The notes: generated by a model from the sequence alone, not told the origin. Positions 1 through 64,000 are shown, counted from the stretch's first letter. The stretch: 64,000 bases of DNA from an uncultured Hymenobacter sp. (GCA_964251335.1 CAXUKA010000001.1:20034-84033); one strand, 5' to 3'. Translations and numbers: made by a program.

Positions 1-2
1 CC

Positions 3-1301
3 GTGTCCGTTATCGACCCGATGGATAACAAGCTGCTGGGCCAGGTGATACTAGGCAAGCCGCAGCCCGATTTAACGTCGGCCCTCTACCGGGGGCAGGC
101 GCTGGTGCACGGCCTGGGGGCCTCGCCCGACCACCGGCTGCTGGCCGTGGTGTCGGTGGGCTCCAACAACGTCACGTTTATCGAAACGGCTACTAATGCC
201 CTGAAAGGCAGCGTGTACGTAGGCCGCGCCCCGCACGAGCCCACCTTCCGCCCCGATGGCAAGGAGGTATGGGTGACGGTGCGCGGCGAGGACTACCTCT
301 CGGTGATTGATGCCACCACGCTGCGCGAAACCCGCCGCATCCAGGTGCCCAACGGGCCGGGCCAAATCGCCTTCAGCCCCGATGGCAAGCGGGCCTTCGT
401 GTGCTCCAGCTTCTCGCCCGAGCTGGCGGTGGTGGACGTGTCTACTTATAAGGTTATCAAGAAGATACCCGTCGTCAGCCCGTTCTCGCCCAACATCTTC
501 CCCACCAAAGACGGCCAGCAAATCTGGTTCACGCACAAGGACGTGGGCAAAGTATCGGTGCTCGATACCAAGACCTTGACCATCAGCGGCGTGCTGACGA
601 CGGGGCCCATCACCAACCACGTCGCCACGGTAGACCTGCCCACCGGCAAGCTGGCCTACGTGACCGTGGGCGGCGAAGACGTGGTGAAGGTGTACAGCCG
701 CGAGCCGGGCTTTAAGCAGCTGGCGACCATCGCGGTGGGGGCCAATCCGCACGGCATCTGGCCCGCGGGCGATGGCAGCCGGGTGTACGTGGGCCTCGAA
801 AACGGCGATTCGGCGGTGGCCGTGAGCACGGCCACCAACCGGGTACTAGGCAAAATCAAGGTCGGCCAGGCCCCGATGGCGCTGATGTACGTGCCCGATG
901 CCGTGCCCTCGGGTGTGGCCAGCGCGGCCAACCTTGGCCAGCAGCTCATCGACCAGCCCACGGTTATCCGTAACCTACGGCCCCCGACCCATGGCCCCGC
1001 CGCCGGCACCATGAACCTGCGCTCGGAAGGCCTCGTGGACCTGGCCACTTTCAACCTGCGCGCCCTGGCCCCCAATACCGATTACGACATCTACCTCACC
1101 AACTCCACCCAGGCCCCCTACGCCCGCGCCTACCCCCTCACCACCGTGCACACCGACGCCAAGGGTGGCGCGATGGGCCAGGCGCTCGGCCCCGTGCAGC
1201 GCATTGCCAGCGGCGATTTGCACCCGGCCGGCAAGGCCTTTACGCGGGTGGTCGTGGCCCCCAAAGCAGCCGATGGCCCAGCGGCGCTGGTAAGCGAGTA
1301 G
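3..1301 (+). CDS. YVTN/YncE-type beta-propeller repeat protein (5' end outside window) with a C-terminal extension of unknown function
   Basis: The frame is open from the window edge. It carries repeated units such as VYVGRAPHEPTFRPDGKEVWV, IQVPNGPGQIAFSPDGKRAFV and IAVGANPHGIWPAGDGSRVYV, typical of YVTN propeller blades. Confidence 0.65.
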   Translation: MSVIDPMDNKLLGQVILGKPQPDLTSALYRGQALVHGLGASPDHRLLAVVSVGSNNVTFIETATNALKGSVYVGRAPHEPTFRPDGKEVWVTVRGEDYLSVIDATTLRETRRIQVPNGPGQIAFSPDGKRAFVCSSFSPELAVVDVSTYKVIKKIPVVSPFSPNIFPTKDGQQIWFTHKDVGKVSVLDTKTLTISGVLTTGPITNHVATVDLPTGKLAYVTVGGEDVVKVYSREPGFKQLATIAVGANPHGIWPAGDGSRVYVGLENGDSAVAVSTATNRVLGKIKVGQAPMALMYVPDAVPSGVASAANLGQQLIDQPTVIRNLRPPTHGPAAGTMNLRSEGLVDLATFNLRALAPNTDYDIYLTNSTQAPYARAYPLTTVHTDAKGGAMGQALGPVQRIASGDLHPAGKAFTRVVVAPKAADGPAALVSE

Positions 1302-1351
1302 ACGGGTTGTTCGGGCCGTTGCGCGGACTTTTAGCTCATTGCCTACGTGAT

Positions 1352-1537
1352 ACGGCCGGCAGCGAGGTGGACCCCAGCGGCAACGTGCGCACCACCTTCG
1401 GCTGGGTAGTAGGCGGCACCTTGCAGCTGCCGGCCGGCAAAACCAGCGTCACCACCAAGGCCGCCGTGGTGTACAACGCGGGCAAAACCGGCAGCGCCAC
1501 CCAAGTAGTGCCAATCAGCCCCGTAGACAACGGCTGA
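1352..1537 (+). pseudogene. Detached 3'-terminal fragment (about 61 codons plus stop) of a paralog of the lipoprotein gene at 7894..9096
   Basis: 1352..1534 aligns without gaps to the reverse complement of 7918..8100, with about 12 mismatches in 183 nt by eye. The peptide AGSEVDPSGNVRTTFGWVVGGTLQLPAGKTSVTTKAAVVYNAGKTGSATQVVPISPVDNG matches the C-terminus of the 400-aa protein. Homology stops abruptly at 1351. Confidence 0.8.
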
Positions 1538-1615
1538 TGCCCGCGCCCCGTTAAGGGAGTACCCCGCTCGGGGGGCGCATGGTGCGCTAACACGAATTTA
1601 TTTACCGACTCCTTT

Positions 1616-2824
1616 ATGGAAGAGACTACGCACGCACCGGGCCAGGGCCTGAGCCGCCGGGCCGTTTTGAGTGGACTGGTGCCGGCGCTGGCCGTGGCCG
1701 GCACATCGGCAGCCTGGGCCAGCGCTGCGCCCGTGGCTAGCCCCCCGGCGGCGCTGGGCCGGGGCACGTTCCCGGGCCTCATCACCCGCGAAAAAGAGCC
1801 GATGAACCTGGAGCTGCCCTTTCCCACGCTGGAGGACCGGCTGGTGCCCAACAATCGCTTCTACGTGCGCAGCCACTTCCACATTCCCACGATAGAGGCG
1901 GCGAGCTGGCAGCTCAGCATCGAGGGCGAGGTGCGAAACACCTTGAAAATCAGCTACGACGAGCTGCGCAAAATGCCTTCTAAAACCGTGACGGCTACCC
2001 TGGAGTGCGCCGGCAACGGCCGCGCCCGGCTAGCCCCTAAGGTCAAGGGCCTGCTCTGGGAGCAGGGCGGCGTGGGCAATGCCACCTGGACCGGCGTGCC
2101 CCTCTCGGCGCTGCTGGAGCGGGCCGGCGTGAAGCCGGGGGCCGTGGAAATCATCTTCGAGGGCACCGACCAAGGCGAAGTCACGGAAGAGCCCAAGTCG
2201 CCGGGTGCCATTCATTTTGCCCGCAGCCTGCCGCTGGCCAAGGCCCGCCAGCCCGAGGTGCTGGTGGCCTACCTCATGAACGGCCAGCCCCTGCCGCCCG
2301 AGCACGGCTTCCCGGTGCGGCTGGTGGTGCCCGGCTGGTACGGCATGGCCTCGGTGAAGTGGCTCAGCAAAATCATGGTGAGCGCCGTGCCCTACGACGG
2401 CTACTGGCAAACGCTGGAATACGCTTACTGGAAGCGCGAGCGCGGCCTGCCCACCCTCACGCCCGTGACGGAAATGCTGGTAAAAGCCGAAATAGCCCGC
2501 CCCGCGCTGCACGAGGAAGTACCCGCCGGCCAGCCCTACCGCGTGTACGGCGCGGCCTGGACGGGCGAGAGCGAGGTCACCCGCGTGGAAGTTAGCACCG
2601 ACAACGGCGGCAGCTGGCAGCCCGCCCGGCTGCTCGAAGCCGCCGTGCCTTTTGCCTGGCGCTTCTGGGAGTTCAGCTGGACGCCGCCCACTGCGCCGGG
2701 CCGCTACACCCTGCAAGCCCGCGCCACCGACCGCGCCGGCCACACCCAGCCCACCGCCCACGACCCCGACCGCCGTACCTACATGGTCAATAAAATCGGG
2801 GCCGTGGAGGTAGTCGTGCCCTAA
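1616..2824 (+). CDS. Sulfite-oxidase-family molybdopterin oxidoreductase (SorA-like, periplasmic)
   Basis: Tat-like leader (SRRAVLSGLVPALAVAG). The Moco cysteine motif TATLECAGNGR is present. It also has FPVRLVVPGWYGMASVKWL and a C-terminal dimerisation-type domain. Confidence 0.85.
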   Translation: MEETTHAPGQGLSRRAVLSGLVPALAVAGTSAAWASAAPVASPPAALGRGTFPGLITREKEPMNLELPFPTLEDRLVPNNRFYVRSHFHIPTIEAASWQLSIEGEVRNTLKISYDELRKMPSKTVTATLECAGNGRARLAPKVKGLLWEQGGVGNATWTGVPLSALLERAGVKPGAVEIIFEGTDQGEVTEEPKSPGAIHFARSLPLAKARQPEVLVAYLMNGQPLPPEHGFPVRLVVPGWYGMASVKWLSKIMVSAVPYDGYWQTLEYAYWKRERGLPTLTPVTEMLVKAEIARPALHEEVPAGQPYRVYGAAWTGESEVTRVEVSTDNGGSWQPARLLEAAVPFAWRFWEFSWTPPTAPGRYTLQARATDRAGHTQPTAHDPDRRTYMVNKIGAVEVVVP

Positions 2825-2846
2825 AGTCAGCTCCGCTACTCCCCCC

Positions 2847-2884
2847 AAAGGCCCCTGCCGCATCCTGCGCTAGGGGCCTTTTTG
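2847..2884 (+). terminator. Rho-independent terminator after the SorA-like gene
   Basis: Stem aaaggcccct / aggggccttt with a 15-nt loop, followed by tttgg. Confidence 0.6.
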
Positions 2885-2932
2885 GTGCTAGATAAGACCC
2901 GCGCCCCGGCCGCAGTAGCGCAGCACAAGCGC

Positions 2933-3208
2933 CTAGCTGGTCGCCTGCTGGCAGGCCGCTAGCTGCTGGCGGTGTGCGCGAAAGCGCCATAAGCCCACCG
3001 CCAGCACCACGGCCGCCACGGCCAGGGCCGTGTAGCCCAGCCGCCCGCCCCGCTCGGGGTGAAACTGAATGAGGGCCAGCCCAAAGCCTACCAGCGCCAG
3101 GCTGGTGCGCACATAGGTCAGCAAGGTGCGCTCGTTGGCCAGGCGAGTGCGTTGCAGGGCTAGCCGGTCGGACAGGGCCAGCTGCGGGGAGGAAGTGGGG
3201 GTAGGCAT
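2933..3208 (-). CDS. DUF202/YidH-family small membrane protein
   Basis: LQRTRLANERTLLTYVRTSLAL motif plus two hydrophobic helices. Confidence 0.7.
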   Translation of the reverse strand: MPTPTSSPQLALSDRLALQRTRLANERTLLTYVRTSLALVGFGLALIQFHPERGGRLGYTALAVAAVVLAVGLWRFRAHRQQLAACQQATS

Positions 3209-3220
3209 CCAGAAAAGAGG

Positions 3221-3883
3221 CTACGCCAGCGTCACCGAATCGCCCGGCTCGGCTAGGTGCAGAAACACGATGTTGTGCTTCTTAAAATAGGGCTCATAAT
3301 TGTCGTAGCGCTGCTGCACGAAAAAGGGCTTGAGGTACCCGTCGTGCACCGGCAAAATCTGCTGGGGCCGCATCTTCAAGGCAAAATCGGCCACTACCAG
3401 CTCCGTGAGGAAGGGCGCGGTAACGGGCAGAATCAGCAACTCTACCCCCGCAAACTGGAGCAGGTTTTCGACGAAGGAATCGGCCGGGTTCAGCACACGG
3501 CCGTTAACCAGCCAGGCCGTCATTTGGGGCAGCGGGCTGTCCAGAATGGCCTCGTGCCGCACTGGCAGGGCTTGCAGCTGAAACGCGCCCCGGTCGAGCG
3601 GGCCTTCCTCGTGGATTTGCACGGCTAGCCCCTGCTGCTTCAGCTTGGCGGCCACTTCGCCATTGGAAATAATAATGGCTCCGCTGCGCTCCACGATGCG
3701 CTGGAGGGCGTCCACATCGAGGTGGTCGGGGTGGTCGTGGGTGATGATGACCGTGGCCACGTCCCTGAACACGTCGGGCTGCACCAGCCCTTCGATGAAA
3801 GAAAACTTACCGGGGTCGAACAGTAGTTGCTGGCCGTTTAGCTCAAACAGCAGGCAGGAGTGGATATACTTGGTAATGCGCAT
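3221..3883 (-). CDS. MBL-fold metallo-hydrolase
   Basis: ITHDHPDHLD metal-binding motif. I took the start at the internal Met (MRITKYIHSCLLFE) because the longer ORF overlaps the upstream gene. Confidence 0.8.
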   Translation of the reverse strand: MRITKYIHSCLLFELNGQQLLFDPGKFSFIEGLVQPDVFRDVATVIITHDHPDHLDVDALQRIVERSGAIIISNGEVAAKLKQQGLAVQIHEEGPLDRGAFQLQALPVRHEAILDSPLPQMTAWLVNGRVLNPADSFVENLLQFAGVELLILPVTAPFLTELVVADFALKMRPQQILPVHDGYLKPFFVQQRYDNYEPYFKKHNIVFLHLAEPGDSVTLA

Positions 3884-3929
3884 AGGGTAGGGAGAAGAGT
3901 GCCTGACATGCAGGATAATACCAATAAAT

Positions 3930-4574
3930 TCAGTCGCCCAGCCAGCGGTCGGCCACCAGGCCCAGGGCATAGTTGAGCTGCACCAGCAGCAGCAGGATGG
4001 CCCCGGCGTACACGCTCACGAAGCACAATCCCGCCGCCGCCGCGTAGAGCACCTGCATGAGCACGATGCGCCGCACCAACGCCTGGCTCACGGCCGCATC
4101 CACGGCCCGCAACAGGCTGTGACGCTGGGCGTAGCGGTAGCTGCCCAGCAGCGCAGTGCCCACCAGCAGCAGGTTGGCCCAGTACACCAGCACCGCCCCG
4201 CGCAGCGGAAAATGCGTGGTCAGAAAGGCCGTTGAAAACGGCAGCAGGCCCACCACCAACAGAAAAGCAATATGCCACCAGGCCAGCCGCCGGTCGCTGT
4301 GCTCCAGGTACGTGAACTGCGTGCTCTGGCACACCCAGAAGATGCCCAGCGATAGAAACCCCAGCACGTAGCCCCCGATGCTGGGCAGCAGCCCCAGCAG
4401 GGCCGGCCCCACGTCGGCCTCGGTGCGCACGAGGTGGGCGGCCGGCACCCGCAGGTTGAGCACTAGCAGGGTCATGGCGATGGAAAACACGCCGTCGCTT
4501 AGCGACTCGATGCGGCGCAAGTTTTGGCCCGCCACGGTGGTGTAAGCCACGGGCGGGGCGTGCAGCCGGGCCAC
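3930..4574 (-). CDS. TMEM175-family (DUF1211) potassium channel homolog
   Basis: N-terminal RIESLSDGVFSIAMTLLVL (the RxxxFSD-type helix-1 signature) and about six TM helices. Confidence 0.75.
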   Translation of the reverse strand: MARLHAPPVAYTTVAGQNLRRIESLSDGVFSIAMTLLVLNLRVPAAHLVRTEADVGPALLGLLPSIGGYVLGFLSLGIFWVCQSTQFTYLEHSDRRLAWWHIAFLLVVGLLPFSTAFLTTHFPLRGAVLVYWANLLLVGTALLGSYRYAQRHSLLRAVDAAVSQALVRRIVLMQVLYAAAAGLCFVSVYAGAILLLLVQLNYALGLVADRWLGD

Positions 4575-4577
4575 GGG

Positions 4578-4799
4578 CTAGCGGCGGGGCTTGGCCCGGC
4601 GGTGGTCGCGGCGGTCTTCCTGGCGCACCAGCTTCGGCTCTTCGCTAAGGCTTTCGCCGTGCTTGAGGGTGTGGGCGCGGTCCATTTTGCGGTCGGCTCG
4701 CGCCTGCTTTTGCACGCCGCGGGGCGTGTTTTGGGCGGCGGCCGGGAGGCTGAGGGCGGCAAGGGCCACCGCAGCAGCCAGGAAACGAAGAAAATTCAT
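4578..4799 (-). CDS. Small secreted, highly basic protein (hypothetical)
   Basis: The internal Met gives a signal peptide MNFLRFLAAAVALAALSLPAAAQ. The stop lies 3 nt from the TMEM175 start. The longer 133-aa version has a Pro/Arg/Ser-rich N-terminus that looks non-coding. Confidence 0.35.
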   Translation of the reverse strand: MNFLRFLAAAVALAALSLPAAAQNTPRGVQKQARADRKMDRAHTLKHGESLSEEPKLVRQEDRRDHRRAKPRR

Positions 4800-4875
4800 A
4801 AGCGTAAGAAAGAGCGTAAAAAAAGGACTTGCCCCCGCCGTGTACGGCAGGGGCAAGCCACTGGGTTGGGCCCGG

Positions 4876-6771
4876 CTACTCGCCACTGGCCTGGGCCAGC
4901 TGCACCTCCTCCCCGAGCAGGTTCGACTCGGGCGTGGCCGAGTAGGGCACGGTTTGGGGGATGAAGTCGGCGTCGGCACCGGGCTTGCTGTAGTCGTAGG
5001 GCCAGCGGTACACGGCGGGTATTTCGCCGGGCCAGTTGCCGTGGGGCACGTCGATGGGCGTAGTCCACTCCAGGGTGTTTGAGTGCCAGGGATTTTGGGT
5101 GGCGAGGCGGCCCCGGAAAATGCTGTAAAAGAAGTTGAAGAGGAAGATAAACTGCGCGAAGAACACGGCGATGGCCGCCAGCGAAATCATCCGGTTGAGG
5201 TCGGCAAACTGCGAAAAGGCGTCGAAGGCCGTCCAGGAGTAGTAGCGGCGCGGGAAGCCGGCAATGCCCAGGTAGTGCATGGGCATGAAAATGAGGTAGA
5301 CGCCCACGAAGGTGAGCCAGAAGTGGATATAACCCAGCTTCTCGTCCATCATCCGCCCAAACAGCTTCGGAAACCAGTGGTACACCCCGGCAAACATCCC
5401 GAAGAACGCCGCCGAGCCCATCACCAGGTGAAAGTGGGCAATGACGAAGTACGTGTTGTGCAGCTGAATATCGAGCGCCGCGTTGCCCAGCACAATGCCC
5501 GTGAGGCCGCCCGCGATGAAGAGTGACACGAACCCGATGCTGAAGAGCATGGCCGTCGTAAACCGGATGTTGCCGCGCCAGAGGGTGGCAATCCAGTTGA
5601 AGCTTTTCACGGCCGAGGGCACGGCGATAATCAGGGTCAGAAACATGAACACCGACCCCAGGAAGGGGTTCATGCCCGTCACGAACATGTGGTGGCCCCA
5701 CACCGCAAACGACAAAATGAGGATGGCGAAGAGCGAGCCAATCATGGCGCGGTAGCCGAAAACGGGCTTACGGGCGTTGGTAGCCAGGATTTCGGATACG
5801 ATGCCCATGCCCGGCATGATGACGATGTACACCTCGGGGTGGCCCAAAAACCAGAACAAGTGCTGAAACAGCACCGGCGAGCCGCCCTGGTTGTGCAGCG
5901 CCTGCCCGGCAATATAGATGTCGGACAGGTAGAACGAGGTGCCAAACGAGCGGTCAAACACCAGCAGCAGCAGGCCCGCAAACAGCACCGGAAACGTGAG
6001 AATGCCCAGGATAGCCGTAATAAAGAGCGCCCACACCGTGAGCGGCAGCTTGGTCATGCTCATGCCCTTGGTGCGTAGGTTGAGCACGGTGGTCACATAG
6101 TTGACGCCGCCCAGCAGCGTGCTCACCACGAAGAGCACCATGCTCACCAGCCACAGGGTCATGCCCAGGCCCGAGCCGTCGATGGCCTGCGGCAGGGCCG
6201 AGAGCGGCGGGTACACCGTCCAGCCCGAGGCGGCGGGGCCGGTTTCGAGGAATAAGGACGTGAACATGACTACCCCCGACAGGAAAAAGAACCAGTACGA
6301 GAGCATGTTCATGAAGCCCGACGCCATGTCCCGGGCCCCAATCTGCAGGGGAATGAGCAGGTTGGCAAACGTGCCGCTGAGGCCTGCCGTGAGCACGAAA
6401 AACAGCATAATCGTGCCGTGCATCGTCACCAGGGCCAGGTAAAACTCGGGGTTGAGCTTGCCGCCTTCAATCCACTTGCCCAGCAGCGGCTTAAGCCATT
6501 CCAGGGTGGCCTCGGGCCAGCCCAATTGCAGCCGGAAAAGCGTGGAGAGCACCCCGCCCACCAGCGCCCAAAACATGCCCGTGAGCAGAAACTGCCGGGC
6601 AATCATTTTGTGGTCCTGGCTGAAAACGTACTTAAAAAGCCAGTGTTGCGCCTCGTGGTGGTCGGGTCCGGCTAGGTGGTTGGCGTGGGTAGTGGCCGGA
6701 GCGGCGGCCGTGCCGATGCCCCCCTGCGCCTGCGAGGAGGCCGTGAACTCAGTAGCCATAGCGTTGTGCAA
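4876..6771 (-). CDS. ctaD: Heme-copper (aa3-type) cytochrome c oxidase subunit I
   Basis: GHPEVYIVIMPGMGIVSE, VWGHHMFVTG and IAHFHLVMG motifs with 12 or more TM helices. Confidence 0.95.
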   Translation of the reverse strand: MHNAMATEFTASSQAQGGIGTAAAPATTHANHLAGPDHHEAQHWLFKYVFSQDHKMIARQFLLTGMFWALVGGVLSTLFRLQLGWPEATLEWLKPLLGKWIEGGKLNPEFYLALVTMHGTIMLFFVLTAGLSGTFANLLIPLQIGARDMASGFMNMLSYWFFFLSGVVMFTSLFLETGPAASGWTVYPPLSALPQAIDGSGLGMTLWLVSMVLFVVSTLLGGVNYVTTVLNLRTKGMSMTKLPLTVWALFITAILGILTFPVLFAGLLLLVFDRSFGTSFYLSDIYIAGQALHNQGGSPVLFQHLFWFLGHPEVYIVIMPGMGIVSEILATNARKPVFGYRAMIGSLFAILILSFAVWGHHMFVTGMNPFLGSVFMFLTLIIAVPSAVKSFNWIATLWRGNIRFTTAMLFSIGFVSLFIAGGLTGIVLGNAALDIQLHNTYFVIAHFHLVMGSAAFFGMFAGVYHWFPKLFGRMMDEKLGYIHFWLTFVGVYLIFMPMHYLGIAGFPRRYYSWTAFDAFSQFADLNRMISLAAIAVFFAQFIFLFNFFYSIFRGRLATQNPWHSNTLEWTTPIDVPHGNWPGEIPAVYRWPYDYSKPGADADFIPQTVPYSATPESNLLGEEVQLAQASGE

Positions 6772-6967
6772 ATTGCCCCCGGCCAGCCAGCGGTCCGCGC
6801 CAGGGAGTGAAAAGAATAGAGCCCCCTGGGGAAGTGTAGCTTAGTCTTGATAGTCCGAGCACGAGCGCAGCGGGTAGTTGCGGGCGAGCGACTTCCGATG
6901 CCGGATGCCCGCTGCGCGAGCGCTCGGACTACCAAGTCCAAGCTACAGCAACTGGCCCAGGACAAAC

Positions 6968-7852
6968 TTACCCGCCCGGCCTACCGGGCAACTGGCCGTT
7001 TTCCAGGTTTTTCTGGTACAAAGCCGGGTTTTGGCGGTAGGCCCGGGGCGAGCAGCCCGCGTGCTGGCGGAAGAAGCGCCCGAAGTGCGAGGCATCCTCA
7101 AAGCCCAGGGCATAGCCCACCTCGGCCACCGACGGGCCCGTGGTGCCCAGCAGATGCCGGGCCTCAGCCAGCACCCGCGCCCCAATGAGCTGGCGGGCGG
7201 GGTGGCCCAGGTACTGGCGGCAGCAGGCGCAGAGGTGGTCGGGGCTGAGGTGCAGGCGGGCGGCGTAGTCGCGCACCGCGTGCAGGGTGCGAAAGTGCGC
7301 TTCCAGCAGCTGCGCAAACTGCCGGGCCACCGCCGCCGCCCTACCCCCCTGCGGGGCTGGCGCGGCCGGGAAAGCCAACGCCAGCAGCAGGTGCAGGTAG
7401 GCGCGGGCCTGGGCGGGGTCGGCGTTAGGCTCGGCCAGGGTGCGGGCTAGGCCGCGCAGCAGGGCCGGCACTTCGGCCCGCTCGGCCGGGGGCAATACCA
7501 GCGCCCACGGCCCCGGCCCGGCCGGCAGCCCCGGCGCGGGAAAGCTGGCCAGGTAGTAGTCGGCCAGAAAGCACACCACCTCGCCCCGGCAGCCGGCCGC
7601 CAGCGCCCAGCCCAGTACCGGCCCCGGCGGCAGCAGCACCAACTGCCCCGGTTGCAGCGCCAGCGCCTGCCCCGGCAGGTGCAGCACGCCCGCGCCCCGC
7701 GCCACGTGCAGCAGCAGCCAGAAGCGGTGGGCGTGGGCCACGCCCGGTGCCCGGGCCGCCAACGCTTCGAGGCGCTGCATCCGCAGCGGCTCGTCGGGCC
7801 GCCCGGTGGGGCACACCCGCCAGTCGAGCAAGGGAAGGGCCGTGGGGTTCAT
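6968..7852 (-). CDS. AraC-family transcriptional regulator
   Basis: C-terminal double HTH (VRDYAARLHLSPDHLCACCRQYLGHPARQLI...GYALGFEDASHFGRFFRQHAGCSPRAYR). Confidence 0.85.
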   Translation of the reverse strand: MNPTALPLLDWRVCPTGRPDEPLRMQRLEALAARAPGVAHAHRFWLLLHVARGAGVLHLPGQALALQPGQLVLLPPGPVLGWALAAGCRGEVVCFLADYYLASFPAPGLPAGPGPWALVLPPAERAEVPALLRGLARTLAEPNADPAQARAYLHLLLALAFPAAPAPQGGRAAAVARQFAQLLEAHFRTLHAVRDYAARLHLSPDHLCACCRQYLGHPARQLIGARVLAEARHLLGTTGPSVAEVGYALGFEDASHFGRFFRQHAGCSPRAYRQNPALYQKNLENGQLPGRPGG

Positions 7853-7893
7853 GGAGATGGGAGTTGGTGGAATAGCGCGCCAGAGACTACCCC

Positions 7894-9096
7894 CTAGGGG
7901 GCCGGCGTCAGCAGCTGGCCGTTGGCCACGGGGCTTATTGGCACCACCTGGGTGGCGCTGCCGGTTTTGCCCGCGTTGTCCACCACGGCGGCCTTGATGG
8001 TGACGCTGGTTTTGCCGGCCGGCAGCTGCAAGGTGCCGCCCACCACCCAGCCGAAGGTGGTGCGCACGAAGCCGCTAGGGTCCACCTCGCTGCCGGCCGT
8101 GTTGAAGACCGGGGCCAGGTTGCCGCCAGCCGCGATGACGTTGCCGTTGGGTTGCAGCAGCGGCACGTCGAAAGTCACGACCAGGCCCGGCGCGTAGCGG
8201 TTGGGGCCCTTCGACGACTGGGTGCCGTCCACGATGGTGCCCCGGTCGGCGTCGGCCTTGCCCAGGGCGTTCTCGTTCACCCCGATGCCGTTTTTCGACT
8301 TATCGAGGGCCGACACCTGCACAAAAAACAGGGCGCCCTGGCTGGGTGGGGTGGGCAGTACGCCCGCCGTTTGGATGCCGGGGCTGATGCTGCTCGGGAG
8401 GCGCGGGGCCAGCAGCGTCACCGTGGGGCCGGCCGGGTCATCCGCGCCGGGCGTGAGGGCGGTGGTGAGCGGGGCCGGCGTGAGGGCCTGGCCGCTGGCC
8501 GCCCCGCCGGGGCCGGAGCCCACGCTTACTTTTTGGGTTGTAGTGGTGATGCGCCCCGCGCGGTCCTTGAGGGCGGCCGTGAGGTTGAAGCTGGTGGTAC
8601 CGGCGGGCAGCGATTCGAGCACGTGCCAGCTCACCCAGGTCGTGACGCCGGGGCCGGGCGTGTCGTCGGTGCCCGCGATGTTGAAGAGCGAGGCCAGGTT
8701 GGTGCCCTTGGCGATGACCACGCCCGCCGGGGTAGTCAGGTCCACGTCGAGGCTCACCGTCAGGCCGGGCAGGTTCACGTTGGGGCTGCCCACGGCGGCG
8801 GCGTTGCGGATGTTGAGGCCTTCCTTGGTGGGGATGGTCACCGTGTCCTGGGTCACGATTTCCAGGTTCACCAAAAAGCCCGCCCCGTCGAAGCTGCCCG
8901 CGCCCAGGCGGCCCACACCGGGTGCCACCACGGCATTCGCCACGGGCGACACGATATGCAGCAGTGGCGAAGTATCGGCCGCCTGAGTGTCGTCTTTTTT
9001 GCAGCCCCCTAGCAGGGCGGCGCTGCCCAGCAGGGTCGTGGCTAGCCCCAGGGCCAGCCGGCGCGGGGCGCGGGTAGAGGTGGAGAAAATGGTCAT
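7894..9096 (-). CDS. Lipoprotein of unknown function with an internal tandem domain duplication
   Basis: Lipobox LLGGC. Two similar halves of about 130 aa each end in ...AGTTSFNLTAALKDRAGRITTTTQKVSV and ...AGKTSVTIKAAVVDNAGKTGSATQVVPISPV. Confidence 0.6.
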   Translation of the reverse strand: MTIFSTSTRAPRRLALGLATTLLGSAALLGGCKKDDTQAADTSPLLHIVSPVANAVVAPGVGRLGAGSFDGAGFLVNLEIVTQDTVTIPTKEGLNIRNAAAVGSPNVNLPGLTVSLDVDLTTPAGVVIAKGTNLASLFNIAGTDDTPGPGVTTWVSWHVLESLPAGTTSFNLTAALKDRAGRITTTTQKVSVGSGPGGAASGQALTPAPLTTALTPGADDPAGPTVTLLAPRLPSSISPGIQTAGVLPTPPSQGALFFVQVSALDKSKNGIGVNENALGKADADRGTIVDGTQSSKGPNRYAPGLVVTFDVPLLQPNGNVIAAGGNLAPVFNTAGSEVDPSGFVRTTFGWVVGGTLQLPAGKTSVTIKAAVVDNAGKTGSATQVVPISPVANGQLLTPAP

Positions 9097-9172
9097 GTAG
9101 GAAAGGGGTAAATGGGTAATGATTAGGAAGAAATTGTTTTGGTGAGGGTGTTCACGTGGCTAGCCCTACCCC

Positions 9173-9946
9173 CTACTCCCACCCATTGCGGCGGAAAATG
9201 GCGTGGCCCTCGGCTGACTTTAAAAAGGCCACGAACTGCCGGGCGGTGGCCGCCTGGGTGGTGCGCTGGGTGAGGGCGATGGGCGTGCCCCGGTGCACGC
9301 GCTGGGCGCGGGGCAGGCGCACCAGCGCCGAGCCGGGCAGGCGCGGCTGCCACGAGGCGTAAGTTATCCAAGCATCGTAGCCCTGGGGCTGCTGCTGCCA
9401 GAGCGCCACGGCCTCGGCGCTGGTCTTCACCGAGGTGCGGGTATTGTGCTGGAGGTTGGCGATGAGGGCCGGGGTGCGAGCCATGTCCTCGGTCATGCCC
9501 ATCTGGCCGGCCCCGTTCACGTCGAGCAGGCGCACGCCGGGCCGGGTCAGGTCTTCGAGGCGCTTGATGTGCAGCGGGTTGCCCGGCCGCACCAGCACCG
9601 CCGACTCGCGGGCGTAGAGGCTGGTGCGGCTGGCCTCGTCCACCAGGCCGGGGTGGGCCAGCGCGGTTTGGGTGAGCATGTACTCGGCCCCGCCGTACAC
9701 CAGGTCGGCATCCTGCTGGGCCTGGGATAGCCACTGCGGCTCGGGGCCGGCCGTGACGTCCACGGGGGTTCCCGTTTGTTTGGTAAAGGCGGCAGCGCAC
9801 TCCTTCATAGCCGTGGCCGGGCCGCCGGGGCCGTACACGTGCAGGGTTTGGGGCGGCGTCTGGGCCAGGGCCGGGCTGGCGGCTAAGGTGCTGAGCATAA
9901 GGCAGCGGGCAACCCGGCCGAGCCGGGTGCGAAAAGGGGTTTGCAT
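9173..9946 (-). CDS. Periplasmic solute-binding protein (PBP type 2, ModA/Sbp-like), no cognate permease nearby
   Basis: Signal peptide ...LAASPALAQ. LHVYGPGGPATAMKECAAAFTKQTGTPVDV is typical of the N-lobe of anion-binding SBPs. Confidence 0.6.
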   Translation of the reverse strand: MQTPFRTRLGRVARCLMLSTLAASPALAQTPPQTLHVYGPGGPATAMKECAAAFTKQTGTPVDVTAGPEPQWLSQAQQDADLVYGGAEYMLTQTALAHPGLVDEASRTSLYARESAVLVRPGNPLHIKRLEDLTRPGVRLLDVNGAGQMGMTEDMARTPALIANLQHNTRTSVKTSAEAVALWQQQPQGYDAWITYASWQPRLPGSALVRLPRAQRVHRGTPIALTQRTTQAATARQFVAFLKSAEGHAIFRRNGWE

Positions 9947-9959
9947 GGCGGAAAGGAGG

Positions 9960-10922
9960 TTATTTCACCGGGGGCAGGAAGCCGTACTTCTGGTACACGG
10001 CCTGCCCGGCGGGGCTGGTGAGGAAGGCCACGAAGTCCTCGGCGGCCTGGGCGTGGGGGGCGGCTTTCATCGTGCCGGCCACGTAGTTGGCCAGTATGTT
10101 TTCCTTGGCCGGAATCTCGACGCTCTCTACCGGGTGGCCCAGCATTTTCTGGTAAAAAGCCTCCGTGTACCACACCGGGGCGGCATCCGACTGGTCGTAG
10201 AGCACCCGCAGGGGCGATTGCCGGTGGTGAATCTGGGTCAGAAACGTGCTGCCAGCTTTCACCTTGGTCGTCATCACGGCCGTTTTGAGTGCCACGCCCC
10301 CAGCCTTTTCATACGACTCTTCGATGCGCTTGCCGATGCCCTCCCAGGCGGGGTTGGGCATGCTCACCCGCACCTCGGGCCGGCCCAGGTCGCGCAGGCT
10401 GGCCACCTTCTTGGGGTTGCCCTTGCGGACCATAATAGCCAGCCGGTTCTGGGCGTAGCTGCTGGTGCGTCCAAACCACTCGGGGGTCATATCCATGCGG
10501 CTCTTGCCGGCCGCGTACACGTCGGGCTTGAGGGCGATGCGCAGGTTGCCCACCACCAGCGCCCCGCCCTGCTCAATCTGCTTGGCCAGGATGCCGGGCG
10601 GCAGCGTTTCCACGAAAATGCGCTGGTACTGCGGGTAGGCCTTGCGAAACTCGCGCAGCAAATCGTCGAGCACCATGAACTGGTTGCCCCCAAAAAACAC
10701 CACCAGCTGCGGGTCCACCACGTCGCCATACAAGTCGGGCACGTTGTCAATCCCGGGTACCGTAAAGGCCTCGCCGGTTTGAAACGGGGCATTCCAGGGC
10801 GGGTCGAAGCGGTGGGCCGCGTCGGGCGGCGTGGGTTTCTGCACGGGCATGGTCTGGGCCGAAAGGGCAGCCGGGGCCAGCGCGAGCGCAGCCAGAGCAA
10901 GCAGGTGAGGAAGGCGTTTCAT
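9960..10922 (-). CDS. Periplasmic solute-binding protein (PBP type 2), second orphan copy
   Basis: Signal peptide MKRLPHLLALAALALAPAALSAQ. It also has VVFFGGNQFMVLDDLLREFRKAYP and a C-terminal AEDFVAFLTSPAGQAVYQKYGF. Confidence 0.6.
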   Translation of the reverse strand: MKRLPHLLALAALALAPAALSAQTMPVQKPTPPDAAHRFDPPWNAPFQTGEAFTVPGIDNVPDLYGDVVDPQLVVFFGGNQFMVLDDLLREFRKAYPQYQRIFVETLPPGILAKQIEQGGALVVGNLRIALKPDVYAAGKSRMDMTPEWFGRTSSYAQNRLAIMVRKGNPKKVASLRDLGRPEVRVSMPNPAWEGIGKRIEESYEKAGGVALKTAVMTTKVKAGSTFLTQIHHRQSPLRVLYDQSDAAPVWYTEAFYQKMLGHPVESVEIPAKENILANYVAGTMKAAPHAQAAEDFVAFLTSPAGQAVYQKYGFLPPVK

Positions 10923-10977
10923 GGGCGGGGTGGTTGGGAAGTAAGCGTATTGTGCAGGCGGAGCCAGGCCCTCCCCC

Positions 10978-11457
10978 CTAGGGGTGCACCAGCGACCAGC
11001 CCTGGGCCTGCCGGATAATCAGCTCCCCGTTGCCGCTGGGCACGTAGGCGATGAGCGGCAGCAGCTCGTCCTTGCTTATCTTCTTCTCCTTGAGTGTGTT
11101 CAGGCACTGCGACAGGATGACGCCCTTCGCCTTGAGGGCGGTTAGCGGCGCCTCGTAGGGCTGGTCCTTGCGGAAGAGGGCGGTACCGTTGCCGAAGGCC
11201 ACCAGTTCAATAGTAATCTTCCCCTTCAGCCGCGCGTCTTCCAGCGCGTTGTTGATGTTGCGCAGCGTTTGCTGAATGAGCTTGGGGTCGTCGCTATCGA
11301 GCTGGTACACGGCGTTGTAGTGGGCCTGGTCGGCGGTCGCGCCGGCGAAGGTGCCTTTCTGGAATGCCTCGGCATCGTGCATAGCGGCGGGGGTTTGGGC
11401 GCGGCCCGTGAAGGAAAGACCCGCGATGAGCGCGGCGGTCAGAAACAAGCTTTTCAT
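10978..11457 (-). CDS. DsrE/DsrF-like (COG1416-type) sulfur-relay fold protein, secreted
   Basis: The internal Met gives a signal peptide MKSLFLTAALIAGLSFTGRAQ. It also has IELVAFGNGTALF, GVILSQCLNTL and YVPSGNGELIIRQAQGWSLVHP. Confidence 0.6.
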   Translation of the reverse strand: MKSLFLTAALIAGLSFTGRAQTPAAMHDAEAFQKGTFAGATADQAHYNAVYQLDSDDPKLIQQTLRNINNALEDARLKGKITIELVAFGNGTALFRKDQPYEAPLTALKAKGVILSQCLNTLKEKKISKDELLPLIAYVPSGNGELIIRQAQGWSLVHP

Positions 11458-11495
11458 GGGAGAAAACTGGAAAGAAAAGAGGGGTTTTGCCGCAC

Positions 11496-12587
11496 TTATT
11501 CCGCGCCTTTTTTGCCCTGGCTCATGGCGGCGTAGGGGCCAAACTGGTGCTGGTGCTGCGTAAACTGGTCGGCGTAAGGGGGGTAGGGGCAATCGACCGG
11601 CTTCTTGCTTAGGTCGGGGTAGTCTTTGGCGAGGTGGGCCATTTGGGGCCGGGGCATCGAGTTGAAATAAGCGGCCACGTCGTAGGCCGCCTCGTCGCTG
11701 AGGACGGTGTGCTCGGCGGTAGCCCCGAAGGGCATGTTAGCCTTCACGAAGCGGGCGGCCGTTTGCAGGCGGTGCATGCCGGCCCCGTCGTTGTAGCTGT
11801 CGGGGCCCCACAGCGGCGGGTACTGGTACTGCCCGCTGCTGCGGGCGCGCTGGCCCTGGCCGCCCGCGCCGTGACAGCTGGCGCACTGCTGGGCAAAAAT
11901 GAGCTTGCCCTGGCCCAGGTCGGCGGCCCGGTTGGGCATCGTGAACTTGACAAACCCCTGGCCCTTCACTTTCTCGCCCACCGGCACCTGGCGGCCCAGC
12001 CATTTCATGTACGTCACCATGGCCTTCATCTCCTTGCCTTCAAGAGTCAGCGGCTGGCCGTTGAGGCTGCGCGTCATGCAGCCGTTGATGCGGTCTTCGA
12101 GGGTGCTGATGGCGTTTTCGCGGCCCTTGTAGGTGGGGTAAATGCCCCAGATGCCCACGTAGGGAGCCGAAAAGGCCTTTTGGCCGGCTTGCAAATGGCA
12201 GTTCTGGCAGGCCAGGTTGCTGCCGGCCAGGCGCAGCAGCGGGTCCTTGGCCTGGGGCCCCAGGTATTGCGGGGTGTGGGCAATCAGCTCGTGGCCGTAG
12301 CGAATCAGCTCGCCCTCGGGGTTGTTTTGCACGCTGTCGAGCAAGAAGCGCGCGGGCGTGAAAAAGTTAACCAGCTGCGCCCTAGCCGGCTGCGCCGCCG
12401 CACCGGCCGGCGGGGCCGCGGCGGCTACCGGGGCCCCGGGCTTGGGCGGAAACACCAGCACGTAGGCCGTCACGGCCACCACCAGCACCATCAGCCCAAT
12501 AACCCAGGTGAGCAGCCCGGCGACCTTGATGAACACCTGCTTGTCTTCGGGTTGCAGGCGGGGCGAGGGCTCGGCGGGAGTTTCCAT
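11496..12587 (-). CDS. tsdA: TsdA-like diheme cytochrome c (thiosulfate dehydrogenase family), N-terminally membrane anchored
   Basis: Two CxxCH motifs (CQNCH, CASCH). EDRINGCMTRSLNG matches the Cys axial-ligand segment of Allochromatium TsdA. PPLWGPDSYNDGAGMHRLQTAARFVKANMP is also present. Confidence 0.8.
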   Translation of the reverse strand: METPAEPSPRLQPEDKQVFIKVAGLLTWVIGLMVLVVAVTAYVLVFPPKPGAPVAAAAPPAGAAAQPARAQLVNFFTPARFLLDSVQNNPEGELIRYGHELIAHTPQYLGPQAKDPLLRLAGSNLACQNCHLQAGQKAFSAPYVGIWGIYPTYKGRENAISTLEDRINGCMTRSLNGQPLTLEGKEMKAMVTYMKWLGRQVPVGEKVKGQGFVKFTMPNRAADLGQGKLIFAQQCASCHGAGGQGQRARSSGQYQYPPLWGPDSYNDGAGMHRLQTAARFVKANMPFGATAEHTVLSDEAAYDVAAYFNSMPRPQMAHLAKDYPDLSKKPVDCPYPPYADQFTQHQHQFGPYAAMSQGKKGAE

Positions 12588-12691
12588 GACGAAAAGGGTG
12601 GGAATGGAAAGGAAAATTATCAGCAGGCAAACCCCTGATTCCTAATCGTTTCAGGCCAGATCGGTCGCCTTCGCCCCGCGGGCCGGGCCGC

Positions 12692-13804
12692 CTAAACGGC
12701 GTGCAAAATGACGTAGAGCGAGGTGGTCGAAATCACGACCCACAGCAGCACGCCCAGCACGTAGGGCCGGATACCCACCGAGCTCACCACCTTGGCCGAA
12801 AGACCCGCGCCGATAAAGAAGAGCGTCACCGTGAGGCCGATTTTGGCCAGGTTCACCATCACCGGGCCCAGCGCCTTGGCGGCGGGGATGTAGGCTGGGG
12901 CAAAGGTGTTGAAGAGCATCGCCAGGATGAAGCCGAAGATGAAGTAGGGAATCGAGATTTTAACGCCTTTCTGCTTGAAAATCATGGCCGTGCCGATGGC
13001 CACCGGAATAATCCAGAGCGCCCGCGCTAGCTTCACCGTCGTAGCTACTTCCAAAGCCTGGTTGCCGTAGGCCGCCGCCGCGCCCACTACCGAACTCGTG
13101 TCGTGGATGGCGATGGCGCACCAGAGGCCAAACTGGTTTTGGCTCATGTGCAGGGCGTGGCCAATGGGCGGGAAGGCGAACAGCGCAATGGCGTTCAGCA
13201 CGAACACCGTGCCCAGGCCCACCGACATCTCCTCGTCTTTGGCCCGCAGCACCGGCCCGATGGCCGCGATGGCTGAACCGCCGCAAATGGCGGTGCCGCA
13301 CGAAATGAGGTGCACCACGTGTTTGCTCAGCCCCAGCCACTTACCTACGAAGTAGCCCAGAAACAACGTGCCGAAGATGGACACGACCGTGAACAGAATC
13401 CCTTCTTTGCCCGCCTGCACCGCCGCGTGGGCGTTCATGCCGAAGCCCAGGCCGATAACCGAGAATTGCAGCAGCTTGTGGGTGAAGGCTTTGGTGTGGC
13501 TGGTGAAGGGGTTACCCACCGTTTGGGCCAGCACCAGCCCTAGGGCCAGCGCGATGGGCGGCGAGGCCCAGGGCGTGAGGCAGAAAATGAGAAACAGGGC
13601 AAACACCACCTGCCGCAGCGTAAACGTGCGCCCAAACAGCTCGCGCGGCGTGTGCAGCGAGCGGAAGATGCCAGTGGTGGTTTCGGGCTCGTCGAGGGTG
13701 GCTTCGGCGTGCTCTATCTCGGCCGAAGAGGCGAAGAGCAGCGGCTCGGCGCTGTGCTCGGTGGCCGGCGCGGCGGGGGGAGTAGTATTAGGGTGCTGGG
13801 TCAT
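12692..13804 (-). CDS. YeiH/UPF0324-family putative sulfate exporter
   Basis: About 10 TM helices, with CGTAICGGSAIAA and IHDTSSVVGAAAAYG motifs. Start taken at MTQHPNTT. Confidence 0.8.
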   Translation of the reverse strand: MTQHPNTTPPAAPATEHSAEPLLFASSAEIEHAEATLDEPETTTGIFRSLHTPRELFGRTFTLRQVVFALFLIFCLTPWASPPIALALGLVLAQTVGNPFTSHTKAFTHKLLQFSVIGLGFGMNAHAAVQAGKEGILFTVVSIFGTLFLGYFVGKWLGLSKHVVHLISCGTAICGGSAIAAIGPVLRAKDEEMSVGLGTVFVLNAIALFAFPPIGHALHMSQNQFGLWCAIAIHDTSSVVGAAAAYGNQALEVATTVKLARALWIIPVAIGTAMIFKQKGVKISIPYFIFGFILAMLFNTFAPAYIPAAKALGPVMVNLAKIGLTVTLFFIGAGLSAKVVSSVGIRPYVLGVLLWVVISTTSLYVILHAV

Positions 13805-13868
13805 GGGGGAGAGCTGGTTAACTGCTGCAAATTTACGGCAAAGCTCCCTGTTTAGATTATCCCATAAT

Positions 13869-13893
13869 GTTATGAGCAATAACCATTGGTTAT
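13869..13893. promoter_or_regulatory. LTTR-box-like overlapping palindromes upstream of the YeiH-family gene
   Basis: GTTAT-gagca-ATAAC (13869..13883, of T-N11-A type) overlaps ATAACCA-t-TGGTTAT (13879..13893). The site lies about 75 nt upstream of the ATG at 13804. Confidence 0.5.
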
Positions 13894-14528
13894 GAAAGGC
13901 AGTCGCAAGACAGGTCGCACAGCCGGATAAACTGTTGGGCAGCAAGCGGGAGCACCTCGCCCGTGCGCCACGCAGCGGCGAGCGTCCGCGCCAGGTACAG
14001 GCCCCGGATGGGTATTTCTTCCAGCTGCCCGCTCACCAGCTCGGCCATCAGGGCGCGGCGCGACAGAAAGCCCAGCGCGCCGGGCGTGGCCAGCAGGTGG
14101 GCTTTGAGGGCCTCGTTGCCGGTGAAGTAGCGCGGGGCGGGCAGGTCGGCCAAGCGCACGCCGTGGGTGAGCAGCGCGGCTTCGACCACGGCCAGCGTGC
14201 CCGAGCCGGGCTCGCGCAACGCCCAGGGGTGGCCCAGGGCCTCGGGCAATGCCAGCGGGGCGGCGGGCGGCCCGGCCGGCGTGGCCCCGCGCACGGCCAC
14301 CAGCTCGTCGAAGAGCAGCCGCTCGTAGCGCAGGCCGGGCAGCCGCTCGGGGCCTTCCACAAAGCCCAGCGCCAGCTCGCCGCGCAGCAGCGCCTGGGCT
14401 ACCTGCGCCGAGTTGGCGGGGTGCAGCGCCACGGCTACCGCCGGGTGCCGGGCCCGAAAATCGGCCAGCAGCCGGGGCAGCACGTAGCGGGCCAGGGTGG
14501 CGCTGGCCCCGATGTGTAGGGTAGGCAT
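13890..14528 (-). CDS. LysR-family effector-binding domain protein lacking the N-terminal HTH (truncated paralog, possibly a pseudogene)
   Basis: It aligns from about residue 93 onward of the full-length LysR at 15172..16086 (LHIGASATLARYVLP.. vs LRLGASTTLAQYVLP..). Only about 118 nt of non-HTH sequence lies upstream. Confidence 0.6.
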   Translation of the reverse strand: MPTLHIGASATLARYVLPRLLADFRARHPAVAVALHPANSAQVAQALLRGELALGFVEGPERLPGLRYERLLFDELVAVRGATPAGPPAAPLALPEALGHPWALREPGSGTLAVVEAALLTHGVRLADLPAPRYFTGNEALKAHLLATPGALGFLSRRALMAELVSGQLEEIPIRGLYLARTLAAAWRTGEVLPLAAQQFIRLCDLSCDCLS

Positions 14529-14587
14529 AGTAGAGAAGAAAGAATAACTAGCTTTTTGCCAACTAGTTGCCGGCTGCTTAAAACTAG

Positions 14588-14611
14588 TAAAGGCACCGGA
14601 GGGTGCCTTTA
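14588..14611 (-). terminator. Hairpin terminator downstream of the 14646..15020 gene
   Basis: taaaggcacc-ggag-ggtgccttta, followed on the minus strand by a T-rich run. Confidence 0.5.
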
Positions 14612-14645
14612 CTGCTGGCGCTAGCCCGGCCGGTTGGCCGGCCGG

Positions 14646-15020
14646 CTAGAGACTGGTTTGCTCGTTTTTCAAGTCGTATACGTCGCCCCCGGCGTAGCGC
14701 GGGTCGTCGGCGGCGTAGGCGGCGCGCTCCACGTCCTCGTCTTTGCCCTGGGCGGCCTCAATGGCGGCGGTAGCCTGGTTTTGCTCGGCGTGGCCGCGCT
14801 GCTGGCTGGGCTCGTAGGGGCCGGTCTCGCAGCCACCGTGGGTGCCGGCGGGGTCCATATAGCCGCCCACGTACTGGCGGTTGGGGTGGTGCTCCGGGGT
14901 AGCAGGCACGTTGGCCGGGTCGCCAAAGGTGCCGTAGTGCGGCGTACCGGCGTGGGCCGCATCGGCCGGCTGCTCGGCGGGAGTGGGCTGCGAATCGGGG
15001 GAATCGGCGGGCTGGCTCAT
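14646..15020 (-). CDS. Low-complexity, acidic, probably disordered protein (hypothetical)
   Basis: An AT-rich promoter region lies upstream and a hairpin downstream. The opposite-strand ORF (14634..15116) is Gly/Val/Ala shadow-like. Confidence 0.4.
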   Translation of the reverse strand: MSQPADSPDSQPTPAEQPADAAHAGTPHYGTFGDPANVPATPEHHPNRQYVGGYMDPAGTHGGCETGPYEPSQQRGHAEQNQATAAIEAAQGKDEDVERAAYAADDPRYAGGDVYDLKNEQTSL

Positions 15021-15132
15021 GGCAAAAAGGGAAAAAGTGAAGAACTAATGTACAGCAAACTGGCGGCGGCTAGCAGCAAAAGCCACTGCCGCTGGCAAGT
15101 GATACGGCAAAAGTAGCGGCCCTCATTGAATT

Positions 15133-15166
15133 TTGGTTATAGCAAATAGTTATTGCTAATAACCAA
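15133..15166. promoter_or_regulatory. LTTR-box-like palindrome between the LysR stop and the 14646..15020 promoter
   Basis: TTGGTTATAGCAA-atagtta-TTGCTAATAACCAA contains GTTAT-tgcta-ATAAC (15149..15163). It uses the same half-sites as 13869..13893. Confidence 0.5.
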
Positions 15167-15171
15167 ATTCG

Positions 15172-16086
15172 CTACCTTGCTTTGCTGCCCGCCTGCTGCT
15201 GGGCAAAGCTCCAGAAGCGCTGGGCGGTGCGCGTCAGGGGCTGGCCCTGCACCCACACCGCCTCGAACTGCCGGGGCAGCGTGAAGCCTTGCACAGGTAT
15301 TTCTTCGAGCAGGCCCGCCGCCAGCTCGCGCCGCAGCGCCTGCCGCGACACGAAGCCCACGGCTCCCGGCGCGGCCTCTAGGTAGGTCTTGATGGCCTCG
15401 GTGCTGTCCAGGTAAATCGCGGTTTTCAGCTCGCCGAGCTTGATTTTACGCTCGCGCAGGGCCGTTTCCAGCACATCGAGCGTGCCCGAGCCGCGCTCGC
15501 GCAGCACCAGGGGGCTGGCCAGTACTTCAGCCAGCGGCAGGGGCCTAGGGGGCGAGCCGGCGGGCGTAGGCTGGCGCACGGCCACCAGCTCGTCGGGCAG
15601 CAGCAACTCGTAGTGCAGGTCGCGGTTTTTGGTGCGGCCTTCCACGAAGCCCAAATCCAGCTCGCCGCGCAGCAGTGCCTCGGCGATGCGCTCGGAGTTG
15701 ACGTTGAGCAAGCTCAGCTGCACCCGCGGGTAGCGCGCCTGGAAAGCGGGTAGCCAGGCCGGCAGCACGTATTGGGCCAGGGTGGTGCTGGCCCCCAGGC
15801 GCAGGCGGCCGGCGGCCTCGTCGGGGTCGCGCAGGCCGAGCAACTGCTCGTCGAGCTGCTGGGCCGAGGCGGCCACGGCTTCGGCGTGCAGCAGCAGCAG
15901 GCGGCCGGCTTCGGTGAGCAGCACCTTGCTGCCGCTGCGCTCCAGCAGGCGCTGGCCGTACTGGGCCTCCAGCTCGCGGATGTGCTTGGTGACGGCCGGC
16001 TGGCTCACGAACAGCTCCTGCCCGGCCTTGGTGAAGCTCAGGTGCCGCGCCACGGCGGCAAATACGCGAAGGCGAAAATCGGACAT
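15172..16086 (-). CDS. LysR-family transcriptional regulator (full length)
   Basis: N-terminal HTH (FAAVARHLSFTKAGQELFVSQPAVTKHIRELE) plus a substrate-binding domain. Confidence 0.9.
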   Translation of the reverse strand: MSDFRLRVFAAVARHLSFTKAGQELFVSQPAVTKHIRELEAQYGQRLLERSGSKVLLTEAGRLLLLHAEAVAASAQQLDEQLLGLRDPDEAAGRLRLGASTTLAQYVLPAWLPAFQARYPRVQLSLLNVNSERIAEALLRGELDLGFVEGRTKNRDLHYELLLPDELVAVRQPTPAGSPPRPLPLAEVLASPLVLRERGSGTLDVLETALRERKIKLGELKTAIYLDSTEAIKTYLEAAPGAVGFVSRQALRRELAAGLLEEIPVQGFTLPRQFEAVWVQGQPLTRTAQRFWSFAQQQAGSKAR

Positions 16087-16172
16087 GGGCGCGAAGGTCG
16101 GGGCTGTAGCGCGGACTTTGCGGCGAAAAGGCCGGCCGGCCCGTATGGGCCTTCCACTTCATTCGCTGCTGC

Positions 16173-17225
16173 ATGTTCGCCCACTTATCCATTCCCCTTT
16201 TGCTACTTGCCTTCGCGGCGGCCGGGGCGGCCGTCTGGGTGGCCGGCGTTTACCTTGCCAACGCTACCTCGGTGCTGGCCAAGCGCTTCGGACTAGGGCA
16301 GGCGCTGGGCGGCTTGCTGCTGCTGGCGGTGGTCACCAACTTGCCCGAGCTGGCCATCACAGTCAGCGCGGCCCTGAGCCAGCACCTGGAATTAGCCATC
16401 GGTAACATCTTGGGTGGCATTGCGATGCAGACGCTAGTGCTGGTGGTGCTCGACGTGTTTGGCCTGGGCAAAAAAGCGGCCCTCACCTACCAGGCCGCTT
16501 CGCTGGTGCTGGTACTGGAAGGCGTACTGGTGCTGGCCGTGCTGGCGGCCGTGCTGGTAGGCAGCCAGCTGCCAGCCGCCCTTATCGTGGCCCGCATAAC
16601 CCCGGCGGGCCTGCTCATCTTGGGGCTCTGGGTAGTGGGCCTATGGCTGATTGGCAAAGCGCAAAAGGGGCTACCCTGGCAGGCGCACGACGCGGCCCCG
16701 GCTGGCAGCCCGCCGCCCAAGCCAGCGGCTCTGGCCCAGTCAACGCCCCCGGCCAGCACCTGGCGCACGGGGCTGGTGTTCCTGGCTGCGGCCCTCGTGA
16801 CGCTGGTGGCGGGCGTGGTGCTGGAGCGCAGCGGCGACGCGCTGGCCACGCATTGGGGCTTGAGCGGGCTGCTGTTTGGGGCCACGGTGCTGGCGGCAGC
16901 CACCTCGCTGCCCGAGGTTTCGACCGGCCTGGCGTCCATGAAAGCGGGCGAATACCAGCAGGCCATCAGCGATATTTTTGGGGGCAATGCCTTTTTGCCG
17001 GTGCTGTTTCTGGTGGCCAGCGCGCTCTCGGGCCAGGCCGCGCTGCCCCACGCCGGCAAGGCCGACCTCTATCTCACGGGCCTGGGCATGCTGCTCACCT
17101 GCGTGTACGTCTACGGGCTGGTTTTCCGGCCGCAGCGGCAGGTGGCCCGCATGGGCCTCGACTCGCTGGTAGTACTCGGGTTGTATGCCCTAGGTATGCT
17201 GGGACTGTTGGCTATCAGTCCCTAA
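16173..17225 (+). CDS. CaCA-family cation/Ca2+ exchanger-like membrane protein
   Basis: Two alpha-repeat-like segments (NLPELAITVSAAL...GNILGGIAMQTLVL and SLPEVSTGLASM...FGGNAFLPVLFL). Confidence 0.7.
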   Translation: MFAHLSIPLLLLAFAAAGAAVWVAGVYLANATSVLAKRFGLGQALGGLLLLAVVTNLPELAITVSAALSQHLELAIGNILGGIAMQTLVLVVLDVFGLGKKAALTYQAASLVLVLEGVLVLAVLAAVLVGSQLPAALIVARITPAGLLILGLWVVGLWLIGKAQKGLPWQAHDAAPAGSPPPKPAALAQSTPPASTWRTGLVFLAAALVTLVAGVVLERSGDALATHWGLSGLLFGATVLAAATSLPEVSTGLASMKAGEYQQAISDIFGGNAFLPVLFLVASALSGQAALPHAGKADLYLTGLGMLLTCVYVYGLVFRPQRQVARMGLDSLVVLGLYALGMLGLLAISP

Positions 17226-17234
17226 CGAATATTA

Positions 17235-17951
17235 GTGCCCTCCTCACCGCCCCACCCCATGCCCGACCTCGTATTGCTGCGCCACGGCGAAAGCACCGCT
17301 AATTTAGCCAACGTATTCACCGGTTGGACCGATGTGAACCTCACCCCGCAGGGCGTGGCCGAAGCCCACCGCGCCGGCCAGCTGCTACGCCAGCACGGCT
17401 TCCGCTTCGACGTGGGCTACACTTCCCTGCTCAAGCGCACCATCAAAACAATGGCTATCGTGCTGGAAGAGCTGGACCTGCTTTGGATTCCGGTGCAGAA
17501 AACCTGGCGGCTCAACGAGCGTTTTTACGGAGCGCTGCAAGGCCAGAACAAGGCCGAGGCCGAAACTCAGTATGGGGCCGAACAGGTGCTTAAGTGGCGG
17601 CGCGACCCCTACGCCCACCCGCCCGCCATCACGCCCGCCGACCCCCGCTACCCCGGCCGCGACCCGCGCTACCAGCACCTCACCGACCGCGAATTGCCCC
17701 TGACCGAGAATCTGAGCGAAACCCTGGCCCGCGTACTCCCTTTCTGGACCGAGACGGTCATGCCCGCCCTGCGCCAGCAGCAGCGCGTCATCGTGTGCGC
17801 CCACGGCAACAGCCTGCGCGCCCTAGTGGAGTACATCGACAAGCTCACCGACGAGCAGGTGACCCAGCTCGACATCCTGACCGGCGTACCGATGGTGTAC
17901 CAGCTCAACGATAACCTGGAGCGCGTGGGCCACTACCTGCTCACGGAGTAG
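17235..17951 (+). CDS. gpmA: 2,3-bisphosphoglycerate-dependent phosphoglycerate mutase
   Basis: LVLLRHGESTANLANVFTGWTDVNLT, ERFYGALQG and CAHGNSLRAL motifs. The start could instead be the second Met (MPDLV). Confidence 0.9.
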   Translation: MPSSPPHPMPDLVLLRHGESTANLANVFTGWTDVNLTPQGVAEAHRAGQLLRQHGFRFDVGYTSLLKRTIKTMAIVLEELDLLWIPVQKTWRLNERFYGALQGQNKAEAETQYGAEQVLKWRRDPYAHPPAITPADPRYPGRDPRYQHLTDRELPLTENLSETLARVLPFWTETVMPALRQQQRVIVCAHGNSLRALVEYIDKLTDEQVTQLDILTGVPMVYQLNDNLERVGHYLLTE

Positions 17952-17988
17952 ACTTGTTTTTTTAATTGAAAAAGACCCGAAATTGACT

Positions 17989-18096
17989 GTCATGCTCATC
18001 TGGCATCCACGCAGTGAAGCATCTCTACCGCTTCATCCAAGCCATTCAATGAAGCGGTAGAGATGCTTCACTGCGTGGATGCCAGATGAGCATGAC
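17989..18096. repeat. Perfect 48-bp inverted repeat (12-nt spacer) between convergent genes
   Basis: Arm 17989..18036 (gtcatgctcatctggcatccacgcagtgaagcatctctaccgcttcat) is the exact reverse complement of 18049..18096. Confidence 0.9.
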
Positions 18097-18143
18097 AACC
18101 GTTTTTTTCGATTCAGGAAGAAGTTCAGAAAGCCTTGCCACGC

Positions 18144-19124
18144 CTAGGGCAACGCCGCTACCCGGGCCTGCAGCTGGTACAGTTCCTGCTTTTGCAGCGC
18201 CACGCTGGATTCCAGTTGGTCGTAGAAGTTGGCGCGGATGCGCAGCTCGCTGGCTTCGTAGGTGCCGCCCCGGCCGAAGAGCAGCGTGAGCAGCCGCTGC
18301 CGGTCGGCCGGGCTTTTGGCTCCCAGCTCGCCGGTAGTCTGCCAGCGGTGCAGCAGCACCTGGCGCGGCGAGAGCATCCCGTCGCCGGCGGGGGCGTTGA
18401 GGTAGGCCCACACCACGGGCGGCAGCGTCCGCGGCTGGCCAGCACGCTGGCCCACGTCGGCCAGGGCGTTGCGGCGGTGCGCAAACGGGCGTTGGGTGTC
18501 GGGGGCGCGCAGCGTGAGCAGCCCGAGGGTGGCGCCCGCCAGGCCGAAGGCGATGCCCACCGGCCGGTAGATGGTTTTGCGCACCTCCAACAGGGACAGC
18601 ACGCCGGTCACGACCGTGCCGATGGCTCCCAGCAGGATGGACAGCAGCGTGTAGGTGCGGATGTGGCTGGCCGCCTGGTCGAGCAGGTAGTCGGCCACCT
18701 GGTCGGCGCGCTCCTCCTCGCAGTCCAGCTCGGCGGCGGTGCTGCTCACGGCCAGGGTGAGGCTGGCCAGCTGCTCGCTCACCCGCTGCCGCGCCTGCAA
18801 GCCCGCCAGCGAGCCGGGCGGCGCGGCCACCAGCTGGTGCAGGGCCGGGGCCAGGCCGTAGCGGTTGGCGGCGGCCATCGTGGCGGGGGCAAAGGCGCGG
18901 CGCAGCAGCGAATCGGCGGCTAGCCGGGCATCCGGCAGTACGGGGCCGGGAAGCGGGGGCGCGGGCTCGACCGGGGCGCAAGCTACGCCGCCCGCCGCCT
19001 CCTGGGCGCGGGAAACGCCGATTTGGGCCACCACGCAGCCGCTCAGCCAGCCCAGCAGCACGAGGCTGGCCCCGGCCGCGCTCCGCCACCGCCGGGCAAC
19101 TGAAGAAAAAGAGAATGCGCGCAT
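18144..19124 (-). CDS. Membrane lipoprotein of unknown function
   Basis: The internal Met gives MRAFSFSS...LVLLGWLSGC (lipobox-like). Two central TM helices (YTLLSILLGAIGTVVTGVLSLL and VGIAFGLAGATLGLLTL) are present. The longer ORF would run over the riboswitch. Confidence 0.5.
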   Translation of the reverse strand: MRAFSFSSVARRWRSAAGASLVLLGWLSGCVVAQIGVSRAQEAAGGVACAPVEPAPPLPGPVLPDARLAADSLLRRAFAPATMAAANRYGLAPALHQLVAAPPGSLAGLQARQRVSEQLASLTLAVSSTAAELDCEEERADQVADYLLDQAASHIRTYTLLSILLGAIGTVVTGVLSLLEVRKTIYRPVGIAFGLAGATLGLLTLRAPDTQRPFAHRRNALADVGQRAGQPRTLPPVVWAYLNAPAGDGMLSPRQVLLHRWQTTGELGAKSPADRQRLLTLLFGRGGTYEASELRIRANFYDQLESSVALQKQELYQLQARVAALP

Positions 19125-19224
19125 GCCAGGTAAAGAGGAATTTACCTCAACGGGAAAAAATAAAGCCGGGTTTTTCGGTCCTTCCGGCAACACGCTAGTT
19201 GACGCCCCGTATACTTGCCCCGAA

Positions 19225-19290
19225 ATACGGTGATGGATTTCCACCGCGAACCGCCGGAGCTTTTGTTCCGCGCTGATGATTCCTACGAGA
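19225..19290 (+). promoter_or_regulatory. Fluoride riboswitch (crcB RNA motif)
   Basis: GGTGATGGATTTCCACC-gcg-AACCGCC-GGAGC-tttt-GTTCCG-CG-CTGATGATTCCTAC. P1 is GGTG/CACC. P3 is CGGAGC/GUUCCG with a UUUU loop. A GGAUU/AUUCC pseudoknot has one U-U mismatch. The conserved GAUGG, AACCGCC, CUGAUGA and CCUAC blocks are all present, about 40 nt upstream of a CLC-F gene. Confidence 0.8.
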
Positions 19291-19328
19291 CGGCCAGCCG
19301 CTGACGCTGTGCCGAGTAGTTCATCCTA

Positions 19329-20651
19329 GTGTTCGCCGCCATGCCGTTCCGTGCCGTTTATTCGCGCCTCGTGCCCGCCCGTTTGCGGGCTTTCTCCCCC
19401 ACCCCGACGGTTGCGTTCGTGCTGCGCTGGCTGCTGCTGGCCAGCCTGGTCGGCGCGCTGGCTGGCACCGCTTCGGCGGGCTTTCTGGTAAGTTTGGAAG
19501 AGGTGACGGCTTGGCGCGAAGCGCACCCGTGGGCACTGGCCCTGCTGCCCCTGGGGGGCCTGCTGGTGGGGTTGGCCTACCTCCAGTTCGGCAACCGGGT
19601 GGTGAAGGGCAACAACCTCATTCTGGACGAAATCCACGCCCCCAGCGAAGTAATCCCGCTGCGGCTCGTGCCATTGGTGCTGGGAGGTACGCTGCTCACG
19701 CACCTGTTTGGCGGCTCGGCGGGCCGCGAGGGCACGGCCGTGCAGATGGGCGGGGCGCTGGCCGACCAGCTCTCGCGCTGGCTGCCCCGGCGCGAGCGGC
19801 ACCTGCTGCTTATTGCAGGCATGAGCGCGGGATTCGCCTCGGTGTTCGGCACGCCGCTGGCGGGGGCGGTGTTTGGGCTGGAAGTGTTTTTGCTGGGCTC
19901 GATGCGCTACGAGGCCATTTTGCCCAGCTTTCTGGCCGCCGTGGTGGCCGATGTGGTGACCCGGGCCTGGGGCGTGGGTCACACGCAGTACCCCGAGCTG
20001 GCGGCCGTGCCGCTCACGGCCCTGGGGCTGGGCTGCACGCTGCTGGCGGGGGCGCTGTTTGGGCTCACGGCTCGCGGGTTTGCTACGCTCACCCACTTTA
20101 TAAGTAAGCAGTTTGCGCGCATCGCCTATCCCCCGCTGCGGCCGGTGGTGGGCGGCGTGCTGGTGGCGGCTACCATGTGGGCGCTGGGCACGATGCGCTA
20201 CGCCGGCCTGGGGGTGCCCGTGATTGTGGAAGCCTTTCAGCACCCGCTGGGCATCCAGGATTTTGCCTGGAAGCTGGCGCTCACGGCCCTCACGCTGGGC
20301 GCGGGCTTCAAGGGTGGCGAGGTCACGCCGCTGTTTTTCATCGGCGCAGCGCTTGGGTCGGCGCTGGCTCCGGTGCTGCCGCTGCCGGTGGCCCTGCTGG
20401 CGGGCATGGGCTTCGTGGCCGTGTTCAGCGGGGCGGCCAACACGCCGCTGGCCTGCCTCTTTATGGGGCTGGAGCTGTTTGGCACGCACGCGGGCATCTA
20501 CCTGGGCGTGGCCTGCGTGGTGGCCTATTTGTTTTCGGGCCACAGCGGTATTTATACTGCCCAGAGAGTGGGCCACCCCAAGCACCCGCTGCTGGGCCGC
20601 CACCTCGGCCGCCGGCTGGGCGAGCTGCACCAGGCGGCGCGGCAGCCCTAG
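19329..20651 (+). CDS. CLC-F type fluoride/proton antiporter (EriC-F, N-T subclade)
   Basis: GNNLI replaces GSGIP. GREGT is present (Thr after the gating Glu). GEVTP replaces GxFxP. The riboswitch lies upstream. Confidence 0.85.
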   Translation: MFAAMPFRAVYSRLVPARLRAFSPTPTVAFVLRWLLLASLVGALAGTASAGFLVSLEEVTAWREAHPWALALLPLGGLLVGLAYLQFGNRVVKGNNLILDEIHAPSEVIPLRLVPLVLGGTLLTHLFGGSAGREGTAVQMGGALADQLSRWLPRRERHLLLIAGMSAGFASVFGTPLAGAVFGLEVFLLGSMRYEAILPSFLAAVVADVVTRAWGVGHTQYPELAAVPLTALGLGCTLLAGALFGLTARGFATLTHFISKQFARIAYPPLRPVVGGVLVAATMWALGTMRYAGLGVPVIVEAFQHPLGIQDFAWKLALTALTLGAGFKGGEVTPLFFIGAALGSALAPVLPLPVALLAGMGFVAVFSGAANTPLACLFMGLELFGTHAGIYLGVACVVAYLFSGHSGIYTAQRVGHPKHPLLGRHLGRRLGELHQAARQP

Positions 20652-20700
20652 CCCCTCGGGCCACTCCCAGTATTCTTTCCTCTCTTACTGCCTGCTCGTG

Positions 20701-21303
20701 ATGCTCCATCACCTTCAACTGCTGGATACGCGCCTACTGCTGCTGGCCAACGGCCACCACACCCCATTCTGGGATGCGGTGCTGTGGTGGGCGAGCCAGA
20801 CGTTTACCTGGCTGCCCTTCTATGCCGCGCTGCTGGCCGTACTGGTGGGCAGCTTCGGCCGGCGGGCCTGGCTGCTGGTGCCGCTGATTGCCGTGCTCAT
20901 CCTGGCCAGCGACCAGCTGGCCTCGGGCCTGCTCAAGCCCTGGGCGCACCGCCTGCGCCCCAGCCACGAGCCGGGGCTGGCGGGGCAGCTGCACCTGCTG
21001 CACGGCTACCGGGGCGGCACCTACGGCTTCGTGTCGTCGCACGCCGGCAACGTGTTCGCGCTGGCTTTTTACTTGTTGTTCACCGCCCGGCACCGGCTGC
21101 CGTGGCTGGCCGGGGTGCTGTTTCCGTGGGCACTGCTGGTGGCCTACAGCCGGGTGTACCTGGGCGTGCACTACCCCTCCGACGTGCTGGCACCCGTCCT
21201 GTTGAGCATCCCCCTGGCTTATGGCGTGAGTCGCCTCTACGCCTGGGGGGCCGCGCGCTGGCTGCCGGTTGCTGCTACCACCCCTATTCTCCCCACTGCC
21301 TGA
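20701..21303 (+). CDS. PAP2-family phosphatase (membrane)
   Basis: KPWAHRLRPS, SSHAGN and SRVYLGVHYPSDV motifs. The ATG at 20701 lies 50 nt after the CLC-F stop. Confidence 0.8.
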   Translation: MLHHLQLLDTRLLLLANGHHTPFWDAVLWWASQTFTWLPFYAALLAVLVGSFGRRAWLLVPLIAVLILASDQLASGLLKPWAHRLRPSHEPGLAGQLHLLHGYRGGTYGFVSSHAGNVFALAFYLLFTARHRLPWLAGVLFPWALLVAYSRVYLGVHYPSDVLAPVLLSIPLAYGVSRLYAWGAARWLPVAATTPILPTA

Positions 21304-21773
21304 TGCCCAGTCCACTGCCCGTTCCCCCAGCCGGGGAGCCACTCCTCTCGCCTACTCACCAACGCGTGCTTAGCTCGCTGGTGCTGCTGCTCGAAGACCG
21401 CCTCACCGCCTTGCAGGCCCTGCTAGGGCCGCACCCGCCCGGCATCGCCCAGGTATGGGCCGATGACTTGAGTACCGCCGAGCACGCCGGCCTCACCGCC
21501 ACCGCCGAGGCTTTTCGCGCCGAACTGGCGGCCCTGCACGCCACTTACCGCCTCGATACGCAGCCCCGCTCGCCCCGCCACGAAGTGGCTTTTCGCGCCG
21601 CCCAGCTCTGGGAGATTCTGGGCGATGCGCCGGCCGCCAAGTTCAGCGGCTACGGGGCCCTACCCCCAACCCTGGCGCCCGACTGGGATGCCCGCGTGCA
21701 GTGCCTCACTGCCCTGGCCAACCAGCTGCTAGCGCAGGCAAACGCGCCCGATTCGGTCACTACGCCCGCCTGA
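21303..21773 (+). CDS. Hypothetical helical protein (156 aa), translationally coupled to PAP2
   Basis: TGATG overlap with the PAP2 stop. I recognise no motif. Confidence 0.5.
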   Translation: MPSPLPVPPAGEPLLSPTHQRVLSSLVLLLEDRLTALQALLGPHPPGIAQVWADDLSTAEHAGLTATAEAFRAELAALHATYRLDTQPRSPRHEVAFRAAQLWEILGDAPAAKFSGYGALPPTLAPDWDARVQCLTALANQLLAQANAPDSVTTPA

Positions 21774-21821
21774 CCCTTGTACATCAGACTTTCCCCTTAC
21801 CCTTTTTCCCTCAAACCCCCC

Positions 21822-23120
21822 ATGAAAATCACCTCGCTCACCGCCCTCGAAGTCCTCGACTCCCGCGGCAACCCCACCGTGGAAGCGGATATTACCCTCG
21901 AAGGCGGGGCCACCGGCCGCGCCCTGGTGCCGGCCGGCGCCAGTACCGGCGAAAAAGAAGCCGTGGAGCGGCGCGACAACGACCCGAAGCGCTACGGCGG
22001 CAAGGGCGTGCAACACGCCGTAGCCAACGTGCAAGGCGAAATCGCCCAGGCGCTGCTGGGCCAAGAGCTGGCCGACCAGGCCGACCTCGACCACCGCCTG
22101 ATTGCCCTGGACGGCACCGATAACAAGTCGCGCTTAGGGGCCAACGCCATCCTGGGCGTGTCGATGGCCTACGCCCGCGCCCTGGCCGCCGCCACTGGCC
22201 AGCCGCTCTACCGCCAGCTGGCCGACCAGGCCAGCTACGTGCTGCCCGTGCCCTGCCTGAACGTGCTCAACGGCGGCCGCCACGCCGACAACAACGTGGA
22301 TTTTCAGGAATTTATGATTGCCTCGCACAACGCGCCCACCTTTGCCGAGTCCATCCGCATGAGCGTGGAGACGTTTCACGCCCTCAAGGCCCTGCTCAAG
22401 CAGAAGGGCTACTACACGGGGGTAGGCGATGAGGGCGGCTTTGCCCCCAACCTGAAGTCGAACGAGGAGGCCGTGGAGCTGCTGCTCGAAGCCATCACGC
22501 AGGCGGGCTACCGGCCGGGTACTGACATCTCGCTCTGCCTCGACCCGGCGTCGAGTGAGCTGTGGGAAAAAGGCCAGGGCGGCCAGCCGGGCCAGTACCG
22601 CTTGTTCAAATCGACCAAGCAAACCTTTACTTCCGAGCAATTCAATGACCTATGGGTGAGCTGGGTGAATCAGTACCCCATCATCCTGCTCGAAGACGGC
22701 ATGGGCGAGGACGACTGGGCCGGCTGGCAGCTGCACACCAAGGCCTTGGGCAGTAAAATCGAGCTGGTGGGCGACGATATTTTCTGCACCAACCCGGCCA
22801 TTCTGCAAGCCGGTATCGACCAGCACATTGCCAACTCAGTGCTCATCAAGCTCAACCAAATCGGCACCGTCACCGAAACCCTGGAAACCGTGCGCCTGGC
22901 CCAGGCCAACGGCTATAATCAGTTCGTGTCGCACCGCTCGGGCGAAACCGAAGACACCTTCGTGGCCGACCTCACGGTGGCCACCGGCGCGGGTCACCTC
23001 AAAACCGGCAGCGGTTCGCGCTCCGAGCGCATCGCCAAGTTCAACCAGCTGCTGCGCATCGAGCGCGAGCTGGGCAGCGCGGGGCGCTTTGCGGGCATTA
23101 AAGCATTTAAGAACCAGTAG
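21822..23120 (+). CDS. eno: Enolase (phosphopyruvate hydratase)
   Basis: [39 protein letters not shown] and [12 protein letters not shown] motifs. Confidence 0.95.
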
Positions 23121-23191
23121 CTTAGGCAGCCGGCGGAGCTGGCCCTAGGGGGCGGCCGGGCTGGCTGGCCACCTTTTCAATGTAGCCGCTT

Positions 23192-24415
23192 ATGGACACT
23201 TCCCGTTTGCCCCCGGCCCCGCCGGCCGCCCTGCGCACGGCCACGCGCTTCGTGCTGCTGCTGGGCGTAGTCAGCCTGTTTGCCGACATGACCCACGAGT
23301 CCGCCCGCAGCATCAACGGGCCGTTTCTGGCCGGGCTGGGGCGCAGCAGCGTCACCATCGGCTGGGTGGCGGGCACGGGCGAGCTGCTGGGCTACGGGCT
23401 GCGCAGCGTGGCCGGCTACTTTGCCGATAAAACGCAGCGCTACTGGCTGATAACCTTCGTGGGCTACGCCCTGAACATGGCCTGCGTGCCCCTGCTGGCG
23501 CTGGCCGGCTACTGGCCGCTAGCAGTGGGCCTGATGGTGGCCGAGCGCGTGGGCCGGGCCATCCGCACGCCGGCCCGCGATGCCATGCTGGCCCACGGCA
23601 CGCAGCTCATCGGGCGGGGCTGGGGCTTCGGCATCTCGCAGGCGCTCGACCAGCTGGGGGCCACGCTGGGGCCGCTGCTGGTGGCGGCCGTGCTGCGCTA
23701 CCACCCGCGCGACTACCCCCTGGCCTACGGGCTGCTGGCCGGGCCGGCGGTGCTCACGCTGCTGGCGCTGGCCGTGGCCCACCGCCAGTACCCGCACCCC
23801 GAGCAGCTCGAAGCTCCGGTGGCGGCCCCCATGGGGGCAAGCCCGGCGGGCTACCCGCGCCGCTTCTGGGCCTACCTACTGGCGGCCAGCCTGGTAGCGG
23901 CGGCCTACGTCGATTTTCCGCTCATCGCCCTGCACTTCGCCCAGCGCCACGTGCTGGCCAGCGCCACCATTCCGGTGTACTACGCCGTGGCCATGGGCAG
24001 CGACGCGCTGGCCTCGCTCGGGTTGGGCCGGCTCTTCGACCGGCGCGGGCCGGTGGCCGTGACGGTGGGCGTGCTGGCCGGGGTGCTGTTCGCGCCGCTC
24101 GTGTTCTGGGGCGGGCCGGCGGCGGCGCTGGGCGGCATGGTGCTTTGGGGCATTGGGCTGGCGGCACAGGAGTCGGTGCTCAAGGCCGAGGTGGCGCGGC
24201 TGCTGCCCCCGGCGCGGCGGGCGCAGGCCTTCGGGCTGTTCGACACGGGCTTCGGCGTGGCCTGGTTTGCGGGCAGCGTGGCCCTGGGCTACCTCTACGA
24301 TTATTCCCTGGCGGGCCTGGTGGCGTTTTCGGTGCTGGGCCAGGTGCTGGGCGTGGCCCTGTTTACCTGGCTGGGCCGCCGGCCGGCCGCTGGCGCGGCT
24401 TTGGAAGGTGTTTAA
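23192..24415 (+). CDS. MFS transporter
   Basis: About 12 TM helices and an MFS loop motif (AERVGRAIRTPARDAM). Confidence 0.8.
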   Translation: MDTSRLPPAPPAALRTATRFVLLLGVVSLFADMTHESARSINGPFLAGLGRSSVTIGWVAGTGELLGYGLRSVAGYFADKTQRYWLITFVGYALNMACVPLLALAGYWPLAVGLMVAERVGRAIRTPARDAMLAHGTQLIGRGWGFGISQALDQLGATLGPLLVAAVLRYHPRDYPLAYGLLAGPAVLTLLALAVAHRQYPHPEQLEAPVAAPMGASPAGYPRRFWAYLLAASLVAAAYVDFPLIALHFAQRHVLASATIPVYYAVAMGSDALASLGLGRLFDRRGPVAVTVGVLAGVLFAPLVFWGGPAAALGGMVLWGIGLAAQESVLKAEVARLLPPARRAQAFGLFDTGFGVAWFAGSVALGYLYDYSLAGLVAFSVLGQVLGVALFTWLGRRPAAGAALEGV

Positions 24416-24421
24416 GAATTG

Positions 24422-24470
24422 AAACAAGGCGGTCATGCTGAGCGAAGCCGAAGCACGACCGCCTTGTTTT
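24422..24470 (+). terminator. Hairpin (13-bp stem) after the MFS gene, a possible attenuating terminator or REP-like element
   Basis: aaacaaggcggtc ...22-nt loop... gaccgccttgttt followed by tc. The loop plus stem contains gtcatgctgagcgaagccgaagca, reminiscent of the arm of the 17989 repeat. Confidence 0.5.
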
Positions 24471-24541
24471 CAGGTTTCTAATAGGCTAGCAGGCAGGTTA
24501 ACTCAAGCAATTCCCTTCTCACTTCACCCAATTTAACCAAC

Positions 24542-25312
24542 ATGAAAATCGCGCTTTTTAGTGATGTGCACGGCAACCTACCGGCCCTGGAGGCGGTGCT
24601 GGCCGACATCGAGGCCCAGCAGGTGGATGTGTGCTACTGCCTGGGCGACCTGGTGGACTTCGCGCCCTGGCCCAACGAGGTGATTGACCTGCTGCGCCGC
24701 CGCAACGTGCTCGTCATCCAGGGCAACCACGATGCGGGCATCGGGGCGCACCGGGCCGATTTCCCCTACTCGTACCGCACGGCGGCCGAGGAGGCGGCCG
24801 GCCGCCAGGCCATTGCCTGCACCAACGCCGCTATCACCGACCGCAACCGCGCCTACCTGCGCACCCTGCCCCACAATCTGCTGCTCGATGCCGGCCAGCA
24901 GCCGCCCTACCTGCGCGTGCTGCTCACCCACGGCAGCCCGGCCGACGTGAACCAGTACATCACCCCCGACTACGACGCGGAGGGGATGCTGGAGCTGCTG
25001 GAAGAGTACGGGGCCAACATTCTGTGCATGGGCCACACCCACCGCCCCTACCACCGCGTGCTGGCCACCGCGCAAGCCAACCAGCCGGCCTTTAAGCACA
25101 CTATCAACGTGGGCTCGGTGGGCCAGCCCAAGGACGGCGACCCCCGCGCCACCTGGTGCCTGCTGGAGCTGACCGAGGCCAGCACGCTGGCCGCCGCCGA
25201 CTCGGTGCGGGTGCAGCACTACCGCGTGGCCTACGACCTGGCCCGCACGGTGGCCGCCATCCAGGCCAGCGCCATCCCCGGTTTGTATGCCGAGGCCCTG
25301 CCCCGCGCCTGA
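24542..25312 (+). CDS. Metallophosphoesterase (YfcE/MJ0936-like calcineurin-fold)
   Basis: FSDVHGN, GDLVDFAPWPNEV, GNHD and GHTHRPY motifs. Confidence 0.85.
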   Translation: MKIALFSDVHGNLPALEAVLADIEAQQVDVCYCLGDLVDFAPWPNEVIDLLRRRNVLVIQGNHDAGIGAHRADFPYSYRTAAEEAAGRQAIACTNAAITDRNRAYLRTLPHNLLLDAGQQPPYLRVLLTHGSPADVNQYITPDYDAEGMLELLEEYGANILCMGHTHRPYHRVLATAQANQPAFKHTINVGSVGQPKDGDPRATWCLLELTEASTLAAADSVRVQHYRVAYDLARTVAAIQASAIPGLYAEALPRA

Positions 25313-25356
25313 GGCCCCTGGGACGGTTTTTTGTTTTCCTCCTTTTCCCGTTTGCC

Positions 25357-25917
25357 ATGCCCACACTTCATCCCTGGCACGAGCTATCGCCCGGCCCCGA
25401 GGCCCCCGCCGTGGTGCGGGCCGTCATTGAGATTTCGCGCGGCAGCCGCTGCAAGTACGAGCTGGATAAGCCCAGCGGCCTGCTGGTGCTCGACCGGGTG
25501 CTGCACTCGGCCATGCGCTACCCCGCCAACTACGGCCTGATTCTGCAGACCTACTACCTCGACCACGACCCGCTCGACATCCTGGTGCTGTGCGCCGAAG
25601 ACCTGGTGCCGCTGGCTACCGTGCCGGCCCGCGTCATCGGCCTGCTGCACATGGAAGATACTGGCCTGCCCGACGATAAACTCATCGCCGTGGCCGACCG
25701 CGACCCCACCTTCGCTGGCCTCGCCGACGTGGCCGAGCTGCCGGCGGCCGTGCGCGAGGAAATCCAGGATTTCTTCGCCCAGTATAAGCGCCTGGAAAAC
25801 AAGCCCGTCACGACCCTGGGCTTCGCCGGCCGGGCGGCGGCCCTGGCCTGCGTGCGCGAAAGCCTGACGCGCTACCAGCAGCAGGTAGTGCCCACGCTGG
25901 CGGCGCGCCAGCCCTGA
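25357..25917 (+). CDS. ppa: Family I inorganic pyrophosphatase
   Basis: VIEISRGSRCKYELDK, YPANYGLILQT, DHDPLDILVL and DDKLIAV motifs. Confidence 0.9.
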   Translation: MPTLHPWHELSPGPEAPAVVRAVIEISRGSRCKYELDKPSGLLVLDRVLHSAMRYPANYGLILQTYYLDHDPLDILVLCAEDLVPLATVPARVIGLLHMEDTGLPDDKLIAVADRDPTFAGLADVAELPAAVREEIQDFFAQYKRLENKPVTTLGFAGRAAALACVRESLTRYQQQVVPTLAARQP

Positions 25918-25928
25918 CCTTTACGGAC

Positions 25929-25957
25929 GCGGCCCTGGGGTAGGGCCGCGCTTTTTA
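25929..25957 (+). terminator. Hairpin plus T-tract between ppa and crcB
   Basis: gcggccct-ggggt-agggccgc followed by gcttttta. The crcB ATG starts at 25959. Confidence 0.5.
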
Positions 25958-25958
25958 T

Positions 25959-26336
25959 ATGCTTCGACTTCTGAGTATTATTGCCCTGGGCGGGGCCGTG
26001 GGCAGCGTGGGCCGCTACCTCTTGCAGCTGCTGGTGGCCCGGCACTTCGTGCACCCGTTTCCGCTGGGCACGCTGCTGGTCAACGTGTTGGGCTGCCTGC
26101 TCATTGGCTTTTTCTACGCGGCGGCCGAGCGGGGTACTATCGGCTCGCCCGAGCTGCGGCTGCTGCTCACTACGGGCTTCTGCGGGGGCTTCACCACGTT
26201 TTCGACCTTCTCCTACGAAACCATCAGCATGCTCACCGACGGCGAATATGGCTACGTGGCCCTCTACGTGGCCGGCAGCGTGCTGCTGGGGCTGGGGGCC
26301 ACGTTTGCGGGCGTGGTGGCGGTGCGCTTTTTATAA
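25959..26336 (+). CDS. crcB: Fluoride channel CrcB/FluC
   Basis: GGAVGSVGRYLL, GTLLVNVLGCLLIG and TGFCGGFTTFSTFSYE motifs, 4 TM helices. Confidence 0.9.
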   Translation: MLRLLSIIALGGAVGSVGRYLLQLLVARHFVHPFPLGTLLVNVLGCLLIGFFYAAAERGTIGSPELRLLLTTGFCGGFTTFSTFSYETISMLTDGEYGYVALYVAGSVLLGLGATFAGVVAVRFL

Positions 26337-26362
26337 ACTTCTCTTCTTAACCCTTTTATCGC

Positions 26363-26698
26363 ATGGCTACTTTGCAACCGGCGCAGCTGCTGCGCCTCTA
26401 CGTGAGCGAGCAGGACAAGCACCAGCACCAGCCGCTCTACGAGGCCCTGGTGTACGCGGCGCGGCAGGCGGGCCTGTCCGGGGCCACCGTCACCAAGGGC
26501 GTGCTAGGCTTCGGGGCGCAGGGCCAGGTGGAGTCGGCCAAGCTGCTGACCCTGGCCGAAAACCTGCCCCTGGTGCTGGACTTCGTGGATAGCCCGGCCT
26601 CCATCGCCCGCTTTCTGCCCGAGGTCGAGCGCCTGTTCAGCGAGGCGGGCAGCGGTGGGCTACTCACGCTGACCGAGGTACAAGCCGCGCATTATTAA
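26363..26698 (+). CDS. DUF190 domain protein (crcB-associated family)
   Basis: LRLYVSEQDKHQHQPLYEALVYAARQAGLSGATVTKGVLGFG...LPLVLDFVD pattern. Confidence 0.8.
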   Translation: MATLQPAQLLRLYVSEQDKHQHQPLYEALVYAARQAGLSGATVTKGVLGFGAQGQVESAKLLTLAENLPLVLDFVDSPASIARFLPEVERLFSEAGSGGLLTLTEVQAAHY

Positions 26699-26708
26699 GT
26701 ATTGACCA

Positions 26709-27101
26709 ATGGCTCCTACCCCTCCCCTCCCCCCCACCGTGCGCGCGCTAGGTGAGCTGCGCATCTACCTCACCCAGGCCGACAAGCACGCCGCGCCGGG
26801 CCTGCGCGGCCGCCTCTTCCCCGACCCGCTGGCCCACGCGCTGGTCGATAAGGCGCACGCTTTCGGCATCTTACAGGCCACTACCCACACCAGCGGCTAC
26901 GGCTACGTGCTGGGCGGGGCCGTGCGCGCCCGCCACCTCGAAGTGGAAGCGGGCCAGCTGGCCCTGTGCGTGGAACTGCTCGACGAGCGGGCCCGGCTAC
27001 TCGCTTTCTGCCAGCAGCACCAGGAGCTGCTGCGGGGCAAAGTCGTGGTATTTCGCCCTGTTGAGCAGTGGGCTATTGATGGTGCGACTGGCCAGTCGTA
27101 A
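26709..27101 (+). CDS. Second, more divergent DUF190-like protein
   Basis: LRIYLTQADKH...PLAHALVDKAHAFGILQATTHTSGYGY...LALCVELLD runs parallel to the first copy. Confidence 0.6.
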   Translation: MAPTPPLPPTVRALGELRIYLTQADKHAAPGLRGRLFPDPLAHALVDKAHAFGILQATTHTSGYGYVLGGAVRARHLEVEAGQLALCVELLDERARLLAFCQQHQELLRGKVVVFRPVEQWAIDGATGQS

Positions 27102-27117
27102 GGTGCGAGTAGGGTAG

Positions 27118-27216
27118 TATACCCGTTCAGGTATAAATTTAGCTAACCGCGTTATGTTCGTACCCGAACGGGTATAGAAACGCGCATTGCTTGCCTATTG
27201 CCCCCGTTCGGGTATA
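27118..27216. promoter_or_regulatory. Three operator-like repeats (core MCCCGWWCRGGTATA) upstream of the XRE gene
   Basis: Cores at 27121..27135, 27162..27176 and 27202..27216, spaced 41 and 40 nt apart. Sites 1 and 2 are themselves palindromic (TATACC-cgttca-GGTATA and TACCCG-aa-CGGGTA). Site 3 abuts the ATG at 27219. Confidence 0.6.
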
Positions 27217-27218
27217 AA

Positions 27219-27448
27219 ATGATGCTCACCCCCTGGCTACGTTCGTCAAGCAGCACCGCAAGCTGCTGCACCTCTCGCAACCCGATTTGGCGGCTAAGGC
27301 CGGCGTGGGGCTGCGCTTCGTGCGCGAGCTGGAGCAGGGCAAACCCACCTTGCAGCTTGACAAAGTGAATGTGGTGCTGCACCTGTTTGGCCACGAGCTG
27401 GCTCCCACGCCCATCGACCGCAGTTTTTTATCGGAAGAATTAAAGTAA
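27219..27448 (+). pseudogene. XRE/HipB (Y4mF-like) HTH antitoxin gene, apparently frameshifted in a C5 run
   Basis: The frame starting at 27233 encodes LATFVKQHRKLLHLSQPDLAAKAGVGLRFVRELEQGKPTLQLDKVNVVLHLFGHELAP with no start codon. ATGATG at 27219 is in another frame. One extra C in ccccc (27229..27233) would join them. Confidence 0.6.
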
Positions 27449-27622
27449 GGCTACCACGAACTGCTGCATAAGCGGTTTGAGCAATTAGAGGTAGAGTAGC
27501 GGCAGTCCATCCGAAGAAAACTACTCAGTACCTTGTGGTCGTCACGCAAAGGCCGCTACCTAGCGCATCTTAGCTGCTACAATCGAGCGGAATCATGACG
27601 CGCGCAATGAAAGTTTGAGTTT

Positions 27623-28375
27623 ATGCTGACTAAAAGTGACTTAGCAGCTATTCGACAGCAGCTAGTAGTAGTAACCTGCTCTTCGGATGAGGATTTTATA
27701 GGGGCTGCCAATCATATTCTGCCAGGTTTTCAATTCGTGAAGCTCGCTTCTCAGTTACGAGAAGCTGCCGAGTTCTTTGGGTTTGCGTGGGAGCAGGCTG
27801 ACTGGTATCTCTACAATGGCAGTGGCAACGGTTCCATACTCTACCTGTATTACCAAGCCTCCACTATGTGGGGCTCTATCAGCCTGGCCCGCGACATATG
27901 TTACCGGTCAGAGGGCCTCGTGGCTGACCATGCGTATTTAAATCTTCCGGTTGAGCTTCAGGGAAATGGCTTGTCGAAATACCTAAATTCCGTATGTTAT
28001 GAGCAGTACAGGCAAGCCGGAGTTGTAAAAATCGAGGTATATGCGACCTTGGACGCGGGTGGCTACGTTTGGGCCAGAGCAGGCTTTGCCGCTACCAAAC
28101 GGCCTGAGGTCGAAGCTATAGTAGCGCTCGCCTACGAAAAAACTACTCAAAATCAAACCACTCGGCTTACTCATGCGTTATGCGATGTACTGCAAAAGGA
28201 AGTTAGCTTGCACTACGGCCTGCAACCAGACAAGCCCTTTCCGATATGGCGCTGGGCAACGCTCGGTTTTGGCGAAGAGCTTTTACTTAAAACGAGTTGG
28301 CACGGCGAACTGGACTTGACCGATGAAGTGCAAGTGCGTATATTTAAGAAATATTTGGGCTCCGAGCAATCATGA
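27623..28375 (+). CDS. Hypothetical 250-aa protein, possibly with a GNAT-like fold
   Basis: AT-richer than its surroundings. LNLPVELQGNGLSKYL (Q/RxxGxG-like) is followed by VKIEVYATLDAGGYVWARAGF. The assignment rests on motif resemblance only. Confidence 0.55.
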   Translation: MLTKSDLAAIRQQLVVVTCSSDEDFIGAANHILPGFQFVKLASQLREAAEFFGFAWEQADWYLYNGSGNGSILYLYYQASTMWGSISLARDICYRSEGLVADHAYLNLPVELQGNGLSKYLNSVCYEQYRQAGVVKIEVYATLDAGGYVWARAGFAATKRPEVEAIVALAYEKTTQNQTTRLTHALCDVLQKEVSLHYGLQPDKPFPIWRWATLGFGEELLLKTSWHGELDLTDEVQVRIFKKYLGSEQS

Positions 28376-28584
28376 AAACCAAGGAATATCTTCACTTGAA
28401 CACGCTGGCTGAATTTCAATTCAGCGACGCTGATGCCACTCAGGTCAAGGCTTGGGCTGCCTTGGACTTTCTTAATTCTGGGATGAGTGTGCAAGACATG
28501 TATGCCCTCTATGGATTTTCTCTGGAAGACCTTAGCTACTACGAAAAAGAATGGGCAGCCATGCGTGGCTTGGTCCTGGCCTAG
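28372..28584 (+). CDS. Hypothetical 70-aa protein, translationally coupled (ATGA) to the preceding gene
   Basis: 4-nt overlap with the upstream stop. A strong terminator follows. Confidence 0.45.
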   Translation: MKTKEYLHLNTLAEFQFSDADATQVKAWAALDFLNSGMSVQDMYALYGFSLEDLSYYEKEWAAMRGLVLA

Positions 28585-28600
28585 ATAAGCCACTTGACTA

Positions 28601-28635
28601 AAAAAGGGTCTGACTTCGAAGTCAGACCCTTTTTT
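28601..28635. terminator. Bidirectional terminator hairpin
   Basis: aaaaagggtctgacttc / gaagtcagacccttttt is a perfect 17-bp palindrome with an A-tract and a T-tract. It lies between convergent genes. Confidence 0.8.
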
Positions 28636-28756
28636 ATTTACTGTAATGAAGCCTAATTTTCGAGCTGCTTCTCCTCAATAGCGCGCATCTGCCTAGCATG
28701 TCAGTATACTTGCAACCTACTGATTACTAGCAGCTGACAACTTATAATTACCTTCC

Positions 28757-31700
28757 CTACCCCCGCTCGGCCAGCTCCCGCGCTGCCCCGCGCCCCCGGT
28801 AAATCAGTCGCATGCCGGTGGGCAGCACGAACAGCAGCATGGGCAGCGCTACCACGAAGCCGCCGATGACGGCCACGGCCAGCGGCTGCTGCATCTGCGC
28901 ACCCAGGCCGATGCCCAGGGCTAGCGGCGAGAGCGCCAGAATGGCCCCGATGGCCGTCATCAGCTTGGGCCGGATGCGCAGGGCAATGGCGTAGCGGATG
29001 GCCGTGTCCACGTCGCCCGTCTCGCGCAGCGACTCGTAGAACTGGTGCACCGTGAAAATGGCGTTTTCGGCGATGATGCCCACAATCATGATGATGCCGG
29101 TGTAGCTGCTCACGTTCAGCGGGATGCCGGCGAAGAACAGGCCCAGCACGCAGCCGGTGATGCCCATCACGGAGATGAAAAGGACCAGGGCCGAAATCAG
29201 CCACTCGCGGAACAGGAACAGTAGCACCGCGAACACCAACAGGCTGGCCGTGAGCAGAATCAGCAGCAGCTCGCGAAACGAGGCCTGCTGCTCGGCGTAG
29301 GCCCCGCCGTAGGCGATGGTATAGCCAGGCGGCAGCGCCACCTGCCGGCCCACCTGCTGGCGGATGTCCTGAATGGCCGAGCCCAGGTCGCGCCCGTCGA
29401 GGCGGGCCGTGATGAGGGCCACCGACTTGAGGTCTTCGCGGCGCAGCTCGACTTCGCCGGGCACCACGTCGAGGGCGGCGAAAAAGGGCAGTGGGCGCAC
29501 GCTGCCAGTGGGCAGGGCGATAACCTGCTTTTGCAATTGAGCCAGGCTGTTGTGGCTGAAATCGACGTAGCGCAGCAGCACCTGGCGCATCTGCTCGCCG
29601 TCCTGCACCTGCCCCACTTGGATGCCGCCCAGCGAGCCCGCCTGGGCCGGCGAAATGCTGGCCTGGGTGGTACCGTTGCTCAGCACCTGCCCGCCCACCA
29701 GGTTGCTGAGCTGGGCCTGAAAATCGAGGGGCGTGAGGCCGTAGCGGGCCAGCTTGGCCACGTCGGGCCGGAAGACGATGCTGGGGCCGGCCGCCACCAG
29801 GCCGTCGTTGATGTCGGCCACGCCGGGCACCTTCGCCAGCACCTGGCCGAGGTGGGCCGAGAGCTTTTCGAGCGTGGCCTGGTCGTCGCCAAAAAGCTTG
29901 ATTTCGATGGGCTTGGAGCTGCTCATGAGGTCGCCGAGCAAGTCGGCGATGCGCTGGCCAAAGTCCACGGTGAGGGCGGGCTCGGTGGCTTCGATGCGCT
30001 GGCGCAGCTGGGCAATGACCTCGGGCGTGGTCAGTTTGTGGTCGCGCCGAAGCTGGATGAGATAGTCGCCGTAGTTGGGCTGGCGGGTGTCGAAGGCCAG
30101 GCCGATGCCGGTGCGGCGCGAGTAGCTTTCGACTTCGGGGTGCCGGGTGATGATGTCCTTTTCGATGCGGCGCAGCACGCGGTCGGTTTCGGCCTGGTCG
30201 GTGCCCGAGGGCATGTGGTAGTCGAGCACGATGGTACCCTCGTCGAGGTCGGGCAGGAAACCCGTTTCGAGCTTGCCCGAGGCTAGCCACGCCCCCACGC
30301 CCAGCCCCACCAGTAGCACCAGCGCCAGCAGCGGCCGGGCAAAGAGGCCCGTGAGCCAGCTCAACTTGTCGGCCTGCTCCTGAGCGGCGTTGTGGGCGTG
30401 GGCGTTTTTGCCGGCGCGGTAGCCGATGAGCAGGTGCAGCACTGGCAGCAGCAGCCAGGTCACCAGAAACGAGCAGACCATGGTAATCTGCATGGTGTCC
30501 GATAATTCCTTGAAGAAGCTGCCCGCCAGTCCGCTCATCAGCCGGAAGGGAAAGTGGATGACGATGGTGCTCAGCGAAGAGGCCACCATGGCCGGAAACA
30601 GGCTGCGAATGGCCACCTGCACCACCCGCACGTTGCTGTGCGCGGGGTGCTCCTCGTGGGTGCGATAAATCTGCTCGATGATGACGATTGCATCGTCAAT
30701 TATCAAGCCTACGGAAGCCGCGATGGCGCCCAATGACATGATGTCCAGCGTGATGCCAAATAGGTAGAGCACCAGCAGTGTGAAGCAGACCGTAACCGGG
30801 ATGGTGAGCAGCACCGCCAGGCTGGCCCGCCACGAGCGCAGAAACACTATCATCACCAGGATGGCTAGGCCCAGCCCTTCCACGATGCTATGCAGCACGC
30901 TGTCAATGCTGTCCGTCACGAACACCGACTGGTCGTAGTAGGGCTTGAGCGTCATGCCGGGGGGTAGGAGGCGGCGCAGCTCGGCGGCCTTGGCGTGGGC
31001 GTCGCGGGCGAAGGTGGCCAGGTCCACGCCCTGCTGTTTCACGAGGTCGATGAGCACCGCGTCGTGGCCGTTGGCGTTGATGAGCACGAACTCCTGTTGC
31101 TCCTGAATGTCGACGGTGGCCACATCGCGCACCCGCACTACGCGGCCCGAGTCGGCGCGCACCACCACCTGGCGCAGGTCGTCGGCGGTGCCCAGGCGGG
31201 TATCGGTGAGGGTGAGGTAGAGCCGCCGGAAGCTAGCCAGGTTGCCGGCCGAGAGTACAAAGTTGGTACCCGCGAAAGCGGCTTGCAGCTGGGTGGCCGT
31301 GAGGCGCTGGCCCGCCAGCTTGGCCGCGTCGGGAATGACTACGAATTCCTTGGCTTTGCCGCCGCGCACTACCACGTTGGCCGCGCCCGGTACCTGCGAA
31401 AACAGCGGCCGGGCCAGCAGGTTGCCCGCGTCGCGCAGGGCGATGGGCGAGCGCGAATTGCTTTCCAGCGAGTAGCCCAGCACCGGAAACAGCGACTGGT
31501 TCATGGCCTCGGTAGCGATGGTGACGCCGGCCGGCAGCAGCCCTTTTATCTCGTTCACGCGGCTTTCGAGTTGGGCCTTGGTGCTGTACACATCCACGTC
31601 CCAGTTGAGGAACACCTGAATCACACACGAGCCGCGGCTGGTGCTGCTCTTCACCACGGTTACGCCCTTCACGCGCTTCACGGCGGCCTCCAGGGGCTTG

Positions 31701-31945
31701 GTCACGGTTAGCATCATCCGGTCGATGGGCTGCTGCCCGGCGTCGGCGATGAGCGTTATTTTGGGGAAGGTAACTTCCGGAAATAACGCCGTTTGCATCC
31801 GCGAATAGGCAAACAGCCCTGCGGCCAGCAGCAGCAAGCCAATGAGCAGAACCGGCTTGCGGTAGGTCTGGAAATAAGACGTTTCGGCCGGGGCGGCGGG
31901 CGGCGGCGCGGGCGCGGCGGCCGGGGTAGTGGTAGGCGCGCTCAT
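28757..31945 (-). CDS. RND efflux transporter permease (system 1)
   Basis: 1062 aa with 12-TM, two-large-loop architecture. N-terminal FPEVTFPKITLIADAGQQP segment. Confidence 0.9.
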   Translation of the reverse strand: MSAPTTTPAAAPAPPPAAPAETSYFQTYRKPVLLIGLLLLAAGLFAYSRMQTALFPEVTFPKITLIADAGQQPIDRMMLTVTKPLEAAVKRVKGVTVVKSSTSRGSCVIQVFLNWDVDVYSTKAQLESRVNEIKGLLPAGVTIATEAMNQSLFPVLGYSLESNSRSPIALRDAGNLLARPLFSQVPGAANVVVRGGKAKEFVVIPDAAKLAGQRLTATQLQAAFAGTNFVLSAGNLASFRRLYLTLTDTRLGTADDLRQVVVRADSGRVVRVRDVATVDIQEQQEFVLINANGHDAVLIDLVKQQGVDLATFARDAHAKAAELRRLLPPGMTLKPYYDQSVFVTDSIDSVLHSIVEGLGLAILVMIVFLRSWRASLAVLLTIPVTVCFTLLVLYLFGITLDIMSLGAIAASVGLIIDDAIVIIEQIYRTHEEHPAHSNVRVVQVAIRSLFPAMVASSLSTIVIHFPFRLMSGLAGSFFKELSDTMQITMVCSFLVTWLLLPVLHLLIGYRAGKNAHAHNAAQEQADKLSWLTGLFARPLLALVLLVGLGVGAWLASGKLETGFLPDLDEGTIVLDYHMPSGTDQAETDRVLRRIEKDIITRHPEVESYSRRTGIGLAFDTRQPNYGDYLIQLRRDHKLTTPEVIAQLRQRIEATEPALTVDFGQRIADLLGDLMSSSKPIEIKLFGDDQATLEKLSAHLGQVLAKVPGVADINDGLVAAGPSIVFRPDVAKLARYGLTPLDFQAQLSNLVGGQVLSNGTTQASISPAQAGSLGGIQVGQVQDGEQMRQVLLRYVDFSHNSLAQLQKQVIALPTGSVRPLPFFAALDVVPGEVELRREDLKSVALITARLDGRDLGSAIQDIRQQVGRQVALPPGYTIAYGGAYAEQQASFRELLLILLTASLLVFAVLLFLFREWLISALVLFISVMGITGCVLGLFFAGIPLNVSSYTGIIMIVGIIAENAIFTVHQFYESLRETGDVDTAIRYAIALRIRPKLMTAIGAILALSPLALGIGLGAQMQQPLAVAVIGGFVVALPMLLFVLPTGMRLIYRGRGAARELAERG

Positions 31946-32871
31946 CGGGTCAGCTTGACGTGGGCGGTGTCGGCTAGCCCGTAGTTACCCGCGCTCAGGA
32001 TGCGGTCGGTCGGCCCGAAGGTGGGCGTTTTTATCTCGATTTCGGCGGGGTTTTGCACGCCCAGCGTCACGGGGACTTTGACGGCCGTCGAGTCATTGAC
32101 CAGCTTCATTACCCAGAAGTGGTGCAGCGTTTCGTCGGCCAGCACGCAGGCGGCGGGCAGCGTCTGGGCGTTGGGCTGCCTGGTTTGGGTGAGGCGCACT
32201 TGCACGATGAGATTTTCGGGGATGACGCCCGGCGGGTTATTCGGCCGCACCAAATACACCTCCGACTGGCCGGGGCTGACGCTGGCCAGCGGCGCGAGTA
32301 CCGTGCCCGTGAGGCGGGTGCTGTCGGGCAGCACGATGGTGCAGCGCGGGTTGCCCTGCGCCAGGGCGTGGTACTCGTAGGGCAGGTTGAGCTGAAACAC
32401 GAGCTGGCTGCTTTCGGCCACCGTGCACAGCGGGGAGCCTTCGAGCAGGTAATCCCCCGACTGCTGAATATTGAGCACGCTCACAATGCCGCTGGCGGGG
32501 GCCGTAACGGACACCAGCCCGAAGCCCTTGAGCGAGGGGTCGATGCGCTGAATGGAGCCCCCTAGGGCCCGGCGCTCCTTGGTTTCGAGGGTGAAAAGCA
32601 CCTGGCCGGCCCGCACGCGGTCGCCGAGGCGCACCCGCACGCCCGTGACGTAAGCGGCCACCGGGGCCGTGACGGTGCTCTTGCGCGGGTAGGTGGAAGT
32701 GGCCGGAAACGTGCGGTACTGCGTCAGACTTTGGGTGGCCACCGTGACGGCCTGCACCTGGGCGCGGGGCGGCGGGCCGGCGGCCTCGTCGGTGGGCGCG
32801 TTGGCGTGGCAGGCGACAAGCAGGCCAGCCGACAGCCCGCCGAGTAGTCGAAATAAGAATCGAGAAAGCAT
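31942..32871 (-). CDS. RND periplasmic adaptor (MFP) subunit (system 1)
   Basis: Lipoprotein-like leader. YVTGVRVRLGDRVRAGQVLFTLE lipoyl-like hairpin. 4-nt overlap with the permease. Confidence 0.8.
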   Translation of the reverse strand: MLSRFLFRLLGGLSAGLLVACHANAPTDEAAGPPPRAQVQAVTVATQSLTQYRTFPATSTYPRKSTVTAPVAAYVTGVRVRLGDRVRAGQVLFTLETKERRALGGSIQRIDPSLKGFGLVSVTAPASGIVSVLNIQQSGDYLLEGSPLCTVAESSQLVFQLNLPYEYHALAQGNPRCTIVLPDSTRLTGTVLAPLASVSPGQSEVYLVRPNNPPGVIPENLIVQVRLTQTRQPNAQTLPAACVLADETLHHFWVMKLVNDSTAVKVPVTLGVQNPAEIEIKTPTFGPTDRILSAGNYGLADTAHVKLTR

Positions 32872-32927
32872 AGGGAGAAACCAGATACCTGTGAGAAAAT
32901 AGCCGGCCCGGTCCGGGCGCGGCCTGG

Positions 32928-34286
32928 CTACCAGGTCCAGTAGTTGTAAGCGTTGATGAGCAGCAGCCGGTTGTTTTCGAGCAGCACCAGGTCGCGGGTG
33001 GCCACGGCGTAGTTTTTGAGCACCTGCACGTAGCTCACCACCGAGAGCTGTCCGGCAATGACCTCGCGCTTGTAGGAGTCGAGCACCTGGCGGTAGCTGG
33101 CGATTTGCTGGCGGGCCAGGCGCTGGCGCTCGTCCAGCTGGCGCAGCTCGTAGAGCAGGCGCTGCTGGCGCACGGGGTTCACGGTGGCGAAGTTCTGGCG
33201 GTAGGCGCGGGTGGTTTCGAGCAGCACGCTGGTGCGGTCGCGGCTGAGCTGGCGCTGGTGGCCGTCGAAGAGGTAAAGGCTGAAATTCAGTCCCGCGCTC
33301 ACCCCGAAGCGCTGCGGCAGGTCGGCCAGGGTCACGGCATTGAGGCCACCGTTGGCAAAGGCGTTGACGACGGGCCGGTAGCGCAGCTCAAACACGCGCT
33401 GGTTGGCGGCCAGCGTGAGGCTATCGAGCCGGTAGCGCTCGGTAAAGCCCGAGAGGCCGGGTGCCGGGCTGCCCGCGCGCAGGGGCAGATTGGGTGGGGC
33501 CAGCTGCACCTCCGTGGTGTCGCCCAGGCCGCAGAGCACGTTCAAATCGAGCAAATCGCGGTGGTAGGCCGTGCGGTAGGTGTTGAGAAACAGCTGCTGG
33601 GTTTCGACCTCAATGCTGAGCAGGGCGTAGTCGGACTGCTTCAATAGACTAGCCTCCACGAGCTTGCGCACCAGCAGGCGCTGGCGGTCGAGGATGCCGA
33701 GCAGCTCGCGCACGTAGCTGAGCTGGTCCAGGTCCTGCCGGCAGAGGATGTACTGGTCACCCACCAGCTTCTCCAAATCGTGCAGTGAGAGCCGCGCCAG
33801 GTTTTGCTGGCTGAGGGCCAGGCCCTGGGCCTGCTGGGCGTAGGCCGCGAAGCGCTGCTGGTTGAAGAGCGGCTGCGTGAGCTGGGCGTAGCCCTGGTAG
33901 AGCGCGCCGTTGCTCAGGGCCACGTCGTAGCCCACGTAGTTGGTGCTGTTGTCGGCCGAGTAGCTGAGGCGGGTTTGCCCGTTGTCGCGCGTCAGCACGG
34001 GCACGGCGGTGTAGTTGGCCACCAGCGTGCCCGTGGCCTTGGTGTAGAAGGCGCGCAGGCGCTCGGTTTCGAGCTGCGCGGCCTGGCCCTGGTTGCGCAC
34101 GTCGTGGCTCAGGGGGCTATTCTGGCTAGCCTGGGTGAGGTAAAAATTCAGGTCGCGGGTCGGCGCGGGCGGGGTAGGCAGCGCGGGCTGCGCCCAGCCC
34201 GCCGGACCGGCTAGCAGCAGCGCCAGCAGTAGCAACGGTCGGCACGACGCTCTGAAATAGCTGATTTTCAAGAATAACATCCGCAT
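32928..34286 (-). CDS. TolC-family outer membrane efflux protein (system 1)
   Basis: Signal peptide and two long coiled-coil repeat halves, directly upstream of the MFP and RND genes. Confidence 0.85.
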   Translation of the reverse strand: MRMLFLKISYFRASCRPLLLLALLLAGPAGWAQPALPTPPAPTRDLNFYLTQASQNSPLSHDVRNQGQAAQLETERLRAFYTKATGTLVANYTAVPVLTRDNGQTRLSYSADNSTNYVGYDVALSNGALYQGYAQLTQPLFNQQRFAAYAQQAQGLALSQQNLARLSLHDLEKLVGDQYILCRQDLDQLSYVRELLGILDRQRLLVRKLVEASLLKQSDYALLSIEVETQQLFLNTYRTAYHRDLLDLNVLCGLGDTTEVQLAPPNLPLRAGSPAPGLSGFTERYRLDSLTLAANQRVFELRYRPVVNAFANGGLNAVTLADLPQRFGVSAGLNFSLYLFDGHQRQLSRDRTSVLLETTRAYRQNFATVNPVRQQRLLYELRQLDERQRLARQQIASYRQVLDSYKREVIAGQLSVVSYVQVLKNYAVATRDLVLLENNRLLLINAYNYWTW

Positions 34287-34372
34287 AGCAAAACCGGATT
34301 GACCGGTTAGGCCGGCAAGCTATCGGGCAATTCTGAGCAGCTTCGGAGCGGGGGCGCCGGAGTACGTGGTCA

Positions 34373-35668
34373 CTACGCCCAGCCCACCGTGAAGCGGTGC
34401 CGGTTGGGCGGGGCAAACTCATAGGCCAGCGTCAGCCCGCAGGTATCGCAGATTTGGCGGCTGATGGCTAGCCCCAGCCCTACCCCACCGGCGGCGCTCA
34501 GCGCGTCCTTGCGGAAGCGGGCAAACTCGCGGCCGGCCGGCAGTGCCTCGGCCCGGCCGGTGTTTTCCACCGTGAGCTGCCCAGCGGTGAGGGTCACGGC
34601 CACCGTGCCACCCGGCCCGTTGTGCCGGATGGCATTCACCAGCAGGTTACTAACCAGGATTTCTACTAAGGTAGCGTTGGCGCGCAGGGTTACCGGGGCC
34701 GCCAGGGCCAGGGTGAGGGAGAGGCCCGCCGCTTCGATTTGCTCTTGCACCTGGGCGGTCAGGCTGGTAAGTACCTGGCTCAGCTCCACCTGCTCGTCGG
34801 CGGCGAACTGCTGGTTTTCGAGGCGGGCCAGCAGCAGCAGGCTGCGGTTGAGGCGGGCCAGGCGCTGGGTCACGGCCAGCAGGGCGTCGAGGTGCTGGGC
34901 TTGCTCCTCGCTCAGGTCGGGCTGCTGGGCCAGCAGCTCCAGCTTGGTGTGCTGCACGGCCAGGGGCGTTTGCATCTCGTGGGCCGCGTTTTCGGTAAAC
35001 TCCTTCTGGCTGTGGTAGAGGCGGCGGTGCTGGGTGAGCAGGTCGGTGAGAGCGCTGTTCAACTCCTGAAACTCCAGCGTGGGTGACGCCGCCAGCTCGA
35101 CGGGTGCGCGCTGGTCGAGCCGGAAGCGTCGCAGCTGCGCCAGCGTTTGGTAAAACGGCTGCCAGAGCCGCCGCGCTACCCGCTGCTGCACCAGCACCAG
35201 CCCGCCCAGCAGCACCACCAGCAGCCCCGCCTGCGCCAGCCCGATGGCGGCCAGCAAATCTTCGCTTTCCACCAATGAGCTGCGCAGCACCAGCCGGTAG
35301 GGCTGGCCCTGGTAGGGCACGGTGGTGGTGAGCGTGCGGTAGGGCTCCCACTCGTTGGCCGCTGCCAAGTAGCGCTTTTCGCCCACGATACGGGTAGGCG
35401 GCGCGGCCTCACCGGGGCGCAAAGGACGCAGTTCCAGGTCGCGGTCGAGGCGCTGCCACAGGGCCAGGTCGGCGGGCGAAGCCAGCAGCGGCAACTTGGC
35501 GGCTACCTCGTCGCGGCGCAGCAGCAGGGCCTCGTCCACATCGACGTAGTAGAGCTGTTGCAGCACGAAATAGAACACGAACGTGCCAGCCACCGACACT
35601 AGGCCGGCGTACACGAGCTGCGCGCGGAGCGTGCGCAGCAGCAGCTTTACGGAGCGCGGCGTGCTCAT
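34373..35668 (-). CDS. Sensor histidine kinase (system 1)
   Basis: Two TM helices, H-box AAHEMQTPLAV and an N/G-box ATPase domain. The start overlaps the response-regulator stop (ATGA). Confidence 0.85.
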   Translation of the reverse strand: MSTPRSVKLLLRTLRAQLVYAGLVSVAGTFVFYFVLQQLYYVDVDEALLLRRDEVAAKLPLLASPADLALWQRLDRDLELRPLRPGEAAPPTRIVGEKRYLAAANEWEPYRTLTTTVPYQGQPYRLVLRSSLVESEDLLAAIGLAQAGLLVVLLGGLVLVQQRVARRLWQPFYQTLAQLRRFRLDQRAPVELAASPTLEFQELNSALTDLLTQHRRLYHSQKEFTENAAHEMQTPLAVQHTKLELLAQQPDLSEEQAQHLDALLAVTQRLARLNRSLLLLARLENQQFAADEQVELSQVLTSLTAQVQEQIEAAGLSLTLALAAPVTLRANATLVEILVSNLLVNAIRHNGPGGTVAVTLTAGQLTVENTGRAEALPAGREFARFRKDALSAAGGVGLGLAISRQICDTCGLTLAYEFAPPNRHRFTVGWA

Positions 35669-36348
35669 GCGGTGGGCAGCTCGAAGCGGTAGCCCAACCC
35701 GTACACCGTGCGGATGCACTCGCCCAGGCCCACCTCGCCGAGCTTGCGCTTCAGGTTTTTGACGTGGGTGTACACCGGCTCGAACGAGTCGAAATGCTCG
35801 GCCAAGTCGCCCGACACGTGCTCGGCGATGGTCGATTTCATCACCACCCGGCGCTGATTGGCCAGCAGCAGCAGCAAGAGGTCCAGCTCGCTGCGCGTGA
35901 GGGTTAGCGGCTGGCCGTGCACGGTAGCCGCGCGGGCCAGCACGTCCACGGCCAGCGGGCCGGCCTGCACCACGTTGGAGCCGTTGAAGCGCCGCCGCCG
36001 CACCAGCGCCGCGATGCGGGCGCTCAGCTCGGAGAGGTGAAAGGGCTTGGGCAGGTAGTCGTCGGCCCCCAGGTGCAGGCCCGCGATGCGGTCGTCGAGG
36101 GCATCGCGGGCCGAGGTAATGATGACGCCATCGGCTTGCTGGCGGGCTTGCAGCTGGCGCAGCAGCTCCAGGCCGTCGCCGCCGGGCAGCGTGAGGTCTA
36201 GCAGAATGCAGTCGTAGTCGAAGAGCAGCAATTTCTCCTCGGCGGCGGCGAAGGTGCGGGCCACTTCGCACACGTACTGCTGGCCTTGCAGGTGGCTGAC
36301 GAGGCTGGCGGCCAGCTCGGCCTCGTCTTCTATGATTAACAGTTTCAT
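35665..36348 (-). CDS. OmpR-family response regulator (system 1)
   Basis: MKLLIIEDE...DCILLDLTLPGGDG receiver domain plus a winged-helix domain (LTRSELDLLLLL...VYGLGYRF). Confidence 0.9.
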   Translation of the reverse strand: MKLLIIEDEAELAASLVSHLQGQQYVCEVARTFAAAEEKLLLFDYDCILLDLTLPGGDGLELLRQLQARQQADGVIITSARDALDDRIAGLHLGADDYLPKPFHLSELSARIAALVRRRRFNGSNVVQAGPLAVDVLARAATVHGQPLTLTRSELDLLLLLLANQRRVVMKSTIAEHVSGDLAEHFDSFEPVYTHVKNLKRKLGEVGLGECIRTVYGLGYRFELPTA

Positions 36349-36497
36349 CGAATGCGGGAGTAAGAAAAACAACGGGGCTAGGGTCTGCTACAGAGGCCGG
36401 CAACTAGGTTTCCGGATAACGCGGCATACTCCGATTATCCTCAACATCAGCGGGTAATCTTGGCAGGTAGTTTTTCAACCCCTACCCCATCATTCAC

Positions 36498-36929
36498 ATG
36501 AAAAAGACCTTGTTGCCAGTACTGCTGGCGGGCCTGGCCTACTCAGCCCAGGCCCAAACCCTCCAGCCAACCCAGGTGCCCGCCGCCGTGGTGGCCACCT
36601 TCAACGCAACATTCCCGGCGGTGAAAGCCCCCACCTGGGAAAAGGAAGGCGACCACTACGAAGCCGGCTTTACGCTGAACGGCGCCACCATGTCGGCGTT
36701 GCTGAGTCCGGCCGGGGCCCTGCTCGAAACCGAGACGGATATGGCCCCCAGCCACCTGCCCGCCCCGGTGCGCGCCACGCTGGCCCGCGCCTATCCAGGC
36801 TATAAAGTAACCGAAGCCGCTACCATCGTAGCGGCCAGCGGTGCTACTACCTACGAGGCGGAGGTGAGCAAGCACGGCAAGCGGCGGGACGTAGTGTTTC
36901 ACGCCGATGGCACGCCCGCCAAAAAGTAG
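36498..36929 (+). CDS. PepSY-like (DUF2874) periplasmic protein
   Basis: Signal peptide and two repeats of the type VPAAVVATFNATFPAVKAPTWEKE / LPAPVRATLARAYPGYKVTEA. Confidence 0.7.
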   Translation: MKKTLLPVLLAGLAYSAQAQTLQPTQVPAAVVATFNATFPAVKAPTWEKEGDHYEAGFTLNGATMSALLSPAGALLETETDMAPSHLPAPVRATLARAYPGYKVTEAATIVAASGATTYEAEVSKHGKRRDVVFHADGTPAKK

Positions 36930-37081
36930 CCAACCTGGGTAACTGATGTTACGCACCACCTGCGTCAGTTTACTGGAAACAGGCTTTTGCAGTTAATCCA
37001 AATGCTTTTTCCAGCGAATGGGAGCAGGTGGTGCGTAACAGCAGCTGGGTAAGCAGGCCGGGCTCGGATGGGTCAGGCCGG

Positions 37082-37843
37082 CTAGGTGAGGTAGCGGCCT
37101 TCGCCCCTACCCCCCCGCCGGATGGTTGGCAGCCCCGGTTGCTGCCCCAACGGCCGTAAGGTGGGCAGATAGCGCGCAAATGCCAGGTAGAGGCTCCCCA
37201 CCCAGCCGCCGGTGGCAAACCAGCCGGCCAGCACGTCGGACGGATAGTGGGCGGCCAGGTAAAGGCGCGACCACGCCACTCCCAGCGCAAACAGCAGGCC
37301 GATGCCCCACCCCACCCAGCGCCAGCGCGTACGCCAGCCCAGAATGCCGGCCGCACTAGCCAACGCCAGCGAAGCCATGACGTGGCCGCTGGGAAAGCTC
37401 GGGTCGGGCAGCTGCCGCAAGGCTTCCCCGCATACCTGGTGGTAAAAATCGGGCCGCAGCCGCTCGAAGTGATACTTGGCCAGCAGGTTAAAGGCCATGG
37501 TGCCGCCCACCGCGCCCACTGCAAAACCGACTTCGCGGTAGCGCCGCCGGTAGAGTCCCCAGCCCAGCCCGAAGGCCCCCAGCGCGTACACACTCAGCCA
37601 TACCGGGCCCTGGAGGTCACTGAGCTGGGCGGCCACCGCGCACAGGGCCGGCGTGGGGCGCTGATGCAAAAAGTTGAGCACTGGCCGGTCAAACGGAAAG
37701 CCGTGGTCGGGCTGGCGGCGGTCTTCGCGCAGCTCGTGCGCCACCTCCAGAAATAGCCCCCAGCTAGCCGCCACCACGGCCAGCAGCAGCAGCAAGGGGC
37801 GATGGCAGCGCCACGCCGCAGCAAGGCTATGCAATGCATTCAT
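37082..37843 (-). CDS. PAP2-family phosphatase (membrane)
   Basis: ERLRPD, PSGHVM and SRLYLAAHYPSDV motifs. Confidence 0.8.
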   Translation of the reverse strand: MNALHSLAAAWRCHRPLLLLLAVVAASWGLFLEVAHELREDRRQPDHGFPFDRPVLNFLHQRPTPALCAVAAQLSDLQGPVWLSVYALGAFGLGWGLYRRRYREVGFAVGAVGGTMAFNLLAKYHFERLRPDFYHQVCGEALRQLPDPSFPSGHVMASLALASAAGILGWRTRWRWVGWGIGLLFALGVAWSRLYLAAHYPSDVLAGWFATGGWVGSLYLAFARYLPTLRPLGQQPGLPTIRRGGRGEGRYLT

Positions 37844-37857
37844 TAACAGTAGCTAGT

Positions 37858-38883
37858 TTAGCGACCATATTCGAGCACCCGAAACGTACCGGGCACGATG
37901 CTTGGGCGCGGATGCGGGTTCTCGGCCGTGGGTGCCGGGGCGGGGCCCAGGTCGGCAGTGCAGGTGAAGAGGTGGTGCGTGGTGGGGCTCTGGGCCACGG
38001 TGCGGGCGCCGGGGGCGGTGGGGATGGTGGCCACCACCCGGTACTTGTCAGGTGCATCTTCGTGGATGACGGTGAGCGTACCCTCGCCGTTGGTGGTCAC
38101 GATGTTGCCGGCGCTGGCGTCGAAGGCCACACCATCCACGCCCTGGCCGATGGGCAGCACCGCCACCTGCCGGCCGGTCTGGCTGTCGGTCACCACCAGC
38201 TTGCCGTTGGCGCAACCACTGAAGAGGCGATGCGTGCGCGGGTCGAAAGCCAGGCCGGTAGGCTCGGCCCCGGGCGCCAGGGGGTAGCGGTGGCGCACGG
38301 CCAGCGACCGGGCATCGAACTCCACCACCTCGCTCTTGTCTTCCAGATTCACGAAAATGTGGCCCTGGCCGTCGCTGGCGGGCACTTCCACGTCGCCGCC
38401 CAGCGCGGCCGTGCCCACTACCCGGCCGCTGGCCGGGTCAAGCACCGAGCTTTGGCCCCCGGCGTTGCTGAAGGCAAATATTCGCTTCGCAAATGCGTCG
38501 TAGAACACGGCGTCGGGCTTGGGGCCGGTGGCGATGGTGCCCAGGTTGCGGAAGGTTTTGAGGTCGAAGGCCACGCAGTAGTTGTTGCGCCCGCAGCTCA
38601 CGTAGCCGCGGCCGGTGGCGGGCACCACGGCCACGCCGTGGGCGGCGGGCGTGCCCGTCACGGTGCCCACCACCCGGCGGGTGGCCAGGTCAATCACGTC
38701 GACCTGGGCGTTGTGGGCCACGTAGAGGCGCTCGCCGGTGGGGTCAATGGTCATAAAATCCCAGCCGCCATCGCCCGGCACCGGAATGGTGTGCAGCAGG
38801 CGGTAGGGCGCGGCAGGAGCTTGGGCGCGGGCCCCGGGCGCTAGCAATAGTGTAAGCGCGGCAGCAGCAAGCAAGTTTTTCAT
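37858..38883 (-). CDS. YncE/YVTN-type beta-propeller protein, secreted
   Basis: Signal peptide MKNLLAAAALTLLLAPGARAQ. Repeated blades (RLYVAHNAQVDVIDLATRRVVGTV, GRGYVSCGRNNYCVAFDLKT, and others). Confidence 0.75.
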   Translation of the reverse strand: MKNLLAAAALTLLLAPGARAQAPAAPYRLLHTIPVPGDGGWDFMTIDPTGERLYVAHNAQVDVIDLATRRVVGTVTGTPAAHGVAVVPATGRGYVSCGRNNYCVAFDLKTFRNLGTIATGPKPDAVFYDAFAKRIFAFSNAGGQSSVLDPASGRVVGTAALGGDVEVPASDGQGHIFVNLEDKSEVVEFDARSLAVRHRYPLAPGAEPTGLAFDPRTHRLFSGCANGKLVVTDSQTGRQVAVLPIGQGVDGVAFDASAGNIVTTNGEGTLTVIHEDAPDKYRVVATIPTAPGARTVAQSPTTHHLFTCTADLGPAPAPTAENPHPRPSIVPGTFRVLEYGR

Positions 38884-38926
38884 CGAAGATTTGAAAAAGG
38901 AGAACGCAGGAAAGACTGCCTGCTTT

Positions 38927-39676
38927 TTAGCGGGCGGGTAGCTCGGCCGGGCGCGCCGCCGGGCGCAGCGACTCGTAGGCTACCAGCCCGGCCAGGATGC
39001 CAAACAGAATCAGCGACGAGCCCGTGGTGCCAAAGCCCAAGCCATGCTTTTCGGGCGTCTTGGTCAGCAGGTCGCCAAACGTGGCCCCAAAGGGCCGCGT
39101 GAGCACAAAGGCCACCCAAAACAGCAGCACGCCCGGCACCCGCGTGACGTAGCGCGCCAGCACCACCACGGCCAGTAGGCTGCCAATGAGCAGCGCCCCG
39201 CCTCCAAAGCCCAGGCCCGAGTCGTCGGCCAGAAAATCGCCCAGTGCCGTGCCTAGGGTATTAGAAAATAAGATGGCCGTCCAGTAAAACAGCTCGCCCT
39301 TGCGCGTCTTGATGTCATTGACGGATAGGGACTTTTCGCTCTGCCACCATAAACCCAGCGTGAGCAGCAGCAGCGTCACGAGCAGGGCCGCGCCGGCGGC
39401 GTAACCCAGGCCCAGGGTGCGGTCCATGTAGTCGGAGAGCGTGGTGCCGGCCGTGCTGGTGGCCAGTATCACGGCCCAGTAGAGCACCGGCACGTAGCGG
39501 CGCACGGCCAGCTGCCCCGCCAGCACCGCCAGAAAAATGCTGAACAGGATGAGCGAGCTGACGCCGTAGCCCACGTTCAGGGTCATGGAAAGCAGGTCGC
39601 CGGCTGTTTCGCCCAGCGTGGTGGCGCAGATTTTCATCACCCAAAACAGTAGGGTGACGGCGGGTATCTTCTTCAT
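38927..39676 (-). CDS. COG4705-like integral membrane protein built from four internal repeats
   Basis: Four units of about 60 aa share the pattern [LF][YF]W......T.G[TE]..[GS]D[LFY]. They begin LLFWVMKICATTLGETAGDLL, LYWAVILATSTAGTTLSDYM, FYWTAILFSNTLGTALGDFL and LLFWVAFVLTRPFGATFGDLL. Confidence 0.65.
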   Translation of the reverse strand: MKKIPAVTLLFWVMKICATTLGETAGDLLSMTLNVGYGVSSLILFSIFLAVLAGQLAVRRYVPVLYWAVILATSTAGTTLSDYMDRTLGLGYAAGAALLVTLLLLTLGLWWQSEKSLSVNDIKTRKGELFYWTAILFSNTLGTALGDFLADDSGLGFGGGALLIGSLLAVVVLARYVTRVPGVLLFWVAFVLTRPFGATFGDLLTKTPEKHGLGFGTTGSSLILFGILAGLVAYESLRPAARPAELPAR

Positions 39677-39701
39677 AACAAGCAGTCAATGAATAGGTAG
39701 C

Positions 39702-40517
39702 TTAGCGCAGCTGCCAGTGCAGCGTCAGGCCCGTGGCCCCGGCGTAGTAGAGCGGCGCTACCTGCCACGAGGCTGCGCCCAGCGGCTTGCGGCCCCAGCG
39801 GTGGCGGTGGGTGAGGTAGGCCAGGTGGGCCGAGAGAATGCCGAAGCCCGCCCCGGCAAACACGTCGGATTCCCAGTGCTTGTCGTTTAGCATGCGCAGG
39901 GCGGCCACGCCGGTGGCAATGGTATAGGCCCCGACGCCGTACCACTGACTCTTCTCGCGCAGCTCGGTGTGCACGATGCTGGCGGCCAGAAACGCCTGCG
40001 CCGTGTGCCCCGACGGGAAGGCCGTGGCCGTGCCATCGGGCCGGGTGATGTTGGTCAGGTTTTTCACCGCGAACACGCTGGCCAGCATGAATACCTCGCT
40101 CTTGAGGATGACCAGGCCCAGGTTCACGTGGTCGTTTTTGCTCTCGACGCCGGCCAGCAACACCCCGCCCAGCTCGAAGTAGGGCGCGAATTGCAGGTAA
40201 TCATCGACGTGCGTGTGGCGGCCGGGGCCAAAGAGGTGGTTGATGTCGCTTTTAGCATCGTAGCTGGAGTAGAAGCCGTGGCCGTTAATCGTGCTGATGC
40301 CGTAGCCGATGAGCACCGCCGGTACGACCGCCGCCCGGAAGCCCTTGCTTTGGAAAAAGCTGCGCTTTTCGTCGGCTGCTACGCCCACCGCCGGGCGCTC
40401 GTATTTGTGCAGGGTGTCGGCCGCCGCCGGGGCGGGCACCTGCTGGGCGTGGGTCGCGCTCAGCGGGCCGGCCAGCAGCAGGGCCAGGCCCGCCGCTTTT
40501 AGAAAGGAAAAGCGCAT
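39702..40517 (-). CDS. PAP2-family phosphatase, secreted or membrane
   Basis: Signal peptide with ITRPDG, PSGHTAQAF and LRMLNDKHWESDV motifs. Confidence 0.8.
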   Translation of the reverse strand: MRFSFLKAAGLALLLAGPLSATHAQQVPAPAAADTLHKYERPAVGVAADEKRSFFQSKGFRAAVVPAVLIGYGISTINGHGFYSSYDAKSDINHLFGPGRHTHVDDYLQFAPYFELGGVLLAGVESKNDHVNLGLVILKSEVFMLASVFAVKNLTNITRPDGTATAFPSGHTAQAFLAASIVHTELREKSQWYGVGAYTIATGVAALRMLNDKHWESDVFAGAGFGILSAHLAYLTHRHRWGRKPLGAASWQVAPLYYAGATGLTLHWQLR

Positions 40518-40540
40518 AGGCTAAAAGGCTTGAAAAGAAG

Positions 40541-40954
40541 TCAGAAAATCAAGACCAGCGTGCCGCCGATAATCATTGCCGCGCCCAGGCCAGTGTGCCA
40601 GGTCAGTCTCTCGCCCAAAAACACTACCGACAGCACAATGGCAATGGCCACGCTGAGCTTATCGACCGGGGCCACCTGCGACACTTTGCCCAGCTGCAAG
40701 GCCCGGAAGTAGAATATCCACGACAGTCCCGTGGCCACGCCCGACAAGCCCAGGAAAATCAGGTTGGTGCGCGTGAGCAGGCCAATCTGGTCGAGCCCGC
40801 CCCGGAAATAGACAATGCCCCAGGCCAGCACCAGGATAACCACCGTGCGGATGGCCGTAGCCAGGTTAGAGTCGACACCCTTGATGCCAATTTTGGCCAG
40901 AATGGCCGTGAGCGCCGCAAACACGGCCGAGAGCAAGGCATAAATCCACCACAT
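40541..40954 (-). CDS. Single-EamA-domain (4-TM, DMT superfamily) small transporter
   Basis: 137 aa. It begins MWWIYALLSAVFAALTAILAKIGIKGVDSNLATAIR. A paralog lies at 53114..53533. Confidence 0.7.
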   Translation of the reverse strand: MWWIYALLSAVFAALTAILAKIGIKGVDSNLATAIRTVVILVLAWGIVYFRGGLDQIGLLTRTNLIFLGLSGVATGLSWIFYFRALQLGKVSQVAPVDKLSVAIAIVLSVVFLGERLTWHTGLGAAMIIGGTLVLIF

Positions 40955-40967
40955 AGTAAGCTAATGA

Positions 40968-41840
40968 TTAAGGGTTAGCTGGCAGCTCAGCGAAGCGATA
41001 CAAGCGGCCCGGCCCGTGCTTGCTGCCGTCTTCGCTCGACACGAACAGGTCGCCAGTGGGCGCAAACGCCAGGCCTTCGGGCTGCGGAAACAGCGCCGGG
41101 TCCAGCGTGTGCGCGGCCACGAGCCCGCCCTGCGCATCCAGCTCCACCAGGTCGTTGCCGCGGGCCGAGAGCACGAACACGTGGTGGGTGCGCGGGTGCA
41201 CCGCCACGGCCGAGGGCGCAAACCGGCTCAGGCTACCGGCCTTTTGGGCGGTTTCGCCGGGGCGCACGGCGGCCGGCGAGCGGGCCAGGATGGCCGGAAT
41301 ATCCAGCACGTAGGCGGGGGACGCGTCGATGTGGTAGGTGCGGGGATTGAGGCGGTATACCGCCCGCTGGGTGGCGGGCAGGCCCGCACCGGGCTCGCCC
41401 TTGCAGGCCACCAGCAGCGTCTGAGTGGCGGGGTCGTAGGTGAGGCCTTCCGGCTCGTTAGCGGCGCTCAGGCCAGTGTCGTACGTAGTAGTTACGTGGC
41501 CGGCGCGCTTAAACAGCCGGCCGTCGCTGCGCAGGATGAGCCAGCCGCCGGGCACCCGCGCCACGTCCTCGTAGTCGCCGGGGCCCGCAAACTGCACGGT
41601 GCTGTCGAGGCGCTGGGTGCGCAGGTTATAGAAAAAGAGGCTGCCGGCTTCGTCCTCGATGCAGGCCAGCTGCTGGGCGCTGCCCCACGCCTGCCCGGAT
41701 AGCTCGCGCAGCTCGGCCGGCACAGCATAGGTGGTGGCCGGGTGGGTAAAGTCGTAGGAGCTACCCGCCGGGGCCCCGTCGGTTGCCGGCCGGGGGTAGC
41801 CGGGAACCGCCAGCAGCGCCGCCAGCAAAAAATGTCGCAT
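40968..41840 (-). CDS. SdiA-regulated/YjiK-like beta-propeller domain protein, secreted
   Basis: The internal Met gives a signal peptide MRHFLLAALLAVPG. VPAELRELSGQAW and EDEAGSLFFYN are present, with PEGL at two places (EPEGLTYD and QPEGLAFAPTGDLFVSSE). Confidence 0.6.
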   Translation of the reverse strand: MRHFLLAALLAVPGYPRPATDGAPAGSSYDFTHPATTYAVPAELRELSGQAWGSAQQLACIEDEAGSLFFYNLRTQRLDSTVQFAGPGDYEDVARVPGGWLILRSDGRLFKRAGHVTTTYDTGLSAANEPEGLTYDPATQTLLVACKGEPGAGLPATQRAVYRLNPRTYHIDASPAYVLDIPAILARSPAAVRPGETAQKAGSLSRFAPSAVAVHPRTHHVFVLSARGNDLVELDAQGGLVAAHTLDPALFPQPEGLAFAPTGDLFVSSEDGSKHGPGRLYRFAELPANP

Positions 41841-42067
41841 GAGCCTTACCAGGTAAGTGTGGGATGGTAAGGCAAGACTAGGAGGCAATTCTGAGCTTGT
41901 TCGGAGTGCCGCTCGTTACCTGCGCCGATAGTTTGGGCACGTAGGGTTTTTAGGTAGGGAAGATTTAAGATTCCTAAGTTTGAAAAGTTTGTGCCAAGTA
42001 TTCGGCCCCCCCTAATCAATATGAGCTCAATCACTCAACCCTGCCAAGGCTGAAACTTGTCAGAATG

Positions 42068-42098
42068 ATTTTCAGTTTGCAATTTGCAAACTGAAAAT
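42068..42098. promoter_or_regulatory. Perfect 31-bp palindrome (operator candidate) 11 nt upstream of the 42110 start
   Basis: attttcagtttgcaa-t-ttgcaaactgaaaat. Confidence 0.6.
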
Positions 42099-42109
42099 AC
42101 TAACTGCTC

Positions 42110-42634
42110 ATGCGCCATCACAATGGAATGCGACCCCAAGACATAGTCATTCTCTTCAAGATTATGTTGCTGGAAGAGGGCAGCTGGCTCAGCAAGGATT
42201 TAGCCCGCTCCTTGTTTCTGAGCCCGACGGAAGTATCCTTTGGCATCAAGCGCTGCCAGTACGCTCGACTGCTGGATAGTACCGGGCGCCGGGTGGCCCG
42301 CCGCACCTTTACCGAGTTTGTCCTGTACGGCCTGCCGGTGGTGTTTCCCACCCAGCCGGGTGCCCAGGTCCGGGGCCTGCCCACGGCCCATAGCGCGCCG
42401 CCCTTGCTGGCGCAGATTGTGGCCGAACAAGCCTACGTCTGGCCTGATGCCGAGGGGGAGGTTTGGGGGGCAGCTATCGCCCCGCTCTACCCCAAGGTGC
42501 CGCAGGTGGCCCGGGAAGATGCGCAACTCTATGAGTTGCTGGCCCTCACCGATGCCCTGCGGGTCGGTCGCCCGCGCGAGCGTCGGCTGGCTATGGATAT
42601 GCTAAGCGAGATTACCCTCCTGAATCATGTCTAA
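42110..42634 (+). CDS. Winged-helix-like putative antitoxin or regulator (AbiEi-like role)
   Basis: The N-terminal RPQDIVILFKIMLLEEGSWLSKDLARSLFLSPTEVSFGIKRCQYARLL looks wHTH-like. It overlaps the next gene by 8 nt. Confidence 0.5.
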   Translation: MRHHNGMRPQDIVILFKIMLLEEGSWLSKDLARSLFLSPTEVSFGIKRCQYARLLDSTGRRVARRTFTEFVLYGLPVVFPTQPGAQVRGLPTAHSAPPLLAQIVAEQAYVWPDAEGEVWGAAIAPLYPKVPQVAREDAQLYELLALTDALRVGRPRERRLAMDMLSEITLLNHV

Positions 42635-43325
42635 CCAGGTAAATCTGGCGGCCTTGCAAGCCGTGGCCCGCGCCTTGGGGCCGGTGCTGAGCCGGGTGGT
42701 ATTCGTGGGCGGTAGCACCGCTGGTTTGTACAACACCGTTCCGAAAGCGCCCGAGTCTCGCTTTACGAATGATGTGGACTGCATCATCGAAGTCGTCCCG
42801 CGCATGGCCTATTATGCCCTGGAAGAAGAACTGCGTGCCTTGGGCTTTGTCAATGACCAGACGGCAAAAGTTATCTGCCGCTGGCGGGTGGGCAGCCTGG
42901 TGGTGGATATCATGCCCCTCAACGAGGACAATATTCTGGGCTTCTCGAATCCCTGGTACCCGGAAGGCTTTGCGCACGCGCTCCCTTACACGCTGCCCGG
43001 TGAGACGGTTATTCAGATTATGCCAGCCGTTTACTTCGTAGCCACGAAGCTGGCAGCTTTGCGCAGTCGGGGCATGCAGGATATTCGCCTCAGCAATGAT
43101 TTAGAAGACATCGTGTACCTGGTTGACAACCGCCTCGAATTAGCCACGGAGGTTGCTACCGCTTCTGAGGCGGTGCGGGCTTATATCGCCGCTGAAATTG
43201 GGCAGCTGCTCCGGCACCCAGAAATGCGGGAAGCCATAGATGGCCACCTGCCCTACGGGTCGGGTGATGCGCGGAAGTATCTGATAGAAAAAAGATTGGC
43301 CGCCCTAGCAAATACAGCACAGTAG
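42627..43325 (+). CDS. Nucleotidyltransferase-fold protein (AbiEii/DUF1814-like putative toxin)
   Basis: VFVGGSTAGLY...RFTNDVDCII (G[SG]-x-DxD), VVDIMP (third acidic residue) and KLAALRSRGMQDIRLSNDLEDIVYL motifs. Confidence 0.6.
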   Translation: MSNQVNLAALQAVARALGPVLSRVVFVGGSTAGLYNTVPKAPESRFTNDVDCIIEVVPRMAYYALEEELRALGFVNDQTAKVICRWRVGSLVVDIMPLNEDNILGFSNPWYPEGFAHALPYTLPGETVIQIMPAVYFVATKLAALRSRGMQDIRLSNDLEDIVYLVDNRLELATEVATASEAVRAYIAAEIGQLLRHPEMREAIDGHLPYGSGDARKYLIEKRLAALANTAQ

Positions 43326-44003
43326 GAATGGATGATAAAGCAGCCGTCCTGATAAAATGCAAGGGATATACTCCTTGGTCGGGGAATTAAGCTTCAACCA
43401 TCAAACACCTGTTAAACTAAAAAGAAGCGTAGAAAACAGGTTTTAATCTACTAAACTTAACACTCCACTGCCGTCAGCACTTCTTAAGGGAAAAGAATGT
43501 GCGTTAGCCCCTGCTGCTATTCGGCATTTCCAACCCGGCTCTGAACCGGCAGATTCGGGTTGCCTGGCAGCGATGGAATTGCGCGAGGTAGCCTCCCGTA
43601 TCTACTCCGCAGACTTGGCCACGGCGCCGGAAGTACTGATTCGCAAGAACTGCTGCCAGTGGTGCAGTACCCGTTGCGCCACTGGAGGGCTTAGCGTATA
43701 AATCCGCCCTTGTATCAACGGCTTATTCCAGCCTGACTGACTGGGTGAGACAAATCAGCCCATTTTTAGTGGTAAGGTAAGCTTGGCGTTGTTTTCCGTT
43801 CCTACTATCGTGCGCCCCCTTTTAGTACGACAGCTAAAAATCAGTTGAACGTTGCCCTGCGTTTTCATGTCGACCCCACCACGAAGGAAGCAGGTCAGCC
43901 TTTTAGGCATGGATAGTCCTTAAAGGTAGACCATGCAAAGCGGTAAGATTCAGGAAATCTTTGTTTCGTTTATTTCGTTTGTAAGTTTACAACGATAATC
44001 AAT

Positions 44004-44465
44004 ATGACTATGGAAGCCATCCTTGAGAAACCATCCCTGCGGGACCAGCAGGTGGCCAGTGCTTCGCTAGACGGCTTCGCGCTCGCCTTCGCGAAAAACG
44101 GACCTGAGCGCAACGGTATAAACATCCGCATCCAGGAAAGCGGGACCGACATTACCATTCCCCGCAAGGCGCTGGAATTGCTGCAATTCATTCTCTCGAG
44201 CATGGCGCAGGGGAAAGCGGTTTCCCTGATTCCCTCCGATTCAGAAGTAACGACCCAGCAGGCCGCCGACATGCTAAACGTGTCGCGGCCGCACCTAGTC
44301 AAGCTGCTGGAGCAGGGCGCGCTCCCTTTTAAGAAGGTGGGCAGCCACCGCCGGGTACTGCTGGAGGATTTGCTCGCTTACGAGGCTAGGCAAACGCAAC
44401 AGCGGGAACACCAGCTGCAACTCCTCGCAGCGCAGGCGCAGGAATTAGGCCTGGGTTACGAATGA
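44004..44465 (+). CDS. Excisionase/MerR-type HTH protein, putative antitoxin of the downstream PIN gene
   Basis: TTQQAADMLNVSRPHLVKLLEQGALPFKKVGSHRRVLLEDLLAY. ATGA overlap with the next ORF. Confidence 0.7.
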   Translation: MTMEAILEKPSLRDQQVASASLDGFALAFAKNGPERNGINIRIQESGTDITIPRKALELLQFILSSMAQGKAVSLIPSDSEVTTQQAADMLNVSRPHLVKLLEQGALPFKKVGSHRRVLLEDLLAYEARQTQQREHQLQLLAAQAQELGLGYE

Positions 44466-44602
44466 TTCACTCGCCCCGGTTCATTGCCGTGCTTGATGCC
44501 TGCGTGCTCTACCCTGTGCCCATCCGGGACCTGCTGCTGAGCCTGGCCTCGGCCGGGTTGGGGTGGTCTAGTTACGCTGAACAGTTTAGGGCGTTAAGTT
44601 GA
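44462..44602 (+). pseudogene. PIN-domain toxin gene truncated after about 34 codons by the IS remnant
   Basis: MIHSPRFIAVLDACVLYPVPIRDLLLSLASAGLG is a PIN N-terminus with the first acidic residue. The frame then runs into IS-derived sequence and stops. Confidence 0.6.
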
Positions 44603-45375
44603 AGAAGCTGTTGGTGAGTATGATAAGGCGTCTGGTAACCGATGCTAGAGTGCAGGCGCTCGCGATTGTAGTAGTCAAAATAGTCGGCCACGCTGGCCTG
44701 CGCGTCGGCTAGGTCGGTAAAAACGGGCCGCTCGCGGCCTTCGAGTACCTCCGTTTTGAGGCGTGACCAGAGGCTCTCAGCTTGCGCATTGTCGTAGCAG
44801 TCACTGCGGCGGCTCTGCGAGCGGAGGGCCTGGTGGTCGTGGAGCAGCTTGCGGTACACCTTACCGCAAGCTGCTCACCGCGGTCGGAGTGGACAAGCAA
44901 GTCAGGTGTGGGTGGCTGAGCCCAAAAAGCGCGCTGCAAGGCGGTGGTAATCAACTCCTCCGGCATGGTGGCCATGACGTGCCAGCCCACCACCTGCTTG
45001 CTGACCATGTCCTGGTACGCGCACAGGTAGGCCCAGTTCCCATTGGCCAGTGGCAGGTAGGCGATATCGCTGACCCAGACCTGGTTAGCTTGCGTCGGCT
45101 TGGGCTGATTGAGTAGCCGGTTCGGCGCGCAGCGCAGCCCGTGGGTAGAGTCGGTGGTGCGTGGGGTGAAAGCCTTGGGCTGCAGCGCGTGCAGGCCCCG
45201 GCGGCGCATGGCCCCACGTAGGCGCTGCCGCCCGATGCAGTAGCTCTTGCGGCGCAAAGCGACCTGCAGCCGGCGCGTGCTGGTCATCGGCATATGGCGC
45301 TTTCGGGCGCGGCGCCGCGACATTGAGCAGTGCCGTACCGCTGGCGCGTGAGCATTGATAAACTCTGATAATCAT
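44564..45375 (-). mobile_element. Decayed IS3-family element: orfB (DDE/rve transposase) only, frameshifted, with orfA missing
   Basis: Two frames (44709..45323 and 44572..44859) together give QVWVSDIAYL (D), LLVHSDRG (D) and CYDNAQAESLW (E). The left end begins TGGTCTAG. The total length of under 0.9 kb is too short for an intact IS3. Confidence 0.75.
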
Positions 45376-45449
45376 TTTGTTAGGGCTAGTGCTAGCGTGG
45401 AAACAAAATTCTTCACCAAGAGTATAGTAAAGATGATGCTTTTCAGAAA

Positions 45450-46529
45450 TTAGCGATTGGTATACCAGCGGCGTCGAAACCAGAAGGCAACGTTTACCAG
45501 CGCAATCAGGGCCGGTACCTCAATCAGCGGCCCGATGACACCGGCAAAGGCTTGCCCCGAGTTGAGCCCGAACACGCCGATGGCCACGGCAATGGCCAGC
45601 TCGAAATTGTTGCCGGTGGCCGTGAAGGCGATGCTGGCATTTTCGGCGTAGTCGGCCCCGAGCCACTTGCCGGCCGCGAAGCTGAGCACGAACATGATGC
45701 CGAAGTAGAGGGCCAGCGGCAGGGCGATGCGCAGCACGTCGAAGGGAAGCCGCACGATGGTTTCGCCTTTCAAGCTGAACATGACCACGATGGTTAATAG
45801 CAAGGCAATTAAGGTAATTGGGCTAATGGCCGGAATGTACACCCGCTCGTACCACTCGTTGCCTTTGAGGCGGCGCAGGATGGTGCGCGAGAGAAAGCCC
45901 GCCGCGAAGGGGATGCCCAGGTAAATCAGTACACTCGGGGCAATGTCGCTCATGCGGAGGTTCACGGCGTAGCCTTTCAGGCCGAAGTGCGGGGGCAGGA
46001 CCGTGATAAAAAGCCAGGCCAGCACGGCGTAAAACAGCACCTGAAAGATGGAATTCAGGGCCACCAGGCCGGCCGCGTACTCGCGGCTGCCATCGGCCAG
46101 GTCGTTCCAGACCAGCACCATCGCGATGCAACGGGCGATGCCGATGAGAATCAGGCCCATCATGTACGCGGGCTTGTCGGGCAGCAGCCAAATGGCCAGG
46201 AAGAACATGAGCAGCGGGCCCACTAGCCAGTTCAGCACCAGCGACAAGCCGATGATGCGCGTGTTTTTAAAGACCGTGGGCAGCTGCTCGTACTTGACCT
46301 TGGCCAGTGGCGGGTACATCATGAGAATCAGGCCCAGGGCCAGCGGCACGTTCACCGTGCCCACCGAGAAGTAGTTCACGGCGTCGTTGATACCCGGCAC
46401 GAAGTAGCCCAGGGCCACCCCCAGGGCCATGGCCAAGAATATCCAGAGCGTCAGCCCCCGGTCGAGGCCCGAGAGCTTCTTTTGGGCAAGGGCCGTTGGG
46501 GGCGGCGTGGGGAGGGAGTGCGGAAGCAT
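45450..46529 (-). CDS. acr3: ACR3-family arsenite efflux transporter
   Basis: [36 protein letters not shown] and [12 protein letters not shown] motifs, 10 TM helices. Confidence 0.9.
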
Positions 46530-46547
46530 AGTTTTGAAAGAAAGAAG

Positions 46548-47045
46548 TTAAGCGACGCCCACGGTCGGGCTGCGGAGCTCCAGTTGCACCGTGTTGCGCC
46601 ACACGCCGTGGTGCTGGCCGATGCGTTCGCGGTGCCCGATGACGCGGAACCCGGCTTGGGTGTGCAGGCCAATGCTGGCCGCGTTTTCCGCGAAAGTGCC
46701 GGCTTGCAGCGTCCAGATGCCATTGGCTTCGGATGCCTGAATCAGCGCCTGGAGCAGCTGCCGGCCCACGCCTTGCCCCCGCGCCTCAGCGGCGATGTAG
46801 ATGCTGATTTCCGCCACGCCCCCGTAGACGCAGCGGCCCGAAACGGGCGAGAGCGCCGCCCACCCCAGCACTGTCCCGTCGGGGGCCAGGGCTACCAGGC
46901 GGCTATGCGCCAGGTGGCCCTTGTCCCAGGCTTCCCACGTCGGGGCTTGGGTTTCAAAGGTGGCGTTGCCCGTCGCAATGCCTTGCTCATAAATGGCCCG
47001 TACGGGCGGCCAGTAGGCAGCGGTTAGCGCTTGCAGTTGCAGCAT
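46548..47045 (-). CDS. GNAT acetyltransferase of the phosphinothricin-acetyltransferase/ArsN1 type
   Basis: YEQGIATGNATFET, RGQGVGRQLL and GFRVIGHRERIGQHHGVWRNTVQLE motifs. It lies inside the ars operon. Confidence 0.8.
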   Translation of the reverse strand: MLQLQALTAAYWPPVRAIYEQGIATGNATFETQAPTWEAWDKGHLAHSRLVALAPDGTVLGWAALSPVSGRCVYGGVAEISIYIAAEARGQGVGRQLLQALIQASEANGIWTLQAGTFAENAASIGLHTQAGFRVIGHRERIGQHHGVWRNTVQLELRSPTVGVA

Positions 47046-47057
47046 AGAACCAAGGGG

Positions 47058-47387
47058 TTAAGGACGAGGCCAGAACAGGATAATGCCGATGCCGATGAAG
47101 CAGACCAGGCCCCCGATGATGTCGAATCGGTCGGGCTTAAAGCCGTCCACGTACCAGGCCCAGGTAATCGACATGACCACGAACACGCCCCCGTACACGG
47201 CGTAGGTTTTGCCAAAAGAGGTCGTCTGCCAGGTCGCCACCCAGCCGTAGAGCACGAGCAGCACTGCCCCGAGTACCCCTGTCCACAGCGGCCGGTCGGC
47301 TTTCAGCCATTGCCAGAGCAAGTAGCCCCCCCCGATTTCGCAGAGGCCAGCCAGGAAGTAGAGGCCAAGGGTTTGCAGAGAATTCAC
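47058..47387 (-). CDS. ynfA: YnfA/UPF0060-family small membrane protein
   Basis: LCEIGGGYLLWQWLK, YAVYGGVFVVMSITWAWYVDGFKPDRFDIIG and overall length match E. coli YnfA. Confidence 0.8.
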   Translation of the reverse strand: MNSLQTLGLYFLAGLCEIGGGYLLWQWLKADRPLWTGVLGAVLLVLYGWVATWQTTSFGKTYAVYGGVFVVMSITWAWYVDGFKPDRFDIIGGLVCFIGIGIILFWPRP

Positions 47388-47401
47388 GAAGAAGCAATTA
47401 G

Positions 47402-48175
47402 TTAGTACGCCTTGCGCAGCATGTCAGCGTATTCGTTGGGCAGCGGTGAGGCTTCGACCGCCTGTGCGGCCTGTTCCACATCGTAGACCACCCGAATAAA
47501 TTCGGCGCGCACGCTACTGGCGTCGGTGAGGCTGGTGTTCTGGTCGAGGTGCAGCAGCAGGTAGGCGGCGCGGGCGTCGCCATCCTTGGGCTTGCCCACC
47601 GAGCCGATGTTGAGCGCGTGCCGGTAGCGGGTTTCGCCCTCGTGCTCGTAGGGAATGGCCCGGTGGTAGGGTTTATGGGTGTGCCCAAAGAGCAGAATAT
47701 CCGCCCCGGCCCCTTCCAGCAGGCGCGAAAAGCTGCCTTCCGGAAAGTCCTCGAACAAGTATTGGTTGATGCGGCGCGGCGAGCCGTGGACCATGAGCAG
47801 GCTGAGCGTGCAGGGCTCGTCCTGGAAATCCAGGCGCATGTGCTTGGGCAGCAGGCGCAGGTACCGCCGCTCGTCGTCCCCCACAATGGCGTTGGTGTAG
47901 GCGATACTTTGCGCGCCCAGGCCCTTGTCGGTGTCCGTTTGGTAGGCGCAGCCGCAATCGGAGCTGGCCAGGCCAATGCCCTGGTCGTAGTTGCCGGCCA
48001 GCGTGGGGATGCCCCGCCGCCGCACCTCGTTCACCACTTCATTGGGCCAAGGGGCATAGCCCACCAGGTCGCCCAGGCAAAACACCAGGTCCGGCCGGCG
48101 CTGGTCCAAGTCGGCCAGCACCGCTTGCAGGGCCGGTAGGTTGCCGTGCACGTCGGAAAAGAAGGCAATCGTCAT
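47402..48175 (-). CDS. Metallophosphoesterase, paralog of 24542..25312
   Basis: FSDVHGNLPALQAVLADL, GDLVGYAPWPNEV, GNYD and GHTHKPY motifs. It is collinear with the fluoride-cluster copy over its full length. Confidence 0.85.
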   Translation of the reverse strand: MTIAFFSDVHGNLPALQAVLADLDQRRPDLVFCLGDLVGYAPWPNEVVNEVRRRGIPTLAGNYDQGIGLASSDCGCAYQTDTDKGLGAQSIAYTNAIVGDDERRYLRLLPKHMRLDFQDEPCTLSLLMVHGSPRRINQYLFEDFPEGSFSRLLEGAGADILLFGHTHKPYHRAIPYEHEGETRYRHALNIGSVGKPKDGDARAAYLLLHLDQNTSLTDASSVRAEFIRVVYDVEQAAQAVEASPLPNEYADMLRKAY

Positions 48176-48244
48176 CGGAAAGAATGGAGGAGGAGGGATG
48201 GAAAGCAAAACGGCGCAACCCGAGGGGCTGCGCCGTGGGAGGCC

Positions 48245-48703
48245 TTAGCAGCACCCGCCGCCCGGCGTGCAGCACGCCACTTGCAGTTGGGGCAGAGCAA
48301 AGGCGGCGTCGGGAATGCCACAGGCATCTTGCGCCAGGCAAGCGGTCTGCTTGGGCGTCAGCACGAAGTCCTTGCCGTCGAAGGTGAGGCCGAACTTGCC
48401 GATGGTCGCTTGCTGATACTCCACTTCAATGGGCAAATCTTCGCTGCCCAGAATCTTCTCCGACAGGTCCAGGATGTGCAGGAATTTTTGCGGGGCCAGC
48501 CGGTGGTCGTAGTCGCCGGCTTCCCAGAGCTGGAAGTTGGCCACGGTTTCCTGGCGCTCGACGCCGCCGCAGTCGATGAAGTGCTTGCTCACCAGGCCCA
48601 CTTCCGTGACGTGGAAGTGCGCCGGCAGGTATTCGCCGGTAGGCAGGCGAAAATTCACGGCTTCCAGTCCGGCTAGGGACTGCTTCATTTCGGACATATT
48701 CAT
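48245..48703 (-). CDS. DUF6428-like ars-operon protein with a Cys-rich C-terminus
   Basis: LPAHFHVTEVG, the C-terminal QVACCTPGGGCC, and its position directly after arsR. Confidence 0.65.
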   Translation of the reverse strand: MNMSEMKQSLAGLEAVNFRLPTGEYLPAHFHVTEVGLVSKHFIDCGGVERQETVANFQLWEAGDYDHRLAPQKFLHILDLSEKILGSEDLPIEVEYQQATIGKFGLTFDGKDFVLTPKQTACLAQDACGIPDAAFALPQLQVACCTPGGGCC

Positions 48704-48733
48704 AAAAAAGCGCTTTTAGTGAGATAGTTAGGG

Positions 48734-49087
48734 TTAGCAGGCGCAGGCATCATCCGGCCCGCAGACCGGTCCCGTCGCGGTGGCCTCGATGAAAAAGGCC
48801 GTGAACTGTTGGTGTACCTGGTTTAGCAATTCGGTATTGAGGCAGTAGCAGACCGTGAGTCCGTCGATTTCGCCGCGAATCAGGTCCAGGGCCTTCAGCT
48901 CCTGCAGGTGCTGGGAAACGGTGGTGCGCGAGAGGGGCAGTTCGGCGGCGATGTCGCCCGAGATGCAGGTGGTCTTGCTGGCCAGCAACTGGATAATGGC
49001 TACCCGCGCCGGGTGGGCCAGCGCCTTGGCCACGCGGGCAAGCTGCTGCTGGTCGGTAGTAAAGGCGGCAGTTTTGGCGTAGGTCAT
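48734..49087 (-). CDS. arsR: ArsR/SmtB-family metalloregulator
   Basis: [45 protein letters not shown]-terminal Cys cluster is present (CGPDDACAC). Confidence 0.9.
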
Positions 49088-49124
49088 GGCTAACTATGAA
49101 GTATGTCGCAAATATACGACAAAG

Positions 49125-49146
49125 CATGACGTAAGTATACGTCATG
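49125..49146. promoter_or_regulatory. Palindromic ArsR-operator candidate
   Basis: catgacgta-agta-tacgtcatg lies about 40 nt upstream of the arsR start. Confidence 0.5.
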
Positions 49147-49350
49147 ATGAAAGAGATTTCTGTCATTAAATGGGCTGTGCAACCCTAACGTGCGTTTTTC
49201 GCCGTTGAAAGACTTGCTGACTGAATATAATTGCTGCGGGCAACGTGCTAGTGGCGCGAAAGCAGACTATTAGCGCAACTCCAGTCGGGACCGGAGCGAA
49301 TGGGTGACCGGGTAGCTTTATTGAATTGAATTTTTCCCGACAGCCCAGGT

Positions 49351-50715
49351 ATGGAGTGGACTTCGCAGCAGCCAAATTTTACGAATCAGGCCTTGCCGAA
49401 GCATTTCAGCTTCCGGTTCTGGCTGGCGGCCGGGGTGGCGGGCGTGGCGGCGGGCGTAGCCGCCGGACTGCTCATGAAGCTGCTGCGCCTGGTGCAGCAC
49501 CTGGCCTGGGCCTACCAAAGCGGCGATTTTTTGAGTGCCGTGGAGCACAGCTCGGCCCGGCACCGGGTGCTGCTGCTTAGCCTTGCCGGTGGGCTGACGG
49601 CCGGCGGCCTATGGCTGGCGCGCCGCTTCTGGCCCAAGCCGGGGTGGGGCCTTTCCTCCGGTATCTGGCTGCACGCGGGCGCGCTGCCCTTACTGGCTTC
49701 CCTCTACAATGGGGTGCTCTCCGTTATCCTGGTGAGTTTGGGCGCGGCGCTCGGCCGGGAGTCGGCCCCGAAGGAGGCCGGGGCGGCGTTTGCGGCCAGC
49801 CTGGCCGACCTGGGCCGCCTCACCTTGCCCGAGCGCCAGCTGCTGGCGGCCTGCGGGGCCGGGGCGGGCATGGCCGCCGTCTACAACGTTCCTTTCGGCG
49901 GGGCGCTCTTCGCGCTGGAAGTGCTACTGGGCTCGCTGGCCTTGCCCGCCGTGCTGCCGGCGCTGGTTGTCTCGTTCATTGCCACCTGGGTGTCGTGGCT
50001 GCTGCTGCCGCAGGCGCCCACTTTTGTGGTGCCCGTAGCGGCCGTTACCACGGGAATGCTGGTGTGGAGCGTGCTATTTGGGCTGCTGGCTGGGGTCGTG
50101 TCGGTGGGGTACGTGCGGCTGATTGGGCGGGCCCGGCGTGCCAAGCCCACCGGCCCGGCCCGGCTGTGGCTGCCGCTGGTCGTATTCGCTGGCCTGGGGC
50201 TGGCCGCTATTGAGTTTCCCGAGCTGCTAGGCAACGGCCGCAACGTGGTGCAACAGGCCATTGACAGCCGCTTGAGTGTGCTGCTGTTCGCCGGGCTGCT
50301 GCTGCTGCGTCCTCTGGCTACGGCCGCTTGCCTGCGCACCGGGGCTCCCGGCGGGCTGTTCACGCCCACCCTGACGTTCGGCGCCTTGCTGGGCGGGCTG
50401 GCCGGGCGGGGCTGGGCCATCGTTTGGCCAGCAGCGGTCCCTAGCTCGTCGCTAGGGGCTTACGCCGTAGTGGGTGCCGGGGCGATTCTAGCCTCGGCCA
50501 CCCAGGCGCCGCTTTCGTCTATCCTACTTATGCTGGAGCTCGGCACCCACGTCGATAAGCTGCTGATGCCCCTGCTCATTGCCACTGCGGTGGCCACCCA
50601 CGTGTCGCGGCGGCTCGAAGCCCGGTCGATATACGCCGTGGCCGGTCCTCCTTCAGAAGGCACCCCTACCCCGGCCCCGCAGGGAGATGACTGGCACGCA
50701 GCCATCACGTCCTGA
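49351..50715 (+). CDS. ClC-family chloride channel or antiporter (canonical type, not CLC-F)
   Basis: GRESAPKEAG, GMAAVYNVPFGGALFALE and GAPGGLFTPTL (GxFxP) motifs. Confidence 0.85.
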   Translation: MEWTSQQPNFTNQALPKHFSFRFWLAAGVAGVAAGVAAGLLMKLLRLVQHLAWAYQSGDFLSAVEHSSARHRVLLLSLAGGLTAGGLWLARRFWPKPGWGLSSGIWLHAGALPLLASLYNGVLSVILVSLGAALGRESAPKEAGAAFAASLADLGRLTLPERQLLAACGAGAGMAAVYNVPFGGALFALEVLLGSLALPAVLPALVVSFIATWVSWLLLPQAPTFVVPVAAVTTGMLVWSVLFGLLAGVVSVGYVRLIGRARRAKPTGPARLWLPLVVFAGLGLAAIEFPELLGNGRNVVQQAIDSRLSVLLFAGLLLLRPLATAACLRTGAPGGLFTPTLTFGALLGGLAGRGWAIVWPAAVPSSSLGAYAVVGAGAILASATQAPLSSILLMLELGTHVDKLLMPLLIATAVATHVSRRLEARSIYAVAGPPSEGTPTPAPQGDDWHAAITS

Positions 50716-50806
50716 GCACAAAAGGCGCTACGAAGCAGGCCCTGGCGCCAACCCAGCAAGGTGCTAGGTCGGCGCCAGGGCCTGCCAAGGTCAGGTAGCT
50801 ACCAGT

Positions 50807-51043
50807 TTAGGCGGGTACCGGTCCGAGCGTTTCGCGTAGCTTGGGTCCATCGAAGGGCAGGCCTTGCAGTGGGGCCAGCAAGCACAGGTCAGCGCCACCC
50901 ATAGCCAGGGGCAACAGGCCTAGGGCAGCCAGTCCCCAGTTTTTGCGGGCTTGCACCAGCCCGGCCCCTAGTAGGGCCGCACCGATGGCAACGCGGGCCG
51001 CACGGCCTGTTGGAGAAGCGACTAAACGCAGGAAGTTATCCAT
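50807..51043 (-). CDS. Small two-TM protein, YgaP/DUF2892-like
   Basis: Internal Met MDNFLRLVASPTGRAARVAIGAALLG...GGADLCLLAPLQG. Confidence 0.4.
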   Translation of the reverse strand: MDNFLRLVASPTGRAARVAIGAALLGAGLVQARKNWGLAALGLLPLAMGGADLCLLAPLQGLPFDGPKLRETLGPVPA

Positions 51044-51147
51044 AATAGTGGCAGAAGTTAAGTGACTATTGGTATACGCCGCCGCTGGGCAGGTGGTCAT
51101 GCAAGTAGCATCCAGCAGCGCTGACCTTAACGTAGCTAAGCCCGCAG

Positions 51148-51657
51148 TTAGCTGACTCGCAGCCGGATGCTATCAGCCTGGCCGGCCCGAATAAATCCCC
51201 AGCCCGATAGCAGTAGCAGCACGCCGAAGCCCAGGAAAGCGAGGTCGGCGGGCAGGTGGTTACCCGTGTACTCGTAGACGTGGTGCAGGCTCAGAATCTC
51301 GTGGTCAATGGTGCCTTCCACCACGTTAAACAAGCCCCAGCCTATCAGCAAGCCCCCGAAGAACGTGCGGCCCGACCATGGCACATCGGTCTGGGCGCCA
51401 GCGCCCCACAGCAGGCGCAGACCCAGGGCCGTCATTATCCAGACGGCCGCGTGAAAGATGCCGTCCCAGTACATGTTCACCTTAGCATCCACGAGGTTGT
51501 TAGGGGGCATTTTACCGGATAGCATGTTGTGCCACTGCAAAATCTGGTGCAGCAGGATGCCATCCACGAAGCCGCCCATGCCCGCCCCCATGAGGATACC
51601 GGTGGCAATTAGCGGAGCGCGGTGGGTGCGGCTGGCCGGAGCAGAGTAGGTTTCCAA
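51148..51657 (-). CDS. DUF2243-family membrane protein
   Basis: GMGGFVDGILLHQILQWHNML and WDGIFHAAVW motifs. Confidence 0.65.
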   Translation of the reverse strand: METYSAPASRTHRAPLIATGILMGAGMGGFVDGILLHQILQWHNMLSGKMPPNNLVDAKVNMYWDGIFHAAVWIMTALGLRLLWGAGAQTDVPWSGRTFFGGLLIGWGLFNVVEGTIDHEILSLHHVYEYTGNHLPADLAFLGFGVLLLLSGWGFIRAGQADSIRLRVS

Positions 51658-51863
51658 TATAGTGAAGGGAAGGATGATGAAAAATAAAGGAGCAGCCCGC
51701 CGCCGATAAGCAGCAGTACGGGCAGCAGCATGAGCAGCGCGTTAGCCGCGTAGTGCTGGTTATGAATAGCCGCCTGCACTTTGGGCCGGCAAACGGTGCA
51801 GGCGCCAGCCGTGTGCGCGCCAGTCAGCAACGCGACCAGCAGCAGGGAGAAGAGCTTCGACAT
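51609..51863 (-). CDS. Small membrane protein (hypothetical); its 3' end overlaps the DUF2243 gene by 49 nt
   Basis: Signal-like N-terminus MSKLFSLLLVALLTGAHTAGA and a second hydrophobic helix. The overlap is unusually long. Confidence 0.3.
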   Translation of the reverse strand: MSKLFSLLLVALLTGAHTAGACTVCRPKVQAAIHNQHYAANALLMLLPVLLLIGGGLLLYFSSSFPSLYWKPTLLRPAAPTALR

Positions 51864-52281
51864 GGGCGTAGAAATAAAGACTAACTGCGCAGACTACGGC
51901 CTGACGAGTCGTAATGTTATTTCTGCAAGCACCTAATTAATTCAGGATGAGCTTATAATCAAAGCAAAGGTCGCCACGGCAAAAGGCTAAGCATTCGATA
52001 ATCGCTGCTGAATCAACGTTGAGTTCTGCCCCGCCTCAAGCCTATTCAAAAAAGCATTTTAATCCCAAGTCAGGAAAAGCAAGCACCGCAATGGGCGGCT
52101 GCTTACAGCAGCAGATTTGACCACCATGACATTGTATGGGCCTGGGGGAAGAGCTTGCTAGCTGAGACTAAAAAACGACAGATAGTAAGGTCATGTGCCC
52201 CTAAATTCTGGTAACTGCCAGCTTGGGTAAGCACAAACCTGCTTGTTGTATTCTAGCGCGTTACATAGCTTATACCCGGCG

Positions 52282-52962
52282 CTACTGTCTGCTTTTATCG
52301 TACTTCCCCTTCGAAGTATCCGAGTGTCCCAGCCGCATGGAAACGGCAAGCGATAGCTCCGGGCCACCCGGCTGCCGGGCTTTCACCAGTGACCGAATGT
52401 TCTCGGAAGGATTACTTGGGCTTAGGTATTGAATAGGGTCGGCTCCGACCACCACGCCGTGCCCCAGGGCGATGGCGAAGCCCAGTCGCTGCCCTGCTTG
52501 CCAGCGCAGGCCCACCCGTATCTGCCCGACTACGCAAGCATGAATATCTAGTTGGGCGGTTTCCGGAGGGAGCAGTCCCCCCCCGTCAGTCATCGTTACC
52601 GTTACCTTATCACGGCCAACACAGTAGCTCAGGTTAGCCCCCACGAAGGTGGCAAATTTGGCGTCCTCTCCTATATAATAGCGCGCCCCCACCCCAGCTT
52701 TGAGACCGCAAAAGTCGTATCCTAGCCCAGCGCCGGCGTCTAGATGCTTAGCAATTCGGCGGCCATAGTCAACCCCCCACCCGTAGGGGCCATTGAGGCC
52801 ACCGCTTAGGGTAAGCACAAAGGGCCGAATAGGCGCTAGCGAATCAGCCGGGGCTGTTAGCAAGGCTGCCCGGGCCGAAAAATGCCCCAAGAGTAGGCTA
52901 CCGAAGATGATGGCCCCGCTCCTGAATGCGGTGCGACTAGCTGGTAAGTAGGGGTGGGACAT
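52282..52962 (-). CDS. Hypothetical secreted protein, possibly a small outer-membrane beta-barrel
   Basis: Alternating Gly/aromatic beta-strand-like segments (GAGLGYDF, GVGARYYIG, VGANLSYCVG, IRVGLRWQAG). AT-richer context. Confidence 0.4.
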   Translation of the reverse strand: MSHPYLPASRTAFRSGAIIFGSLLLGHFSARAALLTAPADSLAPIRPFVLTLSGGLNGPYGWGVDYGRRIAKHLDAGAGLGYDFCGLKAGVGARYYIGEDAKFATFVGANLSYCVGRDKVTVTMTDGGGLLPPETAQLDIHACVVGQIRVGLRWQAGQRLGFAIALGHGVVVGADPIQYLSPSNPSENIRSLVKARQPGGPELSLAVSMRLGHSDTSKGKYDKSRQ

Positions 52963-53113
52963 ATCAAAGCAGAGATAAGTGTTGATAAACCTTGAAAGGC
53001 CGCTGGACGGCGTTCCACTAGGGAGTTGGCCGACTTAGCAAGCAAATCTTAAGCGTGTTAACTATATGCCCACCAGCGCTTTGCACAGGCGCGACAACAG
53101 TGCCAGCGGGACG

Positions 53114-53533
53114 CTAGATAATCAGCAGCACTGTCCCAACTACAATGAATAAAGCCCCCAGACTACCTAGCCGGCTAAGATGCTCACCCAGAAATAGGAC
53201 ACCCATCACTAAGGCCAGCGCCACACTCAGCTTGGTCACGGGCACCACCTGCGAAACGCTGCCTAGCTGCAAATTTTTAAAGTAGCAAAGCCAGGAGAAG
53301 CCAAGCGTAAGGCCCGACGCGGCCAGAAACAGCCAATTGCTGCGCGTAAGCCCCTGCATTTGCCCCTGCGTACCCCGCCAGTACACGACTCCCCAAGCCA
53401 TCGCCAGCGCGACTACCAGGCGAATAGCAGTAGCCAAGCTTGAATCAATGCCGCGCAGGCCAACTTTAGCCAGGACGATGGTTAAGGATGCGAAAGCGGC
53501 CGAAAGCACGGCATAGGTCCACCACATAGCCAA
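53114..53533 (-). CDS. Single-EamA-domain (4-TM) small transporter, paralog of 40541..40954
   Basis: It begins MAMWWTYAVLSAAFASLTIVLAKVGLRGIDSSLATAIR. It is the last gene of the second RND operon. Confidence 0.7.
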   Translation of the reverse strand: MAMWWTYAVLSAAFASLTIVLAKVGLRGIDSSLATAIRLVVALAMAWGVVYWRGTQGQMQGLTRSNWLFLAASGLTLGFSWLCYFKNLQLGSVSQVVPVTKLSVALALVMGVLFLGEHLSRLGSLGALFIVVGTVLLII

Positions 53534-53566
53534 GAATTCACTGGATTAGTACGGGTAGCCAGCTCC

Positions 53567-54706
53567 TTAGCGGCTGGCCAGCGCTACCTGCACGGGCTCG
53601 TCCTTGCCGATTTCCTCGTTGCCAGCCTTCAGCACCACGTCGCCGGCCTTGAGCGCCCCGAAAACCTGGACCTGCCCGGCGTTCTCGTCGCCCTTTTGCA
53701 CGTCCACCAGCTCGGTTTTGCCGCCCACCACCCGGATGACGTAGGTGCGCTCGGCGGTGCTGACCACGGCGGACTTGGGCACGAATAAGCTGCTCTTGGG
53801 TGACTTAATCGGAATAGTCGCGGAGGCAAACATGCCCGGCTTGAGCTTTTCGCCGGGATTACTGATGTCGATTTCCACCGTCTCGGCGCGGGTGCCGGGC
53901 GTCACGTTGCCGGCTACCCGGTCGATTTTACCCGTGAACTGCTGCCCCGGAAAGGTGCGCACGTTGAACTGCACCGGCGCACCGGCGTGGATATCGCCCA
54001 CGTAGGCTTCGGGCACGGCCACGCGCAGGCGCAGGCGGCTGAGCTGCTTAAGCCGAAACAGGGGCACCGCGCTCTGCCCGCCGCCCGGCCCCACCAGCGC
54101 CCCCGGCGCGGCGTTGCGCTCGGTGATAACGCCGGCCATCGGGGCCGTAATGCGCAGGTAAGCCGCCATCTGGGCAGCGGCCTGGTAGTGCGAGTGGGCC
54201 GCCACCACGTTCAGGCTGTCACTGGTGGCCTGCGTGCGGGCCTGGTCGAGGGCCAGCGGCGACACGGCCCCGGCGGTGCGGGCCGTTTGGCGCAGGCGGC
54301 GAAAAGTGCCCTTACTGGCCTGAAAGCCCGCCTGGGCCACGCTCTGCTTGGAGCGGGCCTCACTCAGGGCGGCGGCCATTTCGGGCGCGTCCAGCTCGGC
54401 CAACAGCTGGCCCTGGCGCACGTGGTCGCCAATATCGACGTGCAGCGCCTTCACGTAGCTGCTCACGCGGGGGAACAGGTCGGTCTGGAAGTAGCTGTCC
54501 AGCTCGCCGGGCAAACTCAGGCTCTGGGCCGGCTGGGTGGCCGTCACGCGCACCGCGTCGTAGCGCACGTCGGCCGTCGTTGGCTCGGCCGTGGCCGACT
54601 GGCTTTCCTGCGCCGCGTCGGGAGAGTTGCAGCCGCCCAGGGCCGCGGCGGCGGCCGTGATACTCAGGCCGGTGAGCCAGCGCCGGGAAAAAGCGGGGAA
54701 ATTCAT
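53567..54706 (-). CDS. RND periplasmic adaptor (MFP) subunit (system 2)
   Basis: The internal Met gives a lipoprotein leader ...AAALGGC. HVDIGDHVRQGQLLAELD hairpin motif. Confidence 0.85.
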   Translation of the reverse strand: MNFPAFSRRWLTGLSITAAAAALGGCNSPDAAQESQSATAEPTTADVRYDAVRVTATQPAQSLSLPGELDSYFQTDLFPRVSSYVKALHVDIGDHVRQGQLLAELDAPEMAAALSEARSKQSVAQAGFQASKGTFRRLRQTARTAGAVSPLALDQARTQATSDSLNVVAAHSHYQAAAQMAAYLRITAPMAGVITERNAAPGALVGPGGGQSAVPLFRLKQLSRLRLRVAVPEAYVGDIHAGAPVQFNVRTFPGQQFTGKIDRVAGNVTPGTRAETVEIDISNPGEKLKPGMFASATIPIKSPKSSLFVPKSAVVSTAERTYVIRVVGGKTELVDVQKGDENAGQVQVFGALKAGDVVLKAGNEEIGKDEPVQVALASR

Positions 54707-54734
54707 AGGAGGAAGGGCAGTTTTAAGGAAAAGA

Positions 54735-57700
54735 TTAAGCCAGCACCGGCTGCTCGCGCAGGTTGTGCTCGGTGGTCGGGGCCTCGTTGCCGTCGAAGTT
54801 GGCGCTCTCGGGGTCGTCGGGGTCGAGCGAGACGGAAACGAAGGTGGTTTTGCGCTGCACGGCGGCAAACACCACCGGCAGGATAAAGAGCGCCGCCACC
54901 GTGGAGGCCAGCAGGCCGCCAATCACGGCCCGGCCCAGCGGGGCCGACTGCTCGCCGCTCTCGCCCAGGCCCGAGGCCATGGGTAGCATGCCGGCCACCA
55001 TGGCGATACTCGTCATGAGCACGGGGCGCAGGCGGGCCGCGCCGGCCAGGCGGGCGGCGGCCACCGCGTCGCGGTAGCGCAGGCGCAGGCTCTCGGCGTT
55101 GGTGACAATGAGCACGGCGTTGGCCACCGACACACCCACCGACATAATCACGCCCATGTACGATTGCAGATTCAGCGTCTGGCCCGTGAGCAGCAGCAGC
55201 AGCAGCGAGCCGGCCAGCACGGCCGGCACCGTCACGAGCACGACCCCCGCTACCTTGAGCGACTGGTAGTTAGCGGCCAGCAGCAGTAAAATAACCACGA
55301 TGGCCAGGCCCAGGCCGGTTTGCAGGCTGCTCAGCGTTTCGGTCAGCAGCTGGGCCAGGCCCCGCAATTGCACCACCGAGCCCTTGGGTGGCGCGCCCAC
55401 GGCCTTGATGGCCTTTTGCACGTCGCGGGTTGCGGTGCCCAGGTCTTTATGGTCGATGTTGGCCGAGACGGTCACGATGCGCCTAGGGCCGATGCGGTCA
55501 AACTCGCCGGGCACGTTGGCCGTGTGCAGGGTGGCCACGTCGCCGAGGGTGGGGCGCGTCTGGCCCGGCACCAGGGGCAGGTTCTGCATGTCGGCTTCGC
55601 TTTTCATATCCTGCGAGGCCAGTTGCACCTGCACCTGGTAGGCAAAGCCCTTGCTCTGGTCGAGCCACAGGTTCTTGGCCGTGAAGCGGCTGCTGCTCGT
55701 GGCCGCTACCAGCGACCGGGCAATCTGGTCGGGGGTGAGGCCAAACTGGGCGGCCCGCTCCCGGTCCACGTTCACCTGCACCGTGGGGTAGCTCAGGGGC
55801 TGGTTTACCCGCACGTCGCGCAGGTAGGGAATCTGCCGGAGCCTAGCCACCAGCTTGTCGGCATAGCCTTTGCCGTCTTGCAGGCTCTTGCCCCCCACCA
55901 GGATTTCGATGGGCGTCTGGGCCCCCTGGCTCATAATTTTATCGGTCAGCTCGATGGGTTCGAAGCTCAGTTGCACGTCGGGCAAGTGCTGGTGCACGGC
56001 CTGGCGAATCTGGTCCTTGAGGTTATCCAGGTTCTGCACCTTGTAGTCTTCGGCCAGGTTTACCTGCAAGTCGGCTTCGTGCGGCCCCGCGTTGAAAACG
56101 TACAGCGCCGAGGTGCCGTAGGAGCTGGGCGTCATGCCCACGAAGGCCGACGAGATGGCCACGTTCTTGGGCCCCACAATTTGTCCGATGAGCTTGATAA
56201 CCTCCTTGGTGCGCTCCTCGGTGCGCTCGATACGCAAGCCTTCGGGCGCGATGAGACGCACCTGAAACTGCTTGGAATGGGTGATTTTGGGCATCATGTC
56301 CTGCCCGATAAAGTAGAAGCAGACCCCAATCACAGTTGCGCAAACGACGCCGTATACCGTGCCCACCAGCACCCGGTGGCGCAGCAGCTTATCCAGCGTA
56401 TTTAAGTAGGCCAGCTTCACCCGCTCGAAGCCTTTTATTTCCTTAGGATGGGTTTCCTCGAAGGTTTCCTGCTGCGCGTCGCGGGGCTGGCTCAGGTCGG
56501 GCAGCAGGCTCAGTTCGTGCTCCGAGGTGTGGGTGTGGCCCTTGAGCCACCAGTTGGCCACTACCGGTACGAAGGTTTGCGACAAGGTGTAGGAGGCGAT
56601 AATAGCGAAGCCTACCGAGAGCGACAGCGGAATGAACATGCCCCTAGGCACGCCCGACATCAGAAACGCCGGCGCGAAAACGGCCAGAATGCTGAGCGTG
56701 ATGAGCAGCAGCGGAAACGACACTTCTTGGCTGGCATCCAGGATGGCGCGGGCCTTGGTTTTGCCCATTTCCTGGTGCTGGTGAATGTTCTCAATTACCA
56801 CCGTGGCCTGGTCCACCAGAATGCCGATAGCCAGCGATAAGCCCGACAGGGTCATGATATTAATCGTCTGCCCGCTCAATTGCAAAAGCAGAATGGCCGT
56901 CAGAATCGAAACCGGGATGGTCAGAATCACGATGAGCGACGAGCGCAAATCGCCCAGGAACAGGAATACGACCAGGCCCGTGAGCAGGGCCCCCAGCCCC
57001 CCTTCGAAAGCCAGGCTGTGCACGGCCTGGCTTACGTAAATGCTCTGGTCGAACTCGTAGCTGAGTTGCACGTTGTCGGGCAGCAGGGCGCGCATCTCGG
57101 GCAGCTTGGCCTTGAGCGCGTTAACCACGCTCATCGTGGAGGCGTCGGCCGACTTGGTAACGGGGATGTAAACCGAGCGCTTGCCGTTGATGAGGGCGTA
57201 GCCCACCGGCACATCGGTGGCATCTTCCACCGTGGCCACGTCGCGGATGAATACCGTCGGCCCTACCCCCTGTCGCAGCGGGATGTTGAGAAAATCGGGG
57301 ATTTTGTCCAGCACCGTGTTGCTGGGTGTCAGCACCATATAGTTGCCCATGCCCACTGAGCCGGCTGGTGATACCTGGTTGTTTTTGACGAGGGCCGATA
57401 CGATTTCGTCGGGCGTGAGCTGGTAGCTCTTCATCTTGTTAGGGTCCACGCGCACCACCACCGTGCGCTCGTTACCGCCGAAGGGCGGCGGGGCCGAGGC
57501 CCCCGGAATCTGCGAGAACAAGGGCCGGATGCGCGTCGAGGCCAAATCCTGCATCTGCCCCAGTGAGGCCGAGGTGCTGCTGAATACCAGCTCACCAACC
57601 GGCAGGGAAGAAGCGTCGAAGCGCACCACCGTGGGCGGTACCGTGCCCGGCGGCATGTAGCTCAGCACCCGGCTCACCTGGCTGGCCACCTCGCCGGCCG

Positions 57701-58004
57701 CCTGGGCCATGTTCACGTCCTCGTAGAAGGTGCACTTGACCAAACACAAACCCTGAATGTTCTTCACTTCCACGTCCTTAATGCCCGACACGTAGAGCAT
57801 CTGGTTCTGGTAGCGCGTGGCGATGAAGCCTTCCATCTGGGCCGCCGTCATCCCACCGTAGGGCTGGGCGATGTAGATGGTGGGCAGGTTGAGGCGCGGG
57901 AAGATGTCAATCGGGATGCGGCCCAGCGACAGCGCCGCGAAGACGAGGACTCCCAGCAGGGCCACAATAACGGCAATCGGGCGGGCTAATGCAGTCTTTA
58001 TCAT
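54735..58004 (-). CDS. RND efflux transporter permease (system 2)
   Basis: 1089 aa with an AcrB/CzcA-like 12-TM architecture. Confidence 0.9.
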   Translation of the reverse strand: MIKTALARPIAVIVALLGVLVFAALSLGRIPIDIFPRLNLPTIYIAQPYGGMTAAQMEGFIATRYQNQMLYVSGIKDVEVKNIQGLCLVKCTFYEDVNMAQAAGEVASQVSRVLSYMPPGTVPPTVVRFDASSLPVGELVFSSTSASLGQMQDLASTRIRPLFSQIPGASAPPPFGGNERTVVVRVDPNKMKSYQLTPDEIVSALVKNNQVSPAGSVGMGNYMVLTPSNTVLDKIPDFLNIPLRQGVGPTVFIRDVATVEDATDVPVGYALINGKRSVYIPVTKSADASTMSVVNALKAKLPEMRALLPDNVQLSYEFDQSIYVSQAVHSLAFEGGLGALLTGLVVFLFLGDLRSSLIVILTIPVSILTAILLLQLSGQTINIMTLSGLSLAIGILVDQATVVIENIHQHQEMGKTKARAILDASQEVSFPLLLITLSILAVFAPAFLMSGVPRGMFIPLSLSVGFAIIASYTLSQTFVPVVANWWLKGHTHTSEHELSLLPDLSQPRDAQQETFEETHPKEIKGFERVKLAYLNTLDKLLRHRVLVGTVYGVVCATVIGVCFYFIGQDMMPKITHSKQFQVRLIAPEGLRIERTEERTKEVIKLIGQIVGPKNVAISSAFVGMTPSSYGTSALYVFNAGPHEADLQVNLAEDYKVQNLDNLKDQIRQAVHQHLPDVQLSFEPIELTDKIMSQGAQTPIEILVGGKSLQDGKGYADKLVARLRQIPYLRDVRVNQPLSYPTVQVNVDRERAAQFGLTPDQIARSLVAATSSSRFTAKNLWLDQSKGFAYQVQVQLASQDMKSEADMQNLPLVPGQTRPTLGDVATLHTANVPGEFDRIGPRRIVTVSANIDHKDLGTATRDVQKAIKAVGAPPKGSVVQLRGLAQLLTETLSSLQTGLGLAIVVILLLLAANYQSLKVAGVVLVTVPAVLAGSLLLLLLTGQTLNLQSYMGVIMSVGVSVANAVLIVTNAESLRLRYRDAVAAARLAGAARLRPVLMTSIAMVAGMLPMASGLGESGEQSAPLGRAVIGGLLASTVAALFILPVVFAAVQRKTTFVSVSLDPDDPESANFDGNEAPTTEHNLREQPVLA

Positions 58005-58035
58005 TTCAGGTAGAACTAGTAGCTAATAGCTTGAA

Positions 58036-59490
58036 TTACAGCTGCCCGAGCAGCGGGGCCAGGTTGCCGTCGGTGGCGGCGCGCAGCAGCAGCGCCCGCC
58101 ACACATTATTGACGGCAATAGCCTGGTCGTTCTCGGCCCGGTTGAGCACCAGCGCGGCCTGCGTGAGCACTACCAGGTTGTCGAGGCCGGCGTTGTAGCG
58201 GGCCTGGGCCTGGGTGTAGGCGCGCTGGGCGGCGTCGAGCTGCACGGGGGCTTCGAGAGCCGCCTGGCGCACTAAGTCGAGTTGCAATTGCGCGTTTTGC
58301 TGCTGGGTGCGCAGTTGCAGGGCCTGCTGGTCGTAGTCGGCCTGGGCCTGCGTCGAGCGCGCCTGCTGGGCAGCCACTGCCCGCTTGGTATGAATGAGCT
58401 CCGTGACGCGCCAGGTCAGGGCCGCGCCCACCGCGTAGTTGTACACCTTAAAAGGCAGCCCCGCGCCCAGGCTCGGGTCGATGGTATAGGTGCCGTCGGC
58501 ATTGGCGGCAGAAGCCGTGCCCGAGCCCCGGCCCCAGGTAGCGCCGACCACCGAAAGCGTGGGCCGGCTATTGGTAGCCAAAGAATTGGCCAGCGCTTCG
58601 CTGCTGGCCACGCGCTGCTGGTAGGCCCGCAACGTGGGGTGGTAGCGCAGGCTGGCGGTGTCAACCCCGGCGGGCAGCACGGGCAGGCGGGCAAAAAACT
58701 GGGTGGAGTCGGTGAGCACTAGCGCCTGCACCGGGGTGCCTAGCAAACCCGCTAGCCGCACGCGCTGCTGCTCGGCCTGCTGGCGGCTGGCCAGCAGTTG
58801 CAACCGGGCCCGCGACGTTTCGGCGCCGGCCGTCGAGCTGTCAATGCCGGCCTGGATGCCCGCTTGCGTACCCGCCCGCACCACGCGCTGCACGGCCTGC
58901 GAGCGCCGCAGGTTGGCTTCCTGCAAGGCCACTGCCTTTTGCGCGGCCAGGGCCAGCAGGTAGGCGTCGGCCACCTGCGCCTGGTGCGTAAACAGCTCCT
59001 GGTCGTAGTCGGCCTGCGCCTGGCTCACCAGCGTTTGCGCGCGCTGCACGTCGGCCCGGTAGCGGCCAAAGGTCACGGCCGGCCAGTCGATGTAGAGCAT
59101 TCCCTGGCTGGTCCAGGCCGCCTGACTGCTGGTAAAGTCGCGCACGCCCGACTCCGTGATGCCCAAACCGCCAATCAGCGCGCCCCGCGCCTGGTTGGAA
59201 GTGGCGTTGAGGGCCTGCGCCTGGGCCGTGAGCTGGGGCAGGTAGTTGGCCCGCACCGTGCGCACGTCGGCGGTGGCGGCGGCCACGCCCGCCTGCCGGG
59301 CGCGCAGGGCCGGGTAGTTAGTCTGGGCCACTTGCAGGGCCTGGGGCAGCGTCAGCGGCTGGGGTACTTGGGGCAGCTCGCGGGGCTGCTGCGCCTGGGC
59401 AGGCAGGCTCCCAAGCAGTAGGCCGACCAGCAACAGGCTGGGACCCGCCAGCCGGGGGCAAAGAGAAAGAGCAGCGGAAATCAGCTTCAT
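58036..59490 (-). CDS. TolC-family outer membrane efflux protein (system 2)
   Basis: Signal peptide and duplicated coiled-coil halves. It is the first gene of the operon. Confidence 0.85.
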   Translation of the reverse strand: MKLISAALSLCPRLAGPSLLLVGLLLGSLPAQAQQPRELPQVPQPLTLPQALQVAQTNYPALRARQAGVAAATADVRTVRANYLPQLTAQAQALNATSNQARGALIGGLGITESGVRDFTSSQAAWTSQGMLYIDWPAVTFGRYRADVQRAQTLVSQAQADYDQELFTHQAQVADAYLLALAAQKAVALQEANLRRSQAVQRVVRAGTQAGIQAGIDSSTAGAETSRARLQLLASRQQAEQQRVRLAGLLGTPVQALVLTDSTQFFARLPVLPAGVDTASLRYHPTLRAYQQRVASSEALANSLATNSRPTLSVVGATWGRGSGTASAANADGTYTIDPSLGAGLPFKVYNYAVGAALTWRVTELIHTKRAVAAQQARSTQAQADYDQQALQLRTQQQNAQLQLDLVRQAALEAPVQLDAAQRAYTQAQARYNAGLDNLVVLTQAALVLNRAENDQAIAVNNVWRALLLRAATDGNLAPLLGQL

Positions 59491-59794
59491 GCCGCAAACC
59501 TCCCCTTGCCCTATTATACTGACATTAAAGCCAAATTAAAAGATATTAAAAATGGTGGAGCGCGACTTTGACTGAACGGAGCAAGCGGCTCTCTGTGTAG
59601 GGCTGTTACCCCGGCGCTCATCGCTTAGGGTCCTGCTAGCCTCTACGTCACTGCCAGCAGCGAGTAACCTACGGAAGTAGTGGCCAGCGCTTATGTTGGC
59701 CCGAGATAGTGCAGTGTGGATACGGCCGGTTGACCAGCGACACCGGCTAAAGAAAGCACTGCTAATAGAGCCTAATGACTTAACTTACCACGTA

Positions 59795-60847
59795 ATGAAG
59801 AAGATACTGGCAATTGATGGCGGGGGCATTCGGGGTATTGTGCCGGGGCAAGTGCTGGTGGCGCTGGAGCAGAAGCTGCAAGCCAAATCAGGGCGCCCAG
59901 ATGCCCGGCTGGCCGATTTCTTTGACTTTTTTGCGGGCACCAGCACCGGAGCCATTCTCAGCAGCATTTACCTCTGCCCGGCGGCCGGGTCCCCCACTAA
60001 GGCTCGCTTTTCGGCCCAGCAGGCCGTGGACCTCTACGTGCAGAATGGGGGCAGCATATTCAGCGTCTCGGTGTGGAAGCGCATCGAGTCCGGCAACGGT
60101 ATCCTGGACGAGAAGTACGACGCGGCGGCGCTGGAGAAAGCCCTGGGTACCTATTTTGGGGACTTGCCCCTGAGCCAGCTGCTGCGCCCCTGCCTCGTGC
60201 CGGCCTACGATATTGAACACCGCCGGGCGCATTTTTTCGCGCAGCACAACCCGGCACTTTATGGCCCCAGCTACGACTTTCGGGTGCGCGACGTATGCCG
60301 GGCTACCTCGGCGGCCCCTACCTATTTCGAGGCTGCGCGCATCCAGTCGCTAACCAACGAAACCTACGCCCTGATTGACGGCAGCGTGTTTGCCAATAAC
60401 CCGGCCCTGAGTGCCTTCTCAGAGGTGTGCAACGCGCAGGGCGGCCCTACGACGGCGGACCTGTTCATCGTTTCGCTCGGCACGGGCGGCCAGCACAACC
60501 CCTACCCCTACGCCACGGCCAAAAACTGGGGAGCGGCCGGCTGGGTGCGGCCCCTCATCGACATCATGATGGACGGGGCTGCGGAAACCACGGACTACCA
60601 CCTGAGTCGGCTATTTATGGCCAGCGGCCACCGCGACCAGTACGTGCGTCTTCAGCCCGAAAACCTGGGGGGCGCCAGCGCGGCCATCGACGATGCCTCG
60701 CCGGCCAACATCCGCGCCCTCGTGGAGCTGGGGACTGCCACGGCCCGTAAGTTCGATGCCCAGCTGGAGCGTATTGCCGCCACAGTGCTGGCCGACGGGC
60801 CTGACCCCGTGACGTTTGCGTTTGCGGCGCCAGTGGCCGCGCAGTAG
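59795..60847 (+). CDS. Patatin-like phospholipase
   Basis: MKKILAIDGGGIRG (oxyanion hole), GTSTG (nucleophile elbow) and IDGSVFANNP (catalytic Asp). Confidence 0.85.
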   Translation: MKKILAIDGGGIRGIVPGQVLVALEQKLQAKSGRPDARLADFFDFFAGTSTGAILSSIYLCPAAGSPTKARFSAQQAVDLYVQNGGSIFSVSVWKRIESGNGILDEKYDAAALEKALGTYFGDLPLSQLLRPCLVPAYDIEHRRAHFFAQHNPALYGPSYDFRVRDVCRATSAAPTYFEAARIQSLTNETYALIDGSVFANNPALSAFSEVCNAQGGPTTADLFIVSLGTGGQHNPYPYATAKNWGAAGWVRPLIDIMMDGAAETTDYHLSRLFMASGHRDQYVRLQPENLGGASAAIDDASPANIRALVELGTATARKFDAQLERIAATVLADGPDPVTFAFAAPVAAQ

Positions 60848-60855
60848 CCGCCAGG

Positions 60856-62247
60856 CTAGGGCATGGCCACTGGCGCTGGGGCGGCCAGTGGCAGCCACAC
60901 CTCAGCCACGGTACCGCCACCCGACCGTGGGTACAGCCGCAGTCGCCCCTGGTGCAGCCCCACGATGCGCTGGGCCAGGGTCAGGCCGATACCGAAGCCC
61001 GGCACGTCGCCCACCGCCCGGCCCCGCGTCAGGGGCTGGAAAATGCGCTCGGCTTCGTCGGGCGCGATGCCGGGCCCCCGGTCTTCGATGAGCAGCCGCA
61101 CGGCAGCGGGGCCGGCCATTTCCAGGCGCAGGGCCACGGGCTGGCCGCTGGAATACTTGGCGGCGTTGTCTACGAGGTTGCCCAGGGCCGTGCGCAGCAG
61201 CTGCGCGTTGCCGAGCACCTGCGGAGTCTGGGCTTGGTCGTCTATTTCGGCGCTGATGTCCAAGTCAACCGGCTGGCCGGGGCGTTGCTGCTGCGCGCTG
61301 CCCACCACGTCAAGCAGCACGTCAACCAGCTCCAGGGGCTGGCCGTCTAACTGACTGGCCCCGTCAAGACGGGCTAGGTGCAGTAGGCCGTTGGCCAGGG
61401 CCGTGAGCTGGTCGAGTCCGATGACGGCCTGGGCTATCCCTTTTTTCAGGCTGGCCACGTCCGAGTCGTAGGCCAGCGACGTTTCCAGCCAGCCCTTGAT
61501 GCGCGTCAGCGGCGTGCGCAGCTCGTGCGAGGCATGCGCAATAAACGACTGGTGGCTTGCCACTAATCCTTCCTGCCGGGTCAGCAGGTCGTTGAAGGCC
61601 GCCGCCAGCTTGCCCACCTCATCGCGGGGGTTCTGCGGACGTAGCCGAAAGGTCAGCGCCTGGGCTTCGGCCCGGCGCAGCTGCCCGAGCAGGGAGTTGA
61701 GCGGGGCCAGGGCGCGGGTGGCAAACAGCAGGCCCAGCGCGCCCACTAGCGCGACAGCTACGAGGTTGCCATAGAGGAAATAATTGAACAGCCGTTGCTG
61801 CTGGTCGTAGCCCTGCTGGTTGTAAGCGGTGACGACGGCCACAAACTGGCCGTCAGCGTTGGGCCGGCGGTAAGCCAACGCAACCCCCTCCTTGGAATGC
61901 GGATGGCCTGGGGAGGGATACGAAAAGTAGACATGCCCCCGCTGCCGCGCCTGCGCCAGCAGGTGGGCCGACGGTAGGTAGTCGGCGTCGGCACTGGCGT
62001 ACAGGCAGCCGTTAGCCGGCGTGTAGACCTGCTCGGCCTGCTCGGGTAGCGAGTTGAGCATCGTGCCCGCAATAGAGTCGTTGAGGGCCAGTAGCTGCTG
62101 CGTCACGGCTGCCTTGCGTAATAGCCGCCCGGCAAACGACTGCTGCCGGAAGCGCGCCGAGCTCACGTATACGTAGCCCGAAAAGACCAGCAGCAGCCCG
62201 CTGACCAACGCCGCAAACCAAAGCAAAAGCTTGTGCCGAATCTGCAT
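60856..62247 (-). CDS. Sensor histidine kinase (system 2, HAMP-HisKA-HATPase)
   Basis: H-box ASHELRTPLT, with DNAAKYS and GFGIGL boxes. Confidence 0.85.
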   Translation of the reverse strand: MQIRHKLLLWFAALVSGLLLVFSGYVYVSSARFRQQSFAGRLLRKAAVTQQLLALNDSIAGTMLNSLPEQAEQVYTPANGCLYASADADYLPSAHLLAQARQRGHVYFSYPSPGHPHSKEGVALAYRRPNADGQFVAVVTAYNQQGYDQQQRLFNYFLYGNLVAVALVGALGLLFATRALAPLNSLLGQLRRAEAQALTFRLRPQNPRDEVGKLAAAFNDLLTRQEGLVASHQSFIAHASHELRTPLTRIKGWLETSLAYDSDVASLKKGIAQAVIGLDQLTALANGLLHLARLDGASQLDGQPLELVDVLLDVVGSAQQQRPGQPVDLDISAEIDDQAQTPQVLGNAQLLRTALGNLVDNAAKYSSGQPVALRLEMAGPAAVRLLIEDRGPGIAPDEAERIFQPLTRGRAVGDVPGFGIGLTLAQRIVGLHQGRLRLYPRSGGGTVAEVWLPLAAPAPVAMP

Positions 62248-62252
62248 CGCGC

Positions 62253-62927
62253 CTAGCCCTGTAGTAAATAGCCCGCACCCACGACCGTGTGCAATAGCTT
62301 CTGCCCGAAGCCCTTGTCTATCTTTTTGCGCAGAAAGTTCACATACACGTCAATCACGTTGGTGTTGGTGTCGAAGTGCAGGTCCCAGACCTTCTCGGCA
62401 ATGTCGATGCGGCTGACCGTGCGGCCCTTGTTGACCAGCAGGTATTCGAGTAAGGAATACTCGCGCGTCGTGAGCTCGATGCGCTGGCCGGCGCGGGTCA
62501 CGGTGCGGGCATCGGTGTCCAGCTCCAGGTCGGCTACGCGCAGCACCGCGTGCTGGCCCCCGTAGGCGTCTGAGCGCCGGGCCAGCGCCCGGATGCGCAG
62601 CAGCAGTTCCCGAAACTCGAAGGGCTTGGTCAGGTAGTCGTCGGCCCCGGCCCCGAAGCCGGTTTCCTTGTCTTGCATCCCGTCCAGGGCCGTGAGCAGC
62701 AATACCGGTTGGCGCGGCGAGTGCTGCTTGATGTAGCGGCACAGCTCGAAGCCGTTCAGGCCCGGCAGGTTTACGTCTAGCACCACCACGTCGAAGGGCT
62801 GCTGGTCAAACAGGCGCTGGCCCATGATGCCGTCGTAGGCCACTTTCAGGTCATAGCCCTCGGCAGCTACCCCTTTCTGGATAAAAGAAGCCAAGCTGGT
62901 TTCGTCTTCGACGAGCAAAATAGTCAT
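62253..62927 (-). CDS. OmpR-family response regulator (system 2)
   Basis: MTILLVEDE...VVVLDVNLPGLNG receiver domain plus a winged helix (LTTREYSLLEYL...VVGAGYLL). Confidence 0.9.
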   Translation of the reverse strand: MTILLVEDETSLASFIQKGVAAEGYDLKVAYDGIMGQRLFDQQPFDVVVLDVNLPGLNGFELCRYIKQHSPRQPVLLLTALDGMQDKETGFGAGADDYLTKPFEFRELLLRIRALARRSDAYGGQHAVLRVADLELDTDARTVTRAGQRIELTTREYSLLEYLLVNKGRTVSRIDIAEKVWDLHFDTNTNVIDVYVNFLRKKIDKGFGQKLLHTVVGAGYLLQG

Positions 62928-63148
62928 GGTGCAAAAGTCGGCTGGCTCAATCAGAATCAGATGAAGGATAGTTACGAAGTGTTAACGTCAACTTCTAGTG
63001 GGTGGCTTATACAAAAGCGCATCTGATGTAGCCCAGTTAAAACGAATAACTCAATGATGTGGATTAGCTCCAAAAAGGTGCGCAATTCGGATACCCCCTC
63101 CCCTACCCGGGGTTCTCGTTACAACTGGATACTGTTGGCGAATTGGTT

Positions 63149-64000
63149 TTAAGCCATTGCTGGCGGAATCAACCGCTCAAAGGCAGCCTGACGCGTCTGG
63201 GCTAACGGTACCTCGTTTAACCAGTTAATGATACGCGACAGGTTCATCGCCGCGGCGATGAAGACGTGCTGTAAATGGGTTTTGGCCAGCCCCACGTAGC
63301 GCGAACGGCGCATGCCAAAGGCTCGGACCCCTTGTGAGATGGTGCCTTCAATCCCCGCTCGCTGATTATACAGTAAGGGCCAGTCGGCCTGACTGTCACG
63401 CACTCGGGCCGCCTGCAAGGCTTGATAGTGCGCATCGGCGCGCAGCTTAATAGCCCGGCGTTTCATGCGCGTACACTGCGCGCGCACGGGACAAGGCCCG
63501 CGGTGCTTACGGGAGAACTTGATGAACACGCGGGGTTAGCCTTTTTCCAGCGTGTGAATCCAAGACTGAGACGGATGTCCTTGGGGACAAGTGGCTTGCT
63601 GCGTATCCCAGTCCACCTGGAAATCCGCTGCCGCATACCCTTGCCCCGCCAAAGCTTGCCATTTCTGGTCTTTGCGGGCAGGCCCCACTAGTTCCACGTG
63701 ATGGCGTTGTTGACTCTGGACCAGCAACTCGGCGCTCACGTAAGCGGTATCAACCAGTTGCTGAGCTGGTAGTAACGACTGGTCAGCCAATGCTTGCTGA
63801 ATCTGCGGCAACGTAGTCGAATCCCCCTCGGTGCTGACGGTCGTGGCTACCTGCGTAATCAAATGCGGTTGGTCGGCTTCGCAGGTTTCACTCAAATGGA
63901 CTTTATAGCCCACCCACGTCGTGGTGCGTTTGCGACTAAAGCGCGCCTCCAAGTCGTAGGGAGAACTGATGAGTTGCGCGCAGGGAGGTAATTCGTCCTG
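63149..64000 (-). mobile_element. IS1182/IS5-like DDE transposase gene (5' part beyond the window), interrupted by an in-frame TAA
   Basis: ORFs 63536..63952 and 63149..63529 share one frame, separated by a stop at 63536..63538. The C-terminal YNQRAGIEGTISQGVRAFGMRRSRYVGLAKTHLQHVFIAAAMNLSRI is typical of this transposase group. Confidence 0.7.

Follow-up and report, generated by a model that had tools for sequence, protein, structure and literature searches.

A riboswitch-controlled operon of six genes, ppaC-uspA-eno-gpmA-crcB-orf5249, has been described in Enterobacter cloacae FRM, where it gives two transcripts (PMC5533749). The gene associations of the crcB motif make up a fluoride 'super-regulon' (Weinberg 2010, PMC2864571; PMC11139923, PMC7266159), a term used in a review (PMC7266159), and over-expression of inhibited enzymes and phosphatases is a described response to fluoride (PMC11139923). 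In arsenate resistance, the gene of the glycolytic enzyme GAPDH adjoins that of the MFS permease ArsJ, in a locus directed against a phosphate-mimicking anion (PMC5930303, PMC9601151).

Ten co-directional genes follow a fluoride riboswitch on the plus strand of the window, the whole 64-kb stretch of DNA that was analysed. The DNA is from an uncultured Hymenobacter sp., which we take to be a soil-type Bacteroidota bacterium. The features are as follows.

19220-19292, plus strand: fluoride riboswitch aptamer (RF01734; Rfam 43.7 bits against a gathering score of 34, E=8e-9)
19246-19336, plus strand: putative expression platform (minimum-free-energy fold)
19341-20651, plus strand: CLC-F type F-/H+ antiporter, N-T subclade (PF00654, 225 bits; motifs GNNLI, GREGT and GGEVTP)
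20701-21303, plus strand: PAP2-family membrane phosphatase (PF01569, 68 bits)
21303-21773, plus strand: 156-aa all-helical protein (family defined by profile search; without a Pfam or NCBIfam match)
21822-23120, plus strand: enolase (TIGR01060, 609 bits)
23192-24415, plus strand: MFS transporter (PF07690), first gene of a three-gene cassette
24422-24469, plus strand: hairpin 3' of the MFS gene (arms 24422-24434 and 24457-24469, 13 bp; read from the sequence)
24542-25312, plus strand: 256-aa metallophosphoesterase (MPP; Metallophos_2, PF12850 at 79 bits, plus PF00149)
25357-25917, plus strand: family I inorganic pyrophosphatase (PPase; PF00719, 165 bits), last gene of the cassette
25928-25950, plus strand: intrinsic-terminator-like hairpin before crcB (10-bp stem with 8 G-C pairs, then T5)
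25959-26336, plus strand: CrcB/Fluc fluoride channel (TIGR00494, 102 bits against a cut-off of 80.45; PF02537, 113 bits)
26363-26698, plus strand: DUF190 (PII-like), copy a (PF02641, 104 bits)
26709-27101, plus strand: DUF190, divergent copy b (PF02641, 32 bits against a gathering score of 23.4)

The gene order is the one given by the initial annotation, and the intergenic gaps of 49, -1, 48, 71, 126, 44, 41, 26 and 10 nt agree with its range from a 1-nt overlap to 126 nt. Its gene identities are correct according to the Pfam and NCBIfam matches, and the two hairpins that it placed at 24422 and 25929 exist. Nine same-strand neighbours in succession have a probability of ~0.2% by chance alone, and families with a prior tie to fluoride account for six of the ten genes; the array is far beyond chance. 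The CLC was assigned to the CLC-F type because strong PDB relatives were limited to the CLC-F antiporter structures 6D0J/K/N (best 6D0J, E=1e-64) and because it has N and T at the two positions by which CLC-F subclades are defined (PMC4113899). Together with the CrcB recognized by TIGR00494, both exporter classes are thus present, as had been claimed. The PPase scores under the NCBIfam equivalog cut-offs. Enolase and pyrophosphatase are classical fluoride-inhibited enzymes.

The array resembles the E. cloacae FRM operon in that one RF01734 riboswitch heads a co-directional multi-gene array containing a pyrophosphatase, enolase and crcB. However, it has ten genes instead of six, carries both CLC-F and Fluc, encodes a family I pyrophosphatase instead of ppaC, has added two DUF190 genes, PAP2, MFS, MPP and the helical protein, and has no USP. 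As a further likeness, a histidine-phosphatase (Gpm-like) gene (17235-17951) lies nearby, although upstream of the riboswitch. An internal element lowers distal expression in E. cloacae, giving the two transcripts; the putative counterparts here are the hairpins. The classical super-regulon associates crcB, CLC-F (eriC-F), enolase and pyrophosphatase are all in the array. The MFS family, the helical family, the 256-aa MPP, PAP2 and a dynamin-like GTPase are not named as fluoride associates in the literature covered, in which Baker 2012 is represented by its summaries in PMC11139923 and PMC7266159; no fluoride role of the four genes left unassigned by the initial annotation was found there either.

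The aptamer sits directly 5' of the CLC-F gene and is the sole Rfam match in the window. A purpose-built covariance model (R1) scored it at 66.4 bits as a single copy, and neither Rfam nor R1 detected a second riboswitch in the window. In the minimum-free-energy fold, the 3' strand of the aptamer, GAUGAUUCCUAC (19275-19286), pairs with 19316-19325 in an alternative hairpin, and a closing helix of GCGAAC (19246-19251) with GUUCGC (19331-19336) ends 5 nt 5' of the CLC-F start codon. This platform structure is kept in 11 Hymenobacter-type loci, with compensatory changes in 8 of the 34 predicted pairs. No U-tract terminator was found 3' of the aptamer or the platform. As a further difference from E. 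cloacae FRM, the expression platform seems to act on translation and not through a terminator. With such a platform, control of the distal genes would need polarity, which is an assumption.

Comparisons with related loci show that the array is a lineage-specific mosaic of a seven-gene core and an inserted three-gene cassette. A seven-gene version consisting of CLC-F, PAP2, the helical protein, enolase, CrcB and two DUF190 genes is found in H. defluvii (L001) and H. ginkgonis (L003), the closest two among the named species. The MFS-MPP-PPase cassette is absent from both and lies between enolase and crcB in the window and in metagenome contig L083, which has all ten genes with 78-97% identity to the window. 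PAP2 and DUF190 copy b are kept in L001, L003 and L083. In other Hymenobacter species the riboswitch is accompanied by CLC-F only, and the multi-gene version is shared by just two among the CLC-F loci from 80 species, showing that the array is as unusually rich as had been proposed. The completeness stressed in the initial annotation does not amount to uniqueness, however, since L083 carries the same ten genes and L096 (Ga0207433_10000389) has about 13 genes behind two riboswitches. L096 and L103 share CLC-F, DUF190, CrcB, MFS, the helical protein, enolase, PPase and MPP with the window but differ in gene order. Their proteins are only 24-69% identical to those of the window, which makes theirs an independent assembly of the same parts. 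The order in L096 is riboswitch-MFS-helical-eno-PPase-MPP-MPP, and the same run from MFS to MPP-MPP lies 3 kb downstream of the L103 riboswitch. L096 also differs in having two tandem MPPs, a USP and a dynamin-like GTPase, and in having no PAP2.

The four genes of the array that had been left unassigned and put forward as fluoride candidates fared differently in the comparative genomics that the initial annotation had proposed as a check. It supports three of the four, the MFS, the 156-aa protein and the MPP, as recurrent members of fluoride loci, and PAP2 appeared in one further array. The MFS family has >4,600 homologues that are 50-60% identical across phyla, with no NCBIfam match and no PDB match by sequence. 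A fluoride riboswitch is present in 23 of 80 MFS metagenome loci and lies upstream on the same strand in 20 of them (18 of the 42 for which 3 kb or more of upstream sequence is available); in total, 34 riboswitches were found in 0.62 Mb across the MFS loci. Enolase adjoins the MFS in 19 of the 80 loci by tblastn and in 24 by clustering. The orders riboswitch-eno-MFS in Noviherbaspirillum (MFS identity 49%) and riboswitch-crcB-DUF190-MFS on a Chroococcidiopsis plasmid are further examples, and a B. cenocepacia plasmid island with an MFS family member has five riboswitches. These contexts point to a highly conserved family that is enriched in fluoride-riboswitch loci.

The AlphaFold2 model of the 156-aa protein (pLDDT 84.6) consists mainly of four long helices, and a comparison with PDB folds gave nothing better than E=2. 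Its gene is immediately upstream of enolase in all six contexts looked up, each adjoining a crcB operon, and the family is adjacent to MFS, enolase or both in 14 of the 80 MFS loci. Members stand beside enolase or MFS in fluoride loci of several phyla, and in L132 the gene is directly 3' of the riboswitch. The metal-binding motifs of the MPP are intact, and the protein scores under the YfcE subfamily cut-off. It recurs in two independent arrays, L096 and L103, and shares 39% identity with one MPP of the tandem pair in L096. PAP2 also has intact catalytic motifs and scores far under the NCBIfam cut-offs of the named undecaprenyl-diphosphatase and PgpB equivalogs. Outside the Hymenobacter lineage it was seen in one further independent array, L129 (riboswitch-NhaP-eno-MFS-HAD-PAP2), and its putative link to fluoride appears the weakest among the four genes.

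We consider it probable, at about 70%, that the array is a Hymenobacter-specific consolidation of fluoride super-regulon modules behind one fluoride riboswitch. Fluoride, as a Mg-F complex, would bind the aptamer and capture the GAUGAUUCCUAC strand, blocking the alternative hairpin and the GCGAAC/GUUCGC helix that, if formed, would mask the stretch immediately 5' of the CLC-F start codon. CLC-F would then be translated, and transcription could run on to the distal genes through translation-coupled protection from polarity, with the hairpins after MFS and before crcB causing partial attenuation, as in E. cloacae FRM with its two-transcript operon. The CLC-F antiporter and the Fluc channel with its two DUF190 partners would bring down fluoride in the cytosol. 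Flux would be restored by additional or substitute copies of fluoride-sensitive enzymes of phosphoryl transfer (enolase, PPase and probably MPP), and the metal-independent PAP2 phosphatase may be a fluoride-insensitive back-up. The enolase-centred module, with the helical protein immediately upstream and the MFS immediately downstream of enolase, would handle a consequence of the enolase block, most likely by moving a small organic anion across the membrane. The roles of the MFS, the helical protein, the MPP and PAP2 are putative. The initial annotation is confirmed in its observation and partly supported in its interpretation.

Control by the single riboswitch and co-transcription of all ten genes are putative. 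It is possible, although rather unlikely, that the locus is a resistance island of separately expressed units, in which the riboswitch governs CLC-F alone or a run of genes ending at enolase or MFS, and MPP-PPase and crcB-DUF190-DUF190 are constitutive or expressed from other promoters, being co-located without forming one fluoride-inducible operon. The hairpin at 25928-25950 with its T5 is shaped like a canonical intrinsic terminator, at which most transcripts could end without reaching crcB, and the hairpin at 24422-24469 (22-nt loop, T-rich 3' side, then TTGTTTT) lies in the largest gap of the array, before MPP. L083 has a different hairpin at the MFS-MPP junction, and H. ginkgonis and H. 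defluvii also have hairpins between enolase and crcB, with unrelated sequences. Separate units would also agree with the cassette being an insertion or deletion between close relatives, with the same modules each carrying their own riboswitch in other organisms (two riboswitches in L096, four in L035 and five in L167), and with riboswitch control of only about 15% of Fluc genes (PMC11139923). However, the strong terminator-like hairpin is followed by CTTTTTATATG, the ATG of which is the crcB start codon, 8 nt past the hairpin. Since no promoter fits between the two, any crcB promoter must lie upstream, and its transcripts must read through the hairpin anyway. Neither a Bacteroidota -7 box nor a convincing sigma-70 site is present in the intergenic regions, and the window has no second riboswitch. 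As the E. cloacae operon shows, distal genes can be induced by fluoride despite an internal attenuator (PMC5533749). On the other side, no promoter was identified upstream of the riboswitch or internally, which counts against a single operon under the riboswitch.

Two other readings concern the roles of genes in the array. That the enolase-MFS-helical module is an active detoxification system rather than an enzyme back-up, with the MFS exporting a fluoride-containing or fluoride-trapped phospho-metabolite or the accumulated 2-phosphoglycerate, seems improbable. It would follow the GAPDH-ArsJ precedent of a glycolytic enzyme and an MFS permease acting against a phosphate-mimic anion (PMC5930303, PMC9601151), and it would suit the adjacency of enolase and MFS (a 71-nt gap here, and close placement in about 20 other loci), with the helical protein wedged between or beside them. 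The nearest solved folds of the MFS, SfMCT and OxlT, are carboxylate transporters, but they are barely ahead of other MFS structures in a nearly flat ranking. Moreover, the absence of an NCBIfam match leaves the MFS with no evidence for membership in any named transporter family, some loci have the MFS without enolase, and the enzyme here is enolase and not GAPDH, making the likeness an analogy only. We know of no fluoride adduct made by enolase, and of no exported adduct for an enolase-MFS pair. It is very improbable that the four genes are passengers, made neighbours by an accident of rearrangement and having no part in fluoride tolerance. Such a reading could draw on the single array with PAP2 outside the Hymenobacter lineage, on the MFS and MPP members in contexts without fluoride genes (many MFS members have no nearby riboswitch, and some are in metal-resistance contexts), and on the orphan-like look of the 156-aa protein in a single-sequence search, which gave just 13 matches. 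However, a profile search gave about 1,550 clusters at 50% identity, and the orphan impression was therefore dropped. The start of the helical gene overlaps the PAP2 stop by 1 nt in both the window and H. defluvii. Riboswitches, enolase, PPase and crcB accompany the MFS, the helical protein and the MPP in varied orders, at identities of 24-55%, in Bacteroidota-like records and in those of Chloroflexi, cyanobacteria and betaproteobacteria. For these three the passenger reading is disfavoured by such comparisons, and their recurrence in fluoride-switch loci of unrelated bacteria makes them real candidates for fluoride defence.

Members of the MPP family are found in arsenic operons and clusters of zinc paralogues as well, and a paralogue with 47% identity is present in the arsenic operon of the window. 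The MPP may therefore be linked more generally to stress from phosphate mimics or metals. Na+/H+ antiporter, USP, MutS-like and HAD genes, which are other published fluoride associates, are also present in related loci.

The ten genes of the array follow a single match to the fluoride riboswitch family RF01734, the sole Rfam family found in the 64-kb window. The aptamer scores 43.7 bits (gathering score 34) and covers model positions 1-64 of 64. As the initial annotation had claimed, ten co-directional genes lie behind the riboswitch, all on the + strand and separated by gaps of -1 to 126 nt (49, -1, 48, 71, 126, 44, 41, 26 and 10 nt in gene order). With start codons picked from the translations, the features are as follows.

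19220-19292, + strand, fluoride riboswitch RF01734
19341-20651, + strand, CLC, 436 aa
20701-21303, + strand, PAP2, 200 aa
21303-21773, + strand, 156-aa helical protein
21822-23120, + strand, enolase, 432 aa
23192-24415, + strand, MFS transporter, 407 aa
24542-25312, + strand, metallophosphoesterase (MPP), 256 aa
25357-25917, + strand, family I pyrophosphatase, 186 aa
25959-26336, + strand, CrcB, 125 aa
26363-26698, + strand, DUF190 copy a, 111 aa
26709-27101, + strand, DUF190 copy b, 130 aa

CLC-F and Fluc are fluoride exporters, and enolase and pyrophosphatase are classical fluoride targets. The gene identities first given to the array stand, with Pfam and NCBIfam in agreement and the 156-aa protein matching no model in either. 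The only PDB sequences matched by the CLC at E<=1e-10 are 6D0J, 6D0K and 6D0N of the CLC-type fluoride/proton antiporter (E=1e-64), and its scores fall far under the ClcA and ClcB equivalog cut-offs of NCBIfam. Its motifs GNNLI, GREGT and GGEVTP align to GMNLV, GREGV and GGEVTP of 6D0J. The subclades of CLC-F are defined by N or M in helix D and by T or V after GREG (PMC4113899). Judged by these residues, the window CLC is of the CLC-F type and belongs to the N-T subclade. CrcB scores 102 bits with TIGR00494 (equivalog cut-off 80.45) and 113 bits with PF02537, and the two DUF190 copies score 104.2 and 32.1 bits with PF02641 (gathering threshold 23.4). The enolase contains both Enolase_N and Enolase_C and scores 609 bits with TIGR01060 against a cut-off of 300; no second enolase was found in the 64-kb window. 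The pyrophosphatase matches the full PF00719 profile (164.6 bits, positions 1-153 of 153) and lies under all NCBIfam equivalog cut-offs, its top match being PRK01250 with 139.9 bits vs 200; on these scores it is classed as a divergent family I member. Inspection by eye places DHDPLD at the position of the family I signature, which is usually D-[SGDN]-D-P-x-D. The sub-cut-off score and DHDPLD could bear on the fluoride sensitivity of the enzyme.

The distribution of the array was surveyed using the CLC-F protein as query with one genome per species, giving 80 loci in which riboswitches were searched by a strict regular expression and later by R1, a covariance model for the fluoride riboswitch built in this analysis. 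The nearest locus is that of Hymenobacter ginkgonis, with 90% identity, which assigns the window to a Hymenobacter. Of the 80 loci, just those of H. ginkgonis (L003) and H. defluvii (L001) share a multi-gene array, in which the riboswitch is followed by seven genes in the order CLC-F, PAP2, the helical protein, enolase, CrcB, DUF190 and DUF190; MFS, MPP and pyrophosphatase are missing from both arrays. All ten genes occur on one metagenome contig (L083), with 78-97% identity to the window. Thus, the window array is a seven-gene core into which a cassette of three genes is inserted, between enolase and crcB. Since the H. ginkgonis locus and the metagenome contig differ from the window to about the same extent, the cassette was recently gained or lost. 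The GC3 values of MFS and MPP (0.91-0.92) are slightly above those of the core genes (0.79-0.88), an excess too small to be decisive, and the assignment of the cassette to foreign DNA by composition was rejected. Conservation of the array across Hymenobacter was likewise rejected: seven species (L005, L007, L009, L010, L011, L016 and L040) have CLC-F without a downstream array, and a riboswitch was detected in five of these. Both exporter classes share one array in five of the 80 loci. The CLC-F match of the metagenome contig (2161-3464) is broken into two tblastn segments, 2161-2748 and 2778-3464, which may reflect a frameshift or an assembly error.

PAP2, the helical protein, MFS and MPP had been put forward as candidates for fluoride-tolerance functions. 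Co-occurrence across genomes supports this strongly for the MFS and helical families and moderately for MPP, whereas the support for PAP2 is weak. The MFS protein has more than 4,600 homologues, with 50-60% identity across Bacteroidota, Ignavibacteria, Armatimonadota, cyanobacteria and proteobacteria. Many of the charged positions do not vary within the family. In 80 metagenome MFS loci (0.62 Mb), R1, itself derived from 27 riboswitches, detected 34 riboswitches, distributed over 23 of the loci. In 20 of the 80, a riboswitch lies upstream of MFS on the same strand at a distance of 88-4882 nt, and the proportion is 18/42 (43%) among loci having >=3 kb of upstream sequence. Noviherbaspirillum sp. 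ST 5-3 has four riboswitches, one of which heads an array of eno, MFS (49% identity) and a dynamin-like GTPase; a Chroococcidiopsis plasmid has the order riboswitch-crcB-DUF190-MFS, and a Burkholderia cenocepacia plasmid carries a five-riboswitch island with crcB, a histidine phosphatase, CLC, MFS and MutS. These associations strongly indicate, at the level of gene neighbourhood, that the MFS family is a recurrent member of fluoride loci; the family is also found outside them. The MFS fold is supported by an AlphaFold2 model (pLDDT 88.6) and Foldseek, whose nearly flat list places the carboxylate carriers SfMCT and OxlT marginally first, a weak lead. Neither the curated NCBIfam models, ArsJ-type permeases included, nor PDB sequences gave a match at E<=0.01, and a profile search against the latter returned only NorA (E=0.25). 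The commonest neighbours of MFS in these loci (L083-L162) are dynamin-like GTPases with Dynamin_N, some also with DUF6062, amounting to 35 genes in 25 loci. They often occur two per locus and often within riboswitch-headed arrays (for example L096 11194-12882, L103 763-2709 and 11175-12890, and L131 4131-5966). No literature linking dynamin-like GTPases to fluoride was found.

A single-sequence search returned just 13 Hymenobacter-type relatives of the 156-aa protein, in keeping with a Hymenobacter orphan, an idea that was refuted by the 1,550 clusters of the profile search. Starting from weak tblastn matches beside MFS in other loci, a family alignment was obtained that shows a conserved K/R-G-Y-G motif, and a profile search then found 74 hypothetical proteins, none with a Pfam domain; the exhaustive search gave the 1,550 clusters (50% identity), of which 862 have E<=1e-10. 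By HMM search, 14 of the 80 MFS loci contain a member of the family, beside MFS, enolase or a dynamin-like GTPase, and the CLC-only loci contain none. The helical gene is directly upstream of enolase, often overlapping it, in all six contexts looked up, one of which is an NCBI record labelled Chloroflexi. MFS lies just upstream in three of the six and His_Phos_1 follows enolase in five. The helical-enolase pair is convergent to a MutS_V-MutS_V-CrcB-DUF190/CBS operon in 6/6 contexts, and within the fetched DNA two of these operons carry a riboswitch. No riboswitch is present in the fetched 14 kb of contexts L174-L177; thus, the pair is tied to crcB there by neighbourhood only. In one MFS-family locus (L132), the helical gene is directly 3' of a riboswitch. 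The AlphaFold2 model of the protein (pLDDT 84.6) consists mainly of four long helices, and a fold search against the PDB gave nothing better than E=2.3. The recurrent gene order argues strongly for the helical family as a regular member of fluoride loci. On a metagenome contig (L164), a molybdenum-cofactor riboswitch (RF01055, 5775-5916) lies 2 kb upstream of a helical-enolase pair, with ArsP and ArsR genes further upstream.

The conserved trio of MFS, a helical protein of ~145 aa and enolase occurs across phyla, frequently in the company of a histidine phosphatase and dynamin-like GTPases. We propose that MFS and the helical protein would form an enolase-centred module handling a small organic anion. 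A bolder reading, which we consider improbable, is that the trio defends against fluoride by a mechanism not yet described, which would be the third after Fluc and CLC-F and would couple a glycolytic enzyme to an exporter. MFS would then export a fluoride-trapped or fluorinated phospho-metabolite, or phosphoglycerate piled up by the enolase block, and enolase itself would be the target of the helical protein. The model for this bolder reading is the GAPDH-ArsJ pair for arsenate (PMC5930303, PMC9601151), of which enolase-MFS would be the analogue here.

MPP belongs to its superfamily by PF12850 (79 bits) and falls under the subfamily cut-off of the YfcE-type model TIGR00040 (49.3 bits vs 56.25). 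Its nearest solved structure, 3RQZ, has no assigned function. Two of the metagenome MFS loci carry tandem MPP genes. The order in L096 is riboswitch-CLC-F-DUF190-CrcB-USP-riboswitch-MFS-helical protein-enolase-PPase-MPP-MPP-dynamin GTPase, and that in L103 is riboswitch-CrcB-DUF190-NhaP-USP-MFS-helical protein-enolase-PPase-MPP-MPP-dynamin. The window MPP shares 39% identity over 253 residues with the L096 protein. A full-length paralogue with 47% identity is encoded in the window itself, within an arsenic operon.

45450-49087, - strand, arsenic operon arsR-DUF6428-MPP-GNAT-ACR3
48734-49087, - strand, ArsR
48245-48703, - strand, DUF6428
47402-48208, - strand, MPP paralogue
46548-47045, - strand, GNAT
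45450-46529, - strand, ACR3/SBF

The same operon is found in the annotation of a dozen or more Hymenobacter plasmids. On cyanobacterial plasmids, distant MPP relatives (L172 4456-9837 and L173 6128-10420), in tandem pairs or beside an unnamed ORF, lie amid paralogues of FolE, a COG0523-type GTPase, ThrRS and HemB (HemB-II), a setting that resembles a zinc-sparing or zinc-starvation regulon. Together, these contexts suggest a metalloenzyme with alternative copies that would back up its function as the ionic stress varies. The gene neighbourhoods moderately support MPP as a recurrent member of fluoride loci. Riboswitch-linked phosphoesterases have been read as compensation for inhibited phosphoryl transfer (PMC11139923), a reading that fits MPP, and PAP2 as a metal-independent enzyme. 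Adjoining the arsenic operon is an ORF with an integrase core domain (rve; 44709-45323, - strand), a hint of present or past mobility of the region. A second CLC (49351-50715, + strand) is divergent from the operon; it has GRESAP and GGLFTP without the CLC-F signature and is thus of the canonical type.

The PAP2 protein was assigned to its superfamily only (PF01569, 68 bits), its scores with the undecaprenyl-diphosphatase and PgpB equivalogs being 36.9, 36.6 and 27.2 bits vs cut-offs of 229, 250 and 261. The motifs KxxxxxxRP, SxH and SRxxxxxHxxxD are seen by eye in the translation. In the window and in H. defluvii, the PAP2 stop codon and the helical-gene start codon overlap. Outside the Hymenobacter lineage, a co-directional PAP2 gene was found in one case (MFS-family locus L129, riboswitch-NhaP-enolase-MFS-HAD-PAP2, 30% identity), and two further loci have PAP2 on the opposite strand or upstream of the riboswitch. 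This distribution points weakly to PAP2 as a fluoride-locus member.

The aptamer ends 48 nt before the ATG of CLC-F. An alternative hairpin that competes with the aptamer pairs its 3' strand (19275-19286) with 19316-19325, and a further helix, GCGAAC (19246-19251) with GUUCGC (19331-19336), ends 5 nt 5' of the CLC-F start codon. The alternative structure is kept in 11 Hymenobacter-type leaders, with compensatory changes at eight of the 34 predicted pairs, and is followed by no U-tract. Fluoride binding would free the translation-initiation region of CLC-F. The riboswitch platform seems to be translational, though it heads a ten-gene array.

Both hairpins named in the initial annotation are present in the sequence, at 24422-24469 after MFS and at 25928-25950 before crcB. 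Hairpins of unrelated sequence occupy the enolase-crcB junction in H. defluvii and H. ginkgonis and the junctions of the cassette in both the window and the ten-gene metagenome contig. The loop at 24432-24459 has no other copy in the window. Since crcB starts 8 nt after the strongest hairpin, there is no crcB promoter of its own between the two. Matches in a sigma-70 consensus scan fall within genes, and terminator-like matches are no more numerous than in shuffles. The cluster contains no strict Bacteroidota TAnnTTTG box, and the sole near-match is TATACTTG at 19210-19217. The short gaps and the lack of promoter room before crcB hint at one operon, whereas the two hairpins argue against it. 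Distal genes would be expressed via translation-coupled read-through, with the hairpins acting as attenuators that set gene-to-gene ratios, as in the Enterobacter cloacae FRM operon. In that operon, upstream genes are up ~100-fold and downstream genes ~10-fold, with two transcripts (PMC5533749). The window, as known here from sequence, has the same type of layout, a riboswitch followed by co-directional genes including crcB, eno and pyrophosphatase.

To our knowledge, the understood part of fluoride resistance comprises only two exporter families and a few target enzymes that are over-expressed. Earlier work has described both a broad fluoride 'super-regulon' and riboswitch-controlled fluoride operons of several genes (PMC5533749, PMC7266159, PMC2864571), over-expression of enolase and pyrophosphatase is a documented fluoride response, and further resistance determinants exist according to a review (PMC11139923). 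The supplements of Weinberg 2010 contain nothing on the MFS, helical, MPP, PAP2 or dynamin families, and a full-text literature search tying the fluoride riboswitch to major facilitator, metallophosphoesterase or dynamin gave nothing relevant, the gene list of Baker et al. 2012 being outside its scope. The consolidation of all modules behind one riboswitch, the presence of both exporter classes in one array, and the repeated occurrence of MFS, helical-protein and MPP members that lack characterisation, along with dynamin-like GTPases, appear to be new relative to the literature covered; Baker et al. 2012 may list some of the associations. The analysis yields three concrete, widely distributed and uncharacterised candidates, namely the MFS family, the helical family without a Pfam model and the 256-aa MPP with its arsenic-operon paralogue. 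They are relevant to engineering microbes that tolerate the fluoride freed by organofluorine or PFAS degradation, and the locus is a useful case for how the distal genes of a riboswitch-headed array are controlled.

Genes for an Na_Ca_ex transporter (16173-17225, + strand) and a phosphoglycerate-mutase-like His_Phos_1 protein (17235-17951, + strand) lie shortly before the riboswitch and are not under its control; gpmA belongs to the E. cloacae FRM operon (PMC5533749). The first ORF past the cluster (27623-28375, + strand) has no Pfam match, and its GC content is 0.49 vs 0.64-0.73 for genes of the cluster; this ORF may be of foreign origin and mark where the cluster ends. Two small EamA-type genes of the window (40547-40960 and 53117-53539, both - strand) have 54% and 45% identity to an EamA gene of Noviherbaspirillum (L035) that follows crcB behind a fluoride riboswitch, and in H. 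defluvii the gene immediately 5' of the riboswitch encodes a 146-aa EamA protein. On the Noviherbaspirillum chromosome (2900-14700 of the locus), four fluoride riboswitches lie within 7 kb beside a Tn3 transposase, heading HIT, eno-MFS-dynamin, CrcB-EamA and CLC-F-DUF190. The five riboswitches of the B. cenocepacia plasmid, a conjugative plasmid from a blood isolate, lie within 8 kb (L167, 1200-9300).
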